64,000 bases of DNA from NCBI GenBank assembly GCA_012959605.1, contig DUCU01000066.1, positions 15,319 through 79,318 on the forward strand, read 5' to 3'. Below the pieces are notes generated by a model, which was not told the DNA's origin, ran no database searches, and saw nothing but the letters and a program-made list of their open reading frames with translations. The position numbers and the translations under genes were made by a program. Positions within the stretch are counted from its first letter, which is position 1; the number at the start of each line of letters is the position of its first letter. Shown here piece after piece: positions 1-64,000 of this stretch. The DNA comes from Dehalococcoidia bacterium (GTDB lineage Bacteria; Chloroflexota; Dehalococcoidia; Lucifugimonadales; UBA3495).

Positions 1-726
1 GAAGCTGAGATGATCAGCGGTGACCTAAACATCGTTGACGTACAGATGGTGGTCCAGTACGACATTAAAAACGTCGTAGATTTCCTGTTCAATGTCTCGG
101 ACCCAGGCGAAATTGACCGTGGCATCGACATAGGCAGTCCTGACGGGAGGACATTAAAAGACGCCTCAGAAGCGGCTCTTCGTCTGGTCATCGGCCAGAG
201 GACCATTGACGATGTGCTGACCGCCAGACGTGAAGAGGTGCAGGCGGCCACCAAACAGCTTTTGCAGACAATCCTAGACAGCTATCAATCTGGTATCAAC
301 GTGACCAACGTGCAGCTGCAGGACGTAAAAGCACCGGAAGAAGTACGCGACGCATTTGATGACGTGCTCCGGGCGCGCCAAGAACGTGACACCAGAATCA
401 ACCAGGCCAGGGCGTATGAGAATGACATCATACCCAGGGCTAGTGGTAACGCAGAAAGGATCAAGAGAGAAGCAGAGGCATTCGCCCAGTCCAGGGTTGC
501 CAGGGCAGAGGGTGAAGCTGAAGGATTCACTTCGATTTTGGGAGAATACAATCGATCCACACTGTCACAAAACGTTACCAGGCAACGGTTATATCTAGAG
601 GCAATGGAAGAGATTCTTCCTGGCATCGCCAAGATAATCGTCTCGCCAGACGCAGAATCCGTGCTGGTACTGGGCGATTCCGGCGGACGGATTCCATTGC
701 CCATCGGCCCCAGCCCCCAGCCGTAG
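1..726 (+). CDS. hflK: HflK-like SPFH/band-7 protein, 5'-partial (runs off window start)
   Basis: Frame 1 is open from base 1. The translation (NIVDVQMVVQYDIKN...RARQERDTRINQARAYENDIIPRASGNAERIKREAEAFAQSRVARAEGEAEGF) is typical of the HflK SPFH domain plus C-terminal coiled coil. It is followed by an hflC-like gene. Confidence 0.8.
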   Translation, partial: EAEMISGDLNIVDVQMVVQYDIKNVVDFLFNVSDPGEIDRGIDIGSPDGRTLKDASEAALRLVIGQRTIDDVLTARREEVQAATKQLLQTILDSYQSGINVTNVQLQDVKAPEEVRDAFDDVLRARQERDTRINQARAYENDIIPRASGNAERIKREAEAFAQSRVARAEGEAEGFTSILGEYNRSTLSQNVTRQRLYLEAMEEILPGIAKIIVSPDAESVLVLGDSGGRIPLPIGPSPQP

Positions 727-794
727 CCCCGCCGTAGCCCAATAAAAAAGACACCATTTCGATTGAATCCAATTTCGCACGAGAATTAAATTAA

Positions 795-2006
795 ATGAGA
801 ACTCTCATAATCGCAGGCATCATCATCATCGTGGGACTAATTGTCATATCCCAAGGCCTCTACGTAGTAGACGAGACGGAACAGGTTATAATTACCCGGT
901 TTGGTGAAGTCCAGTCTGTTAAAACCAAGCCCGGCCTCAACGTTAAAGCTCCCTTCGTCGATACTGTGGTCCGTTTTGACAAACGGCTTCTCAGGATTGA
1001 CGCAGACCCCGAGACGATGCGGGACGCCAACAAAGAAAACCTTAGCATTGACTCTTACGCCAGATACCGGATCATTGACCCAGTCCAGTTCCGGAAGACT
1101 CTGCTCACAGAGAGCAACGCTAGAAGCCGCTTGGGTGACATCGTAAACGCCACCCTGCGTGAGCGTATCGCTCTACGGACCAGGCCAGAGATTATCGGAG
1201 CAAGGCCAATCTTGGACCCCACTGGTAACCCGGTGGTAGACGATGAAGGCCTGCCGTTAATCGAAGGCACGGAATCAAGGACGGAGCTTCTGGCTGAAGT
1301 GCTAAGTGGAGTGCAAGCCCGTGTCAACGCACGAGAACAAACCATCCAACTTACGGTACCCGAACCTGGTGGAGCATTAGAAGGATTCCAATTCAGGATT
1401 GACGCAACAGTTATCAACGTAGGCAATATGCGCATCATTGCAGGACCAGAAGGCGAAGGAACTCCGGGCGTTGATGTGGAGATTCGAAGTTTCAGCGAGG
1501 CTGATGGAATGCTTACACTGGGAACGCAAGCAGAGGAGTCGCTGGATGCCGGTGATTCCTTCACCATTCAGTTCTTCGTTCCGCGTGATGAACCGTTCGG
1601 CATTGAGATTATCGATGTTCGTATCAAACGCGCCGACTTCCCGGACACGGTAACCCCCAGCATCTACACCAGGATGCGTGCAGAGCGGAACAGGATCGCC
1701 ACTAAGTTCCGTGCTGAGGGTGACGAGCAAGACCTGCAGATTCGCGCTGGCGCCGACAAGGAACGGGACATTATCCTAGCCGAGGCAGACAAGACCGCCA
1801 ATCAAGTCAGAGGCCAGGGTGAGGCGGATGCGATTCGTATTCTAGCCGAGGCCTTGGAAGAGGATCCTGAGTTCTTCTCCTTCCGGAGGAGCCTCGAAGC
1901 CTACAAGGTGTTCTTGAACCAGCGGACAACGGTCATCCTGTCTTCAGAGGCCGATATCTTCAAGTTCTTGCAAGGACCTGGAGAGGGCGTCGCAAACACC
2001 AATTAA
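795..2006 (+). CDS. hflC: HflC-like SPFH/band-7 protein with an enlarged central insert
   Basis: 403 aa. It has an N-terminal TM helix (IIAGIIIIVGLIVISQGLYVV), an SPFH core (VIITRFGEV..KPGLNVKAPFVDTVVRFDKR) and a C-terminal IEIIDVRIKRADFP..YTRMRAERNRIA..GEADAIRILAEA region as in HflC. Confidence 0.8.
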   Translation: MRTLIIAGIIIIVGLIVISQGLYVVDETEQVIITRFGEVQSVKTKPGLNVKAPFVDTVVRFDKRLLRIDADPETMRDANKENLSIDSYARYRIIDPVQFRKTLLTESNARSRLGDIVNATLRERIALRTRPEIIGARPILDPTGNPVVDDEGLPLIEGTESRTELLAEVLSGVQARVNAREQTIQLTVPEPGGALEGFQFRIDATVINVGNMRIIAGPEGEGTPGVDVEIRSFSEADGMLTLGTQAEESLDAGDSFTIQFFVPRDEPFGIEIIDVRIKRADFPDTVTPSIYTRMRAERNRIATKFRAEGDEQDLQIRAGADKERDIILAEADKTANQVRGQGEADAIRILAEALEEDPEFFSFRRSLEAYKVFLNQRTTVILSSEADIFKFLQGPGEGVANTN

Positions 2007-2040
2007 AAGTAGATGCCGGAGTTAATTCCGGCATCCAGCA
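2005..2040. terminator. bidirectional hairpin between convergent hflC and aldolase genes
   Basis: GATGCCGGA (2012..2020) pairs with TCCGGCATC (2027..2035). The flanks are A-rich on the plus side (AATTAAAAGTA) and T-rich when read on the minus strand. Confidence 0.55.
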
Positions 2041-2053
2041 AATGCACTAAAAC

Positions 2054-2908
2054 TTAACGACCAGCGATTCTACGGCCCTCGGCCAGACCATTAGTGGTCT
2101 TCTCGGGGGCCGTTATGATTATCCGGAACCCCTGTTCCAACCGCATCGGTACTTCGTCTGCGGTGCAGCCAGTGGCGCAGGGAACACCAAATTCCTTGCA
2201 GGCCTCCAAGATCGTCAGCAGGTTGGCTTGTACATCAGGATGACTGGCATTGCCCTTGTGTCCCATGGCCACAGACATGTCTCCCGGCCCAGCCCAGATG
2301 GCGCCGATTCCCTTAACTTCCCGCAGAATATCCCGCACGTTCTTCACGCCCACTGGGTCTTCAATGATGCCTATCAGCAGCATGTTGCCGTCCGGGTCCA
2401 GCGGCCAGAGGTCGGCCGCATCGTAGTACTCAGCCGGGGTCATGCCCCAGTAACGCGGCGCAATACGGTACCACCAGCCACGCTCTCCCTTGGGTTCAAA
2501 ATCTGCCACTCCAGGCACCTGGGGATAGCGGGCGGCTCTCACCGCCGCCTGGGCATCTTCCACGGTATCCAGATGCGGCAATACCAGACCATAGACTCCA
2601 GCGTCCAAGGCCTGCTTGATCACCCACTGATTGCGCTCACCGGTATTCGGCGGGATTCGCACAAACGGGGCCGGGTCAGCTTGCAGTGTGCCAGATTCGG
2701 CGATCTTTTTGCGGTTCATCAAGAACTGGAGCATGGTCCTAAGATCATTGAAATCGAACCCTTGATGCTCCATCTCAACAATGACCATGTCGTAATCGGC
2801 GTCGCCGACAAAGGTCATATCGTCCAAATTGCCATTCCAGACTAAGCCGGAGCAGAACACCGGCTTGTCCTGTTCCAATAGTTCAATCACCTTGTTATAG
2901 CGGACCAT
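2054..2908 (-). CDS. HpcH/HpaI-family 2-keto-3-deoxy-acid aldolase
   Basis: 284 aa. The translation KPVFCSGLVWNG..DADYDMVIVEMEHQGFDFNDLRTMLQF..VRIP resembles the HpcH/HpaI aldolase/citrate-lyase fold. GGAGAAACC precedes the ATG. Confidence 0.7.
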   Translation of the reverse strand: MVRYNKVIELLEQDKPVFCSGLVWNGNLDDMTFVGDADYDMVIVEMEHQGFDFNDLRTMLQFLMNRKKIAESGTLQADPAPFVRIPPNTGERNQWVIKQALDAGVYGLVLPHLDTVEDAQAAVRAARYPQVPGVADFEPKGERGWWYRIAPRYWGMTPAEYYDAADLWPLDPDGNMLLIGIIEDPVGVKNVRDILREVKGIGAIWAGPGDMSVAMGHKGNASHPDVQANLLTILEACKEFGVPCATGCTADEVPMRLEQGFRIIITAPEKTTNGLAEGRRIAGR

Positions 2909-3208
2909 GGTTTCTCCTTTAATTGCCGAGTTGGGTTGTAGCGTCTATCAAAATCATTATCTCGGGAGTCGCTATCCAATCGAATCTGAGTCCATCGTAT
3001 TTATAGAACGGATTTGATTGAATGGCGCGATTATGAAACTGGCTACCGTATTTGTCCACCGAAAACGCACTCAAACGCGTTGACGGGCGAGCCAAAATCA
3101 CCTACATTCTACGGACGCCTGGGAAATGGCCGTCTCCAATGGTTGATTTTTAGTTAACCCCGTTGGCAGATTAGTTCCGGAGCCTATCCATCCCAGCCAA
3201 GGACCTGC

Positions 3209-4366
3209 ATGAACATCCACGAGTTCCAAGCCAAAGAAGTATTCTCCCGTTATGGGATTCCGGTGCCTCGCGGCATTGTTGCCACCACCCCTGAAGAAGC
3301 CAAGGCTGCCACGGCAGAACTTGGTGGACAGTCAGTGGTAAAGGCCCAAATACACGCCGGCGGACGCGGCAAGTCCGGTGGCGTCAAATTAGTTCGCAGC
3401 CCAGAAGAAGCGTCGGAAGTGGCGCAGACGATGCTGGGAACCAATCTGGTCACTCCTCAGACCGGACCAGAGGGTGCTCCCGTAGAAAAGTTATTAATCG
3501 AAGAACTAGCCGACATCAAACAAGAACTCTACGTGGCGCTGACCATTGACCGTGGCCACCGGGGACCCGCCTTACTGGTGAGCACCCAGGGCGGCATGGA
3601 CATTGAAGAAGTAGCCGCAAATAACCCCGAAGACATCCACACCGAGCCCGTCGATCCCCTATCCGGGTTGATGCCGTTTCAGACTCGCCGTCTCGTACGC
3701 AAGTTAGGGTTGGATCAGGCCGTAGCCAGTGAAGCCGCTAAGGTTCTATCGGCCCTGTACCGCGTGTTTGTGGAGAACGACTGCACCCTGGTTGAGATCA
3801 ACCCCCTGATAATCACTGGCGAAGGCCATGTGGTAGCACTGGACGCCAAGATCAACCTGGACGACGATTCCATGTTCCGCCACGCGGACCTTCTGGCCTA
3901 CCGTGATGTCAGCCAGGAAGACCCGTTGGAAGCTCAGGCGTCGGACTTGGATATCGCTTATGTAAACTTGGACGGCGATGTAGGCTGCCTGGTCAACGGT
4001 GCGGGTCTGGCCATGGCCACACTAGATGTGACCAACGCTGCCGGAGCAGCCCCGGCCAACTTCTTAGACGTGGGCGGCGGAGCAACTCCGGAGAAAGTCT
4101 CCAGCGCCGTCAAGATTATCCTCTCAGACCCCAAAGTGAAACGAGTATTGATCAACATCTTTGGTGGCATTCTCCGTTGCGACATCGCCGGAGAGGGCAT
4201 CGTGATGGCGTACAAGGAAACTGGCTCAACTGTTCCACTGGTGGTCAGGATGCTGGGCACCAACGTGGCGGAAGGGAAAGAAATACTGGGCGCATCGGGA
4301 CTGCCGGTGGTTTTTGCGGACACGCTCACTGATGCCTCCAACGCCATCAAACAGATTAAAGTTTAA
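3209..4366 (+). CDS. sucC: succinyl-CoA synthetase beta subunit (ADP-forming)
   Basis: 385 aa with MNIHEFQAKEVFSRYGIPVPRG...VVKAQIHAGGRGKSGGVKL, the canonical SucC ATP-grasp N-terminus. sucD follows. Confidence 0.95.
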   Translation: MNIHEFQAKEVFSRYGIPVPRGIVATTPEEAKAATAELGGQSVVKAQIHAGGRGKSGGVKLVRSPEEASEVAQTMLGTNLVTPQTGPEGAPVEKLLIEELADIKQELYVALTIDRGHRGPALLVSTQGGMDIEEVAANNPEDIHTEPVDPLSGLMPFQTRRLVRKLGLDQAVASEAAKVLSALYRVFVENDCTLVEINPLIITGEGHVVALDAKINLDDDSMFRHADLLAYRDVSQEDPLEAQASDLDIAYVNLDGDVGCLVNGAGLAMATLDVTNAAGAAPANFLDVGGGATPEKVSSAVKIILSDPKVKRVLINIFGGILRCDIAGEGIVMAYKETGSTVPLVVRMLGTNVAEGKEILGASGLPVVFADTLTDASNAIKQIKV

Positions 4367-4434
4367 AACCTAAGTTTAGTAGCCAAATTTTCAATGCGAT
4401 ATTTAACCGCAAGCGCGGTCGGAGATAAACCCTG

Positions 4435-5328
4435 ATGGGAGTACTGGTAGACGAAACAACTAGGGTGTTGGTGCAGGGGATAACCGGAAAGGAAGGCAGC
4501 TTCCACGCCCGTGGCTGCATGGCCTACGGCACCAACGTGGTGGCTGGAGTTACCCCCGGCAAGGGCGGGACGATGTTCGACGACAAAGTCCCCGTGTTCA
4601 ACTCGGTTGAAGAAGCTGTGGCTGAGACTCAGGCCAATATGTCACTGATATTCGTGCCGCCACCCTTCGCGCCCGACGCCATCTTAGAATCCGCTGACGC
4701 CGGTATCCCGCTCATAGCCTGCATCACAGAGGGCGTCCCGGTTCAGGACATGGTCAAGGTCTACCGCTACATAGAAAACAAACCTACCAGGCTGATTGGG
4801 CCCAACTGCCCCGGACTCATCAACCCCGGCGCCAAGTGCAAAATAGGTATCATGCCCGGAGCGATTCACCTACCGGGAAGGGTGGGCGTACTCTCACGCA
4901 GTGGCACCTTGACCTATGAAGCCGTGGGACAGCTCACCACCCTCAATTTAGGCCAGTCTAGCTGTGTCGGAATTGGCGGCGACCCAATCATTGGTACCAA
5001 CTTTGTGGACGTTCTACGCCTGTTCGACGCCGACCCAGACACCGATGCAGTGGTGATGATTGGCGAGATTGGCGGCACCATGGAACAAGACGCCGCTGCG
5101 TTCATCAAGGCAGAATTCAGCAAACCAGTGGCAGCATTGGTCGTCGGCGCATCAGCCCCTCCTGGCAAACGTATGGGGCACGCCGGAGCAATCATCACCG
5201 GAGAGAGCGCAACTGCCGAGTACAAGATTGCCGCGCTGACGGATGCCGGCGCTTGGGTAATTCCCACTCCAGCTGACATCGGCACCACCGCTCAGGAGAT
5301 GCTCCGCAGCAAAAGCCTGCTGACCTAG
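4435..5328 (+). CDS. sucD: succinyl-CoA synthetase alpha subunit
   Basis: 297 aa with [24 protein letters not shown] and GHAGAII (phosphohistidine loop). Confidence 0.95.
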
Positions 5329-5460
5329 GCAGTGCTCCCCCAACGGCCTGAGTAGCTTCCGCGTGATTGTTACCCAAAACTGCGCCTGATATACTGAATC
5401 TCAGTAACGCACAGGCGCAATTTCATCCTGCGACGCCACCTAACGAGACCTTCTTTTTCT

Positions 5461-6933
5461 ATGGAATACGAAACAGTCATTGGCCTAGAAGTACACGTCC
5501 AACTGCGGACCCAGAGCAAGATGTTTTGCTCCTGCCGGGCCGATTACCAGACCGCACCCGCGAACAGCCGAGTTTGTCCCGTATGCCTCGGTCTGCCGGG
5601 AACCCTACCGGTCATCAACAAGAAGGCCGTTGAGTTCACCATCATGACCGGCTTGGCCTTGGGCTGTGAAATACCCAAACTGACCAAGTTTGACCGCAAG
5701 AACTACCCCTACCCGGACCTGATGAAGGGGTACCAGATATCTCAGTTTGATCTGCCATTGGCCTTGAACGGCGAGATGGACATCACCGCCGACGGCCAGG
5801 ACCGAACGGTCCGCGTGGAACGAGTCCACCTGGAAGAGGATGTTTCCAAGCTCCAGCACGTTAGTGATGAAAACGATGACCCCCATAGCCTGGTCGACGT
5901 GAACCGCTCCGGAGTTCCACTCATGGAGGTAGTTAGCCACCCGGACATGCGCACTCCGGAAGAAGCCCGTTCTTACCTGACCAAGCTGCACTCGATTATC
6001 CAATACTTAGGAGTTTCCACCGCTAACGCCCAGGATGGCAGCTTCCGTTGCGATGCCAACATCAGCCTGCGGCCGGTGGGACAGAAAGAATACGGCACCA
6101 AGGCTGAGATTAAGAACATGAACAGCCTCCGGGCAGTATTCATGGCCCTGAACCACGAACAGGAACGCCAAAAGAGAGTCCTGGATTCAGGAGAACGCGT
6201 CATTCAGGAGACTCGTGGCTGGTCTGAGGAGCGTAGCGCGACGTATTCTCAGCGCAGCAAGGAAGAGGCTCACGACTATCGGTATTTCCCAGAGCCAGAC
6301 CTGCCCCCTCTAGTGATTGAAGACTCCTGGATCGAAGAACTTAGAAACAATCTTCCTGAGTTGGCTACTGACCGGCTAGCAAGGTTCACAGATCAATACG
6401 GGCTTCCCGAGTACGATGCCAGGCTGTTGACCAACTCCAAGGGCATGGCCGACTACTACGAGCAGGCAACCAGACTCCACGCCACAGACAGCGATAATGG
6501 CCAGAAGTTTGCCAAGAATGTTAGTAACTGGATTCTGGGCGACCTGAGTCGCCTGCTGAACTTGGAAGACCGTCTGATAGACGAATCACCGGTGCCCCCA
6601 GAAAGCCTGGTTGAGTTGATTGACCTGGTGGACAAAGACACGGTTAGCGTATCCATGGCCAAAACGGTCTTGGAAGAAGCCTTTGAATCCGGTGGTTCAC
6701 CGGCGCAGATAGTCCAAGAAAAGGGATATACTCAGATAAGCGATTCTTCCGCTGTCGATGAGGCGGTTGGCCAGGCCATTGACGCCAACCCACAGGCAGT
6801 GGCGGATTACATGGGCGGAAAAGAAACCGCCGCCAAATTCCTGGTGGGCCAGGTGATGAAAATCACCAAGGGTCAGGCCAAGCCCGACCTAGTTAATGAA
6901 CTGGTCGTTGTGGCCTTGGAAAAACTCAAGTAA
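5461..6933 (+). CDS. gatB: Asp-tRNA(Asn)/Glu-tRNA(Gln) amidotransferase subunit B
   Basis: 490 aa with MEYETVIGLEVHVQL..KMFCSC...CPVCLGLPGTLPVIN and a C-terminal YqeY-like tail. No gatA or gatC is adjacent. Confidence 0.95.
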   Translation: MEYETVIGLEVHVQLRTQSKMFCSCRADYQTAPANSRVCPVCLGLPGTLPVINKKAVEFTIMTGLALGCEIPKLTKFDRKNYPYPDLMKGYQISQFDLPLALNGEMDITADGQDRTVRVERVHLEEDVSKLQHVSDENDDPHSLVDVNRSGVPLMEVVSHPDMRTPEEARSYLTKLHSIIQYLGVSTANAQDGSFRCDANISLRPVGQKEYGTKAEIKNMNSLRAVFMALNHEQERQKRVLDSGERVIQETRGWSEERSATYSQRSKEEAHDYRYFPEPDLPPLVIEDSWIEELRNNLPELATDRLARFTDQYGLPEYDARLLTNSKGMADYYEQATRLHATDSDNGQKFAKNVSNWILGDLSRLLNLEDRLIDESPVPPESLVELIDLVDKDTVSVSMAKTVLEEAFESGGSPAQIVQEKGYTQISDSSAVDEAVGQAIDANPQAVADYMGGKETAAKFLVGQVMKITKGQAKPDLVNELVVVALEKLK

Positions 6934-7004
6934 CCTAGCCTTAAACACCCCAGCATAACGCGGGGATATTCAGAACGGGCGGTAGCGTCCGCCGAGGTCA
7001 ATCC

Positions 7005-7220
7005 ATGAACGATTTCATGAACATCATCCAACTGCTGATTTCTATCTTGCTGGTGGTTGTAATCCTAGCTCAGGTGAAAGAGGGTGGCGGCGGGCTATTC
7101 GGCTCCGCATCATCGACTATTCGCACTCGCCGTGGTCTGGAAAAAACACTGTTCCAGTTCACAATTTTTTTAGCGATATCGTTCATAGTCATCTCGATCA
7201 TCAGCGTAAGAGTAGGTTAA
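7005..7220 (+). CDS. secG: preprotein translocase subunit SecG
   Basis: 71 aa with two TM helices flanking a Gly-rich loop (KEGGGGLFGSASS..TRRGLEKTL), the classic SecG layout. Confidence 0.8.
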   Translation: MNDFMNIIQLLISILLVVVILAQVKEGGGGLFGSASSTIRTRRGLEKTLFQFTIFLAISFIVISIISVRVG

Positions 7221-7262
7221 TTTGGGCGGTCGCACCCGCCCTTCCCCGGAATATAAATCGGT

Positions 7263-8102
7263 ATGAAATCGCCACTGCTGGTATTCACCACCGACTTTGG
7301 GCTGTCCGACGCCTATGCGGGCGTCATGAAGGGCGTAGCCCTCTCCATCAACCCCAACCTCCGCTTCATAGACCTCTCCCACCAGATATTGCCTCAGAAC
7401 GTGGCTCAGGGCTCGTTCCTACTTGGGATCAACCACAAGTATTTCCCGAACCACGCCATCCAAGTCGCTGTAGTTGATCCCGGTGTAGGCACCGACCGCA
7501 GACCCATACTTCTCACCACCCCTTGCGGGAGCTTTGTCGCCCCGGATAACGGCCTGCTCAGCGGGGTGATTTCCAGCTACCTAACATCAGTTTCTGCTGA
7601 AGCTGGCTTGGTAGAACTGCCATCCCCGCTTACAGCGGTGCACCTGACCAACGAGAAATATTGGCGTCACCCAGTCAGTGAGACCTTTCATGGGCGAGAC
7701 GTTTTTACGCCGGTGGCGGCTCACCTGTCACTAGGAGTCGCGCCTGAAGACTTGGGTGAGCCAGTGAGCCGTGTCTTCTTTCTGCCATTGCCTCAGCCTG
7801 TAACGAACGGCGACGAGATTACCGGGCAGGTGATCTACCAAGACGTCTACGGCAACTTAATCACAAATATCTTGGCTGAAACTCTATACGGTTTGGGGAA
7901 CGTCGCAGTTCTGATAAAGAACCGTAGAGTTGCTGGGTTGAGCCGCACCTTCAACGACAATACCCATGTGAATGGGGATGGATTGATCGCGTTGGCTGGC
8001 AGTCATGGTTATTTGGAGGTTGCTGTGGCCAACGGAAACGCAGGAATCCTCTTGGAGGCAGGCGAGGGAGAGCCGGTTACGGCCGTGACTCACTCAAGTT
8101 GA
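7263..8102 (+). CDS. SAM hydroxide adenosyltransferase family protein (DUF62, fluorinase/chlorinase-like)
   Basis: 279 aa with LVFTTDFGLSDAYAGVMKGV..VAVVDPGVGTDRRP..APDNGLLS..FHGRDVFTPVAAHL, hallmark DUF62 motifs. Confidence 0.8.
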   Translation: MKSPLLVFTTDFGLSDAYAGVMKGVALSINPNLRFIDLSHQILPQNVAQGSFLLGINHKYFPNHAIQVAVVDPGVGTDRRPILLTTPCGSFVAPDNGLLSGVISSYLTSVSAEAGLVELPSPLTAVHLTNEKYWRHPVSETFHGRDVFTPVAAHLSLGVAPEDLGEPVSRVFFLPLPQPVTNGDEITGQVIYQDVYGNLITNILAETLYGLGNVAVLIKNRRVAGLSRTFNDNTHVNGDGLIALAGSHGYLEVAVANGNAGILLEAGEGEPVTAVTHSS

Positions 8103-8138
8103 CATAGTTAGGCGGCGTGCTAACATATCCGAAAATCT

Positions 8139-8166
8139 GCTCGGCTCGCCGAGCCTCGATTTTTTC
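8139..8166 (+). terminator. intrinsic terminator after the DUF62 gene
   Basis: GCTCGGC (8139..8145) pairs with GCCGAGC (8148..8154), followed by CTCGATTTTTT. Confidence 0.5.
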
Positions 8167-8211
8167 CTGAACTAATAAGTACCATCCTTCTTAAGAAGGA
8201 TAGGAGGAAGC

Positions 8212-9219
8212 ATGGATTTAGACCGCGAGGCTCTACTTAAGCTCTATAACACAATGACAGTGATCCGCCACTTCGAAGAACGTGGTATCCCGGAAACGGG
8301 TCAGCGGGGCATGTCAGCCTCGGTCCATTCCTCTGCGGGCCAAGAGGCAGTCCCGGTCGGTGTCTGTGCCAACCTCAGCGACGAAGACTACATCGGTAGC
8401 ACCCACAGGGGCCACGGCCATTGCATCGCCAAGGGTGTCGATGTGAAGCAAATGATGGCCGAACTCTTTGGCCGCGCCACCGGGCCCAACAAGGGCAAGG
8501 GCGGCTCAATGCACATCTCAGACATGAGCAAAGGCATGTTGGGCACCAATGGAGTGGTTGGCGCCAGCATTCCTCTGGCGCTGGGGGCAGCGCTAACATC
8601 CAAGGTCAAGGGCCTAAACCGGGTGGCCGTTGCCTTCTTCGGCGATGGCGCATCCAGCCAGGGCGTCCTACACGAGTCGATGAACCTAGCCTCCATTTGG
8701 AAGCTGCCCGTCATCTTCCTGTGCGAGAATAACGGTTACGCTATGTCGACCCCCAGCGAGTACGGGGTGTCCACGACCCACATTTCAGACCGCGCCCAGG
8801 GTTACGATATGCCTGGCGTACTCGTTGATGGCATGGATGTCTTCGCTGTTTACGATGCCGCAGCCCAAGCCGTAGCCAGAGCGCGATCAGGGGAAGGCCC
8901 CACATTGGTTGAATGCCAGACTTATCGTTATTACGGTCACACGGTATTTGATAACCCGCTGACCTACCGCTCCAAGGAAGAAGAAGACCATTGGCGCGCC
9001 CGTGATCCATTGAACCATTTCCGGACCGTCGTGATTCCTCAGGGTGAGATAACGGCCGCCGAGTTGGACCAGCTGGACGCTGACGCTGAAGCCCTAATGG
9101 AAGAGGCAGTTAAGTTCGCCGATGAAAGTCCTCTGCCGAAGCCGGAAGAACTGTACGACGACGTTTATGTCGACTACCCCAAAGACATGATGAAACGCGG
9201 CGTGAACATGTCGATCTAG
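8212..9219 (+). CDS. TPP-dependent 2-oxoacid dehydrogenase E1 alpha subunit (PdhA/AcoA-like)
   Basis: 335 aa with YR.HGH and the GDGASSQGVLHESMNLASIWKLPVIFLCENNGYA TPP-binding motif. The RBS AGGAGGAAGC precedes the ATG. Confidence 0.85.
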   Translation: MDLDREALLKLYNTMTVIRHFEERGIPETGQRGMSASVHSSAGQEAVPVGVCANLSDEDYIGSTHRGHGHCIAKGVDVKQMMAELFGRATGPNKGKGGSMHISDMSKGMLGTNGVVGASIPLALGAALTSKVKGLNRVAVAFFGDGASSQGVLHESMNLASIWKLPVIFLCENNGYAMSTPSEYGVSTTHISDRAQGYDMPGVLVDGMDVFAVYDAAAQAVARARSGEGPTLVECQTYRYYGHTVFDNPLTYRSKEEEDHWRARDPLNHFRTVVIPQGEITAAELDQLDADAEALMEEAVKFADESPLPKPEELYDDVYVDYPKDMMKRGVNMSI

Positions 9220-9287
9220 CCGGACGATTAAGCAATCAACACGCAGGTTAGATTAATCGCGTGCTCAGGTCATTTAAGGAGATTCAT

Positions 9288-10328
9288 ATGACGACCACAA
9301 TGCAACCGACCGGCACCCGCGAGATTCAATTCAGAGAAGCCATTAACGAATGTCTCCGCCAGGAAATGGAACTGGACGAGAACGTAATCATCATGGGTGA
9401 GGAGATTGCCGGAGGCGCCGGACGCCAGGACCAGGGCGTTGAAGACGCCTGGGGTGGCCCCTTTCGCACCACCGTCGGCCTGATCCAGCAGTTCGGGAAG
9501 GAGCGAGTGCTAGACACTCCTCTGTCAGAGGCTGCTTTCATTGGAGCAGCCATCGGAGCCTCTTCCACCGGTCTCCGGGCCGTGGCCGAGCTCATGTTCA
9601 TAGACTTCATCGGCGTTTGTATGGATCAGCTGATCAACAACGCCGCCAAGATGCGCTACATGTTTGGTGGGCAGGTTAAAGTGCCCTTCACAATGATGAC
9701 CCGCATTGGAGCCGGATTCGGGGCCGCTGCCCAGCACTCTGAGTCCTACTACTCCATATTCAGCCACATTCCCGGTCTGAAGGGCGTCTGCCCCTCTGAC
9801 GCCTACACTGCCAAAGGTTTGCTGGCTGCGAGCATCCGAGACGACGACCCGGTAGTGTTCTTTGAGCACAAGGGTCTATACGGAATATCCGGCCCAGTCC
9901 CTGAAGAGCCATACGTACTGCCCTTGGGCAAAGCCCGCACGGTGCGGGAAGGGACTGACATCACGTTGGTCGGCATCTCCAAGATGACCTGGACTGCCTT
10001 CGCCGCCGCTGAAGAACTGGCCAAAGAGGGTATAAACTGCGAGGTCATCGACCTGCTCAGCGTGTCGCCCATCGACTACGACCACATCAATGAGTCGGTC
10101 CAAAAGACGCACCGCCTGATTGTGGTGGATGAAGACACTCCGGTCTGTAGCATGGCTTCTGAGATTTGCTCCCGTGTGGCCGAAGAGGTATTCGATTACC
10201 TGGACGCCCCGCCTTCCCGCGTCACTGCTCCCCACACGCCCGTTCCTTACAGCCGGGCCATGGAGAACGAGTACATGCCCAACGAGACTCGCATAATCGC
10301 AACAGTAAATAAGTTGATGGGCCGATAA
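9288..10328 (+). CDS. 2-oxoacid dehydrogenase E1 beta subunit (PdhB/AcoB-like)
   Basis: Transketolase-like pyrimidine-binding and C-terminal domains (VLDTPLSEAAFIGAAIGAS..FEHKGLY). I prefer ATG 9288 (AAGGAG 7 nt upstream) over the ORF-track GTG at 9261. No E2 or E3 gene is nearby. Confidence 0.85.
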   Translation: MTTTMQPTGTREIQFREAINECLRQEMELDENVIIMGEEIAGGAGRQDQGVEDAWGGPFRTTVGLIQQFGKERVLDTPLSEAAFIGAAIGASSTGLRAVAELMFIDFIGVCMDQLINNAAKMRYMFGGQVKVPFTMMTRIGAGFGAAAQHSESYYSIFSHIPGLKGVCPSDAYTAKGLLAASIRDDDPVVFFEHKGLYGISGPVPEEPYVLPLGKARTVREGTDITLVGISKMTWTAFAAAEELAKEGINCEVIDLLSVSPIDYDHINESVQKTHRLIVVDEDTPVCSMASEICSRVAEEVFDYLDAPPSRVTAPHTPVPYSRAMENEYMPNETRIIATVNKLMGR

Positions 10329-10370
10329 CCCCCGTAATCTCTAAGGGTGCCTTCTGATTTAAGCACACCA

Positions 10371-10410
10371 ACCACCGGTCTCGAACAATTGGGACCGGTG
10401 GTTATTTTTT
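10371..10410 (+). terminator. intrinsic terminator after the E1 beta gene
   Basis: ACCACCGGTC (10371..10380) pairs with GACCGGTGGT (10393..10402), followed by TATTTTTT. Confidence 0.75.
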
Positions 10411-10432
10411 AGCCAATCTAGTCGGAGTTTTT

Positions 10433-11671
10433 TTGCGGCGTATCAACTACAGTTGGGTGATTCTGGCTACTGGGTTCTTCATCCTATTCTTTAGCGGTGG
10501 CTCCAGGTTTGCGTTCGGCCTGATGCTTAAGCCCATGTCTGAAGACCTTGATGTCAGCCGGTCTACCCTCTCCCTGGCGGTGACCACTTTCATGGTGGTT
10601 TCGGCACTGGCGTTGCCTTTCGTGGGACGGTTGGTGGATAACTGGAGTTTGAAGCACACCATTGGCATCTCTGCCGTGTTGGGTGGTGTGGGCATCGGCT
10701 TGATGGGACAGGTGGACGCTGTCTGGCAGGTGTTCATCGTCTACGGAGTGATCTACGCCCTCGGTAACGCAGGGTCGTCTATATCACCTGTAACTGTGAT
10801 GATTAGCCGCTGGTTCCCCAATCGGCTCGGCATCGCTAGCAGTGGAGCCGTGGCAGGAAATGCGGTTGGACAGTTGTTTATAGTCGTGGCCCTGGCCGCA
10901 ATCTTGGTTTCTTTGGACTGGAGATGGTCGTTTAGAGTGCTGGGCATCGTCTATCTCGCCGTCATGGTGCCATTGGTTTACTTGGCAGTTAGAGACAAAC
11001 CGGCGGTCGAAAGTCAAACGTCGCATGACGTAATACGGCCGACAATCTCGCCTCCCAATTCAGTGCTTTCGTTGCGGCGGGCGTTGACCTCCAGGCAGTT
11101 GGTGTTATTGGCGGTCATTTATGGGATCTGCGGGATCCAAGACTTCTTCGTCGCGACCCACATCGTCGCATTTGCGCGTGACCAGGGAATGGGTCCGGTT
11201 CTATCGGGGAATATGCTGGCGCTCATGGGGTTAATGGGTTTGGTGGGAACGCTAGGATCCGGATTTCTGGCCGACAAATTTGGCGCGGTGCGGCCTACAA
11301 TCATTTGCTTCATGGTCCGCATGTCCATTTTTGCCCTCATCATCTTCGACCAGAGCACATCATCGATTATGGTGTTTGGGCTGCTCTACGGGCTCACATT
11401 CTTAGTGACCGCTCCGCTGACTGTGGTCTTCGTGGGTAACATCTTCGGCATGGCGCGGATGGGCACCCTAGCGGGGTCGATATCGATGGTGCACCAGATC
11501 TCCGGCGGCTTAGGGGCGTTCGTCGGAGCGTGGATCTTCGATAACCGTGGTAGTTACGACGATGCATTCAAGCTGATGCTGATATTGGCGGTGATCGCTG
11601 CAATTCTGACGCAGTTTATTCGTGAAAGGCCAGTAACTGAACCCCCTACTTCGTCGCCACTTGCACAATGA
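10433..11671 (+). CDS. MFS transporter
   Basis: 412 aa, about 12 predicted TM segments. It has a TTG start with GGAG 5 nt upstream. Its 3' end overlaps the convergent methyltransferase gene by 26 nt. Confidence 0.8.
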   Translation: MRRINYSWVILATGFFILFFSGGSRFAFGLMLKPMSEDLDVSRSTLSLAVTTFMVVSALALPFVGRLVDNWSLKHTIGISAVLGGVGIGLMGQVDAVWQVFIVYGVIYALGNAGSSISPVTVMISRWFPNRLGIASSGAVAGNAVGQLFIVVALAAILVSLDWRWSFRVLGIVYLAVMVPLVYLAVRDKPAVESQTSHDVIRPTISPPNSVLSLRRALTSRQLVLLAVIYGICGIQDFFVATHIVAFARDQGMGPVLSGNMLALMGLMGLVGTLGSGFLADKFGAVRPTIICFMVRMSIFALIIFDQSTSSIMVFGLLYGLTFLVTAPLTVVFVGNIFGMARMGTLAGSISMVHQISGGLGAFVGAWIFDNRGSYDDAFKLMLILAVIAAILTQFIRERPVTEPPTSSPLAQ

Positions 11672-12404
11672 AGTCTGGATCATAAAGATCGTATGACCCC
11701 TTGAAATCGCCGTAGCGGTCGACCTTTTGGAAACCAGTTTCATAAAGTAGGTTGGTTAAGTGATCTTGTCTGATTGGGCAGACTGTCAGGTGGTGTACTG
11801 AGCCGTCAGAATAGGAATACTGGAGCCGCACTTGCTCCTCGCTCACGGTCTCGGGTTGGACATCCACAGTTTCACCCAGGTAATACGACTGGTGTTTGCT
11901 GGAGAAACCCTTGTCTAGCATGGTGTCGTAGTTGCGGTGGTCGATTATTGCCACACCGTGGTTTTTCAGCAACCCGTAAATCTCCGCCAGCGCCTTGCGT
12001 CGTTCATCATCGTTGAACAAATGGGTGAAGGCGTTGCCGAGGCAGATAATGGCGTCGAATTTCTCGTCAGTGAATACGTCGGAAAGTGAGGTCCATTGGG
12101 CCTCCACCAGGCGGGCGTCTTTTTGTCCGAACCGCTCCGCATTCTCCATGGCTTTGCTGACCATGTTGGCCGAGCCGTCAGAACCAGTAACTTGGAAGCC
12201 AGTCAGTCTCAGATTGACCGTATGATAACCCGTACCGCAGGCAATATCCAACACAGTGTGGGCGCCGTTGTTATTCAAGATCGACTCAAAGAAACCGGCC
12301 TCGGAAGCGCGGCGTCTATCCCAATCGATCAACTCGTCCCAGCGGTCCACAAACTCTGTTGTGTACTCGCTGATGAATAGTTCTGAGTTGTTTTCTGGTT
12401 GCAT
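11646..12404 (-). CDS. gsmt: glycine/sarcosine N-methyltransferase (GSMT-like)
   Basis: Matches recalled halophile GSMTs: FVDRWDELIDW, VLDIACGTGYH, AIICLGNAFTHLF..DERRKALAEIY, IIDHRNYD..LDKGFSSKHQSYY, GFQKVDRYGDF..DPDFIVQVATK. I use ATG 12404 (11 nt after the upstream stop) rather than the ORF-track 12452, which would overlap the upstream gene. Confidence 0.75.
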   Translation of the reverse strand: MQPENNSELFISEYTTEFVDRWDELIDWDRRRASEAGFFESILNNNGAHTVLDIACGTGYHTVNLRLTGFQVTGSDGSANMVSKAMENAERFGQKDARLVEAQWTSLSDVFTDEKFDAIICLGNAFTHLFNDDERRKALAEIYGLLKNHGVAIIDHRNYDTMLDKGFSSKHQSYYLGETVDVQPETVSEEQVRLQYSYSDGSVHHLTVCPIRQDHLTNLLYETGFQKVDRYGDFKGSYDLYDPDFIVQVATK

Positions 12405-12415
12405 AGCCCCCAAGT

Positions 12416-13252
12416 CTAGACTGAAGGTTTTTGGGCGACGAACATCGCCCAACCAATCTTACCTGCATTTGCGGCTTCAACCCAGAAGCCCAGGGCATCC
12501 ACCGTGCCATCAACCGTTGTTTCGTCGACCAACTTCAATAATTCGGTGCGGTTTTGCAGAACTTGATCTCGCACCCATCCATAGGACCGGGCCACGTGTT
12601 CCGACCAGTCCTCCGATCGCCCGACTTTAAACCCCAATTTCGTGAGCGCTTGCTGATAATCTGGCAGGTCCCACATGTCCGGTGATTTGACGCGGTCATA
12701 TATACGGTCTCGGTCGGCCTGGGGAGTACCGGCGCGCACCAGGATATCAGTGAACACCAACGTCCCGCCCGGCTCCAGAACTCTAAGGCACTCGGACAAG
12801 ATTAAAGCCTTGTCAGCGCCGTGCAAAAAAGCCTCTTGGCTCCAGATAATGTCGAACGAGCCATCAGCGTACTTTAGCTGGTGAAAGTCGCCGTATTCGA
12901 AGTTCAGCAGGTTTTCTAGACCGGCCTGCGAAGTGCGTTCCGCAGCCAGGTCCAGTTCCTTCTGGCTGATGTTGGTGGCAGTGACGTGGCAGCCGTACTC
13001 AGAAGCTAGATAGCGGGCCGTTGATCCGTAACCGCACCCCAGGTCCAAAACTTTGGTTTCGGGCTTGAGATTCACCGCCTGGGCCATGATTTCGTTGGTG
13101 TGCTCCATGGCTTCGGGGTGAGGGCACTCATCCCTGCAGGGCACGCCCAAATGCAAGTTGTCGCCCCAGATGGTGCGGTAGATCTGGTCTGCTGGGCCGT
13201 CATAGTAGGCTTTGGTGCTAGAAACGATCGCTTCTGTGTCTTTGTTAGTCAT
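12416..13252 (-). CDS. sdmt: sarcosine/dimethylglycine N-methyltransferase (SDMT-like)
   Basis: 278 aa with AYYDGPADQIYRTIWGDNLHLG, KVLDLGCGYGSTARYLA, IIWSQEAFLH, LVFTDIL and a C-terminal NAGKIGWAMFVAQKP. The architecture matches recalled SDMT/DMT enzymes. Confidence 0.7.
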   Translation of the reverse strand: MTNKDTEAIVSSTKAYYDGPADQIYRTIWGDNLHLGVPCRDECPHPEAMEHTNEIMAQAVNLKPETKVLDLGCGYGSTARYLASEYGCHVTATNISQKELDLAAERTSQAGLENLLNFEYGDFHQLKYADGSFDIIWSQEAFLHGADKALILSECLRVLEPGGTLVFTDILVRAGTPQADRDRIYDRVKSPDMWDLPDYQQALTKLGFKVGRSEDWSEHVARSYGWVRDQVLQNRTELLKLVDETTVDGTVDALGFWVEAANAGKIGWAMFVAQKPSV

Positions 13253-13276
13253 TGGTTCAGCCTACCTGGTATTGGC

Positions 13277-14128
13277 TTAGTGAAAGAGCTGGCCGCCATT
13301 AACATTGTAGGCCTGGCCGGTGATGAAAGAGGCGTCCTCGCCCGCCAGAAATGCCACCATATTTGCCACATCCTGAGATTCGGCAATGCGACCCAGCGGC
13401 GTATTCTGGGAGGAACTGGCCACGATCTGGCCCCTGAACTCTTCCTGAGTGATGCCCCTTTCGGCGGCCTGATCGCGCTCCCAATAACTCATACGGTCGG
13501 TGTTGATGGGTCCGGGACAAACCGCATTTACGGTGATGTTGTGGGGCGCCAGGTCCATGGCTGAGGCCTGGGTCAGGCCGATGACGGCGAACTTGGATGT
13601 CGAGTAAGCCGCTCCGTTGGCGCTGGCCTGCTTGCCGGCGTTGGAGGCGATGTTGATGATGCGACCTCCGTTACCGGCATCGATCATGTGGCGAGCCGCA
13701 AACTTGGTGGCCAGGAACACAGCAGTGGTATTGATGGACAGAAAATGGTCCCAAACTTCTTTATCCAACTCTGTAACCGGCACTTTGTCCTTGCCGATGA
13801 TCGCCCGAGCGTTGTTGACCAGAATATCTATACGACCAAACTTGGCGATGGTGTCTGCCACCATCCGTTCTATCTGCGCCGGGTCTGACAGGTCGCAGTA
13901 GATTGGTAAAGCGATGCGGCCCAACGCCTGGACTTCTTCGGAGACAGTTTCAATCCCTCCCCATTCTTCGCGGACCTCGGCCGGCGGCAAATCTGAAACC
14001 TCACGGCGAACGTCGGATAGGGCGATATCTGCGCCCTGTCCGGCAAGTTTCATTACAGTCGCCCGACCCACGCCGCGCATACCGCCGGCGCCGGTGATCA
14101 ATACTACTTTTCCGTCTAATCCAGGCAT
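13277..14128 (-). CDS. SDR-family oxidoreductase
   Basis: 283 aa with TGAGGMRGVGRA (Rossmann), NNA and YSTSKFAV (catalytic YxxxK). It lies 24 nt upstream of SDMT on the same strand. GGAGG precedes the ATG. Confidence 0.85.
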   Translation of the reverse strand: MPGLDGKVVLITGAGGMRGVGRATVMKLAGQGADIALSDVRREVSDLPPAEVREEWGGIETVSEEVQALGRIALPIYCDLSDPAQIERMVADTIAKFGRIDILVNNARAIIGKDKVPVTELDKEVWDHFLSINTTAVFLATKFAARHMIDAGNGGRIINIASNAGKQASANGAAYSTSKFAVIGLTQASAMDLAPHNITVNAVCPGPINTDRMSYWERDQAAERGITQEEFRGQIVASSSQNTPLGRIAESQDVANMVAFLAGEDASFITGQAYNVNGGQLFH

Positions 14129-14147
14129 TGGGCCTCCAGAAATTAAC

Positions 14148-14166
14148 TAATACTTAATCAGTATTA
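14148..14166. promoter_or_regulatory. candidate operator: inverted repeat TAATACT-N5-AGTATTA
   Basis: A perfect 7-bp inverted repeat lies about 20 nt upstream of the SDR start. It is just downstream of a weak minus-strand promoter-like TTGAAT-17-TAAACT. Confidence 0.25.
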
Positions 14167-14310
14167 ACGTCAGGCCAGTTTAATCGACCGTTCAGGTCAA
14201 TTCAACGCCAAGCCGGCATGTGCACTTCCGAAAGAATCGTATATCGTATAATGCGTCAACCCGTAAACCTGATCTCTATTTAGTCCGGTTTTGTTTTAAT
14301 GGAGTGAATC

Positions 14311-15852
14311 ATGAGTACCTCGATAATTCGCGGCAAGTATGTCATCTGTGAAGCTGGCACAGACGCCCAGGCCAGCCGGGTGATCTCGGATGGGGCGGTT
14401 TTTCAGCGAGATGGAATCATTGAGGCTGTGGGGCCTTATGAAGAGCTCAAATCAACCCACCAAGCGGACGAAGAACTGGGTGGACCTGGCTTTGTGGTGA
14501 TGCCGGGGCTGGTTAACGCTCATCACCACGGGCGGGGAGTCACCACCTTTCAGAACGGGTGTATCGACGACTGTTTGGAGACCTGGATTCTGTCCGGCTG
14601 GGGTCGTCGCCCCTACGACCATTATCTGATGACCCTCTACACTTCAATCCTGATGATTGAGTCCGGAACCACCACGACCATGTATAACCACGCCCAGACC
14701 CCGGCAATCGGACTTAACGATGACGTGTCTGAAGTCCTGCGCGGTTTCGCTGATTCGGGCATGCGCACTGCTTTCTCGGTGTACTTCAGAGAGCGCAATC
14801 GGGTGGTGTACCAAGACGACGACCAATTCATGTCCAGCTTGCCTGCAGACCTCTCTACATCGCTGCGGAAGTTCCTGGCAGCGGTGGACCTTTCTGAAGA
14901 AGATTATTTTTCCGTTTTCAGGGGTTTGCACCAGCAATACTCGGGCGATGCCTATTCGAAGGTGACCGTGCTGCTCAGCCCCAGCAACGTACATTGGGTG
15001 TCGGACGATTTCTTGCTCCGCATCAAAGAAGAGGCCACCCGTACCAACTCGGCAATCCACATACATCTGGTGGAAAGCCCGTACCAGAAAGAATACGGAC
15101 TGCGCACCTGGGGACACACCCCGGTCAAACACCTGAACACTCTGGGGTTTCTGGGGCCTGAGGTGTCCTGTGCCCATTCCGTGTGGCTGACCGACCAAGA
15201 CATCGACATCATGGCCCAAACTGGCGCGACCGTCTGTCACAACCCCAGCTCCAATCTCCGGTTGAAGAACGGTATTTCGCCAGTAAATGCGCTGCTGGGA
15301 AAGGGCGTGAATGTTGCCTTGGGTACCGACAGCACCGCTATCAACGATGACGATGACATGATTCAGGAAATGCGTCTGGCCGCGAAACTGCACCGCCAAC
15401 CAGGGCTGGACCAACCGGCGCTGAGTTCCCACCAAGCGCTGCGCATGGCCACCACCAACGGGGCTAGACCCACATCTCTACAAGACAAGATCGGCACACT
15501 GGAGACTGGCCGCTTCGCAGACCTCGTGCTTCTGAATCTAAACGCCATGACCGAGCCCTACACGGATGACGGCCTCGATGTGGTGGACCTACTCCTATAC
15601 CGGGGCAAGGCCATCCACGTAGACACAGTCATGATCCAAGGCGAAGTGGTGGTCAAAGACGGGAGGTTCATCAAGATGGACCGGGCAGAAGTACTGCGTG
15701 AAATCAAAGAGCAGTTTGCCCGTCCAATGGAGGGACAAGCGCTAGAGGCAAAGAAACTCGCCAATGGGTTAACTCCGTTCGTTGAAGAATTTTATAAAGA
15801 CTGGGGCAAGGCTGACGTTGCACCGCACTACGGCTACAACAGCCGGGTTTAG
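14311..15852 (+). CDS. metal-dependent amidohydrolase (cytosine/guanine/MTA-deaminase or chlorohydrolase-like superfamily)
   Basis: 513 aa with PGLVNAHHHG (HxH metal site), IHIHLVES, CAHSVWL and ALGTDS. The substrate cannot be assigned. Confidence 0.75.
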   Translation: MSTSIIRGKYVICEAGTDAQASRVISDGAVFQRDGIIEAVGPYEELKSTHQADEELGGPGFVVMPGLVNAHHHGRGVTTFQNGCIDDCLETWILSGWGRRPYDHYLMTLYTSILMIESGTTTTMYNHAQTPAIGLNDDVSEVLRGFADSGMRTAFSVYFRERNRVVYQDDDQFMSSLPADLSTSLRKFLAAVDLSEEDYFSVFRGLHQQYSGDAYSKVTVLLSPSNVHWVSDDFLLRIKEEATRTNSAIHIHLVESPYQKEYGLRTWGHTPVKHLNTLGFLGPEVSCAHSVWLTDQDIDIMAQTGATVCHNPSSNLRLKNGISPVNALLGKGVNVALGTDSTAINDDDDMIQEMRLAAKLHRQPGLDQPALSSHQALRMATTNGARPTSLQDKIGTLETGRFADLVLLNLNAMTEPYTDDGLDVVDLLLYRGKAIHVDTVMIQGEVVVKDGRFIKMDRAEVLREIKEQFARPMEGQALEAKKLANGLTPFVEEFYKDWGKADVAPHYGYNSRV

Positions 15853-15979
15853 TATTCAATTAGATTCTGGCTCCGACCGGCTATTCCTGTGGTAGTATTG
15901 TTGCGACTGTCAGGCGTGGCAATCTCTGCGCCAGGCGTCCTCATCAGAATAAATTTTCGTTGGCAGGAGGGAACTCATC

Positions 15980-16855
15980 ATGGCCACGGTAGGAAGCGGC
16001 AAATACACTTACGAATACGTCCCCAACTGGGCAAAGATGCCCGATGGTCAGCTAATGGGCACGGCCAGTGCGGTGGCAACCGACTCCCAAGACAGGGTCT
16101 ACGTCTTCCAGCGCACCAACCCGCCGGTGCTGGTCTTTGACCGCGAAGGCAATTTCCTGAATTCCTGGGGCGAGGGGATGTTCACCGACCCCCACGGCAT
16201 TTTCATCAAGGACGACATTTGCTATCTCACCGATCGTGAGGGCTCTATCGCCATGAAGACCACACTGGACGGCACACCGTTGCTGTCCATCGGCACCAAA
16301 GGCGAGTACTCGGACACCGGCTGCGAAAAGGCCGGCGACGTTTGCCCTCGGTCTGCTGGGCCTTTCAACTACATAACCGAGATGGTGCCTGCGCCCAATG
16401 GCGATCTTTACATCTCCGACGGCTACCGTAACGCCCGCGTGCACCGGTTCTCTGCCGCCGGTGACTTGATCTCGTCCTGGGGCAAGCCCGGCAAGGGCGG
16501 CCCCAACGAGTTCCACCTTCCTCACAGCTTGGTGGTGGCCGACAACGGCAACATCTACCTGTGCGACCGCGAGAACAGCCGCGTGCAGGTGTTCTCTCCT
16601 GACGGTGAGTACATCACCATGTGGACTGATATGATGCGTCCCTTGGATATCTCCATCGACAGTGAGGGCATCTTCTACACGTCAGAGCGCCCCGACGACA
16701 CCAACCCTGCTCAGATGAGCGTGTTGGACGGCGATGGAAAGGTCTTGGAGCGCTTCGAGTGCATCTCCGCCCACGGATCATGGGTGGACGCCCATGGCGA
16801 TCTGTACCTCTCACTGGGCGCTGAAAAAAGCGTCGACAAGTACGTCCGCATCTAA
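15980..16855 (+). CDS. NHL-repeat beta-propeller, peptidyl-alpha-hydroxyglycine alpha-amidating lyase (PAL)-like
   Basis: 291 aa. FHLPHSLVVADNGNIYLCDRENSRVQVF resembles the recalled PAL segment (PHSLA..CVADRENGRIQCF). Repeated DG..Y(I/L)(S/C)D blades are present, and no signal peptide. Confidence 0.65.
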   Translation: MATVGSGKYTYEYVPNWAKMPDGQLMGTASAVATDSQDRVYVFQRTNPPVLVFDREGNFLNSWGEGMFTDPHGIFIKDDICYLTDREGSIAMKTTLDGTPLLSIGTKGEYSDTGCEKAGDVCPRSAGPFNYITEMVPAPNGDLYISDGYRNARVHRFSAAGDLISSWGKPGKGGPNEFHLPHSLVVADNGNIYLCDRENSRVQVFSPDGEYITMWTDMMRPLDISIDSEGIFYTSERPDDTNPAQMSVLDGDGKVLERFECISAHGSWVDAHGDLYLSLGAEKSVDKYVRI

Positions 16856-16879
16856 ACCAACAGCAACCGCGACCAAACT

Positions 16880-16916
16880 AAGGGCATCCCGGTATGTTTG
16901 GGATGCCCTTATTTAT
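16880..16916 (+). terminator. intrinsic terminator after the PAL-like gene
   Basis: AAGGGCATCCC (16880..16890) pairs with GGGATGCCCTT (16900..16910), followed by ATTTAT. Confidence 0.65.
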
Positions 16917-16950
16917 CAAATAAAGACCTGATGTCGAACAGAGTGACCTG

Positions 16951-18576
16951 ATGGCCAAAGAAACAAACAGCAAGCCCAATCGCAGCCTCTCAGGCCTAGA
17001 AGTGAAGCCGGTCTACACTCCAGAAGACTTGGCCAATACCGATTTTGTCCGTGACCTGGGTCAACCCGGCGAGTTCCCATTCACCCGTGGCCCCTATCCC
17101 AATATGTACCTGGGTCGACTCTGGACCAGGCGTCAGATTGCAGGATTCGGCACCGCCCAGGCCACCAACGAACGGTACAGATTCCTGCTGGACCACGGTC
17201 AGAACGGCATCAGCACCGACTTTGATCACCCAACCCTGACCGGCTACGACTCGGACCACGACCTAGCTGAGGGTGAGGTTGGCCGTCTGGGTGTCGCGAT
17301 AGACTCGGTCCAAGATATGGATGACCTGTTCCTGGATATACCGCTGGACAAGGTCAGCGTGTCTCTGACCATCAACCACCCGGCCATCGTGTTAATGGGC
17401 ATGTTCTTGTCGGTCTCCGAGAAGCGAGGCGTTGACTGGAAGGCCCTGCGCGGTACAGTGCAAAACGACTCGTTGAAAGAATTCCACGGCCAAAAGACCT
17501 TTGCCTTGGGGCCAGGGCCGTCACTCAAGCTGACCACCGACATTGTGGAGTTCTGTACCAAACAGGTGCCCAACTGGTACACAATCTCGATCTCGGGCTA
17601 CCACATCCGCGAGAGCGGATCAGATGCTATCCAAGAACTCGCGTTCACCATTGCCCAGGGTATGGCCTACGTTGAGTCGGCCCTAGAACGAGGACTGCCT
17701 GTGGACAGCTTTGCGCCCAGGTTGTCGTTCTTCTTTGGCTGCCACAATGACGTATTTGAAGAGGTTGCAAAGTTCCGGGCCGCACGACGCATGTGGGCCC
17801 GAATCATGAAGGAACGCTACAACGCCCAGAAACCAGAGTCCATGCGGCTGCGGTTCCACACCCAGACCCTTGGCTCAACGCTCATGCGGCAAGACCCGCA
17901 AAATAACATCGCCCGAGGCACTTTGCAGGCACTGGCCGCAGTGCTGGGCGGGACACAATCTCTCCACGTCAGCGGGTTCGACGAAGCCTTTGACATTCCC
18001 TCAGAAGAAGCCATGCGTATGTCCCTGGCCACACAATTGATCCTCTCCCACGAGTCCGGCGTGACCAACACCGTTGACCCGATGGCCGGCTCCTATTTCA
18101 TGGAGAGCATGACCAACGACATTGAAGAAGCCGCCTGGGAATACATCTCCAAAATTGAGGCGTTGGGAGAGGGGCAGTACCAGATAAAGTCAGGCCTGCT
18201 CCACGCGATTGACACCGGCTACATCGAGCTTGAGATTGCCCGCTCGGCCTACGAGTACCAACTCAAGATCGAAAGTGGTGAGCAGGTGGTGGTCGGATTA
18301 AACCAGTACCAATCAGAGAGCAACCAAAAACTGGAGCTTTTCCAGTTCGACCCCGAAGAAGAGGAATGGCAGAAGGGACGGCTGGCGGAGATTCGCGGTG
18401 GCCGCAGTCCGGCAGATGTGAAGTCGGCGCTCGCCTCGCTGAAACAAGACGCTCAAGATGATAAGAACTTGATGCCAGCCGTTTTGGCGGCAGTAGGTGC
18501 CATGGCCACAGAGGGCGAGATTCTAGACACCATGCGCGACATCTACGGCGAGTACGTAGACCCGGGGGTGTTTTAG
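16951..18576 (+). CDS. B12-dependent acyl-CoA mutase large (substrate-binding) subunit, HcmA-like
   Basis: 541 aa with [63 protein letters not shown], the methylmalonyl-CoA mutase TIM-barrel family. It has Ile63 (17137..17139) and Asp90 (17218..17220) at the specificity positions (see findings). Confidence 0.85.
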
Positions 18577-18578
18577 CC

Positions 18579-19004
18579 GTGACTCAGCAAACAAACATCA
18601 AAGTCCTGTTGGCCAAGATTGGTCTGGACGGGCACGACCGCGGCATCAAAGTCATCGCCAGAGCCATGCGCGACGCGGGCATGGAAGTTGTTTACATGGG
18701 CATGCGGGTCACGCCAGATCAGATAGCTCAAACGGCGTTGCAAGAAGATGTCGATGTCGTGGGTATCAGTATCCTGTCTGGTGCTCACATGCGGCTGATT
18801 CCCCGCCTGACCAAGGCGCTGCAAGAAAGGGAAATCAGCAATGATATTCTCCTGATGGTCGGTGGCACCATTCCCGAAGACGACGTTGAGCCGTTACACG
18901 AACTTGGCGTACAGGGTGTCTTTCCCGTGGGCAGCTTCACCACTTCCATGACCGAATTCATCACCGAAAACATCAGCCGAGGCCGTTCCGCGCCGCAAGC
19001 TTAA
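18579..19004 (+). CDS. acyl-CoA mutase small subunit, cobalamin-binding domain (HcmB/IcmB-like)
   Basis: 141 aa. It has a GTG start 2 nt after the upstream stop, and [18 protein letters not shown] contains the DxHxxG B12-binding motif. Confidence 0.85.
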
Positions 19005-19028
19005 TCCCCAATCAGAGAGACCGCACCT

Positions 19029-20429
19029 ATGCAATGGCCTCCCAAATACCCCGATAACTATCGCCCAGATTCGGATCAGGAATACTGGTCTCCTGAACTG
19101 GAGACTATGCCGACTGCCGAACGGGACCAACACATTCTGGCCAAGCTGCAATCCCAGGTGCGTTACGCCTACCAGAACTCCGGCTTCTACAAAGAATTCT
19201 ACAAAGATCTGCCCGTAGACCCGGCCAACCTCCAGAGCTTGGAAGAATTTGAGCAGTTGCCGATCCTCACAAAAGAAAACATCCGCCACGAACAGGAACA
19301 ACACCCACCCTACGGACGGTTCCTCTGCGTGACTCCAGAAGAGATTTTTCGCATTCACGGCACTTCGGGCACCACCGGACGCCCCACCGTGTTCGGCATC
19401 AGCAATGACGACTGGGATCGCATTGGCGAGGCCCATGCCCGTATCCTCTGGGGCGCAGGACTCAGAAAAGACGACACAGTGATGGTAGCCGCTGTCTTCA
19501 GCCTGTACGTGGGTAGCTGGGGTGCCTTGGTCGGCGCAGAACGGTTGGGGGCTACCTGCTTTCCCTTTGGCAGCGGCGCGCCTGGGCAGACGGAGCGTGC
19601 CGTTGAGTGGTGCAAAATGGTAAAGCCATCAGCCCTCTATGCCACGCCGTCTTATGCCCTCTATCTAGCCGAGACCGCAAGGCAGATGGGGTTCGACCCC
19701 AAAGAAGACTTTGGCTTTAGGTTCATGTTCTTCTCGGGCGAGCCTGGGGCCAGCGTACCGGCCACCCGACGCCTAATTGAAGAAACCTTTGGTTGCTATA
19801 TAGTCGACCAGGGCAGCATGGCCGAGATGACACCCTGGATGAGCAACTCGGGCTGCCGCCATCTGGACGGAGGAATGCACCTGTGGCAAGACATTGTCTA
19901 CACGGAGATGGTCGACCCTCAGACCAAGTTGAACCTGGCAATGGGCGAGGAGGGAGTACCGGTCTATTCCCACACAGAACGGACCTCACAGCCGATGATT
20001 CGCTATTGGTCAGGAGACATTGCCCGGTGGGACATGGTGGACTGCCCATGCGGCCGCACCTACCCAACTCTGGTCACCGGCATCTACGGAAGAGTCGATG
20101 ACATGATCATAGTTCGAGGCCAGAACGTGTTCCCATCACGCATCGAAGACGTGCTCCGGAGCATGGACGAATTTGGCGGAGAGTTCCGCTTGGTGCTGGA
20201 ACGGGAGACCGGACAGATGGACCGGCTAACCGTGCAGGCAGAAGTGGTTGCTGAAGCCTACGCCTCCCAGGAGTTCAACCCGACGGAGTTGGAGCAGATA
20301 CGAGAACGGTTCACCGCAGAGCTACGCCGCGCCATTGGCGTCAGCGTTACCGTGCAACTGAAGCCTGCTGGTGAGTTTGAGCGGACCCAGTTCAAAGCCC
20401 GCCGCATCATCGACCTGCGCACTCCCTAA
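19029..20429 (+). CDS. PaaK-type (phenylacetate-CoA ligase family) acyl-CoA ligase
   Basis: 466 aa with HGTSGTTGRPTVF (P-loop-like AMP motif), FSGEPG and GRVDDMIIVRGQNVFP, typical of the PaaK/F390-synthetase clade. Confidence 0.8.
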   Translation: MQWPPKYPDNYRPDSDQEYWSPELETMPTAERDQHILAKLQSQVRYAYQNSGFYKEFYKDLPVDPANLQSLEEFEQLPILTKENIRHEQEQHPPYGRFLCVTPEEIFRIHGTSGTTGRPTVFGISNDDWDRIGEAHARILWGAGLRKDDTVMVAAVFSLYVGSWGALVGAERLGATCFPFGSGAPGQTERAVEWCKMVKPSALYATPSYALYLAETARQMGFDPKEDFGFRFMFFSGEPGASVPATRRLIEETFGCYIVDQGSMAEMTPWMSNSGCRHLDGGMHLWQDIVYTEMVDPQTKLNLAMGEEGVPVYSHTERTSQPMIRYWSGDIARWDMVDCPCGRTYPTLVTGIYGRVDDMIIVRGQNVFPSRIEDVLRSMDEFGGEFRLVLERETGQMDRLTVQAEVVAEAYASQEFNPTELEQIRERFTAELRRAIGVSVTVQLKPAGEFERTQFKARRIIDLRTP

Positions 20430-20463
20430 TACCCTTTTCTAGATTCAGAACAGGGGCGAGAAA

Positions 20464-21642
20464 ATGACATCCAGAAGGCCATCATTCAGCACATTGGACC
20501 ACTCACTGGGCGAGACAATCGACTTGATTCGAGACACGGTGCGTCAGTTCTCAACTCAGGAGATTGCCCCACGGGCTGATGAGATAGACCAGACTGACCA
20601 ATTCCCCAGAGACCTTTGGCCCAGGCTCGGCGACTTGGGTCTGCTGGGCATGACGGTCTCCGAGGAATACGGCGGCGCCGGACTTGGCTACCTGGCACAT
20701 ACCATCACTGTGGAAGAGATTTCTCGGGGCTCGGCTAGCGTTGGCCTCAGCTACGGTGCCCACTCCAATTTGTGCGTCAACCAGATATCCCGTAACGGCA
20801 ACGACGACCAGAAGCGACGCTACCTGCCCAAGTTGATCAGTGGGGAGCACGTGGGCGCGTTGGCTATGAGCGATCCTGATGCCGGTTCCGATGTAGTGAG
20901 CATGACGCTCAGGGCCGATAAGAAGGGCGACCACTACATCTTGAACGGCACCAAGATGTGGATTACCAACGGCCCCGACGCCGATACCCTGGTAATCTAC
21001 GGCAAGACTAACCCCAAAGCAGGCTCCCACGGCATTACCGCGTTTTTGGTGGAGAAAAGGTTTGCGGGATTTGCAGCTTCTCCCAAGCTGAACAAGCTGG
21101 GCATGCGCGGCTCCAGCACGTCAGAGTTGGTCTTTCACGATTGTGAAGTGCCTGAGGAGAACGTGCTTGGCGAGGTTGATCACGGCGTCCAGGTGCTGAT
21201 GAGCGGATTGGATTACGAACGGCTGGTCCTGGCCGGCGGCCCCCTGGGCATCATGCAATCTTGTTTGGACGTGGTGGTGCCTTATGTCCACCAGCGTGAA
21301 CAGTTCGGCCAGCCAATCGGCGAGTTTCAATTGATCCAGGCGAAACTGGCCGATATGTACACCGCCCTATCGGCTTGCCAGTCATACACCTACGCAGTGG
21401 CCCGCGCTGCCGACCAAGGGCAGAGCATACGCAAAGACGCCGCTGGGTGTCTGCTGTTCACTGCCGAGCATGCCACCCAAATGGCGCTCCAGGCAGTGCA
21501 AACATTGGGCGGGAACGGCTACATCAACGACTCGCCAACCGGCCGACTGCTGCGAGACGCCAAGCTCTACGAGATTGGCGCCGGCACCAGCGAGATACGC
21601 CGGATACTCATTGGCCGGGAGCTCTTCCGAGAGTCTGCGTAG
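20464..21642 (+). CDS. isovaleryl-CoA dehydrogenase-like acyl-CoA dehydrogenase
   Basis: 392 aa with [69 protein letters not shown], close to recalled IVD sequences. Confidence 0.8.
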
Positions 21643-21703
21643 ACTCAACGCCCATCCACCCGCTGGCTTTTTGTCGTATTCAACATGAATAGCCAAGTTA
21701 ACT

Positions 21704-22303
21704 ATGCTTTCGTCGGTGAGCGTTTGTGAATCTAATACCCCCATTCGACTCCTCAGGCGGTTATGGCTAGCTGTTGTGCTGCTGACCGTAATGTTGGCTG
21801 CCTGTTCTTCCGGCGACAGCTCACCAACTCTTGAACCGGAGACTGCTGCCGATAACACACCTGTTGCCAACTCTTCAGATGCCATGAACGGCGAATTGGA
21901 GCTGGAGGGCGACTCGGTGTATTTCGTCTACCGCAATCATGCAAACAGCATGTTCCCGGTGTCACAGCGCAATTCTGACCTGACCACCAAGTATCAGGTA
22001 TTTCGGTTGGCTTTGGATGGTGAGGCAAGGGCTTAGCCACTTGCCTTGTTTGAAGATCACGTCCCGGTCAACGATATTTTAACTGGCCAGGACGTGGTAA
22101 TCGTCCCAGATTCGTCAGGCAGCGGTGTCCGGGCCTATGACCGAAGCGACCATGTATTCGCAATATCGAGTTCTTCCAGCGAATCAGCAGTGATACTCAA
22201 TGACGAGAATGGGGCCGACTGGCTAGCTGAGACCGATAGCCTGGTCCGATTCTACGATACCAGCCAGACGTTAGAGAGGCTGCCCAGTCACTGGTTCGGT
22301 TGA
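21704..22303 (+). pseudogene. DUF3179-like secreted lipoprotein gene with two premature stops
   Basis: ORFs 21704..22036 and 22046..22303 are in the same frame, separated only by TAG 22034..22036. This gives GEARA-TAG-PLALFEDHVPVNDILTG, where recalled family members have AYPL. TGA 22301..22303 interrupts HWFG-TGA-YVFTPTQT, where the family has the WFAW..F.P.T tail. The N-terminus has the lipobox LAAC. Confidence 0.45.
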
Positions 22304-22420
22304 TACGTTTTTACCCCCACACAGACATCTACACCTCTTAACTCCAGTTCTGCGTCCCTTCCTCCGGCCCTATTTGGTGCACGATTCATCTGGTATCCCG
22401 TCTTCTTATTAATTGTATTA

Positions 22421-22450
22421 GTTTAAAATTAATTTTAAACTATATATAAT
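22421..22450 (+). promoter_or_regulatory. perfect 20-bp palindrome GTTTAAAATTAATTTTAAAC overlapping a candidate promoter (TTTAAA-17-TATAAT)
   Basis: The palindrome at 22421..22440 was verified base by base. TATAAT lies at 22445..22450. Both sit in a local AT-rich island about 170 nt upstream of the repeat-protein gene. Confidence 0.45.
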
Positions 22451-22624
22451 TTTCTAGACTGAAAGTGGGTAGTTTAGATATTGGCCAACGAGTTTGGCCC
22501 ATAACCCACGCCCACAAAACTGGGTCCATCGAGTTTTACCTGAGAATTTCACCTGAGATTTCCAAGGGAACCAAGACCCTGGCGTCCGTGTCGCAGAATT
22601 GCGACCAAGTGAGGGAGGATGGGA

Positions 22625-25501
22625 ATGCGGTATTCGATATTGCGGCTGCCAATCACACTAATGTTACTGGCTCTGGTTGTGGTGGCCTTCTTCGCCAATC
22701 AATCAAATCTTCATGCGGAAGACGATCACGGTGATTACCGTTTCACTTCCACCAACCTGAGTATTGGTGCTGGGGCTGTTTCTGGCGTCATCAATACCGC
22801 CGACATCCTGTTTGATGTGGACTATTTCTCTTTCCAGGCAAAGAGGGGCGTTCGATACACCTTCCTTTTGGACGAAGTCACGGTGGTTGACGCCAATATT
22901 TCAATAATTAACTCCCTGTCACGCGGCAACAACAGTTCCCCTGAGCAGGAACTTACGGTTTCGGGCGGTCAAAAGACTGTCGACTGGATTGCCAGGACCA
23001 CTGATACCTACTACGTGGAAGTCGCCGGGACTATCAACGCGTTTGACGGTTCTTTCTACCTGGGTGACTACACCATCAGCGGATTTGAAGATACCAGCCT
23101 GCTGGATCGGCACTCCGACGAGCGCAACGGCGCAACCAGTATCTCCCCAGGAAACGTTTACCAGGGTGCGGTTAGTCCTTGGAGTAACCAGCCCAGCCTA
23201 GCCAGCACCGTTGACGGCGGAGACGACTTCGATTTCTATTCGTTCCAAGCCCAACGTGGCGTGAAATACAACGTTGAGGTCGACCTAGCCACATCTGAAG
23301 GAGTTGAGATAGCCATCCACACCACTTTTGCCGGCATCGAGAAGACCAGCGACGGCATTGGCAGCACGCTGAGTTGGATATCTCCAAACAACGACACGTA
23401 TTACGTGTCTGTATCCGGAACGAGTCGGGTGCGCGATTCCAATGGCACCTACGCCATCAAGCTGAATGCCGAGACCGACCTTCTCGACCACCACACAGAT
23501 TCCGTGACCGGAGCAACCGTAGTCAGCTTTGGCAATGCCCACCAGGGCTCGATTAGCCCGGCCAATGACCTAGATTACTTCTCCTTCCCCGCCCTGCGCG
23601 GCGTTAAATACATGATGGAAGCATCTCTAGGCAGCGCTGACGGTGTTAATCTCACCATAATCGACGCTGACCAAACCAGCCTGGCTTCCAATGGCGGTGT
23701 GGGCACCAGTCTAGAGTGGCTGGCTCCTGCCAATGGCACTTTTCTAGCGATAGTCTCAGCCTCGCCCCAGGTCCCCAATGTTATTGGAACCTATTCTTTA
23801 AACCTGAGCAGCGATACCACCCTACAGGACCACCACGGTGATTCCACTGGGGCGGCATCTGTCCTCAGCTTTGGCAACGCTCATCAGGGTGCGGTCAGCC
23901 CCAATACCGACCGAGACTACTTCATGTTCCCGGCAGAACGAGGGGTCAACTACACATTGGAGTTGGACCTGCTGACCGCCGACGGTGCAGTCATATCCAT
24001 AGAGAACCCCGCAGGAGACACACTGAGCAGCACCAACGGCCTGGGCACTGGTCTAGGTTGGACGGCGGCCAGTACCGGCTTGTTCTACGTGGTGGTGTCC
24101 CATTCACCCCAGGCAAATGAGGGCATCGGCACTTACGCGTTAACAGTCTCAGCCAACACCAGCTTGGAAGACCGTCACTTGGACACGGCTTCAAGTGGCA
24201 CTCCTCTGAGTTTTGGCACTATCTATCAGGGAGCGATCAGCCCCCAGTCTGACTTGGATTATTTCTCATTCCCCGCTGAGCGCGGAGTTGAATATCTGCT
24301 GGACATGACTTATGGGTCAGCAACGGCAGTTTCATTTGAAGTAAGCAGTTTGGACGGGAGTTCAGATAGCGGCGCTCGTAACTTCGGAGAGAGCAACATT
24401 ATCCGATGGACGTCTCCGGACTCGGGCACCTATTACGTCAGGGTTTCAGCCTCGGCAAAAGCACTGGAACCAACAGGTACGTACACACTGAAGGTCACGC
24501 CTGATCTGGCACTGCAAGATCGGCATAGCGACGCTGCCAGCAATGGCACTCGCATCGGATTTGGCAACGCCATCAGAGGCGCCATCAGCCCGTTAACCGA
24601 CTATGACTATTTCGAGTTCACCGCAGAGCAGGGAATCACCTACACCGTAGATGTGAGACCTGAAACCGCCGAAGGCGTCCGGTTCTCAGTTGAGAGCCAA
24701 ATAGTAGGTTTCTCCATTTCCAACTTCGGCCTGGAACAATCTCTGGAGTGGGAGGCCCCAACATCGGGGGCATACATACTCGCCGTATCGGCCTCCGAAC
24801 GAGTGGGCAAGTCCGTTGGCACTTATTCCATCACCGTCAACCGACAAAGTGACGCGCGACCTGAGGTACCCAAGGTAATCGAACCGGATCCAGAACCGGT
24901 GCCAGATATACCCCTACCCAAGATCATCGCCCCAGACGGGACCGCAATGATCCTTGAGTCCAGGGTTTCACCGTTGGGGAGCATTGTCCGGGTTCCGGTG
25001 GAACTGAGCCAAGCGTCGGGTATCACCAGTCTTGGGTTCACGCTGAACTACGACCCCAACGCACTCCGAGTGTTCAACGTAGAACGGGGTTCCAGACTAA
25101 CTGAGGACTCATTCAGCTATGACAATGATTTACCGGGACAGGTGCGGTTTGGATTTGCCGTGACTCAGGGTTCAGAATCCAGTGGTACTGCGGCCGTTGT
25201 GTCCTTCCAGGTAGTAGGGGCTGAGGGTTCAGTTAGCCCAATCACCCTATCAGACGCCTTGGTAAATCACCGAGCCGAGGGTCCTTTGACTGTGGAACTG
25301 GTTGGAGCTGACTTCAGAGTCGGTTCCAAGATACTGGGCGACGCCGATGGCGACAGTCTAGTTACAGCGCTGGACGCTTTGCTGGCCCTGAAGATGGCCG
25401 CAGGCGGCACCAGGATAGACCTTTCCTTGGACGTCAACAATGACGGCAAGATTACCATTGATGACGCCCGAATAATTCTGAACATGGCCCGACCTAGTTA
25501 G
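22625..25501 (+). CDS. secreted protein: signal peptide, 6 PPC-like repeats, Pro-rich linker, cohesin domain and dockerin domain
   Basis: The ORF runs 22619..25501. The GGAGG at 22614..22618 abuts ATG 22619, so ATG 22625 is the likelier start. The signal peptide is LRLPITLMLLALVVVAFFANQSNLHA. Domain details are in the separate entries below. Confidence 0.8.
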   Translation: MRYSILRLPITLMLLALVVVAFFANQSNLHAEDDHGDYRFTSTNLSIGAGAVSGVINTADILFDVDYFSFQAKRGVRYTFLLDEVTVVDANISIINSLSRGNNSSPEQELTVSGGQKTVDWIARTTDTYYVEVAGTINAFDGSFYLGDYTISGFEDTSLLDRHSDERNGATSISPGNVYQGAVSPWSNQPSLASTVDGGDDFDFYSFQAQRGVKYNVEVDLATSEGVEIAIHTTFAGIEKTSDGIGSTLSWISPNNDTYYVSVSGTSRVRDSNGTYAIKLNAETDLLDHHTDSVTGATVVSFGNAHQGSISPANDLDYFSFPALRGVKYMMEASLGSADGVNLTIIDADQTSLASNGGVGTSLEWLAPANGTFLAIVSASPQVPNVIGTYSLNLSSDTTLQDHHGDSTGAASVLSFGNAHQGAVSPNTDRDYFMFPAERGVNYTLELDLLTADGAVISIENPAGDTLSSTNGLGTGLGWTAASTGLFYVVVSHSPQANEGIGTYALTVSANTSLEDRHLDTASSGTPLSFGTIYQGAISPQSDLDYFSFPAERGVEYLLDMTYGSATAVSFEVSSLDGSSDSGARNFGESNIIRWTSPDSGTYYVRVSASAKALEPTGTYTLKVTPDLALQDRHSDAASNGTRIGFGNAIRGAISPLTDYDYFEFTAEQGITYTVDVRPETAEGVRFSVESQIVGFSISNFGLEQSLEWEAPTSGAYILAVSASERVGKSVGTYSITVNRQSDARPEVPKVIEPDPEPVPDIPLPKIIAPDGTAMILESRVSPLGSIVRVPVELSQASGITSLGFTLNYDPNALRVFNVERGSRLTEDSFSYDNDLPGQVRFGFAVTQGSESSGTAAVVSFQVVGAEGSVSPITLSDALVNHRAEGPLTVELVGADFRVGSKILGDADGDSLVTALDALLALKMAAGGTRIDLSLDVNNDGKITIDDARIILNMARPS
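22721..24844 (+). repeat. six tandem protein-level repeats of about 112-126 aa (pre-peptidase C-terminal/PPC-like)
   Basis: Each unit opens with D-(H/R)-H-x-D (DDHGD, DRHSD, DHHTD, DHHGD, DRHLD, DRHSD). Each then has G.A..(L/V)SFGN..QGA(I/V)SP..D.DYF.F.A.RGV.Y, then TYYV.VS, then GTY.L. The units are divergent at DNA level. Confidence 0.75.
24932..25318 (+). other. cohesin-like domain (approximate bounds)
   Basis: VRVPVELSQASGITSLGFTLNYDPNALRVFNVERGS...GQVRFGFAV...GTAAVVSFQVVGAEGSVSPITLS follows the recalled cohesin pattern (v.v.v..g.qf.l.YDp..l....v..G...i.F...G.G.la...F.v). Confidence 0.6.
25337..25489 (+). other. dockerin-like domain (two EF-hand-like Ca-binding segments)
   Basis: GDADGDSLVTALDALLALKMAAG and LDVNNDGKITIDDARIILNMA form a duplicated DxDxDG...D plus helix arrangement, typical of type-I dockerins. 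Confidence 0.65.
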
Positions 25502-25512
25502 GGGAGTAGATT

Positions 25513-26193
25513 ATGCGCTGGATGTTAGAAGTAGCATTTATCGGCTTATCCACCAGTTGGAAATGGTTGCTTGGCTCAACGGCCGCGGTCGCAATTCTGG
25601 TGGGATTATTGTTCGGAGTGGGAGTTTTGGGTGGCGGTGACAGTAGCGACACTGATCCTGGCGGGCCTTTTGTTGCCGCCCCGCCAACACCAAGTCCCGC
25701 TCCTAACGCGACACCAAGGCCCGCTCCTAAGGCGACACCAAGGCCAACTCAGGCGGTTGCTGCAACACCAGTGCCTTCGGCTACGCGGGTGCCCGCAGCG
25801 CCGGCCAAGGTGATCTCAGTGCCCATATTGGCCACCCGGGCCGCCAACGTCGGCAGCCTGGAGTTTGTCTTGGTCTACGACCCGGCCAAGCTGGAATTTG
25901 CCCAGGTTGAACGTGGCCTGTTGTCCGGTGATGCCTTGATCGACTCTAGTTCATCAGAGCCAGGCCGACTTTGGGCTGGCATCATCGATATGCAGGGGAT
26001 TAACGGTAGCGGCCCGGTGGCCGTGGTGAAATTTCGAGTGCGCGACGGTGTATCTGGGGCCATGCCTCTAAGTTTGGAGAGTATCGCGGCGTTTGATGCC
26101 AATACACTGGTCGACATTGTCACTGGGACCACAGATGGGGAGTTCAATGTCACAGAGCTCCATCCCCTGTCGCCCATAGTCACTTTCCAATAA
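25513..26193 (+). CDS. membrane-anchored cohesin-domain protein (TM helix, Pro/Thr linker, cohesin)
   Basis: 226 aa. GGGGAG lies 6 nt upstream, and the gene starts 11 nt after the upstream stop. It has a TM helix (AAVAILVGLLFGVGVLGG), a PT-rich linker and a cohesin-like VGSLEFVLVYDPAKLEFAQVERG..GPVAVVKFRVRDGVSGAMPLSL (about 25807..26151). Confidence 0.7.
   Translation: MRWMLEVAFIGLSTSWKWLLGSTAAVAILVGLLFGVGVLGGGDSSDTDPGGPFVAAPPTPSPAPNATPRPAPKATPRPTQAVAATPVPSATRVPAAPAKVISVPILATRAANVGSLEFVLVYDPAKLEFAQVERGLLSGDALIDSSSSEPGRLWAGIIDMQGINGSGPVAVVKFRVRDGVSGAMPLSLESIAAFDANTLVDIVTGTTDGEFNVTELHPLSPIVTFQ
25696..25743 (+). repeat. 24-nt tandem duplication in the linker (PAPNATPR/PAPKATPR)
   Basis: CCCGCTCCTAA(C/G)GCGACACCAAGG occurs twice back to back with one mismatch. 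Confidence 0.85.
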
Positions 26194-26232
26194 TCAACGT
26201 CCTAACTAACTAGAGCTAAGACGGAAAAAGGA

Positions 26233-26266
26233 GGCACCGAACTAACCGGTGTTTCTTTTTTATTTT
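26233..26266 (+). terminator. weak intrinsic terminator after the cohesin operon
   Basis: CACCG (26235..26239) pairs with CGGTG (26247..26251), followed by TTTCTTTTTTATTTT. The stem is short but the U-tract is strong. Confidence 0.4.
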
Positions 26267-26347
26267 GCCCTCTTTCCACAATCTGGATTCTCGCCTACAA
26301 TGTGGCCGTAATTCACGACCAAGCACCTATTTTTTGGAGGAACGATT

Positions 26348-26764
26348 TTGGCTAGTTTGAACCTTGCGGAAGCTGAAGTGATTTTGGCGGCATCGAAGGC
26401 AAAAATGGTAGAGCTCGGCGTCAAGATGAGTATCTCAGTGGTTGACCCTCGTGGCGATCTGATTACCATGTGCAAGATGGATGGAGCACCTTGGCGAACA
26501 CCCGTGGTCTCCCGCGGTAAGGCAGTTGCCTCGGCCAGCTTTGAAGTTGCCAGCGGCGCTTTGACCGACAACTCCCAGGCTCCCATCTTCCGGGCTTTCA
26601 TGGCCATGGAAGGCGGACATTTCATCCCCGGTCAGGGCGCATTGCCCGTATTCCGCAACGGCGAGATCATCGGCGCAGTCGGTGGTAGCGGCGGAACAGC
26701 TCAAGAGGATGAAGACTGCGCTCGCGCCGGCATCGAAGCCGCTGGATTCTCAGCTTCTCGCTAA
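26348..26764 (+). CDS. GlcG/HbpS-like heme-binding protein (DUF336)
   Basis: 138 aa. It has a TTG start with GGAGG upstream, and ISVVDPRGDLI..DGAP..SRGKAVASASF..PG.GALPVFRNGEIIGAVGGSGGT..EDEDCA is the DUF336 signature. Confidence 0.75.
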   Translation: MASLNLAEAEVILAASKAKMVELGVKMSISVVDPRGDLITMCKMDGAPWRTPVVSRGKAVASASFEVASGALTDNSQAPIFRAFMAMEGGHFIPGQGALPVFRNGEIIGAVGGSGGTAQEDEDCARAGIEAAGFSASR

Positions 26765-26790
26765 CAAATAGTTTTCGATCTTTGGCATAA

Positions 26791-26826
26791 AAATAGGCTG
26801 GGTTAAACCCAGCCTATTTTTTATTT
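26791..26826 (+). terminator. intrinsic terminator after the glcG-like gene
   Basis: AAAATAGGCTGGG (26791..26803) pairs with CCCAGCCTATTTT (26808..26820), followed by TTATTT. Confidence 0.8.
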
Positions 26827-26984
26827 GTACCCGATTCATGCCCATTCGTTTCTGGTGGACGGCACGCTCGATTGAACTGTAGACTGATGCTCATAGCCTC
26901 TCCCCTTAACCAGTCTTAAATCGATACTGATGCCCAAAAGCGCTGGCCAAACGTTGTCTCAGACGAGGCCGCTGGAGTTAAATC

Positions 26985-28058
26985 ATGCACGTTGGATCGT
27001 CTACCTTTTTCCAGAACCACCGCCAGGCAATGACCGACTTGGAGATCTATCGGAACGAGCTGCGCCTGGCCGACATGGTTGAACCGTTGGGCTTCGACTC
27101 AATCTGGGGGGTGGAACACCATTTCACCGACTACACCATGTGCCCAGACGTTCTGCAGTTTCTTTCCTACATGGCCGGACGAACCCAAACGGTGCAACTA
27201 GGTAGCATGGTGGTGGTTCTGCCCTGGCACGACCCGCTTAGGGTAGCTGAGCAATTCTCCGTGCTTGACCATCTTAGCGCCGGAAGGGCGATAATCGGCG
27301 TTGGCCGGGGTCTGGCCAGAGTTGAATTTGATGGATTCAAGATAGAGATGTCAGAGTCCAGGGCCAGGTTCGCGGAGAGCACCAAGTTATTGGTTGATGC
27401 CCTTGAAGAGGGCTTCGCCGAGTTCCAGGGTGAACTGATCAAACAGCCTAGGGTGGAAATCAGGCCCAGACCCTACAAGAGTTTCAAGGGCCGGACTTAC
27501 GCTGCCGCAGTCTCTCCGGAATCTTCGTTGGCGCTGGCCCAATTGGGCCTCGGCATGTTGATCATCCCCCAGAAGCCGTGGAGCGAGGTTGAAGCCGAAC
27601 TCAAGTCCTACCGAGAGATCTACCAGGAGATCAATGGCGAGCCAGCACCGCCTCCGATAGTGGTCGGGTTCACGTTCTGTCACGAAGACGAAGAAACGGC
27701 CCGAGAGATGGCCAGCGAGTATATCGGCAATTACTGGGACTCGATAATGGACCACTACGAGTTCCACAGTGACCACCTGAAAGAGACCAAGGGCTACGAG
27801 TACTACGGCAAGTTCACCGAGAAGATAGAACAATACGGAAACCAGGACGTGAAGGACTTCTTTCTGGACCTGCAGGTATGGGGAACTCCCGACCAGTGCT
27901 ACGAAAAGATCATGAAAACTCGAGGCCGTACCGGAAGCGAATCATACATAGGCGCGTTTAGTTTTGGCGGAATGCCCTACGGTGAGGTTGAAAAGAGCAT
28001 GAAACTCTTCGCCGAAAAGGTGATGCCCAGGCTGAAAGGAGTACTGGCTGCGGTGTAA
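26985..28058 (+). CDS. LLM-class (luciferase-like) flavin-dependent monooxygenase
   Basis: 357 aa with GFDSIWGVEHHF, LDHLSAGRAIIGVGRG and an overall bacterial-luciferase TIM-barrel pattern. Confidence 0.8.
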   Translation: MHVGSSTFFQNHRQAMTDLEIYRNELRLADMVEPLGFDSIWGVEHHFTDYTMCPDVLQFLSYMAGRTQTVQLGSMVVVLPWHDPLRVAEQFSVLDHLSAGRAIIGVGRGLARVEFDGFKIEMSESRARFAESTKLLVDALEEGFAEFQGELIKQPRVEIRPRPYKSFKGRTYAAAVSPESSLALAQLGLGMLIIPQKPWSEVEAELKSYREIYQEINGEPAPPPIVVGFTFCHEDEETAREMASEYIGNYWDSIMDHYEFHSDHLKETKGYEYYGKFTEKIEQYGNQDVKDFFLDLQVWGTPDQCYEKIMKTRGRTGSESYIGAFSFGGMPYGEVEKSMKLFAEKVMPRLKGVLAAV

Positions 28059-28059
28059 C

Positions 28060-29235
28060 CTATTCGCCCGTGTAGCGAATTTCCTCGCTTTTTAACTCAC
28101 CCAGCGAACGCCATGCAAAACGTTTGGTGTAAGGATTCTCGATTCCTTCCAAAGCATCTGCAGCCAGTCCGCCCAGCACCGGGCCAAACTTAAAAGCGTG
28201 GCCGCTGCCGCCGGTGGAGACCACCAAGCCCTGCCGGGCAGGGTCTCGGCCAATCCAGAAATCCCCATCCCAGGTGTCGCAGTAGAGGCACATTTTGCTG
28301 CCGTAAAGTGGGAGCGCCGCCAGAGAGGGCAGAGACTCGGCCAAGAACGCCCGGCAATGAGCTTCCTGCTCTGGTAGCGTCAATCTATCCGCGTCAGGGT
28401 GAACCCTGCGGCCTGGCCCATGGTTGGCCATCTTGACCACTCCCTCACAGTTGGCCGGGAATCCGTACCAGCCGGTTCGTGGGATGTCCGCGCCCCAAGG
28501 TGGAAATGATGGCGCGCGGTAGTTTTCCGGATTTGACGGCTTGAAGTAGAAGATGGGCTGTCCTACCGGCCACATCCGGTCGGCAAGGTCTGGTAGCAAA
28601 ACCGTAGTCCACACCCCGGCGGCCACCAACACCCACTCAGCCAGCAATTCCCGACCGTCTGATGCCGCTGCACCGGTTACTCGATCACCATTCTGTACCA
28701 ACCGAGTCGCTGCGAAGCCAGTCACGATTGAAACACCAGAATCGATTGCGTCGTGGGCCAGGGCAGCAGTAATTTCGGCAGCTGCCGCCCAACCTGCCCT
28801 TGGGTTGAAGTACCCGTCTATGTAGTGGTCTGCGTTCCAATGAGGGTAACGACTGGCCAGGTCTCCGGCTAGTAGCTTTTCAATGGGGAAGCCACGCTCA
28901 GTCAGGAGCGAGTACGAGTCCTGCTCAAACGACCCAGAAGCCATCGGCACGCTGGTCATGAGCAGAAACCCGTCTTCGTGGTAAAGGTCTCTGCCCCAAC
29001 GGGCGTTCCAGCGGTGCCAACCTTCAATGGCCTCAGCGCCCAACGACGAATAAAGGCCATCGGCACCGTAGTCCAGGCGCACCATGCGGCTGACGTCGTT
29101 GGATGCCGCCAGTGGATGAGGAACCGGCCCCGGATCCGCCACCGTGACTCGGTAGCCGCGTTGCCGCAATTCCAAGGCGGCGGTCAGCCCAAATATGCCA
29201 GCCCCAATCACCAGTACTGAGTTGTCAGCAAGCAC
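28060..29235 (-). CDS. FAD-dependent oxidoreductase (DAO/sarcosine-oxidase-like family)
   Basis: 391 aa with VLVIGAGIFGLTAALELRQRGYRVTVAD (dinucleotide-binding fold) and a C-terminal GGSGHAFKFGPVLG. Confidence 0.75.
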   Translation of the reverse strand: MLADNSVLVIGAGIFGLTAALELRQRGYRVTVADPGPVPHPLAASNDVSRMVRLDYGADGLYSSLGAEAIEGWHRWNARWGRDLYHEDGFLLMTSVPMASGSFEQDSYSLLTERGFPIEKLLAGDLASRYPHWNADHYIDGYFNPRAGWAAAAEITAALAHDAIDSGVSIVTGFAATRLVQNGDRVTGAAASDGRELLAEWVLVAAGVWTTVLLPDLADRMWPVGQPIFYFKPSNPENYRAPSFPPWGADIPRTGWYGFPANCEGVVKMANHGPGRRVHPDADRLTLPEQEAHCRAFLAESLPSLAALPLYGSKMCLYCDTWDGDFWIGRDPARQGLVVSTGGSGHAFKFGPVLGGLAADALEGIENPYTKRFAWRSLGELKSEEIRYTGE

Positions 29236-29289
29236 GATAATCTACGGGCAATTTGGATTGCCTCAGGCCTAGCTGGTCAATCAAGACAA

Positions 29290-29898
29290 TCACCCCGCGG
29301 AAGCAGATTTGATGGTCGCTCTAAGATCGTCGATGCTAATGTCTCCGCCCAGCAATTCCCCGCCAATGAGATAGGTGGGAGTTCCGCCCACCCCAGCCTC
29401 TTTAGCCGCTTCGTGATCCTGCATCACGGCGTCTCGAAACTCACCTGCTTCAATTCGAGGGGCAAGGTCAACCCAGTCCATGCCAGAAGCGGTCACTATC
29501 TCTTGCAACACGTCCAAGTCGTTGATGTCGGCGCCAGACTCCCAGTAAGCCGCAGCAGCCAGGTGGTGGAACTCACCGTCTTTACCCTTTTCTTTGGCGT
29601 ACGCAGTGATCTCGTGCGCACGTTTCGTGTTTGGTGACCATTGCGGGCGGTGCATCTCCAATCCAACGCCTTTGGCCCGTTCTTGCATCCCGGCGTTGAG
29701 TTCGGTTTCGGTCTCGCCGTCAAACAGCCGACGAGGCTCTCCCTCCGCAGGTCTTTCCGGGCGAAGTAGATACGGTCTGCGATCTACATCAATGGACAAC
29801 TCCGATGACAACATGTCGAGCCTACCCAGGCCGACGTAGCAATAGGGTCAAGTGTAGTCGTACCAAACGGTGACATTAACGGGATTAGAAGTGGCCAT
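29290..29898 (-). CDS. DsbA/FrnE-like thiol:disulfide oxidoreductase, candidate selenoprotein (in-frame TGA read as Sec)
   Basis: The ORF track begins at Met 29814 and so lacks the redox motif. In the same frame upstream: ATG 29898, MATSNPVNVTVWYDYT, TGA (29850..29848), PYCYVGLGRLD, Met 29814. This restores the family signature W.D..C-P-x-C-Y-(I/V)-G with U-P-Y-C. GAGAGG lies 6 nt upstream of ATG 29898. Confidence 0.6.
29815..29835 (-). promoter_or_regulatory. bSECIS-like hairpin 12 nt downstream of the TGA
   Basis: The mRNA GUCGGCCU-GGGU-AGGC(U)CGAC folds by hand into 8 bp with one bulged U and a G-rich apical loop. The loop lies about 20 nt from the UGA. Confidence 0.45.
29848..29850 (-). 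other. in-frame TGA codon at the first Cys position of the CxxC motif (candidate Sec codon)
   Basis: The plus strand reads tca at 29848..29850, which is TGA on the coding strand. It is flanked by ..YDYT and PYCY.. Confidence 0.6.
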
Positions 29899-29995
29899 TT
29901 TCTACCTCTCTACTGTGGGTTGATCGGGGGAATATCTAAGCCAGGAGCGATTTCGGAACATTGTAGCACGCACGTTTCCTGACTAATTCCAGAAA

Positions 29996-30036
29996 ATGAA
30001 AAAGGCCGTTGTGAGACTCACAACGGCCTTTTTTAA
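29996..30036. terminator. bidirectional intrinsic terminator after the esterase gene
   Basis: GGCCGTTGTGA (30004..30014) pairs with TCACAACGGCC (30018..30028). An A-run lies before the hairpin and TTTTTT after it. Confidence 0.8.
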
Positions 30037-30056
30037 TTACTGCAAGTCCCGACTGT

Positions 30057-31007
30057 TTAGTCGGCGGCGCTTGGTGAGCCGGCCTTGGAAAAGGCGTTTC
30101 GCAGGGCGGCAGACGCCTCGTCCACTGCCTGCTGTCCCTTGTCCACCACGGCTCCCATGCTGAAGAAGCCGTGAATCACACCGTCATACCGAGTGGCGGT
30201 GGTCTCCACACCAGCTTCACTCAGTCGTTTGGCGTAGGCCTCTCCCTCGTCGCGTAGTGGGTCGAATTCTCCCGTAATCACCAACGCCGGTGGCTGTCCG
30301 ACCAGACTCTTGGCCTGTAGCGGGGCCGCATAGGGGTTTGAAGCATCCTCTTCATTGGCCAAGTAATGCTCCCAGTACCACTGCATGCCAACCTTGGTCA
30401 GTGAATAACCTTCGGCATTATCGTTGTAGGAAACGGTGTTGTAATTGACATCGGTAACCGGGTAGATCAGGACCTGGAGCGCAATCTCTGGGCCACCTCT
30501 ATCGGCTGCCATCAGCGCCATGGCCGCGGCCAAGTTGCCGCCTGCGCTATCGCCGCCAACGGCCAGCCGAGCGGGGTCACCGTTGATCGCCGCGGCGTTA
30601 TTCACCGCCCAGGTTGTTGCGGCCCAGCAGTCATCAGCGGGACCAGGGAATTTGGTGTCAGGCGCTAATCGATAATCTACCGAGACGACGATGCATTGGC
30701 CGCCCACACATAAGCTGCGTGCGGATCCATCAGCCGATTCTAAATCGCCCACCACCCAACCACCACCGTGGAACCAGGCCAGGATGGGGAACGGGCCATC
30801 GCCCTCCGGAGTGTAGATGCGCACCGGAACGTCGCTGTCGGGGCCGGGGATGGTCCGGTCTTCCACCTTGGCCACTTCAGGGCCGGGAGAACGCTTCCGG
30901 AGCTTGGAGTTGGCTCGAGCTACTTCCGGGCTAACGGTATCGGCCGGCGGCAGACCAAGGGCTGCCACGGTTTCCATCACCTGTATTATCTGTGGGTCTA
31001 ACGGCAT
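30057..31007 (-). CDS. alpha/beta hydrolase, hormone-sensitive-lipase-type esterase (family IV)
   Basis: 316 aa with the HGGGW oxyanion motif, the GDSAGG nucleophile elbow, and DPLRDEG..HGF. Confidence 0.85.
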   Translation of the reverse strand: MPLDPQIIQVMETVAALGLPPADTVSPEVARANSKLRKRSPGPEVAKVEDRTIPGPDSDVPVRIYTPEGDGPFPILAWFHGGGWVVGDLESADGSARSLCVGGQCIVVSVDYRLAPDTKFPGPADDCWAATTWAVNNAAAINGDPARLAVGGDSAGGNLAAAMALMAADRGGPEIALQVLIYPVTDVNYNTVSYNDNAEGYSLTKVGMQWYWEHYLANEEDASNPYAAPLQAKSLVGQPPALVITGEFDPLRDEGEAYAKRLSEAGVETTATRYDGVIHGFFSMGAVVDKGQQAVDEASAALRNAFSKAGSPSAAD

Positions 31008-31113
31008 ATCGTACCTCCACGGTTCAGTTGAATTGATTCAAAATCATGGGCTTCAAGATATATTCAGGGCATTATAACTGAAAACAATTCCATCCCATCC
31101 GGATTGAGAGGCT

Positions 31114-31944
31114 TTAAGGCGCTGCATCTGCGCTCGGATCCCAAATCCAATATTTTGCGACCGCGCCCGCATCGACTCTAAGGTCAGTCCCGGTGATCAT
31201 CTCAGCCTCGTCAGAGGCCAAAAAAGACGCTGCTTTGGCGTAATGGCGAGGGCTTGGCAGCTTCTGGAGAGGCGACCCGGTGCTGGGGTCTGCCAGCCAG
31301 CCGCTGGAACGCTGCCCGCCCCTAGGCCCTGGCCATTCAACGCCCCAACGCTTCGCGCGCTCAAACGCCTCTGTTCGGTCGGTGGCCGTCGGGGTCAGGC
31401 TGTTCACCCTGATCCCATATTTAGCCAATTCCATGGCTACGGACCGGGTGAAATTCATCAGGCCACCCTTGGCGGTACCGTAACCGATGTTGCCCGGTTC
31501 ACCCTGGTGACCTGCCGTGGAGATGATGTTGATCATGTTGCCTTTGCGCCCCAGGTCAATCATCTGTTTGGCGGCATATTTGGTGAACAAAAAGGCCCCC
31601 GTCAGCATCACGTCGGTCTGCCTCCGCCATTCATCCACAGGCATATCTAATACGCCCTTCCAGTTGAAGACAGTGGCGCCGTTGACCAAGATGTCCACTC
31701 CGCCAAAAGTCTCTTTGGCCAGGTCCACAGCGGCAATCACCTGCGCTTCGTCGGTCACGTCACAGGCGATGGTGATGGCTTCGCGTCCCAAATCTTTTAC
31801 AGCCTGGGCACATTTCTCAGCGTAGGCGGGGTTTATGTCAACACAGACCACGTTGGCCCCTTCCTCAGCCATGCCTTCTGCGATACCGCCCATGATGTTT
31901 GGGCTGGTGCCGGTTACCAGAGCAACTTTTCCGTCAAGTTTCAT
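31114..31944 (-). CDS. SDR-family oxidoreductase
   Basis: 276 aa with GKVALVTGTS..GGIA, NGA and YGTAKGG (YxxxK). Confidence 0.8.
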   Translation of the reverse strand: MKLDGKVALVTGTSPNIMGGIAEGMAEEGANVVCVDINPAYAEKCAQAVKDLGREAITIACDVTDEAQVIAAVDLAKETFGGVDILVNGATVFNWKGVLDMPVDEWRRQTDVMLTGAFLFTKYAAKQMIDLGRKGNMINIISTAGHQGEPGNIGYGTAKGGLMNFTRSVAMELAKYGIRVNSLTPTATDRTEAFERAKRWGVEWPGPRGGQRSSGWLADPSTGSPLQKLPSPRHYAKAASFLASDEAEMITGTDLRVDAGAVAKYWIWDPSADAAP

Positions 31945-32157
31945 ATTGTTGGTTCGCTCCGTTAAAACTATTTCTTGAGGCTAGCCTGCCATTCCTCGTG
32001 GGGAGGCACCTTCTCGACTAGGACGTAAAGATAGTAGTAGCAGCCCATCTCCTCTAGGAATTTAAACTGCTTGCGCAGGTCTTTAACCAGGGCGGGAAAA
32101 TCGTCGTGGAAGCGTAAATACTTCTGAAATCCACTGAACTCTAAATCCAGTTCCAGC

Positions 32158-32171
32158 AATCTCTAATCTCT
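32158..32171 (-). repeat. 7-bp tandem duplication (AGAGATT x2 on the coding strand) causing a frameshift
   Basis: The plus strand reads aatctct aatctct. Deleting one copy gives ..NAQRLLELDLEFSGF.., joining two Tag-like segments in frame. Confidence 0.8.
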
Positions 32172-32279
32172 GAGCATTACTCACCACGGCTTCCAGTTTG
32201 CGCCAATTCCTAATAGTTTTGGCCTTGGGTCAGCAAGTCTATCTTTGAAGGGGTCATGCCAACGACTTTAGTAGCGTCT

Positions 32280-32304
32280 AACCCGTGGAACCCGTGGAAC
32301 CCGT
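32280..32304 (-). repeat. 9-bp microsatellite (aacccgtgg x2.8) inside the Tag-like pseudogene
   Basis: It encodes GFH-GFH-G. The repeat is in frame, so it is not itself disruptive. Confidence 0.8.
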
Positions 32305-32492
32305 CTCGGATGCCCGGCCATTTTGATTCCACAATCTTGTTGGACATGCCCGACTGAAACATCACCTTCCTCATTACCTCCAGGTAGTCCCAGGGCCTTT
32401 GGGTTTTATCTGGTCCGGTGCCTGCATCTCTGGCATGGGAGCCCTCTCAATCCGTTGCAGCTTCTTTAGTGCGGGGCTTTAGTTGCGAATTT

Positions 32493-33476
32493 TCAGTCGA
32501 TAGTCAGGACGATTTTTCCGAAGTTGGCGTTGGTCTCCATGTATTTATGGGCCTCGGCAACTTCTTCCAGCGGAAACGTCCGATCAACTATCGGCTTCAT
32601 GCTTCCAGAGGCGAGATGGGGCAGCACGTGACGCCTGAACTGGGCAGTTACCTCTAGTTTCTCACCGAGGGTACGACCTCTTAGGCCGGTACCGCAGACC
32701 TGCAAACGCTTGGCCATTAACGGGCGCAGGTCAACTTCCATTTTGGTCCCGCCCATGAGGCCGACTTCGACCAACCGGCCAAGCACAGCCAAAGATGCGA
32801 TGTTCTTGTCCCAGTACGGGGCACCAATGAAGTCAATCAGCACATCCACGCCTGCGCCGGAGGTTACCTGTTTGATTACCTCTGCAAAGTCCTGTTCGTG
32901 GTAATTGATGCCCACGTTCATGCCCAGGTCAGTTGCCCCGGACAGTTTCTCTGCCGAGCCGGCAGTTCCAAACACAAATGCTCCGGCCTGATGGGCTAGT
33001 TGCACGGCAGCAGTGCCCACACCGCTCCCAGCGGCATGGATCAGCACGCTCTCTCCCATTTGGAGATTACCTCGGTTGAACAACGCGTCGTAGGCCGTGA
33101 GATAGACCTCTGGCGTCGCGGCAGCCTGCACAAAATCCCAACCAGCCGGTATCTTGACCGCCATACGGTGGTGGGTGATGGTACGGCTGGCGTAACCGCC
33201 GCCGCCCAGGAGACCAAAAACACGGTCGCCTTCCTTCAGGCTATCCACTCGGTCACCCACCTCAAGCACCACTCCGGAAAACTCCAGACCGGGGATTTCA
33301 GATGGGCTGCCAAACGGCGCAGGGTAGGCACCTTGACGCTGGAGCATGTCAGCACGGTTCAGGGCCGACGCTTTAACATCCACCAAGATATCTTCGGGGC
33401 CGGGCACAGGATCATCTACTTCCATTACCTTCAAAACGTCTGGGCCGCCGGGTTCGGTGATGACTACTGCGCGCAT
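32493..33476 (-). CDS. NADPH:quinone oxidoreductase / zinc-independent MDR family
   Basis: 327 aa with MRAVVITEPGGPDVLKV..VKASALNRAD..QRQGAYP..PG.E.SG.V...G and AAGSGVGTAAVQLA. Confidence 0.85.
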   Translation of the reverse strand: MRAVVITEPGGPDVLKVMEVDDPVPGPEDILVDVKASALNRADMLQRQGAYPAPFGSPSEIPGLEFSGVVLEVGDRVDSLKEGDRVFGLLGGGGYASRTITHHRMAVKIPAGWDFVQAAATPEVYLTAYDALFNRGNLQMGESVLIHAAGSGVGTAAVQLAHQAGAFVFGTAGSAEKLSGATDLGMNVGINYHEQDFAEVIKQVTSGAGVDVLIDFIGAPYWDKNIASLAVLGRLVEVGLMGGTKMEVDLRPLMAKRLQVCGTGLRGRTLGEKLEVTAQFRRHVLPHLASGSMKPIVDRTFPLEEVAEAHKYMETNANFGKIVLTID

Positions 33477-33688
33477 GAATGTATTCCTTTATGACTACGG
33501 TGAGTTTCGAAACCCATTTAGCGGTGGTTTGGTCCGCCTGCTGGATTTCGCACCAGTTTATCACTGGAATTAAGCAACCGCAGCCGGTCATTGCCAGCCC
33601 TCTGCCAGCAGGCGCAAAAAACCCCGATTCCGGGAGTCGGTTCTCGTAAAAACTCTCAGGCACGGGGCTAATGTGCTACCAGGTGAAG

Positions 33689-35038
33689 TTAGTCTGAAGA
33701 CAGGGCGGCGCTGTGGTCGTCAATGCGTTGCATCAGGTCTATGATGACCGGCATCGCAGGGCCGTAACGGTCAGCGTCGTCAATTCCGTAGCCCTTGTGG
33801 TAGGCAGAACGGAAGTTGGCGATGGCGCCACCAGCTCCGGTTACTGAGGAGTTACCCTCGTCCCAGATGCCACCGTGGATCAAGTCAGGCATGGCGTCTG
33901 GCTCACGGAAGACGTTTTTGGGGTCACCGCCGTCCTCCACAACACGCATTTGCTCCTCAAATTGGCGGCGCATGAACACGATAGGCAGGTCGGTGCGGCC
34001 CAGTTGCTCCGACGTCCGGTCGTATATCTCACCCTGGGAGACCCAGGCATGGGCGTCTTGAGCGAGAACGAAATCCCACAACGGTTTACCGTCTTCATCA
34101 AAGATCGGAATGTCGTAGTAGGGAATTGAGTCTTGCACCGGGGCAGGGACTGCTGTTGGGGCTGTGTAGCAGCCGTAGGCAATGTGATAGGTGCTGACGT
34201 CGTCGATGGGCACCCGAATCTGAAACTCCTGACGCACTTGGCCAGGTCCGCCGGTCTGAGTGTAGAACGGGAATATCACCGTGGAGTGTCGAGACTGGCG
34301 GTCTTTATCTGCTCCCATGGCCTTGGAGTAATTGATTCCTTTTTCCATGCCGTATTGGGTCTCATGGGCGTAAAGGGACTCAATGCCACGACCCATGTCG
34401 ATTCTTGAGTGCAGGGTAGACATCTGTCTGTCTTTCGTTCGTTCTTCCAGGTCACCGTTTTTCTCCAGCATATGTTTGAACATGTAGCCGTGAAGGTAAA
34501 CGCTGTGGGCCGGGTCGCCGGTGTTTTCATGGCACTGGAGCCAGTTGCATTCCAGCACCGAGATACCGATCTGGCGGATGGCGTTGGGCATCACAAACAG
34601 GTCCCAAGGAGCAAGCAGAGGCACCGGCTGTGGGCCCATGTAAGCCCAGACCAACCCGCCCATTTCCCGCACGGGATAGGCGGCTATTTTTACTTGGTCT
34701 TTGAGTTTGTTGGTGGGCGATTCCAGGGGAGTGTCAATGCACTGGCCGTCCGGAGCGAACTCCCAGCCGTGATAGCAGCAGCGTAGGCCGTCTTCGTCGG
34801 GGATTCCAAACTTCATCAGGACTGCTCGATGGGGACAGCGCTCGCCGACCAGACCCAGTTCGCCCTTCTTCGTGATGAAGAGAACCAAGTCCTCGCCAAG
34901 AATCCTAATTGGCATCACTTCTTCTTCTTTCAGCTGCGATAGCGGCCGCACCGGTAACCAATAACGGCGCATCAATTCGCCCATTGGTGTTCCCGGGCCA
35001 ACTCTGGTTAGTCTTTCTTGAGCTTCGGCGGTCAGCAT
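33689..35038 (-). CDS. Rieske [2Fe-2S] aromatic-ring-hydroxylating oxygenase alpha subunit
   Basis: 449 aa with the Rieske motif CPHR..(17 aa)..CCYHGW and the mononuclear iron motif NTGDPAHSVYLH (D-x2-H-x4-H). No beta subunit, ferredoxin or reductase is adjacent. Confidence 0.85.
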   Translation of the reverse strand: MLTAEAQERLTRVGPGTPMGELMRRYWLPVRPLSQLKEEEVMPIRILGEDLVLFITKKGELGLVGERCPHRAVLMKFGIPDEDGLRCCYHGWEFAPDGQCIDTPLESPTNKLKDQVKIAAYPVREMGGLVWAYMGPQPVPLLAPWDLFVMPNAIRQIGISVLECNWLQCHENTGDPAHSVYLHGYMFKHMLEKNGDLEERTKDRQMSTLHSRIDMGRGIESLYAHETQYGMEKGINYSKAMGADKDRQSRHSTVIFPFYTQTGGPGQVRQEFQIRVPIDDVSTYHIAYGCYTAPTAVPAPVQDSIPYYDIPIFDEDGKPLWDFVLAQDAHAWVSQGEIYDRTSEQLGRTDLPIVFMRRQFEEQMRVVEDGGDPKNVFREPDAMPDLIHGGIWDEGNSSVTGAGGAIANFRSAYHKGYGIDDADRYGPAMPVIIDLMQRIDDHSAALSSD

Positions 35039-35156
35039 ATGACCCTCCCTAATAAACCTTTGGAGATCAACTTCACGAGAAGAACCATCTGTGTTAGTTG
35101 ATTGCCGGACAGTATATCGCAGAATTTATCGATGCTGCATAAAGACAAAGCCAGGG

Positions 35157-36607
35157 TTACCGGGCGATGAAGCTAGTTTCTTCGCCGTTCACTGACACGG
35201 TGTAAGTGCGACCGGTTTCAAAGACATCACCCAATGAGATCACTGATTCCACCGTCGGATAATCGGTAGTGCAGGGCACGTTTTGCGCCTCGATTTCCAG
35301 ATGAGTAACGGTGACTTCCACGCGGTCAAAGAACCGTCTGTTGATCTCGTCGCCGTTGAATTTTGAGCACGCACTCCCCAGAGATAGGCCCGAAACCACA
35401 ATTAGCTGATAGCCATCGTCAGTTTCGTCCAACATTACACTCTGAATGGGAGATTCTTTCTCTGCCATCGCCTGTCCATCTGATTGCGGGACAGTGAACA
35501 AGAGAGTCAATTTGCCGTTGACCGTTACTGGGTATTCATCTTCCGCAGTCAGTGCTCTGCACAAGGTCACTTTGCTTCCGTGGTAGCCGTAGATAGCGGT
35601 GCACATGATGGGCTCTTTCGGGTTGGCACCAGGTTCGTTACATCAACCACGAACTCGTTGCCAACCTGGCTGACCTCAACGTCGTCGAACTGGGCGGAGC
35701 CGCTCGGCAATCCGGAAGTGATGTCGACGGAGTAGACACCATCAGAACTCTCTGGTGTGACCAGCTTTGCAGATTCAACCGGAGCCGAAACTGAGACCAT
35801 GGCCAGTTCTTCGCTTGGGAAGTTGGTTTCAACTCCGTTGACGACCACGGTATAAGTCGTGCCATCTTCGAATGCAGTTCCAAGGGGAATCTCGGTGATG
35901 ACTACGGGCAAATCACGGGTGCAGGGCACGTTGTCCGCCAAGACCTCTCGGTGACTGACGGAAACTTCTATCCGATCCAAGAGCCGATTGTTCATCGTGT
36001 AACCGCTGAACCTGGAGCAGCTGCTACCCTTGGGAAGTCTGGAGATCACGGATAGGGTGTACCCGCCGTCAGTCTGAGAAACTTCCACCGTCTCCACCGG
36101 TGATTCTTGCTCCACCATGTCCAGACCTACCGCGTCCATAGCGTTGAAGGAAATCGTCAGGTGGTCGTTGACCATCACTGTGTAGGTCTCACCTGCAACC
36201 AAACCACTACCAATGCTTATTTGTCCCTCGTGCATGCCGTATCGTTCCGTGCAGGCCATTTCTAGGCTGGGATGGGGTACCAGATTGTTAACGCTCACCA
36301 CGAACGCGTTGCCTTCTTGATCCAGGCCGTACCCGTTGAATTCGGCACAACCGTTGGGCAGCCCTGAAATGATATTCAAGACGTAATCCCCAACAACATC
36401 GCTGGGTGGGACTACTGAAGCATCTTCAATTGGAGCCGCAACTTCAACCGGAGACGGTTCTACCGTCGGCGGGTCTCCCTTGATTGGCTTGGCCATCGGA
36501 AGCGACTGAACCTGCGGCGTCGCCGATGCGCTACTCCCACAGCCTACTGCAGATAGGATGGCGACCACCGTCACCAATAACATGATTATTCCAATTCTCT
36601 GGTTCAT
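35157..36607 (-). pseudogene. four-domain lipoprotein gene split by a 1-nt frameshift (or sequencing error) near 35616..35620
   Basis: ORFs 35567..36607 and 35157..35606 overlap. The repeat pattern ..NLVP-HPSLE-MACTERYG.. of copy A1 continues in copy A2 only across frames (..NLVPTRK | EPIMCTAIYG..). The shift lies at an AAA run. The N-terminus has signal plus lipobox AVGC. Confidence 0.6.
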
Positions 36608-36778
36608 TGCCTTCCTCCGTCCGGCTGTTTCAATCTTCCATTTTATTACCTGACGGATTCCGTCGCAGATTTGTTCCCGTTTTTTTGGGTGAACACACCA
36701 ATCACGTGCTATATACTACGTGACTCGCTTCAGACCCTTCGCTGGCAGAGGCCAGGTTTAACTTCTCGGAGGTACAGT

Positions 36779-37981
36779 ATGGTCAGGCCCAAAGAACCTT
36801 TCTCAGACCCCTTGGACGCTTTCTGCAAGGATACCGACGCCTACCTGGCCGGTCCGGAAGGTCGTCCTCTTTCCGATTTGAAATACGCGGCCAAGGACAT
36901 TTTTGACGTGGCCGGATTCGTGACTGGCGGCGGCAACCCTGACTGGAAGGCCACTCATCCGCCGGCAGATCAACACGCCTGGATCGTGGAGACCCTGTTG
37001 AATGCTGGGGCCACCATGGTGGGCAAGACCCACACCGATGAGCTAACGCGTGGAATCCTGGGGGAGAATGCCCATTACGGCACACCCATCAATTCCAGGG
37101 CTTTGGGAAGGGTTCCGGGTGGTTCCTCCAGCGGATCGGCAGCGGCGGTGGCCGGCGGGTTGGTTGACTTTGCCTTAGGGTCGGACACTGGAGGTTCAGT
37201 TCGAATCCCAGCCAGTTTCTGTGGCCTTTGGGGTCTGCGTCCTACCCATGATCGTATACCTTTGGAAGGAATCCTAAAGCAAGCGTCCAGCTATGACACA
37301 ATCGGCTGGTTCACCAGGGACGCAGCTACCTACGCCCAAGTAGCGCAGGTAGTCTTTCAGACCAGCATCCCGGATACCAGCCCCACCAGAATAATCATCG
37401 CCCAAGACCTCTTTGATGAAGCTGATGAAAACGTTTCAGCAGCGTTACTGCCCATAGCTGAAGAGATCGCTGCCATGGTTGGCAGTTCCACAACTGTGAA
37501 ACTGGCTCCCAATGGCCTGGCTGAATGGTCGGCCCAACAGAACGTCCTCCAGTCCAAAGAAGCTTGGGACACGGTCAAAGACTGGGTTGATCAGGTTAAC
37601 CCCAGGTTCAGCTTCTGGGTCTCGGAACGATACCAGTTCGCCATAAATCTGACCGACGCTCAGATAGATGGAGCCGTCGCAGTGCGAGATAGTCTCAGAA
37701 TTAGGATGGACGAAGTCTTTGCCGATGGTGGGTTCCTGTGTTTGCCCACTGCGGTCGTGCCCGCTCCGCTGCGGGGTCTGCCAGCGTCGGCCAAGAAGGA
37801 CGTACAGTCTCGGTTGAGCCGCCTGACCTGCATTGCCGGGACAACTGGGAGACCGCAACTGAGCATGCCCCTTGGAGAGGTGAACGGGATGCCCGTGGGT
37901 ATCTCAATCATGGGTGACCGGGGCTCTGATGAACAGTTGATTGGCTTTGCCTGCAGGGTCGAAGCTGAGTTCGGGAGCTAA
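36779..37981 (+). CDS. amidase (amidase-signature family)
   Basis: GGSSSGSAAAVAGGLVDFALGSDTGGSVRIPASFCGLWGLRPT is the AS-family signature. I use ATG 36779 (GGAGG 7 nt upstream) rather than the ORF-track 36671. Confidence 0.85.
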   Translation: MVRPKEPFSDPLDAFCKDTDAYLAGPEGRPLSDLKYAAKDIFDVAGFVTGGGNPDWKATHPPADQHAWIVETLLNAGATMVGKTHTDELTRGILGENAHYGTPINSRALGRVPGGSSSGSAAAVAGGLVDFALGSDTGGSVRIPASFCGLWGLRPTHDRIPLEGILKQASSYDTIGWFTRDAATYAQVAQVVFQTSIPDTSPTRIIIAQDLFDEADENVSAALLPIAEEIAAMVGSSTTVKLAPNGLAEWSAQQNVLQSKEAWDTVKDWVDQVNPRFSFWVSERYQFAINLTDAQIDGAVAVRDSLRIRMDEVFADGGFLCLPTAVVPAPLRGLPASAKKDVQSRLSRLTCIAGTTGRPQLSMPLGEVNGMPVGISIMGDRGSDEQLIGFACRVEAEFGS

Positions 37982-38059
37982 ACAGCAACCTTTTCAACTG
38001 CTCACCCATCTCATGTGCGTGACTAGTTACGCGAAGCAACCTGGTAGCAGAGGTTTTTA

Positions 38060-38320
38060 ATGAGCAGGGTCCATGACGTTGGCGGCTTGGCTGGATTTGG
38101 GCCCCTCAGCCCTCACCAAAAGGAAGAACCGACCTTTCACGAACCTTGGGAAGGCCGCACCTTTGGGATGGTGCTGGCCATAACCAGGCAGCGAGTGCTT
38201 GAGCCCGGTGGATTGCGACCTGCTATGGAGCCTGAGGAACACCTTACTTTCAGCTACTACCACAAATGGCTCAAGACTTTGGAAACAGGACTCTTGGCAG
38301 CGGAAGATAATCACCACTGA
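38060..38320 (+). CDS. nitrile hydratase beta-subunit N-terminal-like / accessory-protein-like small protein
   Basis: 86 aa. MSRVHDVGGLAGFGP..EEPTFHEPWEGRTFGM...SYYHKWLKTLETGLL parallels the first 90 or so residues of recalled NHase beta subunits. No alpha subunit or beta C-terminal half is present. Confidence 0.5.
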   Translation: MSRVHDVGGLAGFGPLSPHQKEEPTFHEPWEGRTFGMVLAITRQRVLEPGGLRPAMEPEEHLTFSYYHKWLKTLETGLLAAEDNHH

Positions 38321-38407
38321 TTAAGCGTTTGAACCGGTGGACAAGCTCCGCTCCTGCGGATTAGTATCAATTCGTAGTCTCGGATTTAGGATTGGAGGAG
38401 CGTATCA

Positions 38408-39493
38408 ATGGCCCATCAGGTTAATGGAGTAGTCGCAGCAGGCAAAGGCGCGCCAGTTCAATTGGTGCCCATATTGGTGCCTGATCCCGGCCCCGGAGAA
38501 GCATTGATCCGGGTAAAAGCCTGTGGAGTCTGCCATACCGATCTCCATTACCGTGAAGGCGCCATCAACGACGATTTCCCGTTCTTGCTGGGCCACGAGG
38601 CCTCAGGCACCGTGGAATCGGTGGGTGAAGGCGTAACCAATGTGGCCCGCGGAGACTTTGTAATCATTGCCTGGCGGGCTCCCTGCGGCACCTGCCGCTC
38701 CTGTCTGCGAGGCGCTCCTTGGTACTGTTTCTCCAGTCGCAACGCATCCCAGCCCATGACGCTGGCAGACGGCACTCCCCTTTCACCTGCCTTGGGCATC
38801 GGCGCATTTGCCGAGTTGACCCTGGTGGACGCTGGTCAGACGGTGAAAGTCTCGCCTCAGGCCAGCCCAGCTGCGGCAGGGCTCGTTGGCTGCGGGATAA
38901 TGGCCGGACTGGGCGCAGCTATGAACACCGGCAACGTTGGCCGAGGCGATTCTGTGGCCGTCTTTGGCTGTGGCGGAGTCGGCAATGCGGCCATCGCCGG
39001 AGCCAGACTGGCTGGGGCGCACACAATAATCGGCGTGGACCTGGACAACCGCAAGTTGACCTGGGCCAAGGAATTCGGCGCAACTCATATTATCAATGCC
39101 ACGTCCACTGACCCGGTAGAGGCGATTCGCAAGCTCACTGGCGGTAACGGCGTTGATGTGGCAATCGAGGCTGTGGGAAGCCCTGTGACTTACGAGCAGG
39201 CATTCTACGCCCGAGACCACGCGGGTACAGTTGTCTTGGTGGGTGTTCCCAGCCCTGACATGAAGATTGAACTGCCGCTGATAGAGGTATTTGGGCGCGG
39301 CGGCAGCCTGAAATCATCCTGGTACGGCGATTGTCTGCCGTCCAGGGATTTCCCAGTGATTATTGACCTCTACCTACAGGGTCGACTGGACCTGGACCGG
39401 TTCGTATCTGAGTCCATCGGAATCGGAGATGTGGAAGAGGCGTTTCACAAGATGGATCGGGGCGAAGTTCTGCGTTCAGTAGTGATTTTCTAG
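38408..39493 (+). CDS. class III-type Zn alcohol dehydrogenase (S-(hydroxymethyl)thiol/formaldehyde dehydrogenase-like)
   Basis: 361 aa with [35 protein letters not shown] (structural Zn) and [17 protein letters not shown] precedes the ATG. Confidence 0.85.
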
Positions 39494-39507
39494 AGGTCGG
39501 CTTAGAC

Positions 39508-40263
39508 CTACTTGGAAGCCGTTAGCATTTGCGCTTCCATGGGAAAATGCAGACCGTCAGCCGACACGTACGAGGCCATCTCGACGGCAACTTCAGCTAC
39601 CAATGAACCGAGAGTTTCCTCTGAGAATTGGGTTTGAGTGCGCCTCATTATTGAGCCCACGGCTAACGCACGAGTGAATTCATCCACAGAATTGAATGCG
39701 GCAATGATGCGCGGGGTTTTCACGTCTGCGTCCGAAAACCCGCCTTGAGCAAAGAAATGCTCAACTTCACCGGAGCTGGGGAACACGAATAATTCGTCCA
39801 GCAGTCTGGCCGCCTCCGGTCCCAATGTTTTACCCAGTGCGTGAGCAACGGCTAGATAGCCGGAACTTGCTCCAACGCCGACCAGACTGCAATTCCGACT
39901 CGGCCGCCCGGTTGCAGAACCCTGTAGACCTCTTTGACCACCTGAACGAGGTCTGGAAAGAACTAGAACCCCTGTTGGCACACTACCAAGTCGAATTCTC
40001 CGCCAGCATACGGAAGGGCACCGGCGTCACCCTCCCACCAGTCTATGGACGGATCCATTGTGCGAGCGGTCGTAATTTGGGCACCGTTGAAATCCAGGCC
40101 AAACACCTCTCCGTCTGGCTGGATCATTGGCGCTACTGGTCAACGCCAGTATCACAGTCGATGCGCCAGAATCGAGGACCCGCCGCAAGTCTCCCGGAGT
40201 GTCGGTGATACTCGAAGTGGAACCCGCTAGTTGCCAGAGTTCTAGGACAGCTTCAATATCCAT
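39508..40263 (-). pseudogene. class I SAM-dependent methyltransferase gene with an in-frame TAG and at least 2 frameshifts
   Basis: Across three frames the reading is ..GDLRRVLDSGAS.. | ..VAPMIQPDGEVFGLDFNGAQITTARTMDPSIDWWEGDAGALPYAGGEFDLVVCQQGF-TAG(39965..39963)-FFPDLVQVVKEVYRVLQPGGRVGIAVW.. | ..GYLAVAHALGK..(ORF 39508..39981). The TAG sits where homologues recalled from memory have Gln (QQGLQF). Confidence 0.6.
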
Positions 40264-40325
40264 CTGGTAGACACAGGCGAGTGGTCACTTCATCAGCCAT
40301 AAACCACCCCACATTGGCTTAGAGA

Positions 40326-41702
40326 TTATTTCTGTTCTATCTGGCGCAATCTGGCCGGCAGTTTTGGTTGCCGCAACATGGCGTAGACCACTGCAGACGC
40401 AGCGGCGGCGACCAGGGAGACCACCAAAGGCAGATCGTAGTTAGTGTGTTGGTCAAACCACCATCCAGTTGCGAAGGGGACTGACAGCAGGGCCCAACTG
40501 TAGCTCATGTTGATTATTCCCCGCAGTGTGGCGTAATGGTTCCGCCCAAAATAGTTGCCAATCACTCCCCAGTTGACCGGCGTAATACCCTCCGACATAC
40601 CCATGATTACGGCTGATACGGCCAAAATCATCAGGGCGTCGGACGATAGCAACAAAACCAGTCCCAGCGCGTAGAGAACCATCCCGCCGCCAAGGATTAT
40701 CTGTGCCGGCACTCGATCTCCAAAATAACCAACGATTAATTTGGACGGCACATTCATCCCTAGACGCAGGGTGAAGAACAACGCTGCAATGGACGTATCA
40801 AAATCCTTCCACTCTAGTATCGCCACGTAATGCAGGTCGATGCCAACTCGGGATACCTGCCGCAATACCGTGCCCATAAGAAGGTACCAATATGACGACG
40901 TGCGCAACGCCTCACGCACGGTGAATTCCGCTCCCGCATAGTAGTTTCGCAGCCGCTGTAAGTCGGCGGGGCTGGAGACGGACGGGCTTGATGCTCCGGG
41001 TGTCTCCCTCGCCGCTTTAACGTCAGCCTCTTTCGCGCCGTCGGGCAACAATCCCATGCTCTCCGGCGATTCCTTCAAAAACGGCATCAGCGGCAGAATG
41101 ACCAACAAATAAGCTCCGGCTCCCATCAGGGCGGCGACCCGCCAGTCATAGATCGCGATAATCAGGGTCATGAGCGGTATCAGAAGAGTGGATCCCAGGT
41201 TTCCCGACGCCTCGCGCACCGACATAGCGCGTACTCGGTAACGGCTGAACCAGGTCACCACCAAGGCAGTGGCCGAGTCTTGAAAGGCCATGGTAGCGCC
41301 GAATGCCACAAACCCCAGGTAGGCAAAAGAGAACACCCAGACGTTCTGGGCAAAGGAAAAAATAATAAACCCGATCCCGGCCAATATGGTGCCAATCGCC
41401 ATTATCCGTTTAGCGCCCAGCCGATCAACCAGGTAGCCAATAAACGGTCCGGCCACTGCGCCTTCTGATCGGCCCAAAGAGAACACCAGCGACGTGGTGG
41501 CGCGGTTCAGCCCCAATGACGCTCCCACTGGGATCAAGAACAACGCCGGCCCTTTGTCGAAGAAGGCGTTATTCATGGCCGCCATCACGCTGATCAGGCC
41601 CAATACCCACCAGCCGTAGAAGAACCGGCCGGAGAAGAAGCGACCTAGTCCTTGTCCCGAAGAGTTTATGGACGTGTTTATTTCAGGTTTGTCTGGAGTC
41701 AT
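40326..41702 (-). CDS. MFS transporter
   Basis: 458 aa, multi-TM, with a central hydrophilic loop (PDGAKEADVKAARETPGASSPSVSSP). Confidence 0.8.
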   Translation of the reverse strand: MTPDKPEINTSINSSGQGLGRFFSGRFFYGWWVLGLISVMAAMNNAFFDKGPALFLIPVGASLGLNRATTSLVFSLGRSEGAVAGPFIGYLVDRLGAKRIMAIGTILAGIGFIIFSFAQNVWVFSFAYLGFVAFGATMAFQDSATALVVTWFSRYRVRAMSVREASGNLGSTLLIPLMTLIIAIYDWRVAALMGAGAYLLVILPLMPFLKESPESMGLLPDGAKEADVKAARETPGASSPSVSSPADLQRLRNYYAGAEFTVREALRTSSYWYLLMGTVLRQVSRVGIDLHYVAILEWKDFDTSIAALFFTLRLGMNVPSKLIVGYFGDRVPAQIILGGGMVLYALGLVLLLSSDALMILAVSAVIMGMSEGITPVNWGVIGNYFGRNHYATLRGIINMSYSWALLSVPFATGWWFDQHTNYDLPLVVSLVAAAASAVVYAMLRQPKLPARLRQIEQK

Positions 41703-41861
41703 GGATCGTTGAAGGAATCACGCCGGTAAAACAACATACCGATTCTAGATACTGTAGGACGGCAGTATCGCACAAGCAGCGGTTGCGGCGCGCGAAGACA
41801 ACGTCTGGTTTCCTGGAATCAGTCCAGCAAGTAAAATATTATCGAAAACCGGGGAGGATGA

Positions 41862-42197
41862 ATGGCAATGGCTTATAACAAGAAGTTGGCGGAACGGGTC
41901 CGGGCCGTGTTCGAACTCGAACCCAATTGTACGGAGCAGAAGATGTTTGGCGGCCTCTGTTTTATGGTTGGTCGGAACATGGCAGTGGGTATAGCCGGGG
42001 ATGACCTGATGGTACGGCCCGGTCCAATCAATTTTGAGGCGGCGTTATCTTTGCCCCACGCCCGGCCAATGGATTTCACCCGAAGGCCCATGAAGGGGTT
42101 TGTCTACGTGGAGTCTGAGGGGTTTGCAACTGACACCGCTCTGGCTGCATGGATAGAACGCGGCGCCGCCTACGCTCGTTCTATCCCCGCAAAATAA
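41862..42197 (+). CDS. TfoX N-terminal domain protein
   Basis: 111 aa with KLAERVRAVF....EQKMFGGLCFMVGRNMAVGI..DDLMVR, the TfoX_N pattern. Confidence 0.65.
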   Translation: MAMAYNKKLAERVRAVFELEPNCTEQKMFGGLCFMVGRNMAVGIAGDDLMVRPGPINFEAALSLPHARPMDFTRRPMKGFVYVESEGFATDTALAAWIERGAAYARSIPAK

Positions 42198-42314
42198 TCT
42201 TGTTCGCAGTCTCGTTTCGGTTTTATTTAGGCGTATATCGCTGGTGCTATAATAGCCTCACTTCCCCCTGTGAATGCCCAAGATTGTATTAGTTTTTGTT
42301 TCTGAGAGGTTGCT

Positions 42315-43160
42315 ATGGATTTCGGCGCAATGATGTTTTCAACTGATTACTCCATTCGTCCCGATGATCTGGCCAGGATGCTGGAGGATCGTGGTTTTGA
42401 ATCAATGTGGGTCCCGGAGCACACCCACATACCGGCCGAGCGCACCAGTCCTTGGCCAGGTGGCCCTGACCTTCCCAAAGATTACTGGCATACCTATGAC
42501 CCATTTGTCGCTCTGACCGCAGCAGCGGCAGTGACCACTGACCTGAAATTGGGCACGGGTATCTGTTTAATGATTGAGCGTGACCCAATCACAACTGCCA
42601 AAGAAATCGCCAGCTTGGACATGCTCTCCAGAGGTCGGTTTATATTTGGCGTTGGCGGTGGTTGGAACGCCGAAGAAATGAGTAACCACGGCACCAACTA
42701 CCGAAGTCGCTGGCGAATCCTCCGGGAAAAGATACTGGCCATGAAGGAAATCTGGACGCAAGAAGAGGCTGAATTCCACGGCGACCACGTGAATTTCGAC
42801 AAGATGTGGGCCTATCCCAAACCCGTGCAACGCCCGCACCCACCAATTCTCATGGGCGGAGATGGCCCGACTACATTTGACCGAGTTGTGGAGTACTGCG
42901 ACGGCTGGATACCCATCGGCGGGCGTGGTTCCGGCGGGGTCAGCCTAGGGGAGAAAATCGTCCTGTTGAAGAAACAGGCTGAGGAAGCCGGCCGAGACCC
43001 CGACTCCTTGAACATCACCAGCTTTGGCATACGCCCCGACCCGGACTTGATCGCACGATTGCAAGAAGCCGGTGTAAACCGGGTGATTTTCACCCTGCCC
43101 TCTCAAGAACAGGCTGAGGTTACGCCGCTGATTGACGAGTGTACCAAGCTCATTTCCTAG
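42315..43160 (+). CDS. LLM-class oxidoreductase, probably F420-dependent subgroup
   Basis: 281 aa with GFESMWVPEHTHIP, LDMLSRGRFIFGVGGGWN, EAEFHGDHVNFD and RPHPPILMGG, resembling the TIGR03619-like group from memory. Confidence 0.7.
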   Translation: MDFGAMMFSTDYSIRPDDLARMLEDRGFESMWVPEHTHIPAERTSPWPGGPDLPKDYWHTYDPFVALTAAAAVTTDLKLGTGICLMIERDPITTAKEIASLDMLSRGRFIFGVGGGWNAEEMSNHGTNYRSRWRILREKILAMKEIWTQEEAEFHGDHVNFDKMWAYPKPVQRPHPPILMGGDGPTTFDRVVEYCDGWIPIGGRGSGGVSLGEKIVLLKKQAEEAGRDPDSLNITSFGIRPDPDLIARLQEAGVNRVIFTLPSQEQAEVTPLIDECTKLIS

Positions 43161-43210
43161 TCAACCAGGTGAAATAATCAAATCGTCAGTCTGAACAACC
43201 AAGCAGACCA

Positions 43211-43256
43211 AAGAGGCCCGCTGTTCGCTCCAAATGGGGACCAGCGGGCCTCTTTA
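43211..43256 (+). terminator. hairpin after the LLM gene
   Basis: AAGAGGCCCGCTG (43211..43223) pairs with CAGCGGGCCTCTT (43242..43254). The loop is 18 nt and the T-tract is weak. Confidence 0.5.
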
Positions 43257-43292
43257 TGTTCAATCAAGGACATCATATAAGGACGATAATTT

Positions 43293-43306
43293 GGGCCATA
43301 TGGCCC
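43293..43306. promoter_or_regulatory. perfect 14-bp palindrome GGGCCATATGGCCC, with further (A/C)GGCCC(A/G)A motifs nearby
   Basis: The palindrome was verified by eye. Related ATGGCCC/ACGGCCC copies lie at about 43300, 43315 and 43340. Confidence 0.3.
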
Positions 43307-43410
43307 GACTAACACGGCCCAATCAACACTTGGGGTTAAATGGCCCAGAACCTAAGCTTGGACTGAAGCACCTAAGTAAATAGAGAACTTAATTCGGTGG
43401 GGGCGCTGAT

Positions 43411-43576
43411 ATGGCTACCAATAAAATAGAGAGCGTTAAACCCAAATGCGCGATGATGGGGTGTAACCGCCCGGTCTAACCGAGCTTTGGCCATCGCCCC
43501 TCATACAGTCGTCGATCTCTGCGCTGAGCATTACGCAGAGGAAAAAAACAACCTGGATATTAAGAAGGCGGCCTAG
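43411..43576 (+). pseudogene. small Cys/His-knuckle ORF broken by a 1-nt frameshift (very tentative)
   Basis: The first part reads MATNKIESVKPKCAMMGCNRPV, then TAA (43477..43479). The +1 frame continues RALAIAPHTVVDLCAEHYAEEKNNLDIKKAA. A GGTGGGGG RBS lies upstream and a terminator follows. Confidence 0.25.
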
Positions 43577-43645
43577 AGCAACTGACAACACGGGAAAACC
43601 AAAGAACGGCACCAATCAGCCGTTAAAATAGCCCTCCCACCTATC

Positions 43646-43690
43646 AGCGCCCCCCGTCCGCCCTGGACTTGGGGCGCTTTCTTTTGTTTT
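43646..43690 (+). terminator. intrinsic terminator (plus-strand orientation)
   Basis: AGCGCCCC (43646..43653) pairs with GGGGCGCT (43671..43678), followed by TTCTTTTGTTTT. Confidence 0.55.
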
Positions 43691-43691
43691 G

Positions 43692-44921
43692 CTACTCTCC
43701 AATCTTCTTATTCAGCGGCAATAAGGTAAATATGACGGCGGCCAAGGCGAATAGCGACGCCACGTAATATAAGCCAGCCTGGAATCCCCACACCTCATAG
43801 AGCCCTCCGGCAATCAGCGGAGAGACCGCCGCCATCAGGAAGCTGACAAAGGACACAACCCCTAGTCCGATTGTGGCCTCCTCACGGCCCAGTACATCAA
43901 ACAACGCCGCCGTTAAAATCGGTTGGTCTGGGTACAGGAACAAGCCCAACAGAGCAATCGTAATGGTCAAAGATACGCCGTCATTGAACCCAACCATCAA
44001 TAGCGTTAGCACGCAGGACCAGATCAATCCTGGCACCAGCACCTGCTTGCGCCCGAACTTATCAGATATCATCCCGGCCACTGGTTTTGCCAGCAGTCCA
44101 ACCGCGATCAACAGTGCAATGTGAAACCCTCGATCGAACACTGCCAAGTCCAAGTCGTTGCCCAGATACAAGGCCAGCAACGTGACCACGGCAACCAGAG
44201 CCATTGAGCGCAGCCCCCTCACCGCGGTAATACCCTGCAGCAACCGACTTTTAAACAACATCTTGGTCATGGCAAGTCGCTCGGCCAGGCCGGCGACTTT
44301 GGCGTCGTCTTCTCTCACGTCGCCAATTCCCTTGAAGACCCAGACAGCCATGAAAGCCATGAAGAATGGCGCAATGGCATAGATACTAAGAATACCGCGC
44401 CAGCCCATCACCAGGAGCAGCGCTCCGGTTATCAGTGGTCCGGCCACGTCACCGACGCTGCCACCCACACCGTGGAAGGACAACATAGTGCCTCGACGAC
44501 TGGCAAAGTGGTGCGAAAGTGAAGCCGCGGCTGGTAAATGCCACAGCGAGTGGGAGACCGAAACAACGGCCACTCCAATCAGCAGTAAAACGTAGGCCGG
44601 GGATATTCCCATCAGTAGGGAACCCAATCCCGACGCGCCGATACAAATCCCTAACAGCCATCCCCACCACTTGCGCAACATGCCAACTAGCACGCCACCG
44701 GGCAAAGTGATCAACCCAGAGGTCAATTCCCTCACAGCCTGGATGCCACCCACTCCCACACCATTCAGGCCAAAGGTTTGCTGGATCTCCGGGACCAGTA
44801 CCACGAAGCTCTGCAGTATCCAGTGGAAACCCACGTGACCAACGGCCAATGCAGTGACCATTACCCGTGCAGTGAACCGCACGTTTTGCTTTTCGCTGGG
44901 TGTTATCTCAGATGCCGCCAT
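43692..44921 (-). CDS. MFS transporter
   Basis: 409 aa, about 12 TM segments. Confidence 0.8.
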   Translation of the reverse strand: MAASEITPSEKQNVRFTARVMVTALAVGHVGFHWILQSFVVLVPEIQQTFGLNGVGVGGIQAVRELTSGLITLPGGVLVGMLRKWWGWLLGICIGASGLGSLLMGISPAYVLLLIGVAVVSVSHSLWHLPAAASLSHHFASRRGTMLSFHGVGGSVGDVAGPLITGALLLVMGWRGILSIYAIAPFFMAFMAVWVFKGIGDVREDDAKVAGLAERLAMTKMLFKSRLLQGITAVRGLRSMALVAVVTLLALYLGNDLDLAVFDRGFHIALLIAVGLLAKPVAGMISDKFGRKQVLVPGLIWSCVLTLLMVGFNDGVSLTITIALLGLFLYPDQPILTAALFDVLGREEATIGLGVVSFVSFLMAAVSPLIAGGLYEVWGFQAGLYYVASLFALAAVIFTLLPLNKKIGE

Positions 44922-45018
44922 AGCTATGCCTCAAACCTACGTTCAAATCTATTTCTATAGACGCAAGGTTAAAAATCCTCGTTGAGTATATCCAGACCAA
45001 CAAGTACAATCTATCGAC

Positions 45019-45828
45019 ATGCAGACAGAAAATACCTCAAACAGGACAAACATGCATTCTGAGGAACATGACTCCTATGGAGAGGACATTGACCGGATGG
45101 TGGTGGTCCGGGCGTCTGAGTATCCGTCTGGGTATATGTCGAATAGCCACTGGCACGGCCGAGGCCAGTTGGTTTACGCATGCGCAGGCGTGGTGAAAGT
45201 AACGGCCAAACAGGGAGTGTGGGTTGTCCCGCAGCACCGCGGGGTTTGGATTCCGGCGAGGGTGGAGCACCAGATAGAATCTGCAGGTCCATTTTCCATG
45301 CGCAGCGTCTACGTCAGAGACGAACCGGCGGCAGAACTTCCCATTTCCTGTGGTGTGGTAGGCGTGACGCCTCTGCTACGTGAGCTCATCTTGACTGCTG
45401 CCGACGCCCCCAAACTCTACGATGTAAACGGCAGGGACGGCCGGATCATGAATCTAATCTTGAGTGAGATTCGCAGTTCGCCGGTAATGCCGCTGCACCT
45501 GCCAGAGCCAACTGATTCTCGCCTGAAGCAAATAACCACAGCCATTCGCGAGAACCCAGCTGACACACGCACATTGGAGGAGTGGGGGCGGCGTGCCGGG
45601 GCCAGCCCCAGGACTCTGGCCCGACTGTTTCCTGTTGAGACGGGGATGACCTTCCGGCATTGGCAACAGCAGGCCCGATTGTTGGAAGGCCTAATGCGCC
45701 TGGCCGAGGGTGAGGCAGTGACATCAGTGGCCCTTGAAGTTGGGTATGAGAACCCCAGCGCTTTTATTTCCATGTTCCGGCGCACTCTAGGCATCACACC
45801 CGGGCGGTATTTCTCGACAGAAATTTAG
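45019..45828 (+). CDS. AraC-family transcriptional regulator (cupin sensor plus HTH)
   Basis: The N-terminal cupin region reads HWHGRGQLVYACAGVVKV. The C-terminal region LEEWGRRAGASPRTLARLF..G.TF..W....RL.. and GYENPSAFISMFRRTLGITPGRY is the AraC HTH. The start is uncertain (45019 or 45052). Confidence 0.8.
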   Translation: MQTENTSNRTNMHSEEHDSYGEDIDRMVVVRASEYPSGYMSNSHWHGRGQLVYACAGVVKVTAKQGVWVVPQHRGVWIPARVEHQIESAGPFSMRSVYVRDEPAAELPISCGVVGVTPLLRELILTAADAPKLYDVNGRDGRIMNLILSEIRSSPVMPLHLPEPTDSRLKQITTAIRENPADTRTLEEWGRRAGASPRTLARLFPVETGMTFRHWQQQARLLEGLMRLAEGEAVTSVALEVGYENPSAFISMFRRTLGITPGRYFSTEI

Positions 45829-46094
45829 TCGCATAGCCTTAATTAGCTATAGCAAAATGGAAATTTGAGGCATGTGCTGCTTTAGTTGCGGATTCATACC
45901 GCAAGGCGTTGAGATTCGCAGAAGTTTTGTGTCCGGTTTAACTCCAAAAATTGAACTGACCTGACACGGCCCGATGGTACAAGATGTGAATCGGCAAGTA
46001 CCCTTTCCGCATCACATAGGTTGTAATAAGTTTGCTCTTCCATGGGAAGAGAATGCACGAACTATTACACGGACGAATATTGGGAGGAATAAGT

Positions 46095-46441
46095 ATGACT
46101 ACAACACATCCGGCTTCAGTTTTAACCGAGGCCATCCTACAGGGGTGCAAAGAACGAGCGCCCGGCTACGACCGGGACAATACGTTCTTTGACGAAGATT
46201 TCAAACAACTAAAAGAAGTCGGCTATCTCCTGTCTGCTGTGCCCAAAGAACTGGGAGGGTGATGGACGCCGCCATGGACCTGCAGGGTAGGTTCAGCATC
46301 TTCAAAAAGAGTGGGTTTGAACGCCTGTGGCGCGACGCCCGCCTAGTCAAGCTTCACCCGCCCAATAACGCACTTACCATGGAATTCGTCGGCAAGACCG
46401 CACTTGGGGTCAACCCAGACGAGTCTCCACGCTGGGGCTAG
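46095..46441 (+). pseudogene. acyl-CoA dehydrogenase remnant with a large internal deletion
   Basis: The N-terminal 55 aa are MTTTHPASVLTEAILQGCKERAPGYDRDNTFFDEDFKQLKEVGYLLSAVPKELGG (GGGAGG RBS upstream). They are fused out of frame at about 46259 to a C-terminal 60 aa (..FERLWRDARLVKLHPPNNALTMEFVGKTALGV..). The catalytic middle of roughly 270 aa is absent. Confidence 0.6.
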
Positions 46442-46523
46442 AAGCTATCAGCATTCAGCAGAATAAAAGACCCCGGTCCGTTAAGGACCAGGGTCTTTTC
46501 GCGTCTAGAACGATGAGTTAGGG

Positions 46524-46979
46524 CTATAGGTCTTCTGGCGGTAGGAAGGCGTTGGGAACGATGGCGCTGCCTTGTCCCACTCCGGTGGTGTTGCCCTTCT
46601 GGTTGGTTACTTCAATGTTCACCGAGACACGGCTACCATTGGCTTCTTTGGTGGTGCCGGAGACTTTGCCGGTGAAAGTGATCGTGTCGCCGGGGCGGAC
46701 GGGCCGCAGGAATCTGATGTCCACGGTACCTGTGTGGTTGAACACCTCAGGGCCAAAGTGCCGGCGCAGCATCTCAATGGCGAAGGTAAGAGACATTCGA
46801 CCTGAGGCTACTGTGCCCTCGGTGCCAAGCACTTCTTTAGCGGCGGCTTCGTCGGTGAATTGGGACGGGCCAGTGTGTCCGGAACTGCCTTCAAAAAGGT
46901 TGATGGCTTCCTGAGTCATCTCTTTTATCAAGGGCGTAATGTCATCGCCCTCTTCGTAACTTCTAATTACCCTCCCCAT
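46524..46979 (-). CDS. MaoC-like (R)-hydratase hot-dog protein
   Basis: 151 aa with DIRFLRPVRPGDTITFTGKV and a hot-dog fold pattern. Its start overlaps the upstream gene's end by 13 nt. Confidence 0.7.
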   Translation of the reverse strand: MGRVIRSYEEGDDITPLIKEMTQEAINLFEGSSGHTGPSQFTDEAAAKEVLGTEGTVASGRMSLTFAIEMLRRHFGPEVFNHTGTVDIRFLRPVRPGDTITFTGKVSGTTKEANGSRVSVNIEVTNQKGNTTGVGQGSAIVPNAFLPPEDL

Positions 46980-47449
46980 TTCTTGCCTACCTCCGATGGT
47001 TGCTTGAGTTCATGGGTGATAACGCGATCGATGAGTTTTCCGTCTTCGTCAACGGACACTGCCTCGGTCACAATATAGTTCTTGCCGCGTCTCAGATATT
47101 TGTCCGCAATCCAAGCGGTCACGGTCAGTTTCTTGCCGGCCTCTGGCGGGTTGTAGCAATGGAAGGCACAACGAGCGTTTACCGACCCGGCGTCGGTATA
47201 TCTGTCGTTGTACTGGCGTACGTCCACTTTGTGGGCGATGGTCGGAAAGCTCGCTTCCGGGTCCATCACTCCCTTCCGGTAGGTGTCGATCATTTCTCGA
47301 GTCAGCAGATATTCAAACTTCTCGAATGTCTCGCCAACTTCTAGTGCGTCCCAGTCCAGTTCGATCTTGTTTTCAGCCTCGGCCATGTTGAATGCGTCCT
47401 CTCTGGCGAATCTGGCGCCAATATTATACTTGGCGCCCGCATTATACAT
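46967..47449 (-). CDS. hot-dog fold dehydratase partner subunit (MaoC N-terminal-like)
   Basis: 160 aa as an ORF. The more likely start is ATG 47386 (MAEAENK..., with AGAGGA upstream). It is translationally coupled to the downstream MaoC-like gene, a HadAB-like pairing. Confidence 0.6.
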   Translation of the reverse strand: MYNAGAKYNIGARFAREDAFNMAEAENKIELDWDALEVGETFEKFEYLLTREMIDTYRKGVMDPEASFPTIAHKVDVRQYNDRYTDAGSVNARCAFHCYNPPEAGKKLTVTAWIADKYLRRGKNYIVTEAVSVDEDGKLIDRVITHELKQPSEVGKKWGG

Positions 47450-47619
47450 TTTGCGGATCCAAAGTGGCTTGATAACCCTGACAGTAACTACGGTTGGCTG
47501 GTTTTGGGAGACGAGACCGAAAACCGCACCGCAAAACGCTTTAATAGCAGCGAGAATGAAACGGAAGCAAACCGACCAGTTCTGACGATTAAATACCCAA
47601 TCAGCTAACTCTAGGTTTG

Positions 47620-48963
47620 TTAAGGACGCACAAATCCCAGATTATCGCGCAGGGTGCCTTCCGTGTATTCCTCTCGGAACAACCCGCGGAGTTGTAACTC
47701 TGGGACCACAAGATTGACGAAGTCTTCATAGGCGCCAGGCATGTGAGTGGCGGCAAGAACAAAGCCGTCACAGGCTTCGGCCTGGAACCAAGACTCCATC
47801 TGATCGACAACTTGGGCCGGGGTACCCGTGAACAACGGGAGTTCGCGGAGGGTGCCTCGGCCTGACCATTTTATGAAGTCATTCACGCTTGGGTTGGGCG
47901 TGCCACTCAGTTCAACCACCCGGTCCAAGAACCCTCTCAGGCCGGTCATAGACGCCAGAATTTCGTCGGACAGCGGCTCGTCTACCGGATGCTGCGAAAA
48001 ATCGTAATTGAATACCTCAGAGAGCAGGGTCAATGAGTCTGTCTGGTTGGCCAGGTTTTCAATGAACTTCAGTTTCTGTTGTGCTTTTTCTGGCGTTTCG
48101 TCCACCACAACATAGACTGCCGGGGCAACACGCACTGCGTTGGGGTCGCGACCTGCCAATGCAGTCCTACGGCGCAAGTCGTCTCGGTAGGTTTTGCAGG
48201 CTTCGGGCGTCGAGTAGATTACAAATAGCAATTCACCCCAACGGGCGGCAAACTGACGGCCCCGCTCCGACTGGCCTGCTTGGATCATTACTGGTTGTCC
48301 CTGGGGCGGCCTCGGCACCGTCAATGGCCCACGTACCTGGAACCATTCTCCATCATAGTCAACTCGGTGGACTTTCTCCGGGTCGGCAAAACGACCGGTC
48401 GGCTTGTCCAACACCACCGCCCCATCCTCCCATGAGTTCCACAGCTCGGCTGTCGCCTGCAAAAAATCATCCGCCACGTCATAGCGATCGTCGTGTTCTA
48501 AATGCTCTGCCACACCAAAATTCTGGGCTTCAGAGTCGTTCAGAGACGTCACCACGTTCCAGGCAGCGCGGCCTTTTGTGAAGTGGTCCAGCGAGGCAAA
48601 CAGCCGGGCCACATGATAAGGGGAGTAATAGGTGGTGGAATAGGTTGCACCCAGTCCCAAATGCTTGGTGGCCAGGCCCATGGCTGTGATAACTGGCACC
48701 AGGTCTAATTTGACCACCCGTATACCGTTTTCAACCGCGTCCGAAAAGGAATCACCAAAGCGGCTCGGCATGGCCAGACGATCATCGATGAAGGCCAAAT
48801 GAAATTTACCGCGTTCGAGAGTAGTGGCGATGTTCTGGTAAAATTCCAAATCCATGAACCCCGGGTCGGTCTCCGGGTGACGCCATGAGCCAGTGTAATT
48901 AGAGCAATTGGAGGCCTGCAAAAAAGCCACCATCATCATTTTCCGGTCCGGATTATCCGCCAT
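47620..48963 (-). CDS. LLM-class monooxygenase, NtaA/SnaA/DszA/SoxA subfamily
   Basis: 447 aa with MVAFLQASNCSNYTGSWRHP, HLAFIDD, GLGATYSTTY..PYHVAR.FASLDH...GRAAWNVVTS and DDRYD.ADDF. Confidence 0.8.
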   Translation of the reverse strand: MADNPDRKMMMVAFLQASNCSNYTGSWRHPETDPGFMDLEFYQNIATTLERGKFHLAFIDDRLAMPSRFGDSFSDAVENGIRVVKLDLVPVITAMGLATKHLGLGATYSTTYYSPYHVARLFASLDHFTKGRAAWNVVTSLNDSEAQNFGVAEHLEHDDRYDVADDFLQATAELWNSWEDGAVVLDKPTGRFADPEKVHRVDYDGEWFQVRGPLTVPRPPQGQPVMIQAGQSERGRQFAARWGELLFVIYSTPEACKTYRDDLRRRTALAGRDPNAVRVAPAVYVVVDETPEKAQQKLKFIENLANQTDSLTLLSEVFNYDFSQHPVDEPLSDEILASMTGLRGFLDRVVELSGTPNPSVNDFIKWSGRGTLRELPLFTGTPAQVVDQMESWFQAEACDGFVLAATHMPGAYEDFVNLVVPELQLRGLFREEYTEGTLRDNLGFVRP

Positions 48964-48999
48964 CTAATAAAACCCTCCCCAGGGTGGTCAAATAAGTGG

Positions 49000-50343
49000 T
49001 CAATTCTGGGTTTGTCCTTCGGAAAGGGTGCCAGAATTTAGCCCCGTATTCATCGACACGGGCCGTACTGGCGTCTTGGCCTTCAATACAATCATGCTGC
49101 AGGCTAGGGCAATACCGGCAAATAGCAAAAACACGAAGGTATAACTGCCCCGGCTGTCAAAGAGGATTCCGGCCAGCAACGGCCCGGTTGCTTGCCCCAA
49201 CAGCACGCCCGTCTCGCTGACGCCCCTGATTCGGCCCAAGGAGTTTCGACCATAATAATTAGCGTACATGATGGAAATTATGACGTTGGACCCAGACGAA
49301 ACGGAGCCTATCAGCGCTGCGGCGACCAGTGCGCCGGCAGTGCCGTCTACGGTGAGCAGATACATGGTGCTCACACCCAATATTACGAAGACCATAGAAT
49401 AGGCATGGCGTGCCTCGATCTTCTCCAACACCCAGCCCCAGCCAACACTGCCAAAAGCTGAAACCAACCAACTAAAGCTGATGGCCACTGCAGCTATGGT
49501 CAGGCTCAACCCTTGGTCACGGTAAAATGCTCCGATATGGACGTTGGTGCCTGTGTTCACACAGAACATGACCATTCCCATGAAGAATAATATCCAGAAC
49601 GCCTTGGTTCTCATGGCCTCGGTAAGGGTCCACGAATCGTTTTCAGCCAGGCTCATAGATATATTTGGTTGAGGGGTCGTCTCGTCACCCTCTGATGGCG
49701 ACTCGTTCGGGCGTTCGTAATCGGGCAGCAGTCCCATATCCTCCGGGCGTTCCACCACCAGCAACAGCGTTGGCGCCAAGGAGACCACAAAAACCACGAA
49801 CCCTATGCTCAGCCACGCAGTCTTCATGCTGAAATGTTCAATCATCTGTGCGGACAGCATCGTGAACACCAGGCCGCCGATAGCTCCGCAGAGGAATATC
49901 GCACCGATCGCCCTGCCTCTCTTCTTGATGAACCATCTGGCCGAGACTGTGCTGGCACCGATTGGTGCTGAGGTGTGGAATACTACTCGGGCAGCGGCGA
50001 ATGCAAGGTAGAAAGTTAGAGGTACGGTTGCCCAGGCCATTGACGTCATTGCCAACCCCAGAATCAACACGCTGATAACCAAAACAGGTCTTGCGCCAAA
50101 CCGATCTATGGCCCATCCCACAGCTGGGGATAAGACCAAAGCCGCCAGGGCCCCGGCGCTGACCGATCCACTAATCAGTGTGCGACTCCAACCAAACTGT
50201 TGCGACAAGGGCAAAATGAAGATTGTGAGTGTGGTGATGTTGGGCGCCATCCGCGCAAAGACGGCGGATCCGGACGCGGCAACGACTACCCATCCGTAAT
50301 AGAAGGGCAGTATCCGCTGGAGTTTTTTTGCTAGAAACAACAT
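49000..50343 (-). CDS. MFS transporter (tandem paralog 1)
   Basis: 447 aa. By eye it is roughly two-thirds identical to the next gene over the N-terminal half (FYYGW.VVAAS..VFARMAP.ITTLT...P.SQQFGWSRTLI.GSVSAGA). Confidence 0.8.
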   Translation of the reverse strand: MLFLAKKLQRILPFYYGWVVVAASGSAVFARMAPNITTLTIFILPLSQQFGWSRTLISGSVSAGALAALVLSPAVGWAIDRFGARPVLVISVLILGLAMTSMAWATVPLTFYLAFAAARVVFHTSAPIGASTVSARWFIKKRGRAIGAIFLCGAIGGLVFTMLSAQMIEHFSMKTAWLSIGFVVFVVSLAPTLLLVVERPEDMGLLPDYERPNESPSEGDETTPQPNISMSLAENDSWTLTEAMRTKAFWILFFMGMVMFCVNTGTNVHIGAFYRDQGLSLTIAAVAISFSWLVSAFGSVGWGWVLEKIEARHAYSMVFVILGVSTMYLLTVDGTAGALVAAALIGSVSSGSNVIISIMYANYYGRNSLGRIRGVSETGVLLGQATGPLLAGILFDSRGSYTFVFLLFAGIALACSMIVLKAKTPVRPVSMNTGLNSGTLSEGQTQN

Positions 50344-50405
50344 CCAGGGTTTTTTAGCAAATCCTCATATATTGGAATATACACGCCAAGTTTGTGCGAC
50401 AGTCA

Positions 50406-51737
50406 CTAATAACGTGCCTGTAAAACCGGCTTCTTGACTGGGACTGTGGCCTTCAGCGCCACCACGCTGCAAACGAGGGCCATCAGCACAAACACGGTGA
50501 AAATCGTACTGTAACCGCCCTGGAGTTCGAAAAGAATCCCGGCTATGACCGGTCCTGTAGCCTGGCCGAGCAGCACCCCAACCTCGCCCACGCCGCGAAT
50601 CCGACCCAGCGATGTCCGACCAAAATAATTGGCGTACATCACTGACGGCACCACATTCGAGCCCGATGAGATGACGCCGAACAGGGCCGCGGCAAGAAAA
50701 ACTCCGACTGTGCCACTCACCAATATCAGGTATAAAGTGCTGCCGGCCTGGACCAGAAACATTCCGGAATAGGCGTATCTAGTGGGCAGTCGGTCGGTAA
50801 TCCAACCCCACGCCATGCTGCCAACGGCCGAGACGGTCCAACTCACACTCACTGCCAACGCCGCGGCGGTTGGCCCCAAACCAACATCGCGGAAGTACGC
50901 TCCCATATGGACGCCAATGCTGGTGTGAACGAAATAAGTGGTGAACCCCATAGTCACCATAATCCAAAATGTCCTTGTGTGGATTGCTTCGCCAATGGTC
51001 CAAGAGTCGTCATTAGGTTGGCGAATCGAGGACGATGCAGTGACGGTAATTGTTGGGCTGAGCGCTTGGTCTGTTTCTTCTGAATCTTTTGGTTTTCTCA
51101 GTGGTTCAGGCTCGCCATCAGGTCGCAAACCGATATCTTCAGGTCTTTCAGCTAGTAAAAACAGGGACGGAGCCACTGAAATTACAAGCACAATCACCCC
51201 AATTGTGATCCAGGTTGCCTTCAGTCCGTAGCTCTCCACCACCAACGCCGCCACCATTGTGAAGATGATGCCGCCGATCGCGCCAACCAGAAAAATCAAC
51301 CCGATGGCACGGCCTCTTTTTTTTATGAACCAACGCGACGCCACGGTACTTGAGCCGATGGGCGCTGAGGTGTGGAATACGATCCGGCCCACTGCGAATG
51401 CAATATAAAAGGTGACGGGAACGGTAGCCCAGGCCAATGAGATCATGGCCACACCCAAACACAAAACGCTGACCACCATGACCGGTCGCGCGCCGAATCG
51501 ATCGATTGCCCAACCGATCACGGGCGAAAAAACCAGCGACGCAATGGCACCGGCGCTGACTGAGCCGGCGATCAGTGTCCTGCTCCAGCCAAACTGTTGC
51601 GAAATTGGAAAAATCAGCACAGTGAGTGTGGTGATAGCGGGCGCCATCCTGGCAAACACGACAGTACTGGATGCGGCCACTACAATCCAACCATAGTAAA
51701 AGGGGAATTTATACCTGAGACGGGACGCGAGAAGCAT
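50406..51737 (-). CDS. MFS transporter (tandem paralog 2)
   Basis: 443 aa, colinear with 49000..50343. Both have a hydrophilic central loop (ERPEDxGLxPD). Confidence 0.8.
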   Translation of the reverse strand: MLLASRLRYKFPFYYGWIVVAASSTVVFARMAPAITTLTVLIFPISQQFGWSRTLIAGSVSAGAIASLVFSPVIGWAIDRFGARPVMVVSVLCLGVAMISLAWATVPVTFYIAFAVGRIVFHTSAPIGSSTVASRWFIKKRGRAIGLIFLVGAIGGIIFTMVAALVVESYGLKATWITIGVIVLVISVAPSLFLLAERPEDIGLRPDGEPEPLRKPKDSEETDQALSPTITVTASSSIRQPNDDSWTIGEAIHTRTFWIMVTMGFTTYFVHTSIGVHMGAYFRDVGLGPTAAALAVSVSWTVSAVGSMAWGWITDRLPTRYAYSGMFLVQAGSTLYLILVSGTVGVFLAAALFGVISSGSNVVPSVMYANYFGRTSLGRIRGVGEVGVLLGQATGPVIAGILFELQGGYSTIFTVFVLMALVCSVVALKATVPVKKPVLQARY

Positions 51738-51966
51738 TTAAACAGCCTTGCCGCCCAAGGGTATAGCAATCAATAGGACGGTGGTGAAAATTAACGTGGG
51801 ATGTCGTAGGAGAAGCCGAAATGCTGAACTACCTGGTCATTTGACTGTTGACTGTCTGGCTTGTCAGCGTGTCCGGAGCAAGCAAACCAATCATACACAT
51901 TCCGATTGCACAGTTTCCTTACGGGTAGTGGCCGCTCAACACGATTTCGGAAATTCCAACATAACA

Positions 51967-51996
51967 TTGACTGGGCGATTATATGGTTAATATAAT
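51967..51996 (+). promoter_or_regulatory. near-consensus sigma70-type promoter TTGACT-18-TATAAT
   Basis: TTGACT lies at 51967..51972 and TATAAT at 51991..51996, about 95 nt upstream of the comD-like start. Confidence 0.5.
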
Positions 51997-52092
51997 TAGG
52001 CGCCCCAAAACAGCGAAGTAAGCCCCGTACCTGATGGCTGCATACGCCACGGCGGGACTAGTAAACAACAAAACAACAAAGGAGGAGCAGCC

Positions 52093-52614
52093 ATGGTCCA
52101 ACAACAAGCGGCATTACTGAAACCGGAGTCACTGGTGGCCGAGTTCAAGAAGAACAACGTCACCCATATTGTGACTATCCCAGATAGTGAGACTAACTAC
52201 CTGTACGAATTGATGAAAGAGCAGGACTGGTTGGAAGTTGTCCCCACTTCTCGTGAGGGAGAGACCTTCGCCATCGCCCTCGGCTTGATCGTTGGCGGCA
52301 AGGTCCCCGTCTGCGTGATTCAGAACACCGGCATGATGGAATCCGGAGACTCCATCCGTGGAATGTCTTTAGACGCGAATTTCCCCTTAGTCATGCTGAT
52401 TGGCTACCGAGGCTGGACTCGCCACGGAGTAATCACCGATTCAGCAGCCAAGTACACCGAGACTTTCCTGCATGCTATGGGTATTAACTACTACCTGCTG
52501 GAAGGCGATGACGACGCTTCACGGATCTCCGTGGCGTTCGAAGAAGCTCGTAAGAACAGCTGCCCCGTTGCTGTATTGGTCGGCGACGAGTACCACGGCT
52601 TCAATCGAATGTAA
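52093..52614 (+). CDS. comD: sulfopyruvate decarboxylase alpha-like subunit (TPP enzyme N-terminal/pyrimidine-binding domain)
   Basis: 173 aa with THIVTIPDSETNYLYE..VPTSREGETFAIALG..VIQNTGMMESGD. A strong AAAGGAGGAG RBS precedes it. The split alpha/beta layout is as in ComDE. Confidence 0.6.
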   Translation: MVQQQAALLKPESLVAEFKKNNVTHIVTIPDSETNYLYELMKEQDWLEVVPTSREGETFAIALGLIVGGKVPVCVIQNTGMMESGDSIRGMSLDANFPLVMLIGYRGWTRHGVITDSAAKYTETFLHAMGINYYLLEGDDDASRISVAFEEARKNSCPVAVLVGDEYHGFNRM

Positions 52615-52729
52615 TCAGGGCCTGATTTTCGGGTCTGAATTAGAGAATCGGGCAGGCCTTGGCGCCAACTAAATCTTCGCGCCGACTAGCCGACAAAATG
52701 AAAAAGATAAACGCTAACAGTTAAGCGTA

Positions 52730-53332
52730 ATGGAGAATCAAATGTTCGACTCAGCAGATATGTTCCGAGCCTTTCAACCTCATCGTGACAAGGCCATCGT
52801 CCTAGTGACTGGTACTTGTGGCCGCGACTGGAGAGCCATCTCAGAAGACGAGAAACGTGACCTAAGCCTACAAGGGGCCATGGGTCAGACCAACGCGGCA
52901 GCCTTGGGTTTTGCCCTCGCTCAACCCAATGAAAAAGTTGTGCTTTTTGATTCTGAAGGATCCCTTCAGATGAACATGGGCATCCTCGGCACCATCGCCG
53001 GAATGAAGCCTGAGAATTTTGTCCACTTCCTGATGGACAACGAAGTTTACGCCACCACCGGCGGACAGCCGACACCCAACGCTGGCAACATAAACTTTGC
53101 AGGAATGGCCCGAGAAGCCGGTTATGCCTCAACTTTTTCCTTCGACAACCTAGAGGAATTCGCCGACAGCATCGAAAAGGTCATGCAGGCGGAAGGGCCG
53201 GTCTTCGTTGCCATGAAGATGACCCCCAAAGTCGAAAACGAGCCCATCGGTCGTCGGGTGCGCAGCCCACAACGAGGTCGTGCCGAAACCATCAAGGTGA
53301 TGCAGGAAGAACTCAGGATTTCTATCGCTTAA
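52730..53332 (+). CDS. comE: sulfopyruvate decarboxylase beta-like subunit (TPP-diphosphate-binding domain)
   Basis: 200 aa. GAMGQTNAAALGFALAQP.EKVVLFDSEGSLQMNMGILGTIA...N..HFLMDNEVYATTGGQPT is the GDG-x24-NN-type TPP motif variant. Confidence 0.6.
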   Translation: MENQMFDSADMFRAFQPHRDKAIVLVTGTCGRDWRAISEDEKRDLSLQGAMGQTNAAALGFALAQPNEKVVLFDSEGSLQMNMGILGTIAGMKPENFVHFLMDNEVYATTGGQPTPNAGNINFAGMAREAGYASTFSFDNLEEFADSIEKVMQAEGPVFVAMKMTPKVENEPIGRRVRSPQRGRAETIKVMQEELRISIA

Positions 53333-53423
53333 CTTAAAATATTTACGGAACAAATCCTGTGATCAGAGCCTCTGGCCGACGCAGGTTACTATTGGTTCAG
53401 TAAATACAGCCCCGCCAATTTTA

Positions 53424-53452
53424 TTGACGATTGGCGAGGCTAGTAATACAAT
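53424..53452 (+). promoter_or_regulatory. sigma70-type promoter candidate TTGACG-17-TACAAT
   Basis: TTGACG lies at 53424..53429 and TACAAT at 53447..53452, about 170 nt upstream of the DUF1800 gene. Confidence 0.45.
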
Positions 53453-53623
53453 GCGCTGGTGGTTTAGACGTGTAATGATTCCGGTTATCCAGATGTTTAC
53501 GAAATCTGATTTACTGCTTCGAATCATGCTCATTTTGAACCCATTTTGCTCTGAATTCGGAGTCCCTCCCCCTGAGTATTACCCAGATGGATACAAATAA
53601 ATTGCTGAGTTGAGAGGAAACAA

Positions 53624-55030
53624 TTGTCTGAACAAGATATTTCACAAATCGCCCATCTAATGCGCCGCGCCGGTTTTGGTGCCCCGCTGGAAGAACTACA
53701 GGCAAGGGCCGCTAAAGGGTACGACGCAACTGTTGATGAACTGCTAGACCCAGAGTCCCAGCCTCCCATGGAGCGCGATATGATGATGCGCTACAAGGTG
53801 GACTGGTTCTCTCAGGCCGGTCTGGAAGGTCAACAGGAAGAATGGACTTTCCGCATGATCAACTCCAAGCGCCCCCTTCAAGAGAAGATTGCCCTCTTCT
53901 GGCACTGCGTTTTGGTCACTGGTCACGCCAAATGTGAGTACCCCAAGCAGCAGGCCATGGAATTGGACATGTTCCGGACCGTGGGCATGGGCAGTTTCCA
54001 CGAGCTACTCAAGGGTTTGTCCAAGGACCCCGCTATGGTCTTCTATCTAGACAACTGCATGAGCCATAAGGGCGCCATCAACGAGAACTGGGGCCGGGAA
54101 CTCTTGGAACTGTTCTCCTTGGGCGTAGGCATGGACGGTGATTTCAACTACAGCGAAGATGACGTCAAGGAAGCGGCCCGAGCCTTCACTGGATGGACCG
54201 TGACCAACTCAGTCCCTCGCTATCCCTACGGAAAATACGACGCCAAGTTCATGTTTGACCCCCGTGACCACGACGCAGAAGAGAAGACATTCTTGGGCGA
54301 GACCGGGAATTTCAACGGCGAAGACATCGTAGACATCATCGTGAAACAGCCGGCCACCGCCCGGTTCGTGGCGCGCCACCTCTACAACTTCTTCGTTGCA
54401 GACGATGTACAGGTTCCCGCCTGGAAGGACACTCCTCCCCAGGATATTGAAGCCATCAAGATGTTAGAAGAAGAATACTTCCGCTCCAACTACAACATCA
54501 CCGCCATGCTGCAAGTGTTGTTCAAGTCGGACTTCTTCAAGAACTCCACTTTCTCCAAGGTTAAGAGCCCGGCGGAGACTGTGATTGGAACCCTCAAGCT
54601 GGTGGGAGACTTCAAGTTCCCTCGGCCAGGCCTTGATCTCATGACCATGAACATCCGGTACATGGGCCAAGATTTGCTAAACCCACCCACAGTTGAAGGT
54701 TGGCATACAGGCCGTGAGTGGATCGACTCGGGTACCCTTGTGGAGCGCATCAACTTCACCGCCGACCAGGTTGGTAACATCAACCACTCCGGTGTGAAAA
54801 ACATCATCAACCGCTTGAGCAGTGTCGGCCCAGTGCTGACTGCGGAACAGTTAGTTGAAGGTTGTCTTGAGAACCTCGGAGCCTACCAACTGGCAGACGA
54901 GACTCGAAAACAATTACTGGAAATGGCTGAAAGCGACGGAGAGATCCGTACTGACTCAGAGGGATTCCCCCTCCAGGTTGGAACCATGCTCCAGTCCATA
55001 GTGGCCACCACCGAATACCTATTCGCCTAG
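53624..55030 (+). CDS. DUF1800 family protein
   Basis: 468 aa with a TTG start. HLMRRAGFGAP..EL......G....VDELL, FWH..L.. and ELFSLGVG match the recalled DUF1800 pattern. No signal peptide is present. Confidence 0.7.
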   Translation: MSEQDISQIAHLMRRAGFGAPLEELQARAAKGYDATVDELLDPESQPPMERDMMMRYKVDWFSQAGLEGQQEEWTFRMINSKRPLQEKIALFWHCVLVTGHAKCEYPKQQAMELDMFRTVGMGSFHELLKGLSKDPAMVFYLDNCMSHKGAINENWGRELLELFSLGVGMDGDFNYSEDDVKEAARAFTGWTVTNSVPRYPYGKYDAKFMFDPRDHDAEEKTFLGETGNFNGEDIVDIIVKQPATARFVARHLYNFFVADDVQVPAWKDTPPQDIEAIKMLEEEYFRSNYNITAMLQVLFKSDFFKNSTFSKVKSPAETVIGTLKLVGDFKFPRPGLDLMTMNIRYMGQDLLNPPTVEGWHTGREWIDSGTLVERINFTADQVGNINHSGVKNIINRLSSVGPVLTAEQLVEGCLENLGAYQLADETRKQLLEMAESDGEIRTDSEGFPLQVGTMLQSIVATTEYLFA

Positions 55031-55152
55031 GCCATTCCATAGGCGGATAGGAAATTTTGAATTGACGCTGCCCAGGTCTCAACTCAAACGGCCGGGCAGC
55101 TTCGGATCCAAATCAAAACGATTGATCCGACAAGAATATTGGAGATTAAAGA

Positions 55153-56286
55153 ATGACTTCTACTAAGAAAGACCCAGTATTAGTGGTCCTTCAATTAGCT
55201 GGCGGGAATGACGCGCTAAACACCGTGATTCCTTACGGCAACCCCAAGTATAAAGACAACCGCCCCAACGTCTTTATCCCTGAGGATCAGGTTCTGCCAA
55301 TTAACGATCAGATTGGTTTCAACCCAAACATGGGTGCCATGAAAAAAATCTATGACGAAGGTCATATGGCGGTTATTCAGGGAGTTGGCTATCCTACTGC
55401 TAGCCGGTCACACTTCCGCTCAATGGACATATGGCACACCTGTGAGCCCATCAAGATTGGTGACGAAGGCTGGCTGGGCCGGGTTGTCCGTGACCTCGAC
55501 CCCCAAGCCGAAAACGTTCTAACCGCGGTGAACTTTGGACGCGGCCTGCCCCGAGCCCTTGCGGCACCGGGAGTGGCGGCGGCGTCTGTGGGTAACCTGG
55601 AAACCTACGGAGTTCTAACGGGAATAGATGACACAGACCAGCGCCTGAAGGCCCTTGATGTCTTCACCAAGGTTTATTCCCCTATGATTGGGACCGGCCC
55701 AGTGATGGATTACCTTGCCCATACAGGATTGGACGCCCTGAAAGGCGCCGACATCCTGAGCAGTGCGCCTGGGATGTATTCCTCGACCGTGGAATACGGA
55801 TCAGACACTGTCAGCCAGTACATGCGCAACATTGTGCAGACCCATCTGGCTGGGTTCGGCACAAGGGTTCTGTACACAACGGCCCCGTTCAACAGCTTTG
55901 ACACCCACGCCGGTGAGTTGGCCGCCCATACCAGGCTTTGGAGTGAGACCAGCCGTGCCGTTGGCGACTTCTATGACGACCTGAAAGAGCACAACGCGGG
56001 AGAAAATGTAATACTCATGGTCTTCTCCGAGTTTGGCCGACGAGTCAAGGACAATGGCTCCGGCACCGACCACGGCGCAGGCGGACACTGCTTCATAATT
56101 GGAGATCAGGTCAAAGGCGGACTCTATGGTGAGTATCCTTCTTTGGACGCCGACAAGCTAGACGACGGGGATTTACAGCACAATACCGATTTCCGGGGTG
56201 TGTATTCCACCATCCTAGAGAAGTGGATGGGCCTGGACGCTAAACCCATTGTTGGCGGCGAATTTGAACAATTGGCCTTCATCTAA
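55153..56286 (+). CDS. DUF1501 family protein (sulfatase/alkaline-phosphatase-like fold), leaderless
   Basis: 377 aa with VLVVLQLAGGNDALNTVIPYG...Y...RP, VGYP..SRSHFRSMDIWHT, FDTH and SEFGRR...NGSGTDHG. It starts directly at the conserved core with no twin-arginine leader. Confidence 0.7.
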   Translation: MTSTKKDPVLVVLQLAGGNDALNTVIPYGNPKYKDNRPNVFIPEDQVLPINDQIGFNPNMGAMKKIYDEGHMAVIQGVGYPTASRSHFRSMDIWHTCEPIKIGDEGWLGRVVRDLDPQAENVLTAVNFGRGLPRALAAPGVAAASVGNLETYGVLTGIDDTDQRLKALDVFTKVYSPMIGTGPVMDYLAHTGLDALKGADILSSAPGMYSSTVEYGSDTVSQYMRNIVQTHLAGFGTRVLYTTAPFNSFDTHAGELAAHTRLWSETSRAVGDFYDDLKEHNAGENVILMVFSEFGRRVKDNGSGTDHGAGGHCFIIGDQVKGGLYGEYPSLDADKLDDGDLQHNTDFRGVYSTILEKWMGLDAKPIVGGEFEQLAFI

Positions 56287-56331
56287 ATCTGGCCTGTCAA
56301 ACTCAGCAAAATCTAACTCTGTGAGGAACAA

Positions 56332-57360
56332 ATGACAACAGAGATTTCACATATAAGCGTGCAATACTCTAAGACCATCGGTCGTGGTGAGCAATTTGGC
56401 CCCGGTTTCACCTATCCGATAAACGTCGCTCGTGGTAAAGAAGGCATCATGTATGTCCTATGCCGGGGCACGGAATTCCGCCCAGAAGGCGTCCGTGTCG
56501 TTGTTTGCACTACCGACGAGGAATACATCTCCGTATTCGCCAGGGGTATCGATTACCAGGGTCCCCACGCACACAATATGGATGATGGGGCTCTAGTCTG
56601 GCCGACCAGCATCGCACTTGATAGTCAGGAGAATCTCTTCATCAGCGATGAGTGGCTGAATCGAATCTCCTCGTTCTCCAAGGACGGCGACTTCCTGGGC
56701 AAATGGGAAGAGCGTACTGGTTCTGGAGACGGTGAACTGGATCGTCCTTCGGGCATGGCCTTTGACGCCGACGACAACTTGTACATTGTGGACAGCGGTA
56801 ACCACCGCGTCCAAAAGTTCAACAAAGATGGCAAATACCTTGCCCAATTCGGGACGTATGGCAGCGGCGACGGTCAGTTTGACATGCCTTGGGGAATAAC
56901 CATAGACGAGGCTGGAGACATCTACATCGCCGACTGGCGAAACGACCGAATCCAAAAGTTCAAGCCCGACGGCAAGTTCCTGATGAAATTTGGGAACTCC
57001 GGGTCAGGGGAGGGCGAATTCGACCGTCCTACGGGTGTAGCGGTTGACCAAGACGGCGTAATCTACGTATCCGATTGGCTCAACAACCGCCTGCAGATTT
57101 TTGACGAGACCGGCAAGTTCATCGACCTGAAGACTGGTGAAGCTGGACTCTCAAAGTGGGGCAAGGCCAAACTGGACGCCAACCCAGAGATGTATGGCGA
57201 ACGGGACCGAGCCCAAGGTTTGGAACGCGAGAAAGATTTTTGGGGACCCACCGGCGTGACAGTTGACGACGAAGGAAACATATTTGTTCCTGAGTCGGCT
57301 CGGAACCGCATCCAGGTCTACAAGAGTCAATCACCCACGTTCGCTGGTCCTCGCCTCTAA
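56332..57360 (+). CDS. NHL-repeat six-bladed beta-propeller protein
   Basis: 342 aa with repeated G.G.GQF..P.G(I/V)A.D..G.IY(I/V)(A/S)D..N.R(I/V)Q.F blades. No signal peptide is present. Confidence 0.8.
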   Translation: MTTEISHISVQYSKTIGRGEQFGPGFTYPINVARGKEGIMYVLCRGTEFRPEGVRVVVCTTDEEYISVFARGIDYQGPHAHNMDDGALVWPTSIALDSQENLFISDEWLNRISSFSKDGDFLGKWEERTGSGDGELDRPSGMAFDADDNLYIVDSGNHRVQKFNKDGKYLAQFGTYGSGDGQFDMPWGITIDEAGDIYIADWRNDRIQKFKPDGKFLMKFGNSGSGEGEFDRPTGVAVDQDGVIYVSDWLNNRLQIFDETGKFIDLKTGEAGLSKWGKAKLDANPEMYGERDRAQGLEREKDFWGPTGVTVDDEGNIFVPESARNRIQVYKSQSPTFAGPRL

Positions 57361-57406
57361 GCGGAACCGACGAGACAGGTCTGACACAGTCCCTAACTGG
57401 CAAAAC

Positions 57407-57440
57407 GATAGGGCCTCGAAATTCGAGGCCCTATTTTTCT
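57407..57440 (+). terminator. intrinsic terminator after the NHL gene
   Basis: ATAGGGCCTCGAA pairs with TTCGAGGCCCTAT (57408..57434), followed by TTTTTCT. Confidence 0.85.
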
Positions 57441-57468
57441 CCAAGAATTCTTCAAGTGGTGTTGCTAC

Positions 57469-58215
57469 GTGCCGATCACAGTAGGCAGAACTCCGTATTT
57501 AAGCTCCGAACCAATGTATTTTGACATGGACAAGCGTGGGATTGGAGTTGTGGAGCTGCCGCCCAACGAGCTGACGACGGCGATCGCAGAAAACCAGATT
57601 CAGGGCGGCCTGGTCCCTCTGGTAGACACGTTTGACCTGGACGACAGCATGCGGGTGCTGGGCGGATTCTGCTTGGCGACAGTCGCTCAGGCGGGCAGCG
57701 TCAAACTTCACTCCAAACTACCTATAACAGACCTGGCGGGGAAAACCGTGGCGGTTCCCTGGGAATCTCCCACGTCGGTCAAATTGCTGCAGGTGCTGAT
57801 GGAATTGAAACACGGAGTTAAACCAACGGCCTATGTCACTGGAGACGAAGACCATGATGCACGTCTATTGGTAGGAAACATGGGGTTGCGCCACCGCCGT
57901 GGCCTTCGGGAACATCCACACGTCTATGATTTAGGCGAAGAATGGGCGCAGTGGACCAAATTGCCCTTCGTTTACGCCAGATGGGTGGTTAGAAACGACG
58001 TCGAGCGCCAAGAAGCCCTGGTGCTTGAAGACTCCCTCTACACAAGTCTGCAAGACTGGGCAGACGGGCTATACCGCGTAAAAGGCCCCGCCATCCCGCT
58101 ACCCATCCATCCTCAAGAGATACACGTGTACTCGCAAGGCCTCCGGTACTATATCGGCCGACCCGAAGAACTGGCCATCGCCAAGTTCCAAGAGTACATA
58201 GGGCAGTTGGCGTAA
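57469..58215 (+). CDS. MqnA-like protein (PF02621-type, chorismate dehydratase/periplasmic-binding fold)
   Basis: 248 aa with a GTG start. (V)GRTPYLSSEPMYF......ELPPNEL......GGLVP..D, LL.GN.GL and PFVYARWVVR resemble MqnA. No other futalosine-pathway genes are adjacent. Confidence 0.55.
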   Translation: MPITVGRTPYLSSEPMYFDMDKRGIGVVELPPNELTTAIAENQIQGGLVPLVDTFDLDDSMRVLGGFCLATVAQAGSVKLHSKLPITDLAGKTVAVPWESPTSVKLLQVLMELKHGVKPTAYVTGDEDHDARLLVGNMGLRHRRGLREHPHVYDLGEEWAQWTKLPFVYARWVVRNDVERQEALVLEDSLYTSLQDWADGLYRVKGPAIPLPIHPQEIHVYSQGLRYYIGRPEELAIAKFQEYIGQLA

Positions 58216-58525
58216 GGGATACAGGCTTATGCAGCTTGGATGATTGATGCGGTCCTTCCACGTCCTCCGGCTGCATGGCAGGATGAGCGGCTGCGAAAGT
58301 GACTCGCCACCCTCCGCCCACCGTCTTTCCCGCGAAGGCCGGAAACAACTCAGCAGGCACGTTTAATGTTTTAGGGCACGGTGGTAGGCCCCGATGGTGA
58401 GCCTGTCGATTCATCTTGGATGGGAGTCAACCGCCCCCACCCCCGAATTCGTCGAGAGTCTCGACATAGTCGGACCTAACCCTCCCGCTGGCAGGGAGAA
58501 AGGATTGTTTGTTCAATGGTTGAGA

Positions 58526-59344
58526 CTAGAGCATGCGAACGGTCTCTTCTCTAACGTAGTCCCGCAGTTCTTGCGGCATTGTGCCCAAGCTGCCGGAAAC
58601 GGCGTTTTCGTTAATGCGCTCCGGGCGTGACGTGGCCGGGATCGTGATACTGACCCTGGGGTCTGACACCACCCAGGAAAGCAGAGCTTGGGCCCAGGTC
58701 GAAACACCGAACTCTTTCAGCGGTGTAAGGTCTGGCTCCCCCTTCAGTTCGTTGACGTAGCGTCCTTTTTTCAGGGGCTCCATCACCATGACGCCGATGC
58801 CCAATTCTTCTGCCAGTGGTAGTATGCCTTCCTCAACGGTGCGTTGAACGACATTGTAGGGAATCTGCACCGTGTCTATTCGACCACTGCGCATTATGTC
58901 CATGATATCTGGATACGCCTCATCCACCATGGCGGTAACCCCAATCATCCCAATCTTTCCTTCTTCTTTCAGTCGTTCCAGGGTCGGTAGCTGGGTCTGG
59001 GTGTCAATAAGGTTGTGCACCTGGAAAAGGTCGATGTAATCGACTCCAAAGTTCTCAAAGGACTGGGCTATCTGCTGTTCACCGGCCTCTTTACCTTCGA
59101 TTCGCACCTTGGTCGCCAGATAAAACTGGTCACGTTTGCCCTCAATCGTGACCCCGACGGCTTTTTCCGACGCGCCGTACATCGCCGCCGAGTCGATGAA
59201 GTTGATGTCATTGGACAGCAGATTGTCGATTATCTGACTACGTTGCGCCAAGTCGGCTTCATCAGTAACATCGAACGTCCTCAAAGTTCCCAGGCCGATC
59301 ACCGAGACATCCAGATTGCCAAGTTTGCGGTACTCCAAAATCAC
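58526..59344 (-). CDS. aldo/keto reductase
   Basis: 272 aa with RKLGNLDVSVIGLGT, IDSAAMYG.SE, YIDLFQVH and QIPYN. Confidence 0.85.
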   Translation of the reverse strand: MILEYRKLGNLDVSVIGLGTLRTFDVTDEADLAQRSQIIDNLLSNDINFIDSAAMYGASEKAVGVTIEGKRDQFYLATKVRIEGKEAGEQQIAQSFENFGVDYIDLFQVHNLIDTQTQLPTLERLKEEGKIGMIGVTAMVDEAYPDIMDIMRSGRIDTVQIPYNVVQRTVEEGILPLAEELGIGVMVMEPLKKGRYVNELKGEPDLTPLKEFGVSTWAQALLSWVVSDPRVSITIPATSRPERINENAVSGSLGTMPQELRDYVREETVRML

Positions 59345-59388
59345 TCACCTTAGTCAATCAATCAAAATAGTCGTGTCAGTGCCCTGAA

Positions 59389-60627
59389 CTAGGCTTGGCC
59401 GCGCTTGTCAAAGTCAGACTTGGCTGCCGTCAGTAGGCTGGGATCAAGTAAAAGATCGCAAGCGGTCAAAGTCATAGTCTTCGCGACATTGATGGCTGCA
59501 TCCAGGGCAAAACCCGTGGTTGCGGTTTCCGTCATCTCTCGGGAATGGGACGGCACCGGCTGCTCACTCACTGCATACCGCAGTTCGTACGAAGGCAGTG
59601 CTTGGCTCACATTGCCAAAATCAGTGGAGGCCGCACTACCTTGCCGGCCCGGAAACGGCTCGTCCAGCTTCAGGCCAGACATCCCGGCATTAATCAATAG
59701 CAGCTCAGCAATCACCGCGTTCGGGCGCACGTTCTCGTAGAACGGATAATAATCCTGTACCTCCAACCGACATCCGGTCATGGCAGCCGCACCTTCTGCC
59801 GCTGCCAGCACCTGCCCGACTATCACATCACTTAAGTAGTCACGGTCGCGGCAGCGAAGCATAAAGTTGGCGGCCGCGTATTCTGGCACCACATTGGGCG
59901 CGCGACCGCCGTCGGTGATTACACCGTGAATCCGAGTGTCTTCTCTGAGATGCTGCCGCAACGAGTCGATGCCCGAAAACAGATGAATCACGCCGTTCAG
60001 GGCGTTGATGCCTTCGTGGGGTACGGCCGCAGCGTGGGCAGCCTTGCCGTGGAAGATGTACCGGTAGCCCACCATCGCCAAACTCCAGCTTTCTCCCAAA
60101 GGGATATCCGTGGGAATGACCGTCCGGTTGGACGATGGGTGCGACGAAAGGACCGCATCGACTCCTTTGAAGACACCACCGTCCAACATCCTGATCTTGC
60201 CGCCGCCGCCCTCTTCAGCCGGGGTGCCGATGACCATAATCTTACCGGGGAGTTTGTCCAGGTTGGCCTGCAAGCCCAAACCAGCGCCGATAGCCGCCAT
60301 GGCAATCAAGTTATGTCCGCAGCCGTGGCCAATGTCTGGCAGGGCGTCATACTCGGCAAGAATGGCAACGGTGGGCCCGTATCCGCCACCGCCGGGCAGA
60401 GTGGCCGTAAAGGCAGTCTCAACGCCGCCGACGCCGCGTTCCACCTGGAACCCGTGCTTCTCCAATGTTCCTGAAAGCAGCGCGGCGGCATGTTGTTCTT
60501 CGTAGTTCAATTCAGGGTGGGCGTGGATGTCAAGTGAGACTTCCACCAGTTCTGACCGTGCACCCTCAATAGCTTGGGATGTGGTTTCAGACAGAGCGTC
60601 CTTAGATGGGCTGTTCTTGCTGGTCAT
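59389..60627 (-). CDS. M20-family amidohydrolase (M20D/AbgB-like)
   Basis: 412 aa with LDIHAHPELNYEE, LAEYDALP..GHGCGHNL and GTPAEEGGGGK. Confidence 0.8.
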   Translation of the reverse strand: MTSKNSPSKDALSETTSQAIEGARSELVEVSLDIHAHPELNYEEQHAAALLSGTLEKHGFQVERGVGGVETAFTATLPGGGGYGPTVAILAEYDALPDIGHGCGHNLIAMAAIGAGLGLQANLDKLPGKIMVIGTPAEEGGGGKIRMLDGGVFKGVDAVLSSHPSSNRTVIPTDIPLGESWSLAMVGYRYIFHGKAAHAAAVPHEGINALNGVIHLFSGIDSLRQHLREDTRIHGVITDGGRAPNVVPEYAAANFMLRCRDRDYLSDVIVGQVLAAAEGAAAMTGCRLEVQDYYPFYENVRPNAVIAELLLINAGMSGLKLDEPFPGRQGSAASTDFGNVSQALPSYELRYAVSEQPVPSHSREMTETATTGFALDAAINVAKTMTLTACDLLLDPSLLTAAKSDFDKRGQA

Positions 60628-60899
60628 ATCGTCCTCAATCGCCTGGAATGTGGTTAAGACAAAGCGTTGTCCGATGGGCCATTTTTATTGGTCATTTCAT
60701 CATCAAACGTATGGGTGTGATGGGGCTCTCTTTAGCTGCAAAGACTTTACGCCATTTCAGCGGCGGCTGCACATCTGCCCAAACTCTAATGTCCGGACGC
60801 AAGGGTCTGGGCGCGATGGTTCGATTTTGCTAGAATCTATCGGTATTGGGAGCCAAGTAGTTAATCCGCAGGCTCACGCTATTTTGCAGGAGTTTTAAG

Positions 60900-61700
60900 A
60901 TGCCCGACAAATTAGGATGGCGCGCCAATTGGGGAGTCGTCGCACCCTCAACAAACACCTCGGTCCAACCCGAGTTTGATGAAATGCGCCCCAGGGGTGT
61001 TACTAATCATATGTCGCGTATATACGTACCCGACGAACCTCTGGCCAGCGATGAAGATTTCAACAAGTTGATGGACGCCATCCGCCTAGAATGGGACAAC
61101 GCCATTCTGCGTGTGATGACATGCAACCCCGACTACTTGGTCATGGGGATGTCATCTGAGACATTCTGGGGCGGACTAACACGGGCCAACGAGCTAAAAG
61201 CCCACATGACCGGGATGACCGGGCTGCGGGTGGCCATGGGATCCGACGCCTGCCAGGCGGCAATCCGCTGCTACGGCGACATCAAGAAAATTGGCGTGCT
61301 CACACCGTACTGGCCGGTGGCCGACAAAAATGTCACCCTTTTCTTCAACGACTGCGGATTCGAAGTTGTGGCCCTGAAGGGACTTTGTTGTCCCGGTCCG
61401 GCCGCAATAGCCCAGACGACCGAAAAAGAGATGATGGACGGGCTGCGGGAGTTGAACGAATCCGACGCCGAAGTCCTGGTACAGGTTGGCACCAACTTAG
61501 GCATGGCCAGGATGGCTGCTGAGGCGGAAAAGTGGCTCAACAAACCAGTGATCGCCATCAACACCGCCACCTATTGGTACGCCATGCGCGACAACAAGAT
61601 GGATGATGTAATAGAAGGGTTTGGTTCACTGATGACCGATTACCGTGAACTCCCCAAGCTATATTTCGACAAGCTAAAAGAACAGGCCAAGAACAGCTAA
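60900..61700 (+). CDS. maleate cis-trans isomerase / arylmalonate-decarboxylase-like (Asp/Glu racemase superfamily)
   Basis: 266 aa with WRANWGVVAPSTNTSVQPEF, DYLVMGMSSETF, KKIGVLTPY, LVQVGTNL and PVIAINTATYW. Confidence 0.65.
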   Translation: MPDKLGWRANWGVVAPSTNTSVQPEFDEMRPRGVTNHMSRIYVPDEPLASDEDFNKLMDAIRLEWDNAILRVMTCNPDYLVMGMSSETFWGGLTRANELKAHMTGMTGLRVAMGSDACQAAIRCYGDIKKIGVLTPYWPVADKNVTLFFNDCGFEVVALKGLCCPGPAAIAQTTEKEMMDGLRELNESDAEVLVQVGTNLGMARMAAEAEKWLNKPVIAINTATYWYAMRDNKMDDVIEGFGSLMTDYRELPKLYFDKLKEQAKNS

Positions 61701-61734
61701 CCAAGCCTCTTAAACACCGGCAAAGGAACGAAAA

Positions 61735-62388
61735 ATGCCAGAAGGCGATCTCAAGGCAACCCCCATAACCCAATTGGTGCGGAACCCTGGTCGCGCCGAC
61801 TACGACCGTGATTCGGTTAACCAAATCATCGACGCCACACCACTCTGCCACGTCTCCTATATCATTGACGGTCGTCCCTATGTGACACCCACGTTGCAGT
61901 GGCGTGAGGGCGACACTATCTACTGGCACGGCTCCTCAGCCAGCCGGTTCCTACGTCAGATCGTGGACAAGGAAGTCTGTATGGCCATTACCCATTTCGA
62001 TGGCTTTGTGCTGGCCCGTTCCTCGTTCCACCATTCCATCAACTACCGCTCGATCATGCTCTTTGGCCAGGCGACCAAGATCGAAGACGATGATAAGAAC
62101 GCGCTGCTCGATAGCTTCGTCGAGACCCTGATACCTGGTCGATTGAAGACTCTACGGCAAATGACCGACCAAGAGGCCAAGGCCACTACCGTATTTTCTA
62201 TGGCAATCGACGAAGGTTCAGCCAAAGTTCGTACCGGTCCCCCCGTGGACGATGACGAAGACTATGCGCTACCCATCTGGGCTGGCGTACTGCCCATCTC
62301 TCAGATATTGCATGACCCAATTCCAGACCCCAAGAACCAGGCCGGCCTGGAAATACCGCAACACATTCGTGATTTCAAGCTGGGGTAA
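61735..62388 (+). CDS. pyridoxamine 5'-phosphate oxidase-family flavoprotein
   Basis: 217 aa with CHVSYIIDGRPYVTPTLQWREGDTIYWHGS and S...HHSINYRS.MLFG.A. (split-barrel FMN-binding pattern). Confidence 0.65.
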   Translation: MPEGDLKATPITQLVRNPGRADYDRDSVNQIIDATPLCHVSYIIDGRPYVTPTLQWREGDTIYWHGSSASRFLRQIVDKEVCMAITHFDGFVLARSSFHHSINYRSIMLFGQATKIEDDDKNALLDSFVETLIPGRLKTLRQMTDQEAKATTVFSMAIDEGSAKVRTGPPVDDDEDYALPIWAGVLPISQILHDPIPDPKNQAGLEIPQHIRDFKLG

Positions 62389-62431
62389 TACTACCTCTCA
62401 TCCAGATCAACTGAATACATAGGAGAACAAC

Positions 62432-63529
62432 ATGGCCGACCGCATACGTTTAGGAATAATCGGTGCCAGCCCCACGGTTGGCTGGGCCTACCGCTCACAC
62501 CTCCCGGCAATCGCCGCCAGTCCCGAGTTTGAATTAACCGGCGTCTGCACAACTAGAATGGAGACTGCTGAAGAGTCTAAGAAGCTGTACGGCGCTAGGC
62601 TGGCTTTCGACGATTACCACACCATGCTGGCCCATCCGGAGATTGATGCCGTTGCGGTGGTGTTACGGGTACCAACCCATTACCAGATCACCAAAGACGC
62701 CCTTAACGCCGGCAAACACGTCTACACTGAGTGGCCTCTGGGAAAGACCACAGAAGAAGCCATTGAGTTGGCCGAACTGGCTAAAGAGAAAGGAGTGCGA
62801 GTCATAGTCGGCCTCCAAGCCCGAGCAGCACCAGCAGTTCTACATATGAAGCAACTGGTGGCAGATGGGTACGTGGGCGAGATGTTGTCTTGTTCCATGC
62901 GTCTGATCCGCGGTGGAGTGCTGGAGAGGGGTTCTGGCCGCACCTGGCAGCGAGACGTGGAATTGGGCGCAAACACCCTGACCATAGCCGCTGGTCATTC
63001 CATTGACGCGCTGCGTTTTGTGGCTGGCGAGTTCAGTGAAGTATCGTCAATCGTGTCCACCCAGGTGGACCAGTGGTACGAAACTGACACAAAAGAGATG
63101 CGGGACGTGACATCACCGGACAACATTTTGTTAAACGGACGCCTGGCCAATGGCGCGGTGGTCTCGGTGCACGTCGCAGTTAACCCCTGGGCAGGTAGTG
63201 GCTACATCATGGAGATCTACGGTCGCAAGGGAACCTTGGTCGCAACGGGAGACGACTCTCCCCAGATTGACGATGTATTCCTCCAGGGAGCCCAGGGCAC
63301 CGACAAATTGGAAGACATTGAAGTCCCATCGAATCTCACCAACGTGCTGGAAGGTATGCCTGCGGGCCCGCCCATGAATGTGGGCCAGATGTACTACCAG
63401 TTCGGCGAAGCCATTCGAGGCAACGATTCTGACTACCCCGACTTCGATACGGCTGTGGACCTCCACCGATTGATTGACTCCATCCGCCTAGCGTCTGGCG
63501 AAAACCGATCAGTAGCTACAACGGGATAA
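62432..63529 (+). CDS. Gfo/Idh/MocA-family oxidoreductase
   Basis: 365 aa with IRLGIIGAS.TVGW....HLPAI, DAVAVVLRVPTHY and KHVYTEWPL. Confidence 0.8.
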   Translation: MADRIRLGIIGASPTVGWAYRSHLPAIAASPEFELTGVCTTRMETAEESKKLYGARLAFDDYHTMLAHPEIDAVAVVLRVPTHYQITKDALNAGKHVYTEWPLGKTTEEAIELAELAKEKGVRVIVGLQARAAPAVLHMKQLVADGYVGEMLSCSMRLIRGGVLERGSGRTWQRDVELGANTLTIAAGHSIDALRFVAGEFSEVSSIVSTQVDQWYETDTKEMRDVTSPDNILLNGRLANGAVVSVHVAVNPWAGSGYIMEIYGRKGTLVATGDDSPQIDDVFLQGAQGTDKLEDIEVPSNLTNVLEGMPAGPPMNVGQMYYQFGEAIRGNDSDYPDFDTAVDLHRLIDSIRLASGENRSVATTG

Positions 63530-63567
63530 ATAGCCGTAGTCGGCACTCCTATAATCGAACCAAACAG

Positions 63568-63607
63568 AAAAGAGAGGGCAGATTAAGGATCTGCCCTCTC
63601 TTTTCTT
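63568..63607. terminator. bidirectional intrinsic terminator between convergent genes
   Basis: AAAAGAGAGGGCAGAT (63568..63583) pairs with ATCTGCCCTCTCTTTT (63589..63604). An A-run and a T-run flank the hairpin. Confidence 0.85.
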
Positions 63608-63632
63608 TCGACACTAACTTTGGCAGTGCAGG

Positions 63633-64000
63633 TTACGTCTGGGCAACGATCAGCTTCCTGAATCTGGTGTCCTGCTCTTTATCAGACAGGATGACGCAAC
63701 CTGCACAATAAATGTCGTCTTCTCTAACCTTCCAATACAGGCAACAACCGGCGCGCCTGGCGAAATAGCCTTTCTTGCCTTCGTGTTCCAACAACTCCAT
63801 CCTGACCTGCTGGTACATTGGAGATGTTTCGTCCGTGAATAAACCCTCGGCATGGCGCATCACGTCTTCTTTCCTGTCGGTCAGTTCATATAACCAATAG
63901 AAAACATGGGCGCAGGACGCGGCCACCGCGTTCCACGAGATTTTTTCACTGGCTCTAGCCGAACGACAAAGCGCAGGGATCAACAGGCCAAAGTTGGCAT
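63633..64000 (-). CDS. FhuF-like (2Fe-2S)-binding protein, 5'-partial (frame open to window end)
   Basis: The C-terminal CCLYWKVREDDIYCAGCVI matches the C-C-x10-C-x2-C FhuF-type cluster motif. The frame stays open through base 64000. Confidence 0.55.
   Translation of the reverse strand, partial: ANFGLLIPALCRSARASEKISWNAVAASCAHVFYWLYELTDRKEDVMRHAEGLFTDETSPMYQQVRMELLEHEGKKGYFARRAGCCLYWKVREDDIYCAGCVILSDKEQDTRFRKLIVAQT

Follow-up and report, generated by a model that had tools for sequence, protein, structure and literature searches.

Which substrate is handled by a split B12-dependent acyl-CoA mutase that is encoded next to a PaaK-type CoA ligase and an acyl-CoA dehydrogenase (ACAD)? The question is raised by four tightly packed genes at 16951-21642 of the window, that is, of the whole 64,000-nt stretch of DNA that was analysed. 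The window comes from a marine SAR202/Dehalococcoidia bacterium.

Gene layout and the small subunit

All four open reading frames of the original prediction were recovered with exact coordinates on the plus strand, in the order mutase large subunit, B12 subunit, ligase, acyl-CoA dehydrogenase. The intergenic gaps are 2, 24 and 34 nt. The features of the locus are as follows.

16951..18576, + strand: HcmA-like large subunit of a split AdoCbl-dependent acyl-CoA mutase (541 aa; substrate-binding TIM-barrel; PF01642, E = 1e-202)
17137..17139, + strand: Ile63 codon, aligned with HcmA Ile90 (Tyr89 in P. shermanii MCM)
17218..17220, + strand: Asp90 codon, aligned with HcmA Asp117 (Ala in MCM and ICM)
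17491..17493, + strand: Gln181 codon, aligned with HcmA Gln208 (carboxylate-binding Arg207 in MCM)
18579..19004, + strand: HcmB-like small B12-binding subunit (141 aa; GTG start; PF02310, TIGR00640)
18627-18644, + strand: DxHxxG motif of the small subunit, D17-G22
19029..20429, + strand: 2-hydroxyisobutyrate-CoA ligase (HCL) ortholog (466 aa; PaaK-type; AMP-binding and AMP-binding_C_2)
19506-19508, + strand: ligase Tyr160 codon, aligned with HCL Tyr164
19734-19736, + strand: ligase Ser236 codon, aligned with HCL Ser239
20464..21642, + strand: isovaleryl-CoA dehydrogenase ortholog (392 aa; adjoins the ligase in the same direction)

The GTG start of the small subunit sits 2 nt past the stop codon of the large one. 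The motif D17-G-H-D-R-G22 and the PF02310 match bear out the predicted separate B12 subunit and its split, HcmAB-like layout. Its PDB matches include the archaeal protein 2YXB (139 bits) and HcmB (4R3U_C, 129 bits), and it is 51% identical to HcmB of Methylibium petroleiphilum.

Signature residues and phylogeny of the mutase

The large subunit belongs to the methylmalonyl-CoA mutase (MCM) family, as the PF01642 score confirms. It shares the superfamily, fold, cofactor and GYH motif with MCM and isobutyryl-CoA mutase (ICM, including IcmF), and the catalytic motif is retained as ISISGYH. However, at three signature positions MCM has Y-A-R and ICM-type enzymes F-A-Q, whereas the window mutase has I-D-Q. 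The best PDB match is 4R3U_A, the large subunit of 2-hydroxyisobutyryl-CoA mutase (HCM), with 525 bits, compared to 440 for human MCM and 278 for IcmF.

The subunit reads RRQ-I63-AGFG and then IST-D90-FD, at a spacing of 27 residues. In BLASTP against the native-numbered HcmA of M. petroleiphilum (562 aa), I63, D90 and Q181 correspond to Ile90, Asp117 and Gln208; the HcmA sequence was confirmed to have I, D and Q there, whereas in human MCM these three columns read Y, A and R. The alignments thus agree with the predicted equivalence of Ile63 and Asp90 to the HcmA positions, and the misalignment named beforehand as counter-evidence was not seen. We take Ile90 and Asp117 of HcmA to determine specificity, and the Asp to mark (S)-specific HCM, RCM presumably having Val at this position.

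According to column statistics, the Ile63 position is invariably I within the I-D-Q clade (100%), invariably Y among MCM-type sequences (100%) and F in ICM-type ones, and the Asp90 position is Asp in just 3% of the family members that lack the I-D-Q triplet. The Gln181 column, which played no part in locus selection, shows Q throughout (100%) in the HcmA-type as well as the SAR202-type subclade. K182, G342 and M355, also not among the selection positions, are likewise fixed (100%) in the two subclades and are rare or absent in other sequences. The complete triplet occurs in only 5 of 124 family sequences, namely four references (the window protein among them) and one representative of the 50%-identity clusters. 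At the DNA level, the pattern QIAGF-21 aa-STDFD has a single match in the window (17134-17226) and was found in 0 of 100 shuffles.

Species genomes were scanned by the signature to collect loci, which yielded a robust SAR202-type subclade (100% bootstrap). Here the genes run large subunit, small subunit, ligase, and MeaB is not linked to them; the characterised, proteobacterial HcmA-type has the order small subunit, ligase, MeaH, large subunit. The two are sisters with neighbour-joining bootstrap of 57-59%, or 49% when the signature columns are masked. M. petroleiphilum HcmA and Xaut_5021 of Xanthobacter autotrophicus are among the 87 I-D-Q sequences, all of which cluster with the window protein in one clade with no other signature nested within; representatives with an I-V-x triplet fall outside it. 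The tree proposed as a check therefore places the window mutase not within the MCM (Y-A-R) or ICM (F-A-Q) groups, but in the I-D-Q group (bootstrap of the union 49-59%). The HcmA-type profile, built from HcmA-type sequences only, gives the window protein 795 bits, compared to 714 with the MCM-type profile and 688 with the ICM-type one, a margin of 80 bits over every other group. At 47% identity to HcmA, the protein is about equally far from some MCM-type split mutases. Residues, tree grouping and profile scores together support the predicted assignment to HCM-type mutases.

The ligase and a candidate route for 2-hydroxyisobutyrate

The ligase scores 515 bits with 6HDW, a 2-hydroxyisobutyryl-CoA synthetase, and at most 218 bits with PaaK. 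It is 50% identical to HCL of M. petroleiphilum and 60% to a homolog on a Natrinema plasmid. Its Y160 and S236 align with Tyr164 and Ser239 of HCL, presumably functional residues, whose equivalents are conserved in 62 of 64 aligned ligases; both exceptions are entries of one protein, the PaaK-like ligase Xaut_5040 encoded next to the presumed pivalyl-CoA mutase of X. autotrophicus, with T and G at these positions. Membership in the 2-hydroxyisobutyrate-CoA ligase clade had been predicted; judged by sequence, the protein goes beyond this and is a clear ortholog of the 6HDW enzyme.

The linkage of mutase and ligase is kept in both subclades and in haloarchaea despite the differing gene orders. 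The ligase was found in 60 of 81 HcmA-type and 20 of 38 SAR202-type 8-kb blocks, many of which are incomplete. Moreover, the mutase and the ligase best match, by wide margins, the two solved enzymes of 2-hydroxyisobutyrate (2-HIBA) degradation, which supports a 2-HIBA reading. Operons combining hcl with hcmAB or rcmAB and meaH constitute the described 2-HIBA route (PMC7176365). It is thus quite likely that this SAR202/Dehalococcoidia bacterium takes 2-HIBA into its catabolism through the enzymes encoded at 16951-20429.

We infer its substrate, stereochemistry and direction of flux as follows. The PaaK-type ligase would convert free 2-HIBA, ATP and CoA to 2-hydroxyisobutyryl-CoA. The split AdoCbl mutase would catalyse a radical 1,2-shift of the CoA-carbonyl group from C2 to the methyl carbon, producing 3-hydroxybutyryl-CoA, most likely the (S)-enantiomer, since the Asp marking (S)-specific HcmA is present. 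The two enzymes would thus most likely turn a tertiary acid into an ordinary intermediate, which beta-oxidation enzymes encoded elsewhere would convert to acetoacetyl-CoA and then to two acetyl-CoA. We know of no seawater source of 2-HIBA. The enzyme type is already known but is not known to have been described before in SAR202, an abundant deep-ocean group, and in the literature searched no paper ties SAR202 to 2-HIBA.

In Proteobacteria, a G-protein chaperone is encoded in the operon. As predicted, the window has none: among its 57 ORFs with 100 aa or more, Pfam scans detected no MeaB (PF03308), and two MeaB queries had no tblastn match below E = 0.3. This absence holds for nearly the whole SAR202-type clade, with linked MeaB in 1 of 38 loci. 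The suggested search elsewhere was productive: SAR202 and Dehalococcoidia metagenome-assembled genomes (MAGs) do encode MeaB, as an orphan gene unlinked to the mutase, and this gene probably supplies the chaperone. In a Sumerlaeota MAG (L012), genes for MeaB and a BadH-like hydroxyacyl-CoA dehydrogenase come after the SAR202-type core.

The system of Aquincola tertiaricarbonis L108 and M. petroleiphilum PM1 (HcmAB, HCL and MeaH; 4R3U, 6HDW) has in common with the window the split subunits, the I/D/Q triplet, the ligase Tyr and Ser, and a single co-directional cluster of mutase and ligase. It differs in sequence (47, 51 and 50% identity for large subunit, small subunit and ligase; a separate robust subclade) and in gene order. 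It also has a linked meaH, GntR regulator, adenosyltransferase, TPP enzyme and 3-hydroxybutyryl-CoA dehydrogenase; Pfam scans of the window found no meaH, adenosyltransferase, 3HCDH-type 3-hydroxybutyryl-CoA dehydrogenase or regulator.

The closest cultured relatives are uncharacterised megaplasmid clusters of the haloarchaea Natrinema zhouii (NZ_CP084883.1) and Halomarina sp. PSR21 (NZ_CP119993.1). They share the I-D-Q triplet (54% identity for the large subunit, 60% for the ligase), have the small subunit directly after the large one and group with the SAR202-type at 87% bootstrap. However, their ligase is upstream of the mutase, and a TPP enzyme and MeaB lie within the cluster.

Alternative substrates

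The same enzyme pair and radical chemistry may serve a shifted or broader set of natural substrates, which we consider unlikely but worth weighing. Candidates are lactyl-CoA/3-hydroxypropionyl-CoA, a pair on which characterised HCMs show promiscuous activity, or other tertiary acids of the 2-hydroxy-2-methyl type, for example 2-hydroxy-2-methylbutyrate. The SAR202-type forms its own subclade, and 35 positions are fixed differently between it and the HcmA-type, some adjoining signature residues (G180, T183, L307-G308-S309, S341); thus the substrate range could differ. On the other hand, I/D/Q of the mutase and Tyr/Ser of the ligase, which are the acyl-contacting residues known to us, are unchanged and invariant across both subclades. 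Lactyl-CoA mutase activity was measurable for an HCM of B. massiliosenegalensis (PMC11599936), and the breakdown of recalcitrant organic matter with unusual structures has been proposed for SAR202 bacteria (PMC5395668).

It is very unlikely that the mutase forms (R)-3-hydroxybutyryl-CoA as RCM does, or assimilates acetone as in Desulfococcus biacutus, where a TPP lyase would make 2-hydroxyisobutyryl-CoA from acetone and formyl-CoA and free 2-HIBA would not be the substrate. RcmAB of Kyrpidia tusciae and the RcmAB-like enzyme of D. biacutus are split, B12-dependent and act on the same pair, 2-hydroxyisobutyryl-CoA/3-hydroxybutyryl-CoA. They presumably lack the HcmA-type Asp, which would set them apart from the window mutase; nor do the I-V-x representatives belong to its clade. 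These enzymes are described as distant relatives of HcmAB that prefer the (R)-enantiomer, and RcmAB is associated with hcl in Kyrpidia (PMC7176365). Sulfate reducers pair an RcmAB-like mutase with a TPP enzyme (PMC7888143; PMC7176365), 2-hydroxyphytanoyl-CoA lyase was reported in SAR202 genomes (PMC5395668), and a TPP enzyme adjoins the haloarchaeal and many proteobacterial clusters. However, no TPP lyase homolog was found in the window (tblastn, E >=0.3), and the cluster conserves a dedicated acid-CoA ligase, an enzyme that is superfluous in the acetone route (PMC7176365).

Still less probable is a pivalate/isovalerate route, with the ligase activating pivalate, the mutase acting as pivalyl-CoA/isovaleryl-CoA mutase, and the dehydrogenase leading into leucine catabolism. 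The latter protein scores 629 bits with 4KTO, 620 with 4O5M and 535 with human isovaleryl-CoA dehydrogenase (IVD), compared to at most 317 with other ACADs; on these scores it is a genuine IVD, and its position 34 nt after the ligase would fit such a route neatly. Xaut_5043/5044 of X. autotrophicus Py2, which we take to be the characterised pivalyl-CoA mutase, is likewise split and encoded next to a PaaK-like ligase and MeaB, and an IVD such as that at 20464-21642 would accept its product, isovaleryl-CoA. However, Xaut_5043, with just 37% identity, carries L-L-N at the signature positions and does not fall within the I-D-Q clade; the adjacent ligase lacks the HCL Tyr and Ser; and a tert-butyl substrate would make the buried Asp unexpected. 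Moreover, only close relatives (L001, L024, L053, L055 and L088; mutases 87-96% identical) have IVD directly after the ligase; it is missing there in L042 (88%) and in every SAR202-type locus at or below 80%. Since the linkage is limited to close relatives and does not always hold even there, IVD is probably not part of the 2-HIBA route and most likely represents a neighbouring leucine-catabolism gene. The original prediction was thus right about the isovaleryl-CoA dehydrogenase-like identity of the ACAD, but probably not about its place in the pathway.

Finally, an ordinary MCM or ICM is barely credible: public databases name the large subunit "methylmalonyl-CoA mutase (family protein)", but its NCBIfam MCM equivalog score of 575 bits is under the cut-off of 876, Ile and Gln take the place of the carboxylate-binding Tyr and Arg, and Ile also that of the ICM Phe, the protein is outside both tree groups, and the partner gene is an HCL ortholog.

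The mutase and ligase genes

Four ORFs lie head to tail at positions 16951-21642, with intergenic gaps of 2, 24 and 34 nt. The large-subunit gene of the mutase is preceded at a distance of 95 nt by an NHL-repeat gene.

Genes of the cluster
16951-18576, + strand: mutase large subunit, 541 aa; full-length MM_CoA_mutase domain (PF01642, E = 1e-202)
18579-19004, + strand: B12-binding small subunit, 141 aa, GTG start; PF02310 (E = 1e-27), DGHDRG (DxHxxG) at residues 17-22
19029-20429, + strand: CoA ligase, 466 aa; AMP-binding (PF00501) and AMP-binding_C_2 (PF14535) domains, PaaK architecture
20464-21642, + strand: acyl-CoA dehydrogenase, 392 aa; all three ACAD domains

The domains and the cobalamin motif confirm the original prediction of a split mutase of the methylmalonyl-CoA mutase (MCM) family with a separate B12 subunit. 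The ligase gene starts 24 nt past the small subunit, and thus the 2-hydroxyisobutyryl-CoA mutase (HCM) and 2-hydroxyisobutyrate-CoA ligase (HCL) candidates form an operon-like association. Scanning the surroundings of the cluster for promoters and terminators gave nothing interpretable. No Rfam family was observed at gathering score in the whole window (1-64000), no cobalamin riboswitch was found near the mutase genes, and a tRNA search of the whole window found none.

The large subunit reads RRQ-I63-AGFG and IST-D90-FD. The corresponding DNA pattern, QIAGF and STDFD separated by 21 codons, was matched a single time in the window, and none of 100 shuffles produced it. The best match among solved structures is the 2-hydroxyisobutyryl-CoA mutase 4R3U_A (525 bits), followed by human MCM (440 bits), Propionibacterium shermanii MCM (407 bits) and IcmF (278 bits); the predicted fold is already fixed by sequence identity to 4R3U. 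HcmA translated from the M. petroleiphilum PM1 plasmid (562 aa) has I, D and Q at positions 90, 117 and 208, and BLASTP aligns I63, D90 and Q181 of the window protein with Ile90, Asp117 and Gln208. I63 and D90 also align with 4R3U, and their proposed correspondence to the HCM specificity positions therefore holds. The residues of human MCM at the same three columns are Y, A and R, so that Gln208 of HcmA takes the place of the Arg by which MCM binds the carboxylate. We take Ile90 and Asp117 of HcmA to be the specificity residues, Asp117 being the residue of hydroxyl binding and (S)-specificity. Kurteva-Yaneva et al. are said to have demonstrated in 2015 the role of Ile90 and Asp117 in specificity and the contact of Asp117 with the substrate hydroxyl. 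The small subunit does not discriminate between HcmB and the small subunits of archaeal MCM.

The ligase aligns over its whole length with the 2-hydroxyisobutyryl-CoA synthetase 6HDW (515 bits), versus 218 bits for the best phenylacetate-CoA ligase among the PaaK structures, which places it in the 2-hydroxyisobutyrate-CoA ligase clade as anticipated. Against the NCBIfam PaaK equivalog the protein reaches 294 bits, the cut-off being 646. Y160 and S236 align with HCL Tyr164 and Ser239, presumably the contacts of the 2-hydroxyl group of the substrate; HCL of M. petroleiphilum has Y and S at positions 164 and 239. Both residues are kept in 62 of 64 aligned ligases, and the two exceptions are a single protein entered twice, the PaaK-like ligase Xaut_5040 of X. 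autotrophicus, with T and G.

The signature residues in the mutase family

A family search with one representative per 50%-identity cluster yielded 150 relatives (P0121-P0270). The residue triplet at HcmA positions 90/117/208 was surveyed in 124 full-length sequences, comprising 118 representatives and six references. I-D-Q was observed in five of them: the window protein, HcmA of M. petroleiphilum, Xaut_5021 of X. autotrophicus, a protein of Natrinema and one representative. The MCM triplet Y-A-R accounts for 59 sequences and the ICM-type triplet F-A-Q for five, the remainder having about 50 other triplets. Asp occupies the HcmA-117 column in 3% of the family members that are not I-D-Q.

The 124 sequences thus contain about 55 different triplets at these positions. 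To our knowledge, only Y-A-R, F-A-Q and I-D-Q match known acyl-CoA mutase specificities. This variety points to many uncharacterised specificities in the family.

Scanning a collection of species genomes with the signature DNA pattern gave at least 120 loci. Addition of 95 full-length proteins from these loci to the tree set resulted in 87 non-redundant I-D-Q sequences, which all group together in a single neighbour-joining clade free of any other triplet. Since the loci were chosen by the signature, I and D are present in them by construction, and the tree serves as a test of whether any representative without the signature falls among the I-D-Q loci; none does. The clade comprises an HcmA-type subclade (58 sequences, 100% bootstrap), to which the proteins of M. 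petroleiphilum and X. autotrophicus belong, and a SAR202-type subclade (26 sequences, 100% bootstrap), which joins three haloarchaeal proteins at 87%. Neighbour-joining bootstrap for the union of these types is only 57-59%, and 49% with the signature columns masked, in a tree built without RcmA, IcmA and ECM references. K182, G342 and M355, which were not criteria for picking loci, are invariant in both types and rare or absent elsewhere. A profile HMM built from HcmA-type sequences alone assigns 795 bits to the window protein, compared with 714 bits from the MCM-type profile and 658-701 from the profiles of five other groups, a margin of about 80 bits over all other groups.

When plasmids were searched with the mutase by tblastn, haloarchaeal and MCM-type proteins ranked above pPM1, so this search is uninformative alone; the reference clusters on plasmids were brought out by the ligase search. 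Many metagenomic proteins are 88-99% identical to the window mutase. The same range is spanned by its best 120 database homologs, whose named sources are MAGs labelled 'Dehalococcoidia bacterium', 'Chloroflexota bacterium' and 'SAR202 cluster bacterium'.

Gene neighbourhoods

Neighbourhoods were compared by tblastn of reference proteins against 8-kb blocks of all loci, among the matches listed. Many blocks are incomplete, and therefore the counts are minima.

Gene order and detected genes in the two types of loci
HcmA-type (81 loci, mostly Alpha- and Betaproteobacteria): small subunit, ligase, MeaB, large subunit, often then a TPP enzyme; small subunit in at least 40 of 81, ligase in at least 60, MeaB in at least 69, isovaleryl-CoA dehydrogenase (IVD) in 0 among the matches listed
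SAR202-type (38 loci): large subunit, small subunit, ligase; small subunit in at least 27 of 38, ligase in at least 20, MeaB in 1 and IVD in at least 4 among the matches listed

The 38 SAR202-type loci, among the matches listed, belong to MAGs of Dehalococcoidia, SAR202 or Chloroflexota, with two from Acidobacteriota and one from Sumerlaeota. The mutase-ligase pair is widely conserved in SAR202 and Dehalococcoidia, being present in at least 38 species-level genomes among the matches listed. Complete Dehalococcoidia chromosomes with the cluster include OZ240213.1, OZ244805.1 and OZ241740.1. On haloarchaeal megaplasmids the order is TPP enzyme, ligase, large subunit, small subunit, MeaB, and among cultured organisms the mutase and HCL-like ligase encoded there are nearest to the SAR202 genes. 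The pair is thus linked through at least three gene orders, which is good independent evidence that both proteins act together. The enzyme pair is characterised, and the window genes are a divergent subfamily of it that is ecologically widespread, has another gene order and lacks a linked chaperone.

The haloarchaeal clusters are located on the Natrinema zhouii plasmid NZ_CP084883.1 (L003, 7221-13683) and a plasmid of Halomarina sp. PSR21 (L005, 6124-12671). No literature on 2-hydroxyisobutyrate metabolism in haloarchaea was found.

Clustering of the ORFs flanking 32 SAR202-type loci revealed no further conserved partner; an MBL-fold hydrolase, a gamma-carbonic-anhydrase-like gene and an aminotransferase occur sporadically. 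A gene of the gamma-carbonic-anhydrase family (left-handed beta-helix) also adjoins the HCM clusters of M. petroleiphilum and X. autotrophicus (L002, 15775-16797; L004, 16399-17445), and a shorter one is found in three Dehalococcoidia loci (L016, 6643-7155; L034; L063).

A gene for the G-protein chaperone, meaH, is typical of described hcm clusters (PMC7176365). No MeaB was found within the 64-kb window, in agreement with the original prediction, and the window cluster thus lacks the linked meaH of the described ones. The sole MeaB-bearing locus among the 38 SAR202-type loci, in the matches listed, is that of a Sumerlaeota MAG (L012). A search with this MeaB yielded MeaB-family proteins of about 52% identity, the named ones being from SAR202 and Dehalococcoidia MAGs. 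Two of the meaB genes in these related MAGs stand alone, on contigs where no mutase gene is nearby (L127, 6939-7898; L129, 8001-8951). The lineage therefore has a MeaB that could serve both the window-type mutase and MCM. The neighbours of these orphan genes are a CysRS-glycosyltransferase fusion on one side and a small ORF on the other.

Behind the SAR202-type core of the Sumerlaeota locus, MeaB is followed by a BadH-like SDR (5632-6378), which scores 329 bits, below the cut-off, with 2-hydroxycyclohexanecarboxyl-CoA dehydrogenase. This SDR is a candidate 3-hydroxyacyl-CoA dehydrogenase with which the pathway would be complete.

The best PDB matches of the dehydrogenase are the bacterial IVDs 4KTO (629 bits) and 4O5M (620 bits), followed by human IVD 1IVH (535 bits), the next ACAD subfamily scoring 317 bits. 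The protein is a true ortholog of isovaleryl-CoA dehydrogenase. The IVD gene follows the ligase gene in four scan loci (L024, L053, L055, L088) and in the SAR202 relative L001, whose mutases are all 87-96% identical to that of the window; it has no place after the ligase in L042, with a mutase 88% identical, or in any more distant locus. The gene is a recent neighbour of the mutase-ligase pair. The ACAD was originally predicted to be IVD-like and to share in the same catabolism; the first part is upheld, but the linkage is too shallow for the second.

In the relatives L001 (15805-17735), L024, L047 and L088 an IS21-type element (transposase and IstB) lies right after IVD; it is absent in the window. 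A variable right-hand border of the cluster fits the presence of this element in several relatives only.

Proposed route and the rest of the window

The ligase would convert free 2-hydroxyisobutyrate to its CoA ester, and the AdoCbl-dependent mutase would shift the thioester carbonyl to a methyl carbon, yielding 3-hydroxybutyryl-CoA, the (S)-enantiomer being suggested by the Asp residue. General beta-oxidation enzymes, none of which are encoded in the window, would complete the degradation. A. tertiaricarbonis and its relatives have been reported to use such a route of ligase, AdoCbl mutase and beta-oxidation (PMC7176365; PMC2847961). The sequence comparisons establish the family membership, signature residues and linkage of the window genes; for the route we infer substrate, stereochemistry and direction; the mutase sequence makes it a putative catalyst of the conversion of 2-hydroxyisobutyryl-CoA to (S)-3-hydroxybutyryl-CoA. 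Nothing suggests any new chemistry.

One possibility is that the SAR202-type enzymes have a shifted substrate range, as 35 fixed positions differ between the SAR202 and HcmA types, some of them beside the signature residues. A more far-reaching reading is that the SAR202-type clade and its haloarchaeal sisters are a functionally distinct HCM subfamily without an operon-encoded chaperone, tuned by the active-site-adjacent G180, T183, L307-G308-S309 and S341, and marking an unrecognised natural flux of 2-hydroxyisobutyrate or related tertiary alpha-hydroxy acids from recalcitrant marine organic matter through a bacterial group that ranks among the most abundant in the deep ocean. This prediction is rather speculative, and we consider it unlikely to hold as a whole.

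A pivalate route, consisting of the ligase, a pivalyl-CoA mutase (PCM) and then IVD, would account for the IVD gene. However, that gene is shallowly linked to the pair, and the Asp residue of the window mutase speaks against this route. It is further contradicted by comparison with Xaut_5043 of X. autotrophicus, which we take to be PCM: this protein has the triplet L-L-N instead of I-D-Q, is 37% identical to the window mutase and falls in a separate clade, and the ligase of its cluster (Xaut_5040) differs, with T and G at the hydroxyl-contact positions. Finally, MCM has Tyr and Arg and ICM has Phe and Gln at the substrate positions, whereas the window mutase has Ile, Asp and Gln, and thus either function is excluded, as Tyr/Arg or Phe is missing.

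Metabolism of 2-hydroxyisobutyrate is known from few cultured bacteria, and its natural source is unclear (PMC7176365). SAR202 is a dominant lineage of the dark ocean, and its substrates are for the most part guesses based on genomes (PMC5395668). The predicted 2-hydroxyisobutyrate route, if correct, provides a concrete, testable substrate for SAR202 and implies that tertiary hydroxy acids form a natural pool in the sea. The window genes would also represent a second, divergent HCM/HCL lineage for biotechnological 2-hydroxyisobutyrate and lactyl-CoA routes, which have been built on this family (PMC2847961, PMC11599936). The public labels 'methylmalonyl-CoA mutase' and 'AMP-binding protein' conceal the likely role of the pair. 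No paper treating SAR202 and 2-hydroxyisobutyrate together was found, subscription literature being outside the search; the sole co-mention found for Dehalococcoidia and this topic concerns an unrelated lyase, and the literature naming the mutase does not treat Chloroflexota.

The remainder of the window encodes luciferase-like (LLM) monooxygenases, MFS transporters, SDRs and a Rieske oxygenase, and fits SAR202 genomes as described (PMC5395668).

Other genes of the window
26985-28058, 42315-43160, 47620-48963: three LLM monooxygenases
10433-11671, 40326-41702, 43692-44921, 49000-50343, 50406-51737: five MFS transporters
33689-35038: Rieske LigXa-like oxygenase

With this set within 64 kb, the window matches SAR202 genomes, for which an oxidative repertoire rich in paralogs has been reported. 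The two nearby SDRs (13277-14128 and 31114-31944) were considered as the 3-hydroxybutyryl-CoA dehydrogenase and are too generic for such an assignment.

Directly downstream of the cluster, cohesin domains were observed in two consecutive proteins, encoded at 22619-25501 (960 aa, also with a dockerin-like domain) and 25513-26193 (226 aa). Homologs of these proteins occur at the same place in the SAR202 relatives L001, L042 and L047. Modules of the cellulosome type are unexpected in the genome of a pelagic Chloroflexota. Other genes include a split TPP enzyme with the N- and C-terminal TPP domains in separate ORFs (52093-52614 and 52730-53332), a DUF1800/DUF1501 pair (53624-56286), an arylmalonate-decarboxylase-like protein (60900-61700) and a SAM hydroxide adenosyltransferase of the DUF62 family (7263-8102).

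Follow-up and report, generated by a model that had tools for sequence, protein, structure and literature searches.

A putative two-gene cohesin-dockerin cassette for surface display of a repeat protein in Dehalococcoidia

Introduction

In a 64,000-nt stretch of DNA from a marine SAR202 bacterium (Dehalococcoidia; contig DUCU01000066.1; hereafter the window), two adjacent genes encode between them six long repeats, two cohesins and one dockerin. What does such a pair build, and what does its dockerin bind? An earlier note, made from the sequence alone, had proposed a surface module in which the gene 1 product plugs through its dockerin into a cohesin that gene 2 anchors in the membrane, and could also form head-to-tail chains. 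Here we follow up this proposal by domain, structure and genome comparison.

Results

Organization of the locus

Both open reading frames are as the earlier note gave them, 960 aa and 226 aa with 11 nt between (Table 1). This short gap, a ribosome-binding site of gene 2's own (GGGGAG, 7 nt upstream of its start) and the lack of a detectable terminator between the genes indicate, as far as sequence can tell, that they form an operon. Since a ribosome-binding site directly abuts the first ATG of gene 1 (22619), translation more probably begins at the second one, at 22625, which gives 958 aa and is the choice of gene callers. The Pfam search of the pair found no catalytic or enzyme domain, consistent with the note's claim that no glycoside hydrolase is present. 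Domain and structure evidence also agreed with the proposed order of signal peptide, six repeats, Pro-rich linker, cohesin and C-terminal dockerin in gene 1. For gene 2, hydropathy bore out the N-terminal transmembrane (TM) helix, composition the P/T-rich stalk, and Pfam the cohesin.

Table 1. Features of the two-gene locus, with positions in the window
Feature	Position	Strand	Basis or description
Promoter-like site TTTAAA-17-TATAAT, 5' of gene 1	22422..22450	+	Consensus scan, 10/12 matches; pattern match only
Gene 1	22619..25501	+	ORF, 960 aa from first ATG; secreted six-repeat, cohesin and dockerin protein
Sec-type signal peptide	22619..22717	+	Hydrophobicity and sequence reading; predicted cleavage after ...NLHA
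Six PPC/collagen-binding-domain-like beta-sandwich repeats	22703..24835	+	Repeat HMM envelopes
Repeat bounds (960-aa numbering)			R1 29-154, R2 157-281, R3 284-395, R4 398-509, R5 512-625, R6 628-739
Pro/Glu-rich flexible linker RPEVPKVIEPDPEPVPDIPLP	24851..24925	+	pLDDT<50, residues 743-767 (958-aa numbering)
Cohesin 1 (tail cohesin), type I-like	24944..25321	+	Pfam PF00963, 51 bits, residues 784-882
C-terminal dockerin, two EF-hand-like Ca loops and two helices	25334..25498	+	PF00404 sub-threshold, loops, AlphaFold
Gene 2	25513..26193	+	ORF, 226 aa; membrane-anchored single-cohesin protein
Single TM helix (signal anchor)	25576..25638	+	Kyte-Doolittle peak 2.23, residues 22-42
P/T/A-rich stalk	25639..25797	+	15 Pro, 11 Ala, 7 Thr in 53 residues
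Cohesin 2 (anchor cohesin)	25798..26151	+	Pfam PF00963, 42 bits, residues 93-213
Conserved C-terminal extension ending L-S-P-I-V-T-F-Q, motif P-x-[IV]-x-F	26152..26190	+	Anchor comparison

Residues 7-25 of gene 1 are a hydrophobic segment (Kyte-Doolittle 2.56), and AlphaFold, whose model of the protein has a mean pLDDT of 84.4, places a low-confidence helix at residues 5-24. Cleavage at the A-x-A-like LHA site would leave a mature N-terminus EDDHGD. The mature protein is acidic (pI 4.3), and Cys is absent from it throughout the family. The Pro-rich linker is predicted to be disordered, and conservation along the protein is lowest there, at 37% mean pairwise identity.

The repeats and their putative metal site

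HMM envelopes and pairwise identities agreed with six repeats of 112-126 aa, which are 26-49% identical to one another and are modelled with pLDDT of ~90. The note had called them PPC-like. The Pfam PPC score for gene 1 was 18 bits, below the 25.9 cut-off. However, 24 of 49 repeats matched PF04151, and the repeat profile matched the s3a-s3b domains of ColG (5iku) with E=1e-7; because the ColG collagen-binding domains belong to the PPC superfamily, we regard the repeats as PPC/collagen-binding-domain-like by homology in spite of the sub-threshold score. Foldseek also matched them to 5iku (3.9e-8). The fold and the tandem arrangement are shared with ColG, which has two copies together with a collagenase module, whereas members of the gene 1 family have 5-9 copies and no collagenase. 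In the HMM alignment, Ser stands in the repeats at the positions of ColG tyrosines that we take to be collagen-binding residues, so that collagen binding by the gene 1 repeats is not expected.

Each repeat opens with D-x-H-x-D (at residues 35, 163, 290, 404, 518 and 634) and contains D-x-D-[YF]-F-x-F. Among 775 repeats, conservation of the acidic-His motif (D7, 99%; H9, 92%) was similar to that of the D-x-D-Y-F core (D34 and D36, 99%), and Y48 and Y109 were conserved at 100%. The six acidic-His copies that the note had described are thus present, but the first reads DDHGD and the family-wide consensus is D-R-H-x-[DE] rather than the D-(H/R)-H-x-D proposed. Collagen-binding domains are a subclass of PPC domains in which Ca2+ restructures the N-terminal linker, in ColG the linker between domains (PMC4356367). 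In the profile alignment with ColG, R-H-x-D falls on 'ENND' and D-x-D-Y-F on 'DSRDYY', so the acidic linker motif and the D-x-D-aromatic motif occupy ColG Ca2+-site positions. Homology to the Ca2+-binding N-terminal linker of ColG therefore supports the suggestion that the acidic-His motif is a putative metal site, and the ion is probably Ca2+. The near-invariant His differs from ColG. Histidine is an unusual Ca2+ ligand; another ion, or a purely structural role of this His, could apply instead.

PF04151 is named for cleavable pre-peptidase C-terminal domains, and many of the repeats match it. Gene 1 could on this ground be a secreted pro-protein or peptidase accessory that forms no surface structure, but this is extremely improbable. 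The repeats are conserved position by position, most of all in the membrane-distal R1 and R2, and gene 1 ends in an anchoring tail. Moreover, neither gene, nor any member of the gene 1 family, was found to contain a catalytic domain or peptidase, by which we regard this explanation as effectively refuted.

Cohesins and dockerin

PF00963 recognized both cohesins above its cut-off of 24.1 bits (Table 1), and they are paralogues (E about 1e-10). The closest solved relative of both is 2xdh, with E=4.6e-8 for cohesin 1 (phmmer; Foldseek TM 0.80-0.82, rmsd 2.7-2.8) and E=7e-7 for cohesin 2. This is a non-cellulosomal cohesin of A. fulgidus, likewise from a non-cellulolytic host, although identity is only about 29% and the payload is unlike that of gene 1. 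The protein that contains it has a dockerin as well, and the archaeal modules reportedly bind each other (work cited in PMC9012536).

Recognition of the dockerin was less direct. Dockerin_1 (PF00404) scored 20.2 bits on residues 906-953, just below the cut-off of 22.9. The assignment holds nevertheless, because gene 1 has both Ca loops (DADGDSLVTALD and DVNNDGKITIDD), which every full-length homologue retains, and because AlphaFold gives two helices at residues 915-925 and 945-954.

Only ~6 residues separate cohesin 1 from the dockerin, and the two are fused directly, without a linker, in all cassettes compared. A tail-only AlphaFold model (pTM 0.81; junction pLDDT about 92-93) predicts that they form one rigid unit. 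Foldseek found no solved chain that matches the whole unit, and the columns of the cohesin and dockerin showed no covariation signal in an underpowered alignment (Meff 135). Purifying selection acts on the tail cohesin, which all cassettes retain.

Conservation of the pair and of its tail

The gene 1 family has at least 157 proteins, and every named member is from Chloroflexota/SAR202/Dehalococcoidia. Gene 2 lies directly downstream in 14/14 distinct family loci, at identities down to 34%; at two of the loci (L001 and L002) the neighbours are unrelated and the pair is still intact. All of the 348 gene 2 homologues have PF00963. The TM helix is kept in 15/15 pairs and follows an amphipathic segment that is likewise conserved, MRW.L.VAF.GL..SWKW; the basic N-terminus suggests an N-in/C-out topology. 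The stalk differs among orthologues in both sequence and length. The C-terminal extension with P-x-[IV]-x-F occurs in SAR202 anchors and in anchors of unrelated cassettes, and is missing from tail cohesins. Tail cohesins and anchor cohesins fall into separate clades whose sub-groupings mirror each other, and their surface residues differ.

As for the tail itself, 394 clusters at 50% identity matched its profile (E<=1e-30), and in the best 150 of these the match was mostly one continuous cohesin-to-dockerin stretch. Full tails were at the extreme C-terminus in 212 of 233 cases. They carry unrelated payloads, namely Laminin_G_3 (lectin-like), CBM96, FecR, CarboxypepD_reg, PLC/lipase/PKD and PPC. 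In 8/8 non-family loci with the same tail, a small cohesin-only gene is adjacent, and this partner is membrane-tethered throughout by devices that vary: an N-terminal TM helix, a lipobox Cys, a C-terminal TM helix with a Zn-ribbon, or a multi-TM region.

Because the pair is invariant in the family and a tethered cohesin is adjacent in all eight unrelated cassettes examined, comparative genomics gives good support to the claim that the gene 1 dockerin binds the gene 2 cohesin, a pairing that we infer rather than observe.

Discussion

It is fairly probable that the pair constitutes a bicistronic and self-contained cassette for surface display, in which the gene 2 anchor holds the gene 1 rod via its dockerin. 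Simple anchoring leaves the universal retention of the tail cohesin unexplained.

The tail cohesin may be an intramolecular partner of the dockerin, either as an X-module-like buttress during anchor binding or as a self-cap until handover to the anchor; we consider this a tentative but real possibility. In type II/III complexes, beta-sandwich X modules that immediately precede the dockerin serve as buttresses, and 4iu3 and 4u3s, two such X-dockerin complexes, were among the Foldseek matches. The phrase 'structural buttresses' also appears in the title of a published paper. The predicted rigidity of the tail and the invariably direct fusion point in the same direction, but a full cohesin fold exceeds the needs of a buttress and the whole unit lacks a solved counterpart.

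The chains that the note proposed, in which each tail cohesin captures the next gene 1 dockerin to give a backbone that starts from gene 2 and bears the PPC rods as side arms, seem rather unlikely. Retention of the tail cohesin under selection and its bona fide type I-like fold are consistent with a polymer, and the short junction may hinder cis binding at the canonical face. However, the AlphaFold model suggests an interface within one chain, the 1:1 operon with an anchor for each cassette suggests a stoichiometric complex, the two cohesins belong to distinct clades with different surfaces, and the covariation analysis, underpowered as it was, lent no signal. The rigid-tail model, the 1:1 operon and the separate anchor of each cassette are no less consistent with a buttress, a self-cap or a 1:1 complex than with a polymer.

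Gene 1 might also be a ScaC-like adaptor scaffold, held by its dockerin and recruiting other dockerin proteins of the genome (enzymes or binding proteins) with its own cohesin. One-cohesin-one-dockerin proteins of the ScaC type work as adaptors in R. flavefaciens (PMC4081043), dockerins occur on substrate-binding proteins in ANME archaea (PMC9012536), and dockerin-only proteins of ~260 aa, one with CBM96, were found in lineages related to the Dehalococcoidales cassette. We nevertheless judge an adaptor improbable, since the window contains no other dockerin or cohesin ORF and, in the regions around the 14 SAR202 family loci, only the pair gave cohesin/dockerin matches.

The earlier note could match the arrangement to no described system. 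Indeed, we found no description of this two-gene cassette in the searchable literature, but the CttA/ScaE and ScaC proteins of R. flavefaciens are close functional analogues and appear to be the closest known. CttA is non-enzymatic, has a C-terminal dockerin and is held by a single-cohesin anchor from the adjacent gene (PMC4081043). Its two cellulose-binding CBMs and X-module-dockerin set it apart from gene 1, where six PPC-like repeats precede a cohesin-dockerin fusion. Sortase links ScaE to peptidoglycan; gene 2 instead relies on a TM helix, and its organism lacks peptidoglycan. Nor does the locus have the context of a cellulosome or of glycoside hydrolases. In the monovalent ScaC-type adaptor scaffoldins, as in gene 1, one chain contains one cohesin and, after it, a C-terminal dockerin; these scaffoldins are bi-modular, with a linker between the two modules in the R. 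albus ScaC-like protein, whereas gene 1 lacks such a linker, its cohesin and dockerin are the predicted rigid tail of a large cargo protein, and the unit is always paired with its own membrane cohesin gene. In canonical cellulosomes, a scaffold with a dockerin is likewise held non-covalently by a cohesin on the cell (PMC9012536), as when the type II dockerin of CipA binds SLH-bearing anchoring scaffoldins, but here there is no multi-cohesin scaffoldin, SLH domain, CBM or nearby dockerin-bearing enzyme.

We propose the following scheme for the display cassette. Gene 2 would sit in the cytoplasmic membrane by its one N-terminal TM helix, with the P/T-rich stalk lifting its cohesin outward. Gene 1, exported by Sec, would form a rod of six abutting beta-sandwiches, at whose junctions the conserved D-x-H-x-D and D-x-D site would bind Ca2+, by homology to ColG, and stiffen the array in seawater. 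Past the flexible linker, the rigid tail would dock non-covalently via its dockerin on the gene 2 cohesin. In this scheme, we infer both the Ca2+ binding and the role of the tail cohesin.

SAR202 bacteria are monoderm, have no peptidoglycan genes and show an extra surface layer in TEM (PMC10444878). SLH and sortase anchors, as in cellulosomes, would therefore be unavailable to them, and the membrane-tethered cohesin may stand in for these. Comparison of sequences indicates that the cohesin-dockerin fusion is widespread as a module and that the two-gene cassette recurs in other microbes with many other cargo domains. The gene 1 rod itself is non-enzymatic, and is most likely a binding or adhesive element or a structural part of the cell envelope.

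The two genes and their domains

The two open reading frames, gene 1 and gene 2, lie exactly where the earlier note had placed them, and no terminator was found between them. Since the RBS GGGAGG directly abuts the first ATG of gene 1, the second ATG (22625) is the likelier start; it gives 958 aa and is also the choice of gene callers. A cohesin had been proposed in both genes, and Pfam recognised PF00963 in each (51.1 bits in gene 1 and 42.1 bits in gene 2; cut-off 24.1). Neither a glycoside hydrolase (GH) nor a CBM was found in the pair by Pfam or NCBIfam, in agreement with the proposed lack of glycoside hydrolases, and NCBIfam gave nothing over threshold on either gene. No other ORF in the 64-kb window resembles the cohesins, the dockerin or the repeats.

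The dockerin proposed at the end of gene 1 scored 20.2 bits with PF00404, below the cut-off of 22.9, but both of its Ca loops are present. The loops, DADGDSLVTALD and DVNNDGKITIDD (D-x-[DN]-x-D, with D at position 12), are kept in all full-length homologues, in which the dockerin is always the C-terminus, and AlphaFold places helices at residues 915-925 and 945-954. Many orthologues have a precomputed PF00404 match, and related C-terminal parts exceed the cut-off. The C-terminus of gene 1 is a duplicated EF-hand-like loop plus helix, as dockerin type I requires. The gene 1 cohesin is predicted to be a nine-stranded beta-sandwich superposable on solved cohesins; in Foldseek it gave a TM-score of 0.80-0.82 and an rmsd of 2.7-2.8 A to 2xdh, and 0.7-0.8 to type I cohesins. 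The gene 2 cohesin matched 2xdh, 1g1k and 2vn5 by sequence alone. The closest structure to both is thus 2xdh, a non-cellulosomal cohesin of Archaeoglobus fulgidus, followed by type I cohesins.

Several other matches were regarded as spurious. Flagellin_D3 (Pfam; 24.8 bits against a cut-off of 24.2) is a 35-residue overlap with the end of the beta-sandwich repeat R2, and was seen again in a few homologues. Por_Secre_tail of the T9SS was below threshold and overlaps the beta-sandwich repeats. The NCBIfam matches of gene 2 to GltJ, SslE and BimA are low-complexity, P/T-rich and far under their cut-offs.

Features of the window and of related contigs
Feature	Contig	Position	Remark
Gene 1	window	22619..25501	ORF, 960 aa from first ATG
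Gene 2	window	25513..26193	ORF, 226 aa, 11-nt gap after gene 1
Promoter-like site	window	22422-22450	upstream of gene 1
Small ORFs	window	21704..22036, 22046..22303	DUF3179 remnants (21704-22318)
Match to DUF3179 protein	window	21899-22318	residues 92-235 of second L004 protein
Flanking genes	window	19029-21642, 26348-29235
R2 insertion	window	23174-23233	family-specific
Flagellin_D3 match	window	23375-23479	gene 1 residues 253-287, rejected
Trp-rich amphipathic segment	window	25513-25575	gene 2, ahead of TM helix
C-terminal motif	window	26152-26190	gene 2
Gene 2 homologue	L010	8871-9559	two overlapping ORFs
Non-family cassette	L021	5644-7314
Non-family cassette	L022	2398-9371
Non-family cassette	L074	8001-11308
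Non-family cassette	L075	8001-10491
Non-family cassette	L076	8001-14639
Non-family cassette	L077	60-4506
Non-family cassette	L078	1783-8009
Non-family cassette	L079	2339-5008

Fold and conservation of the repeats

The six repeats (R1-R6) each headed by the motif D-x-H-x-D were found as previously described, with the motif at gene 1 residues 35, 163, 290, 404, 518 and 634. They are 112-126 aa long and 26-49% identical to each other. In the AlphaFold model of gene 1 (mean pLDDT 84.4) they form six all-beta domains at about 90, after which come a Pro-rich linker predicted as disordered (743-767), a cohesin with a beta-sandwich fold and a dockerin of two helices. R2 carries an insertion with the near-invariant pattern S-P-W-x-N-Q-P…G-G-D-D-x-D-[YF]-F.

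The description of the repeats as PPC-like held for the fold but not for the Pfam score: PPC reached 18 bits in gene 1 against a cut-off of 25.9, whereas the repeat profile matched the Ca2+-bound tandem collagen-binding domains of ColG (5iku) with E=1e-7, and Foldseek matched the same structure with E=3.9e-8. The profile also matched ColG s3b and ColH s3, and 1nqd/4hpk at 5e-4. By profile and fold, the gene 1 repeats belong to the PPC/collagenase collagen-binding-domain superfamily. Within the PPC superfamily, collagen-binding domains form a subclass in which Ca2+ restructures the N-terminal linker between domains (PMC4356367). PF04151 was matched by 24 of 49 repeats (best 1.8e-6), and the single repeats of the window protein stay below the Pfam cut-off.

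Across 775 repeats, D7 (99%), H9 (92%), D/E11 (83%), and D34 and D36 (99%) are conserved, and F38, F40, Y48, W84, G107 and Y109 are also near-invariant. In the HMM alignment, R-H-x-D of the repeat falls on 'ENND' of ColG and D-x-D-Y-F falls on 'DSRDYY', positions that we take to be the dual-Ca2+ site, these residues presumably being its ligands. The suggestion that the His motif is a metal site thus has a basis in homology, and the site is putative. Ca2+ would be the default candidate metal, which leaves the conserved His unaccounted for. The positions aligned with 'YKY' of ColG are Ser-x-Ser in the repeats. Since these ColG tyrosines, presumably the collagen-binding residues, are replaced by Ser, collagen binding by the gene 1 repeats is not expected. 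No peptidase domain was found in gene 1 or gene 2 (Pfam, NCBIfam) or among the homologues. The repeats have the fold in common with these domains, but function neither as a collagenase-type collagen-binding domain nor as a pre-peptidase domain.

Mean identity between orthologues is 52-60% in the repeats, 50% in the cohesin, 58% in the dockerin and lowest, 37%, in the linker. Because conservation of the repeats matches that of the cohesin and the dockerin, the array is no hypervariable spacer, and each position in it is taken by a repeat with an identity of its own. Among the repeats, R1 and R2 vary least between orthologues; as the membrane-distal and most conserved part of the protein, they are a candidate for a functional tip.

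The family, its probable anchor gene and the neighbourhood

At least 157 homologues of gene 1 were found. The named ones are from Chloroflexi, SAR202 cluster or Dehalococcoidia MAGs, and their annotation goes no further than 'hypothetical' or 'cohesin domain-containing protein'. Exact sequence look-up gave no record of gene 1; a near-identical contig (GCA_029935895.1, JAPOGO010001011.1) was reached via gene 2. Repeats abut with about 2 residues between them, and their number is 5, 6, 7, 8 or 9 in 6, 78, 22, 12 and 3 proteins, respectively. A scan of genome contigs, dominated by matches to the generic dockerin pattern, gave about 13 family loci. One contig binned as 'Methanobacteriota archaeon ARS43' (NYZZ01000038.1) has a 48%-identical gene 1/gene 2 pair; it is probably a mis-binned SAR202 contig, because all other family members are from Chloroflexota.

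All 348 homologues of gene 2 are cohesin proteins of about 200-240 aa. In all 14 distinct readable family loci, down to 34% identity, gene 1 is directly followed by a gene 2 homologue. In the Dehalococcoidia MAG NORP26 (L010) it is split into two ORFs, which may reflect a frameshift, a sequencing error or a pseudogene. The conserved layout begins with an amphipathic segment at the N-terminus and one TM helix; the P/T/A-rich stalk that comes next varies in length and leads to the cohesin and a C-terminal P-x-[IV]-x-F. The amphipathic segment of SAR202 anchors is Trp-rich (M-R/K-W-x-L-x-V-A…S-W-K-W). The C-terminal motif is common to the anchor cohesins of the family loci (L001-L019) and of six non-family loci (L074-L079), and absent from the cohesins fused to a dockerin. 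Neither an SLH domain nor an LPXTG signal was found in gene 2, which has the N-terminal TM helix in their place.

The genes flanking the pair encode an AMP-binding CoA ligase, an acyl-CoA dehydrogenase, an HbpS-like protein, a luciferase-like monooxygenase and an FAD oxidoreductase, and are catabolic genes typical of SAR202. The neighbourhood is syntenic with three family contigs (L004-L006) but not with L001 or L002, in which the pair is kept amid wholly different neighbours; the pair is therefore not functionally tied to the flanking catabolic genes. Just upstream of gene 1, small ORFs are what is left of a decayed DUF3179 gene; they match the second DUF3179 protein of L004 (40% identity, E=3e-26), with the last residues in a different frame. 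For the first DUF3179 gene of L004, the window has no equivalent.

The cassette beyond SAR202

A profile of the tail, that is, the fused cohesin and dockerin at the gene 1 C-terminus, was searched over 1.84 billion representatives and gave 394 clusters at E<=1e-30. Of the top 150 matches, most are a single unbroken stretch from cohesin to dockerin, in proteins of 190-1965 aa, and 212 of 233 full tails stand at the extreme C-terminus. The N-terminal parts are mutually unrelated, such as three Laminin_G_3 domains, CBM96, FecR, CarboxypepD_reg, PPC, or a phospholipase C/PKD/GDSL-lipase/CARDB combination. The named taxa are Dehalococcoidales and Dehalococcoidia (two examples), and also a Gammaproteobacteria MAG and a Hecatellales archaeon MAG. 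A search with the Dehalococcoidales tail gave 21 matches, mostly fragments, and did not widen this range.

A small cohesin gene adjoins the tail-protein gene in all eight non-family loci examined; in L022 and L078 one anchor gene is flanked by, and shared between, two tail-protein genes. All eight partner cohesins are membrane-tethered, though not in one way: by a TM helix at the N-terminus, by a lipoprotein lipobox, or, at the C-terminus, by a TM helix with a Zn-ribbon or by a multi-TM region. Most of them end in P-x-[IV]-x-F. Tail cohesins and anchor cohesins separate into two clades, whose sub-groupings mirror each other, in a neighbour-joining tree (no bootstrap). The cassette is therefore of old origin and was passed on as a unit, with exchange of the cargo domains.

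Proteins of about 260 aa (P0428-P0436) have a dockerin, 64-85% identical to that of the Dehalococcoidales locus L074, and no cohesin; one of them carries CBM96. In their lineages, these proteins may be bound as clients by tail or anchor cohesins.

Discussion

The best-supported reading is that gene 1 and gene 2 form a two-component surface-display cassette. The membrane-tethered gene 2 cohesin would hold the secreted gene 1 cargo via the gene 1 dockerin. The earlier note had proposed this anchoring, which the data support, and the pairing itself is putative. The cargo would be a rod of six jelly-roll domains, likely Ca2+-stiffened at each junction, with a binding or structural rather than an enzymatic function. 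SAR202 bacteria are monoderm, do not synthesise peptidoglycan and have an S-layer-like layer by TEM (PMC10444878). Without peptidoglycan, SLH or sortase anchoring would have no substrate there, so a membrane-tethered cohesin fits.

What the tail cohesin does is a separate question. AlphaFold predicts the 191-aa tail as a single rigid unit (pLDDT 88.5, pTM 0.81, junction pLDDT 92-93), which suggests that the cohesin contacts its own dockerin intramolecularly, as an X-module-like buttress or a self-cap; against this, no solved chain spans the whole tail. The Foldseek alignment covers the cohesin half only. Mean-field DCA on 233 tails, underpowered at Meff 135, showed no enrichment of cohesin-dockerin pairs. 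The head-to-tail polymer proposed earlier, in which the gene 1 cohesin would capture the dockerin of another copy, is not favoured, given the predicted rigid tail, the 1:1 operon and the presence of an anchor of its own in each cassette. It is possible that gene 1 acts as a ScaC-like adaptor, since dockerin-only proteins occur in related lineages, but neither the window nor the sequence flanking the family loci shows one.

Non-cellulosomal cohesins and dockerins are widespread; archaeal ones have been shown to bind, and ANME archaea have many, some of them S-layer-linked (PMC9012536). In Ruminococcus flavefaciens, the non-enzymatic binding protein CttA docks onto ScaE, a single-cohesin anchor encoded by the adjacent gene, and ScaC-type proteins have a cohesin and a dockerin, one of each (PMC4081043). 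CttA-ScaE is the closest functional analogue of the pair, and gene 1 has the domain architecture of a ScaC-type adaptor scaffoldin, in which cohesin and dockerin differ in specificity, so the statement that the pair matches no described system was too strong. Gene 1 and gene 2 are a variant of cohesin-dockerin cell-surface anchoring, which is known in kind. Gene 2 would work like an anchoring scaffoldin (ScaE/SdbA) but falls outside the SLH and sortase classes, having a membrane tether instead. The pair also differs from known systems in the direct, predictedly rigid fusion of cohesin and dockerin as a C-terminal tag, the PPC-type repeats with a putative Ca site, the lack of any carbohydrate-active context and the recurrence of the cassette with swapped cargo. 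Unlike a cellulosome, it has one cohesin per protein, no GH or CBM, and no further dockerin or cohesin in the window. In open-access text, no paper was found on the cassette, or on cohesins or dockerins from SAR202 or Dehalococcoidia.

The mature gene 1 protein is acidic (pI 4.3), rich in S/G/A/T, secreted, Cys-free family-wide and provided with an anchor partner. These traits, and the S-layer-like layer seen on SAR202 by TEM, bear only indirectly on a possible S-layer role; N-glycosylation sequons show no enrichment (12 observed, 8.2±2.5 expected). A far-reaching and rather improbable extension is that tail and membrane-tethered cohesin constitute a hitherto unrecognised, general non-covalent sorting and anchoring system of wall-less Dehalococcoidia, and of some archaea and Proteobacteria, as a counterpart of SLH and sortase systems, and that the PPC rod is the main building block of the S-layer-like coat in SAR202, possibly daisy-chained by cohesin-dockerin contacts.

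The data suggest that cohesin-dockerin pairing serves as a modular surface-display cassette, in which tail and anchor are kept and the cargo is swapped. A cassette of this kind, in hundreds of protein families with no link to cellulose degradation, would broaden what is known of the biology of these modules, and would provide orthogonal, seawater-adapted cohesin-dockerin pairs. Few bacterial groups of the dark ocean are as abundant as SAR202. Gene 1 with its own anchor is a conserved, apparently single-locus candidate for the SAR202 envelope, or for attachment to particles or substrates, and would offer antibodies, cryo-ET and proteomics a direct target in cultured SAR202 strains that carry it. 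The interest of the pair lies in a conserved, generalisable cassette and in its bearing on the envelope of an abundant ocean clade.

What the first reader, a model, noticed from the sequence alone, without database searches (positions are those of the whole stretch)
29290..29898. In-frame TGA at the first Cys of the CxxC motif of a DsbA/FrnE-like gene: candidate selenoprotein missed by ORF calling
The ORF track starts this gene at Met 29814 (174 aa), which leaves a DsbA-family protein with no redox motif. Reading the minus strand upstream in the same frame gives ATG(29898) MATSNPVNVTVWYDYT-TGA(29850..29848)-PYCYVGLGRLD-M(29814). The family signature W.D..C-P-x-C-Y-(I/V)-G is rebuilt exactly if the TGA encodes the first redox residue (U-P-Y-C). 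A GAGAGG Shine-Dalgarno lies 6 nt upstream of ATG 29898. Twelve nt after the TGA the mRNA can fold as GUCGGCCU-GGGU-AGGC(U)CGAC: 8 bp, one bulged U and a G-rich loop, at 29835..29815. This spacing and shape resemble bacterial SECIS elements. Sec-for-Cys replacement in the CxxC of thioredoxin-fold proteins, including DsbA-like families in marine metagenomes, is established. The alternative explanation is a TGC-to-TGA pseudogene. TGA is a genuine stop elsewhere in the window, for example at 8100..8102.
Basis: partly seen in the sequence, partly recalled or inferred. Interest (0 to 1): 0.8.

Follow-up and report, generated by a model that had tools for sequence, protein, structure and literature searches.

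The report
Selenocysteine FrnE/DsbA-like oxidoreductase, mis-annotated truncated
This is a real but already familiar kind of gene: a cytoplasmic FrnE/DsbA-like redox enzyme whose first active-site residue is selenocysteine encoded by UGA, which gene callers cut short in this genome and in all 53 related Dehalococcoidia genomes examined.

Summary
On the minus strand, ATG 29898 opens a 202-codon frame with an in-frame TGA at 29850..29848 (codon 17), giving U-P-Y-C.

- **Conservation:** All 53 related Dehalococcoidia/Chloroflexota loci (52-77% identity) carry TGA at this codon, never TAA, TAG or TGC. Upstream codons show conserved amino acids with varying synonymous sites, and a start codon with a Shine-Dalgarno is usually present.
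- **Cys alignment:** The TGA aligns with the invariant first Cys of CxxC in Cys homologues and in FrnE (PDB 5CNW).
- **Hairpin:** The hairpin at 29835..29815 meets the published bacterial SECIS constraints. It is present in all 54 sequences. Only 5% of 74 Cys-form homologues have such a hairpin, which equals background.
- **Synonymous sites:** They are frozen around the UGA and hairpin (diversity 0.22 versus 0.52, p = 2e-6).

Pseudogene and internal-start readings are effectively excluded.

The one untested item is selA/selB/selD/tRNA-Sec in the same genome. None lies in the 64 kb, and published sponge SAR202 bins do carry SelA and SelB.

"DsbA-like, COG2761, UxxC" selenoproteins have been known from marine metagenomes since 2005. 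This is therefore a correct call and an annotation fix, not a new kind of system.

The parts
29290..29898 (-). Full coding sequence of the FrnE/DsbA-like selenoprotein: 202 codons plus the stop. Public gene calls keep only 29290..29814 (174 aa).
   Evidence: Translation is. Pfam DSBA PF01323 matches residues 9-196 of the conceptual protein, covering profile positions 2-190 of 191, E 7.6e-31. tblastn matches to 53 loci start at query residue 1.
29905..29910 (-). Shine-Dalgarno GAGAGG, 6 nt upstream of the start codon.
   Evidence: Read directly. AGAGG, GGAGG or AGGAAG motifs sit at the same place in most relatives.
29896..29898 (-). ATG start codon.
   Evidence: A start codon at the aligned or a nearby position is present in nearly all of the 53 relatives.
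29848..29850 (-). In-frame UGA, codon 17: the inferred selenocysteine and the nucleophilic first residue of the U-P-Y-C redox motif.
   Evidence: TGA is present in 54 of 54 sequences. It aligns with the invariant first Cys in 11 Cys homologues and with the first Cys of FrnE's C-P-W-C motif, which is residues 22-25 (alignment; numbering from PMC8945050). In the model of Cys-form clade member P0068, this residue caps helix alpha1.
29839..29841 (-). TGC, Cys20: the resolving cysteine of the U-x-x-C motif.
   Evidence: Invariant in all Sec and Cys forms aligned.
29815..29835 (-). Bacterial SECIS-type hairpin lying inside the coding sequence. It has a 4-bp upper stem, a bulged U (29819), a 4-bp lower stem and a GGGU loop (29824..29827). 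There are 20 nt between the UGA and the loop.
   Evidence: Present in the centroid fold. Pair counts show 92% of cells paired, with one pair varying as C-G, U-A and U-G. It meets the published bSECIS constraints, at -10.0 kcal/mol. Codons here are frozen: Leu CTG 53/53, Arg AGR 54/54, Leu CTC 54/54. A comparable hairpin is found in only 4 of 74 Cys forms.
29377..29379 (-). Codon for Pro174 in G-T-P-T-Y, the position of the cis-proline loop of the thioredoxin fold.
   Evidence: Invariant column P174 in alignment A2. The cis-proline assignment is from general knowledge of thioredoxin-fold proteins.
29290..29292 (-). TGA used as the true terminator of the same gene.
   Evidence: In-frame read-through beyond it continues for only 2 codons.
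30057..31007 (-). Context: upstream neighbour on the same strand, a hormone-sensitive-lipase-type esterase (LipP1 family).
   Evidence: NCBIfam NF058653, 414 bits against a cutoff of 350. A homologue lies next to the DsbA-like gene in 43 of 53 loci.
28060..29235 (-). Context: downstream neighbour on the same strand, 54 nt away, a DAO-family FAD-dependent amine oxidase.
   Evidence: Pfam DAO. Best NCBIfam match is N-methyl-L-tryptophan oxidase, but below its cutoff. A homologue is adjacent in 45 of 53 loci.
26985..28058 (+). Context: convergent luciferase-like (LLM) flavin oxidoreductase.
   Evidence: A homologue is present in 37 of 53 loci.

Best explanation
The gene encodes a 202-residue cytoplasmic thiol-disulfide oxidoreductase of the FrnE branch of the DsbA family. 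Its redox motif is U-P-Y-C.

Translation starts at ATG 29898. When the ribosome reaches UGA at codon 17, the hairpin 12 nt downstream (GGGU loop, 20 nt from the UGA) is inferred to bind SelB-GTP-Sec-tRNA(Sec), so that selenocysteine is inserted instead of termination. The second UGA, at the end of the gene, has no such hairpin and terminates normally.

Sec17 sits at the N-terminal cap of helix alpha1 next to the cis-Pro loop. There it would act as the attacking nucleophile, forming a selenenylsulfide with Cys20 during disulfide reduction or isomerisation.

**Shown here:**
- the conserved UGA;
- coding constraint on both sides of it;
- alignment of the UGA with the catalytic Cys;
- the fold;
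- the conserved, family-specific hairpin.

**Inferred:**
- actual Sec insertion;
- presence of the Sec machinery in this genome;
- the substrate.

The conserved same-strand neighbours (esterase upstream, FAD amine oxidase downstream) hint at a shared pathway but do not define it.
For: 1. **TGA conservation.** TGA is present in 54 of 54 sequences spanning 52-77% protein identity to the window. No TAA, TAG or TGC occurs.
2. **Upstream region is translated.** Residues 7, 9 and 10 keep Val, Val and Thr while their codons vary (synonymous diversity 0.51-0.65). W12-x-D14-Y15-T16 is nearly invariant. A start codon with a Shine-Dalgarno is conserved.
3. **Alignment with catalytic Cys.** With the UGA entered as X, it falls in the invariant Cys column of 11 full-length homologues. 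It also aligns with the first Cys of FrnE's C-P-W-C.
4. **Fold.** Pfam DSBA covers residues 9-196. The model of Cys-form clade member P0068 has pLDDT 89, with beta1 at 8-13 and alpha1 from residue 18. The best structural matches are FrnE (TM 0.79-0.82) and SCO1869 (TM 0.84).
5. **Hairpin meets all four published bSECIS constraints** (PMC13188914).
   - Loop 4 nt starting GG, upper stem 4 bp, spacing 20 nt, -10.0 kcal/mol.
   - 41 of 54 pass on the 60-nt MFE fold, against 6.8% of 2213 other TGA triplets in the window and 4 of 74 Cys-form homologues (Fisher p = 1.6e-17).
6. **Synonymous suppression.** Diversity is 0.22 for residues 14-28 versus 0.52 elsewhere (Mann-Whitney p = 1.9e-6). Arg+9 is always AGR and Leu+10 always CTC.
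7. **One compensatory exchange.** One pair varies as C-G 38, U-A 4, U-G 2, with no mismatches.
8. **Not a sequencing error.** The identical sequence occurs on at least 22 contigs from separate assemblies.
9. **TGA is not globally reassigned.** It ends 8 of 60 ORFs, including this gene.
10. **Lineage has Sec machinery.** All five sponge SAR202 bins in PMC5649159 Table S4 carry COG1921 (SelA) and COG3276 (SelB).
Against: - No selA, selB, selD or tRNA-Sec was found in the window or in about 630 kb of flanks of related loci. Whole genomes could not be scanned, so the machinery is unverified for this organism.
- Single-sequence folding of the 71-nt region is no better than shuffles (z = 0.07).
- True covariation is thin. 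Only one pair changes on both sides, in four sequences that probably share a single ancestral change. The rest of the support is conservation, and the 54 TGA forms are one clade and so not independent.
- The lower stem exists in two registers.
- The close Cys-form relative P0068 can still fold a shifted hairpin.
- Rfam gives no match, but Rfam has no general bacterial SECIS model.
- No second selenoprotein gene was found in the DNA held.
- There is no experimental evidence of selenium in the protein.
Confidence: 0.9

Rival explanations
1. Pseudogene: a TGC-to-TGA nonsense mutation inactivated a Cys-type FrnE gene, and the upstream codons are decaying remnants.
For: Gene callers treat it this way, starting the ORF downstream. 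A Cys form exists in the same clade (P0068).
Against: - TGA is fixed in 54 of 54 species-level genomes down to 52% identity.
- There are no other disruptions apart from a 1-nt insertion in L044.
- Amino acids upstream are conserved while synonymous sites vary.
- A start codon and Shine-Dalgarno are retained.

A dead gene would not keep this pattern.
Confidence: 0.01
2. Two products: UGA terminates a 16-residue leader peptide, and the functional protein is an N-terminally truncated DsbA domain started at an internal codon such as Met29.
For: Met 29814 has a weak purine-rich stretch upstream (GGGUAGG), read directly from the sequence. All public calls are 165-180 aa.
Against: - The internal Met is not conserved. 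Codon +12 is Ile in 33, Lys in 12, Met in 8 and Val in 1 sequence.
- Gene callers pick different starts in different genomes: P0111 starts at the Val22 codon.
- The truncated product would lack strand beta1, the start of alpha1 and the whole redox motif.
- Those 'leader' residues are nevertheless the most conserved part of the N-terminus and match the DsbA profile from position 2.
Confidence: 0.02
3. UGA is read through without selenium. Possible routes are near-cognate Trp or Cys insertion, Cys-tRNA(Sec) under selenium limitation, or a lineage-specific recoding other than SelB/SECIS.
For: The Sec machinery was not shown in this genome. TGA is the rarest stop in the window, ending 8 of 60 ORFs at 55% GC.
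Against: - TGA still terminates genes, including this one, so the code is not reassigned.
- A hairpin with the bSECIS geometry is conserved and confined to the TGA forms, which points to SelB.
- Sec/Cys pairing at a CxxC nucleophile is the classic signature of a selenoprotein (PMC1088965).
- SAR202 bins carry SelA and SelB.
Confidence: 0.05

Closest known systems
DsbA-like selenoprotein family. Listed as 'DsbA-like protein', COG2761, UxxC in the Sargasso Sea study (2005, PMC1088965); as 'DsbA 1', pfam01323, UxxC in GOS (PMC2398784); and as 'DsbA-like protein form 1', PF01323, UxxC in the 2026 review (PMC13188914).
   Same: - PF01323 domain.
- Sec at the first position of UxxC, aligned with Cys in homologues.
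- A SECIS-like hairpin with G in the apical loop just downstream of the UGA.
- Marine origin.
   Different: I could not compare sequences with the published representatives (AACY01178397, NIP15863.1), so identity of subfamily is inferred and not shown.

The Dehalococcoidia clade described here is almost wholly Sec-type: 54 of 54 genomic loci, with one Cys cluster (P0068). It sits in a conserved cluster of esterase, FAD oxidase and LLM oxidoreductase. The library searches found no paper describing this.
FrnE of Deinococcus radiodurans (DR_0659; PDB 5CNW, 5CP1, 5CO3), a cytoplasmic DsbA-family disulfide reductase/isomerase.
   Same: - It is the best sequence match in the PDB (E 9e-19).
- It is among the best fold matches (TM 0.79-0.82).
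- The active-site motif lies near the N-terminus at the cap of alpha1.
- Neither protein has a signal peptide.
   Different: - FrnE has Cys-Pro-Trp-Cys; this protein has Sec-Pro-Tyr-Cys.
- drFrnE carries a C-terminal CXXXXC tail used to regenerate the active site (PMC8945050). This protein stops at residue 202 and has no further Cys.
- In that respect it resembles the tail-less FrnE of S. roseofulvus and D. maricopensis.
- Identity is only about 26%.
E. coli fdhF-type bacterial SECIS and the bSECIS consensus model (PMC13188914, Fig. 2).
   Same: - Hairpin inside the coding sequence immediately 3' of the UGA.
- Small apical loop starting GG.
- A bulged U in the stem.
- Spacing of 20 nt, within the 16-37 nt range.
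- Energy below -7.5 kcal/mol.
   Different: - The hairpin is short, at 21 nt and 8 bp.
- Half of the relatives use a shifted continuous 7-bp register with no bulge.
- Binding to SelB is untested.
2-hydroxychromene-2-carboxylate isomerase and kappa-class glutathione transferases (DsbA-like fold).
   Same: They share the overall DsbA-like fold (TM 0.69-0.74).
   Different: - Matches are weaker (Foldseek E 1e-7 to 1e-6, 16-20% identity) than to FrnE and SCO1869.
- From my own knowledge, not checked here, those enzymes use glutathione and do not use a CxxC dithiol. This protein keeps a complete U-x-x-C motif.

Membership tests
Bacterial selenoprotein (SelB/SECIS-dependent UGA recoding) | In-frame UGA aligned with Cys in homologues (a Sec/Cys pair) | tested here: met
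   X (the UGA) falls in the invariant Cys column of 11 homologues. It aligns with the first Cys of FrnE's CxxC. A Cys form, P0068, exists within the same clade.
Bacterial selenoprotein (SelB/SECIS-dependent UGA recoding) | Protein-level conservation on both sides of the UGA, and conservation of the UGA itself | tested here: met
   TGA is present in 54 of 54 sequences. W-x-D-Y-T upstream and P-x-C-Y-x-G downstream are conserved. Synonymous variation occurs upstream.
Bacterial selenoprotein (SelB/SECIS-dependent UGA recoding) | Hairpin just downstream that meets the bSECIS model: loop 3-9 nt, upper stem at least 4 bp, G in the first two loop positions, 16-37 nt from the UGA, MFE at or below -7.5 kcal/mol | tested here: met
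   Criteria are from PMC13188914. The window hairpin has loop GGGU, a 4-bp upper stem plus 4-bp lower stem, spacing 20 nt and -10.0 kcal/mol. 41 of 54 pass on the MFE fold and 49 of 54 as the isolated hairpin. Only 4 of 74 Cys forms pass.
Bacterial selenoprotein (SelB/SECIS-dependent UGA recoding) | selA, selB, selD and tRNA-Sec in the same genome | not testable with these tools
   None was found in the window or the flanks. Lineage-level support only: SelA and SelB COGs occur in all five SAR202 bins of PMC5649159.
Bacterial selenoprotein (SelB/SECIS-dependent UGA recoding) | Selenium demonstrated in the protein (75Se labelling or mass spectrometry) | not testable with these tools
   This needs an experiment.
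DsbA-like selenoprotein family (PF01323, UxxC; COG2761) | PF01323 DSBA domain above Pfam's threshold | tested here: met
   107.8 bits against a cutoff of 25.6, covering residues 9-196.
DsbA-like selenoprotein family (PF01323, UxxC; COG2761) | UxxC redox motif | tested here: met
   U17-P-Y-C20. The motif is U-P-[YF]-C in all 54 sequences.
DsbA-like selenoprotein family (PF01323, UxxC; COG2761) | Sequence relationship to the published representatives (AACY01178397, NIP15863.1) | not tested
NCBIfam has no model for this family: the only hit is 20 bits against a cutoff of 190 to an unrelated (seleno)lipoprotein model.
FrnE subfamily of DsbA (cd03024), cytoplasmic | DsbA-like thioredoxin fold with the active site at the N-terminal cap of alpha1 | tested here: met
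   Model of clade member P0068: pLDDT 89, beta1 at 8-13, alpha1 from residue 18. Top PDB matches are FrnE and SCO1869, TM about 0.8. The window protein itself was not modelled.
FrnE subfamily of DsbA (cd03024), cytoplasmic | No signal peptide (cytoplasmic location) | tested here: inconclusive
   By inspection only. The motif is at residue 17 and beta1 starts at about residue 8, which leaves no room for a hydrophobic leader. No signal-peptide predictor was run.
FrnE subfamily of DsbA (cd03024), cytoplasmic | C-terminal CXXXXC tail (present in many members but not all) | tested here: not met
   The protein ends at residue 202, and Cys20 is its only Cys. Some accepted FrnE proteins also lack the tail (PMC8945050), so this feature does not exclude membership.
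Periplasmic DsbA (E. coli type) | Signal peptide and export | tested here: not met
   There is no N-terminal leader before beta1. Periplasmic DsbA structures are much weaker fold matches than FrnE.

The most novel reading that the evidence does not exclude
A whole clade of marine and sponge-associated Dehalococcoidia (SAR202-like by gene content) has fixed selenocysteine in a tail-less cytoplasmic FrnE. The gene is embedded in a conserved cluster of esterase, FrnE(U), FAD amine oxidase and LLM monooxygenase. This would imply a selenium-dependent redox or isomerase step coupled to the clade's oxidative catabolism of organic matter, and a selenium requirement for it that current annotation hides completely.
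Probability: 0.12. Interest if true: 0.5.

Novelty: new member of a known kind. Interest (0 to 1): 0.25.

Why it matters
**Annotation.** In this genome, and in every related public genome examined, the gene is called as a 165-180 aa 'DsbA family protein' with no redox motif. NCBIfam has no model that would rescue it. A lineage-wide selenoprotein, and therefore a selenium requirement in abundant marine Dehalococcoidia, is invisible in current databases.

**Biology.** It adds a well-sampled example of a near-completely Sec-fixed FrnE clade with one Cys-type relative. That could be useful for studying Sec/Cys exchange and SECIS constraints inside coding sequence.

It does not reveal a new mechanism.

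Tried and rejected
- **sel genes by tblastn.** The only hit was in L013, and it proved to be a 679-aa EF-G-family GTPase, not SelB.
- **tRNA-Sec.** ARAGORN found none in the window or in any locus.
- **Rfam.** Neither gathering nor permissive thresholds gave a match. This is uninformative, because no general bacterial SECIS model exists.
- **De novo screen for other conserved in-frame TGA genes in 697 kb.** It recovered only the DsbA-like family. All other clusters were Arg/Pro/Ser-rich off-frame translations of syntenic coding DNA.
- **Motif scan for CxxU/UxxC in the window.** Too noisy to use.
- **TGA-terminated ORFs and upstream-TGA ORFs in the window.** No other candidate emerged.
- **Small Cys-form control.** Two of six passed the bSECIS test, which suggested the hairpin might be a by-product of the peptide motif. 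I rejected this after the larger control gave 4 of 74, equal to background.
- **NCBIfam on the protein.** No family reached its cutoff.
Full report
**Observation.**
- On the minus strand the mechanical ORF runs 29814..29290 (174 aa).
- Reading upstream in frame gives ATG 29898, then MATSNPVNVTVWYDYT, TGA at 29850..29848, then PYCYVGLGRLD and Met 29814.
- GAGAGG lies at 29910..29905, 6 nt before the ATG.
- The 21-nt hairpin GUCGGCCU-GGGU-AGGC(U)CGAC occupies 29835..29815 and starts 12 nt after the TGA.
- TGA is a real stop at 8100..8102. It is also the terminator of this very gene at 29292..29290.

**What the protein is.**
- With the TGA read as a residue, the 202-aa product matches Pfam DSBA (PF01323) over residues 9-196, covering profile positions 2-190 of 191, E 7.6e-31. 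The 28 'extra' codons therefore complete the domain.
- The closest solved structure by sequence is FrnE of Deinococcus radiodurans (5CNW/5CP1, E 9e-19). The TGA position aligns with the first Cys of FrnE's C-P-W-C.
- I aligned the protein with 11 full-length Cys homologues, entering the TGA as X to avoid circularity. The X falls in the invariant Cys column. Pro18, Cys20 and Pro174 are also invariant.
- I modelled the full-length Cys-form clade member P0068 (pLDDT 89, pTM 0.84). Strand beta1 is at 8-13 and helix alpha1 starts at residue 18, so residue 17 caps alpha1. This is the usual nucleophile position in thioredoxin-fold enzymes (general knowledge).
- The best fold matches are FrnE (TM 0.79-0.82) and SCO1869 (TM 0.84). 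HCCA isomerase and kappa-class GSTs follow.
- The protein has no room for a signal peptide and no Cys other than Cys20. It therefore lacks the C-terminal CXXXXC tail of drFrnE, as do the FrnE proteins of S. roseofulvus and D. maricopensis (PMC8945050).

**Is the TGA conserved?**
- A protein search returned about 120 clusters at 57-98% identity. Almost all were called at 165-180 aa and covered only 82-89% of the query, so they are cut at the same place. P0068 was the one full-length Cys form.
- A scan of one genome per species found 53 loci in Dehalococcoidia/Chloroflexota MAGs, many of them complete chromosomes, at 52-77% identity.
- All 53, plus the window, have TGA at the aligned codon. None has TAA, TAG or TGC.
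- Upstream, W-[YQH]-D-Y-T is conserved. Residues 7, 9 and 10 keep Val, Val and Thr while their codons vary (synonymous diversity 0.51-0.65). That is the signature of translation in this frame.
- Most loci have an ATG (some a GTG) 12-16 codons before the TGA, preceded by an AGGAGG or AGAGG motif.
- The internal Met that gene callers use is not conserved. That codon is Ile in 33, Lys in 12, Met in 8 and Val in 1.
- The window's exact sequence occurs on at least 22 contigs of separate assemblies, for example GCA_029935915.1. The four contigs fetched (L054-L057) all carry the TGA.

This excludes sequencing error and pseudogene decay. It also makes an internal-start product very unlikely.

**The hairpin.** The published consensus for bacterial SECIS elements requires four things (PMC13188914 Fig. 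2):
- a 3-9 nt apical loop on a 4-16 bp upper stem;
- a G in the first two loop positions;
- 16-37 nt between the UGA and the loop;
- MFE at or below -7.5 kcal/mol.

The window hairpin has a GGGU loop, a 4-bp upper stem plus a 4-bp lower stem separated by a bulged U, 20 nt spacing and -10.0 kcal/mol.
- Across the 54 sequences the same hairpin sits at the same distance.
- 41 pass all constraints on the 60-nt MFE fold, and 49 do so as the isolated 21-mer.
- Background is 6.8% of 2213 other TGA triplets in the window.
- Pair counts show 92% of cells paired against 22-53% for slid controls. One pair varies as C-G 38, U-A 4 and U-G 2 with no mismatch.
- Half of the sequences (GUG instead of GUC) use a continuous 7-bp register instead of the bulged one.
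- Covariation is therefore thin, and the four U-A sequences probably reflect a single event.

**Synonymous-site suppression is the stronger RNA-level signal.**
- Leu+7 is CTG in 53 of 53, Arg+9 is AGR in 54 of 54 (never CGN), and Leu+10 is CTC in 54 of 54. Leu and Arg codons further downstream vary freely.
- Gene-wide, synonymous diversity is 0.22 for residues 14-28 versus 0.52 elsewhere (Mann-Whitney p = 1.9e-6).

**Control with Cys forms.**
- A first sample of six Cys-form homologues was worrying. Two had a hairpin that passed the constraints, and the close relative P0068 could still fold a shifted hairpin although it had lost the AGR and CTC codons.
- A larger sample of 74 distinct Cys forms from metagenomes (27-38% identity) settled it.
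- Only 4 pass (5.4%, equal to background), and only one has its loop at the 20-nt spacing. The equivalent 21 nt average -3.1 kcal/mol.
- The contrast with the TGA forms gives Fisher p = 1.6e-17. The caveat is that the TGA forms are one clade and not independent.

The hairpin goes with the TGA, not with the peptide motif.

**Weak points.**
- Folding of the single 71-nt region is no better than shuffles (z = 0.07).
- Rfam has no match, which is expected because no general bacterial SECIS family exists.
- No tRNA-Sec, selA, selB or selD lies in the window or in the flanks of related loci. The one weak SelB-like hit was an EF-G-family GTPase.
- A de novo screen of 697 kb for other conserved in-frame TGAs recovered only this family, and the window holds no other candidate.
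- At lineage level, Table S4 of PMC5649159 lists SelA (COG1921) and SelB (COG3276) in all five SAR202 bins: bin22, bin127, bin90, bin16 and bin87.
- TGA is not reassigned. It ends 8 of 60 ORFs in the window.

**Mechanism (inferred).** SelB carrying Sec-tRNA(Sec) binds the hairpin as the ribosome reaches UGA17 and inserts Sec. The terminal UGA has no hairpin and terminates. Sec17 attacks substrate disulfides and is resolved by Cys20 through a selenenylsulfide. How the active site is regenerated is unknown, because the CXXXXC tail is absent.

**Gene context.** The gene sits between a LipP1-type esterase (30057..31007) and a DAO-family FAD oxidase (28060..29235) on the same strand. A convergent LLM oxidoreductase lies at 26985..28058. 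Homologues of these neighbours accompany the gene in 43, 45 and 37 of the 53 loci. This suggests a functional link but does not define one.

**Comparison with what is known.**
- 'DsbA-like protein, COG2761, UxxC' was reported as a new selenoprotein family in the Sargasso Sea in 2005, with 9 sequences, Cys homologues and SECIS-like hairpins (PMC1088965).
- GOS listed 'DsbA 1' (pfam01323, UxxC, 63 sequences) as enriched in marine samples (PMC2398784).
- A 2016 survey table gives 41 and 45 for 'DsbA-like protein', which I read as organisms and sequences (PMC5029168).
- The 2026 review lists 'DsbA-like protein form 1, PF01323, UxxC' (PMC13188914).
- COG2761 is the FrnE-type COG (from my own knowledge).
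- The gene therefore meets every sequence-level criterion of that family. Direct comparison with the published representatives was not possible.
- Searches for SAR202 together with selenocysteine found no paper describing this clade.
- The wide protein search shows that the whole clade at 50% identity or above is represented by a truncated form. Full-length Cys relatives appear only at 41% identity or below.

**Verdict.** The gene is a genuine, lineage-wide, mis-annotated selenoprotein of an already described family. It is a useful annotation correction with modest biological interest and no new mechanism.

Noticed in passing
window 26985..31007; L001-L053 flanks: A conserved neighbourhood surrounds the selenoprotein gene. 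It comprises a LipP1/hormone-sensitive-lipase-type esterase, the FrnE(U) gene and a DAO-family FAD oxidase on one strand, plus a convergent LLM flavin oxidoreductase. Homologues accompany the gene in 43, 45 and 37 of the 53 loci. The Cys-form relative P0068 also has the esterase upstream (L058).
   Followed up: partly
whole window: TGA is the rarest stop codon in a greedy set of 60 ORFs (TAA 31, TAG 21, TGA 8), although the window is 55% G+C. The ORF set is mechanical, so the counts are approximate.
   Followed up: no
window 22619..26193 (+): Two adjacent ORFs of about 960 aa and 226 aa carry cohesin domains (PF00963) according to precomputed Pfam hits on the matching public contig. They have no NCBIfam match. 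Homologues are present in only 5 of the 53 related loci.
   Followed up: no
L044 about 6001..6036 (CBDCNN010000002.1): This locus has a 1-nt insertion in the N-terminal codons (ACC-T-GTC where relatives have ACT-GTC). It puts the conserved ATG out of frame with the TGA and the rest of the gene. It is either an assembly indel or a genuine frameshift, and it is the only disrupted copy among the 53.
   Followed up: partly
L036 and L053 (both on CBDCFB010000002.1, 2.18 Mb): The same contig holds two copies of the gene whose aligned N-terminal residues (at least the first 44) differ at a single position. One copy lies at about 1.99 Mb. The other is cut by the contig end. This is either a duplication or an assembly artefact.
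   Followed up: no
L058 2044..2652 (P0068): This is a Cys-type member (TGC) inside the otherwise all-Sec clade, at 59% identity. It has lost the frozen AGR and CTC codons but can still fold a shifted 6-bp hairpin (-8.7 kcal/mol). It may be a recent Sec-to-Cys conversion.
   Followed up: partly
L011-L052, codon 32 after the TGA (residue 49): 29 of the 54 sequences, the subclade with the R-P-D-C-P motif, carry an additional Cys about 32 residues after the Sec. The window protein has Arg there. It could act as an extra resolving or regenerating thiol in that subclade.
   Followed up: no
window 35157..36607 (-): Two overlapping ORFs of 346 and 149 aa both hit PF27154 (ORF11_beta) in the precomputed annotation and have no NCBIfam match. 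The same family is seen next to a distant Cys-form DsbA homologue (L061).
   Followed up: no
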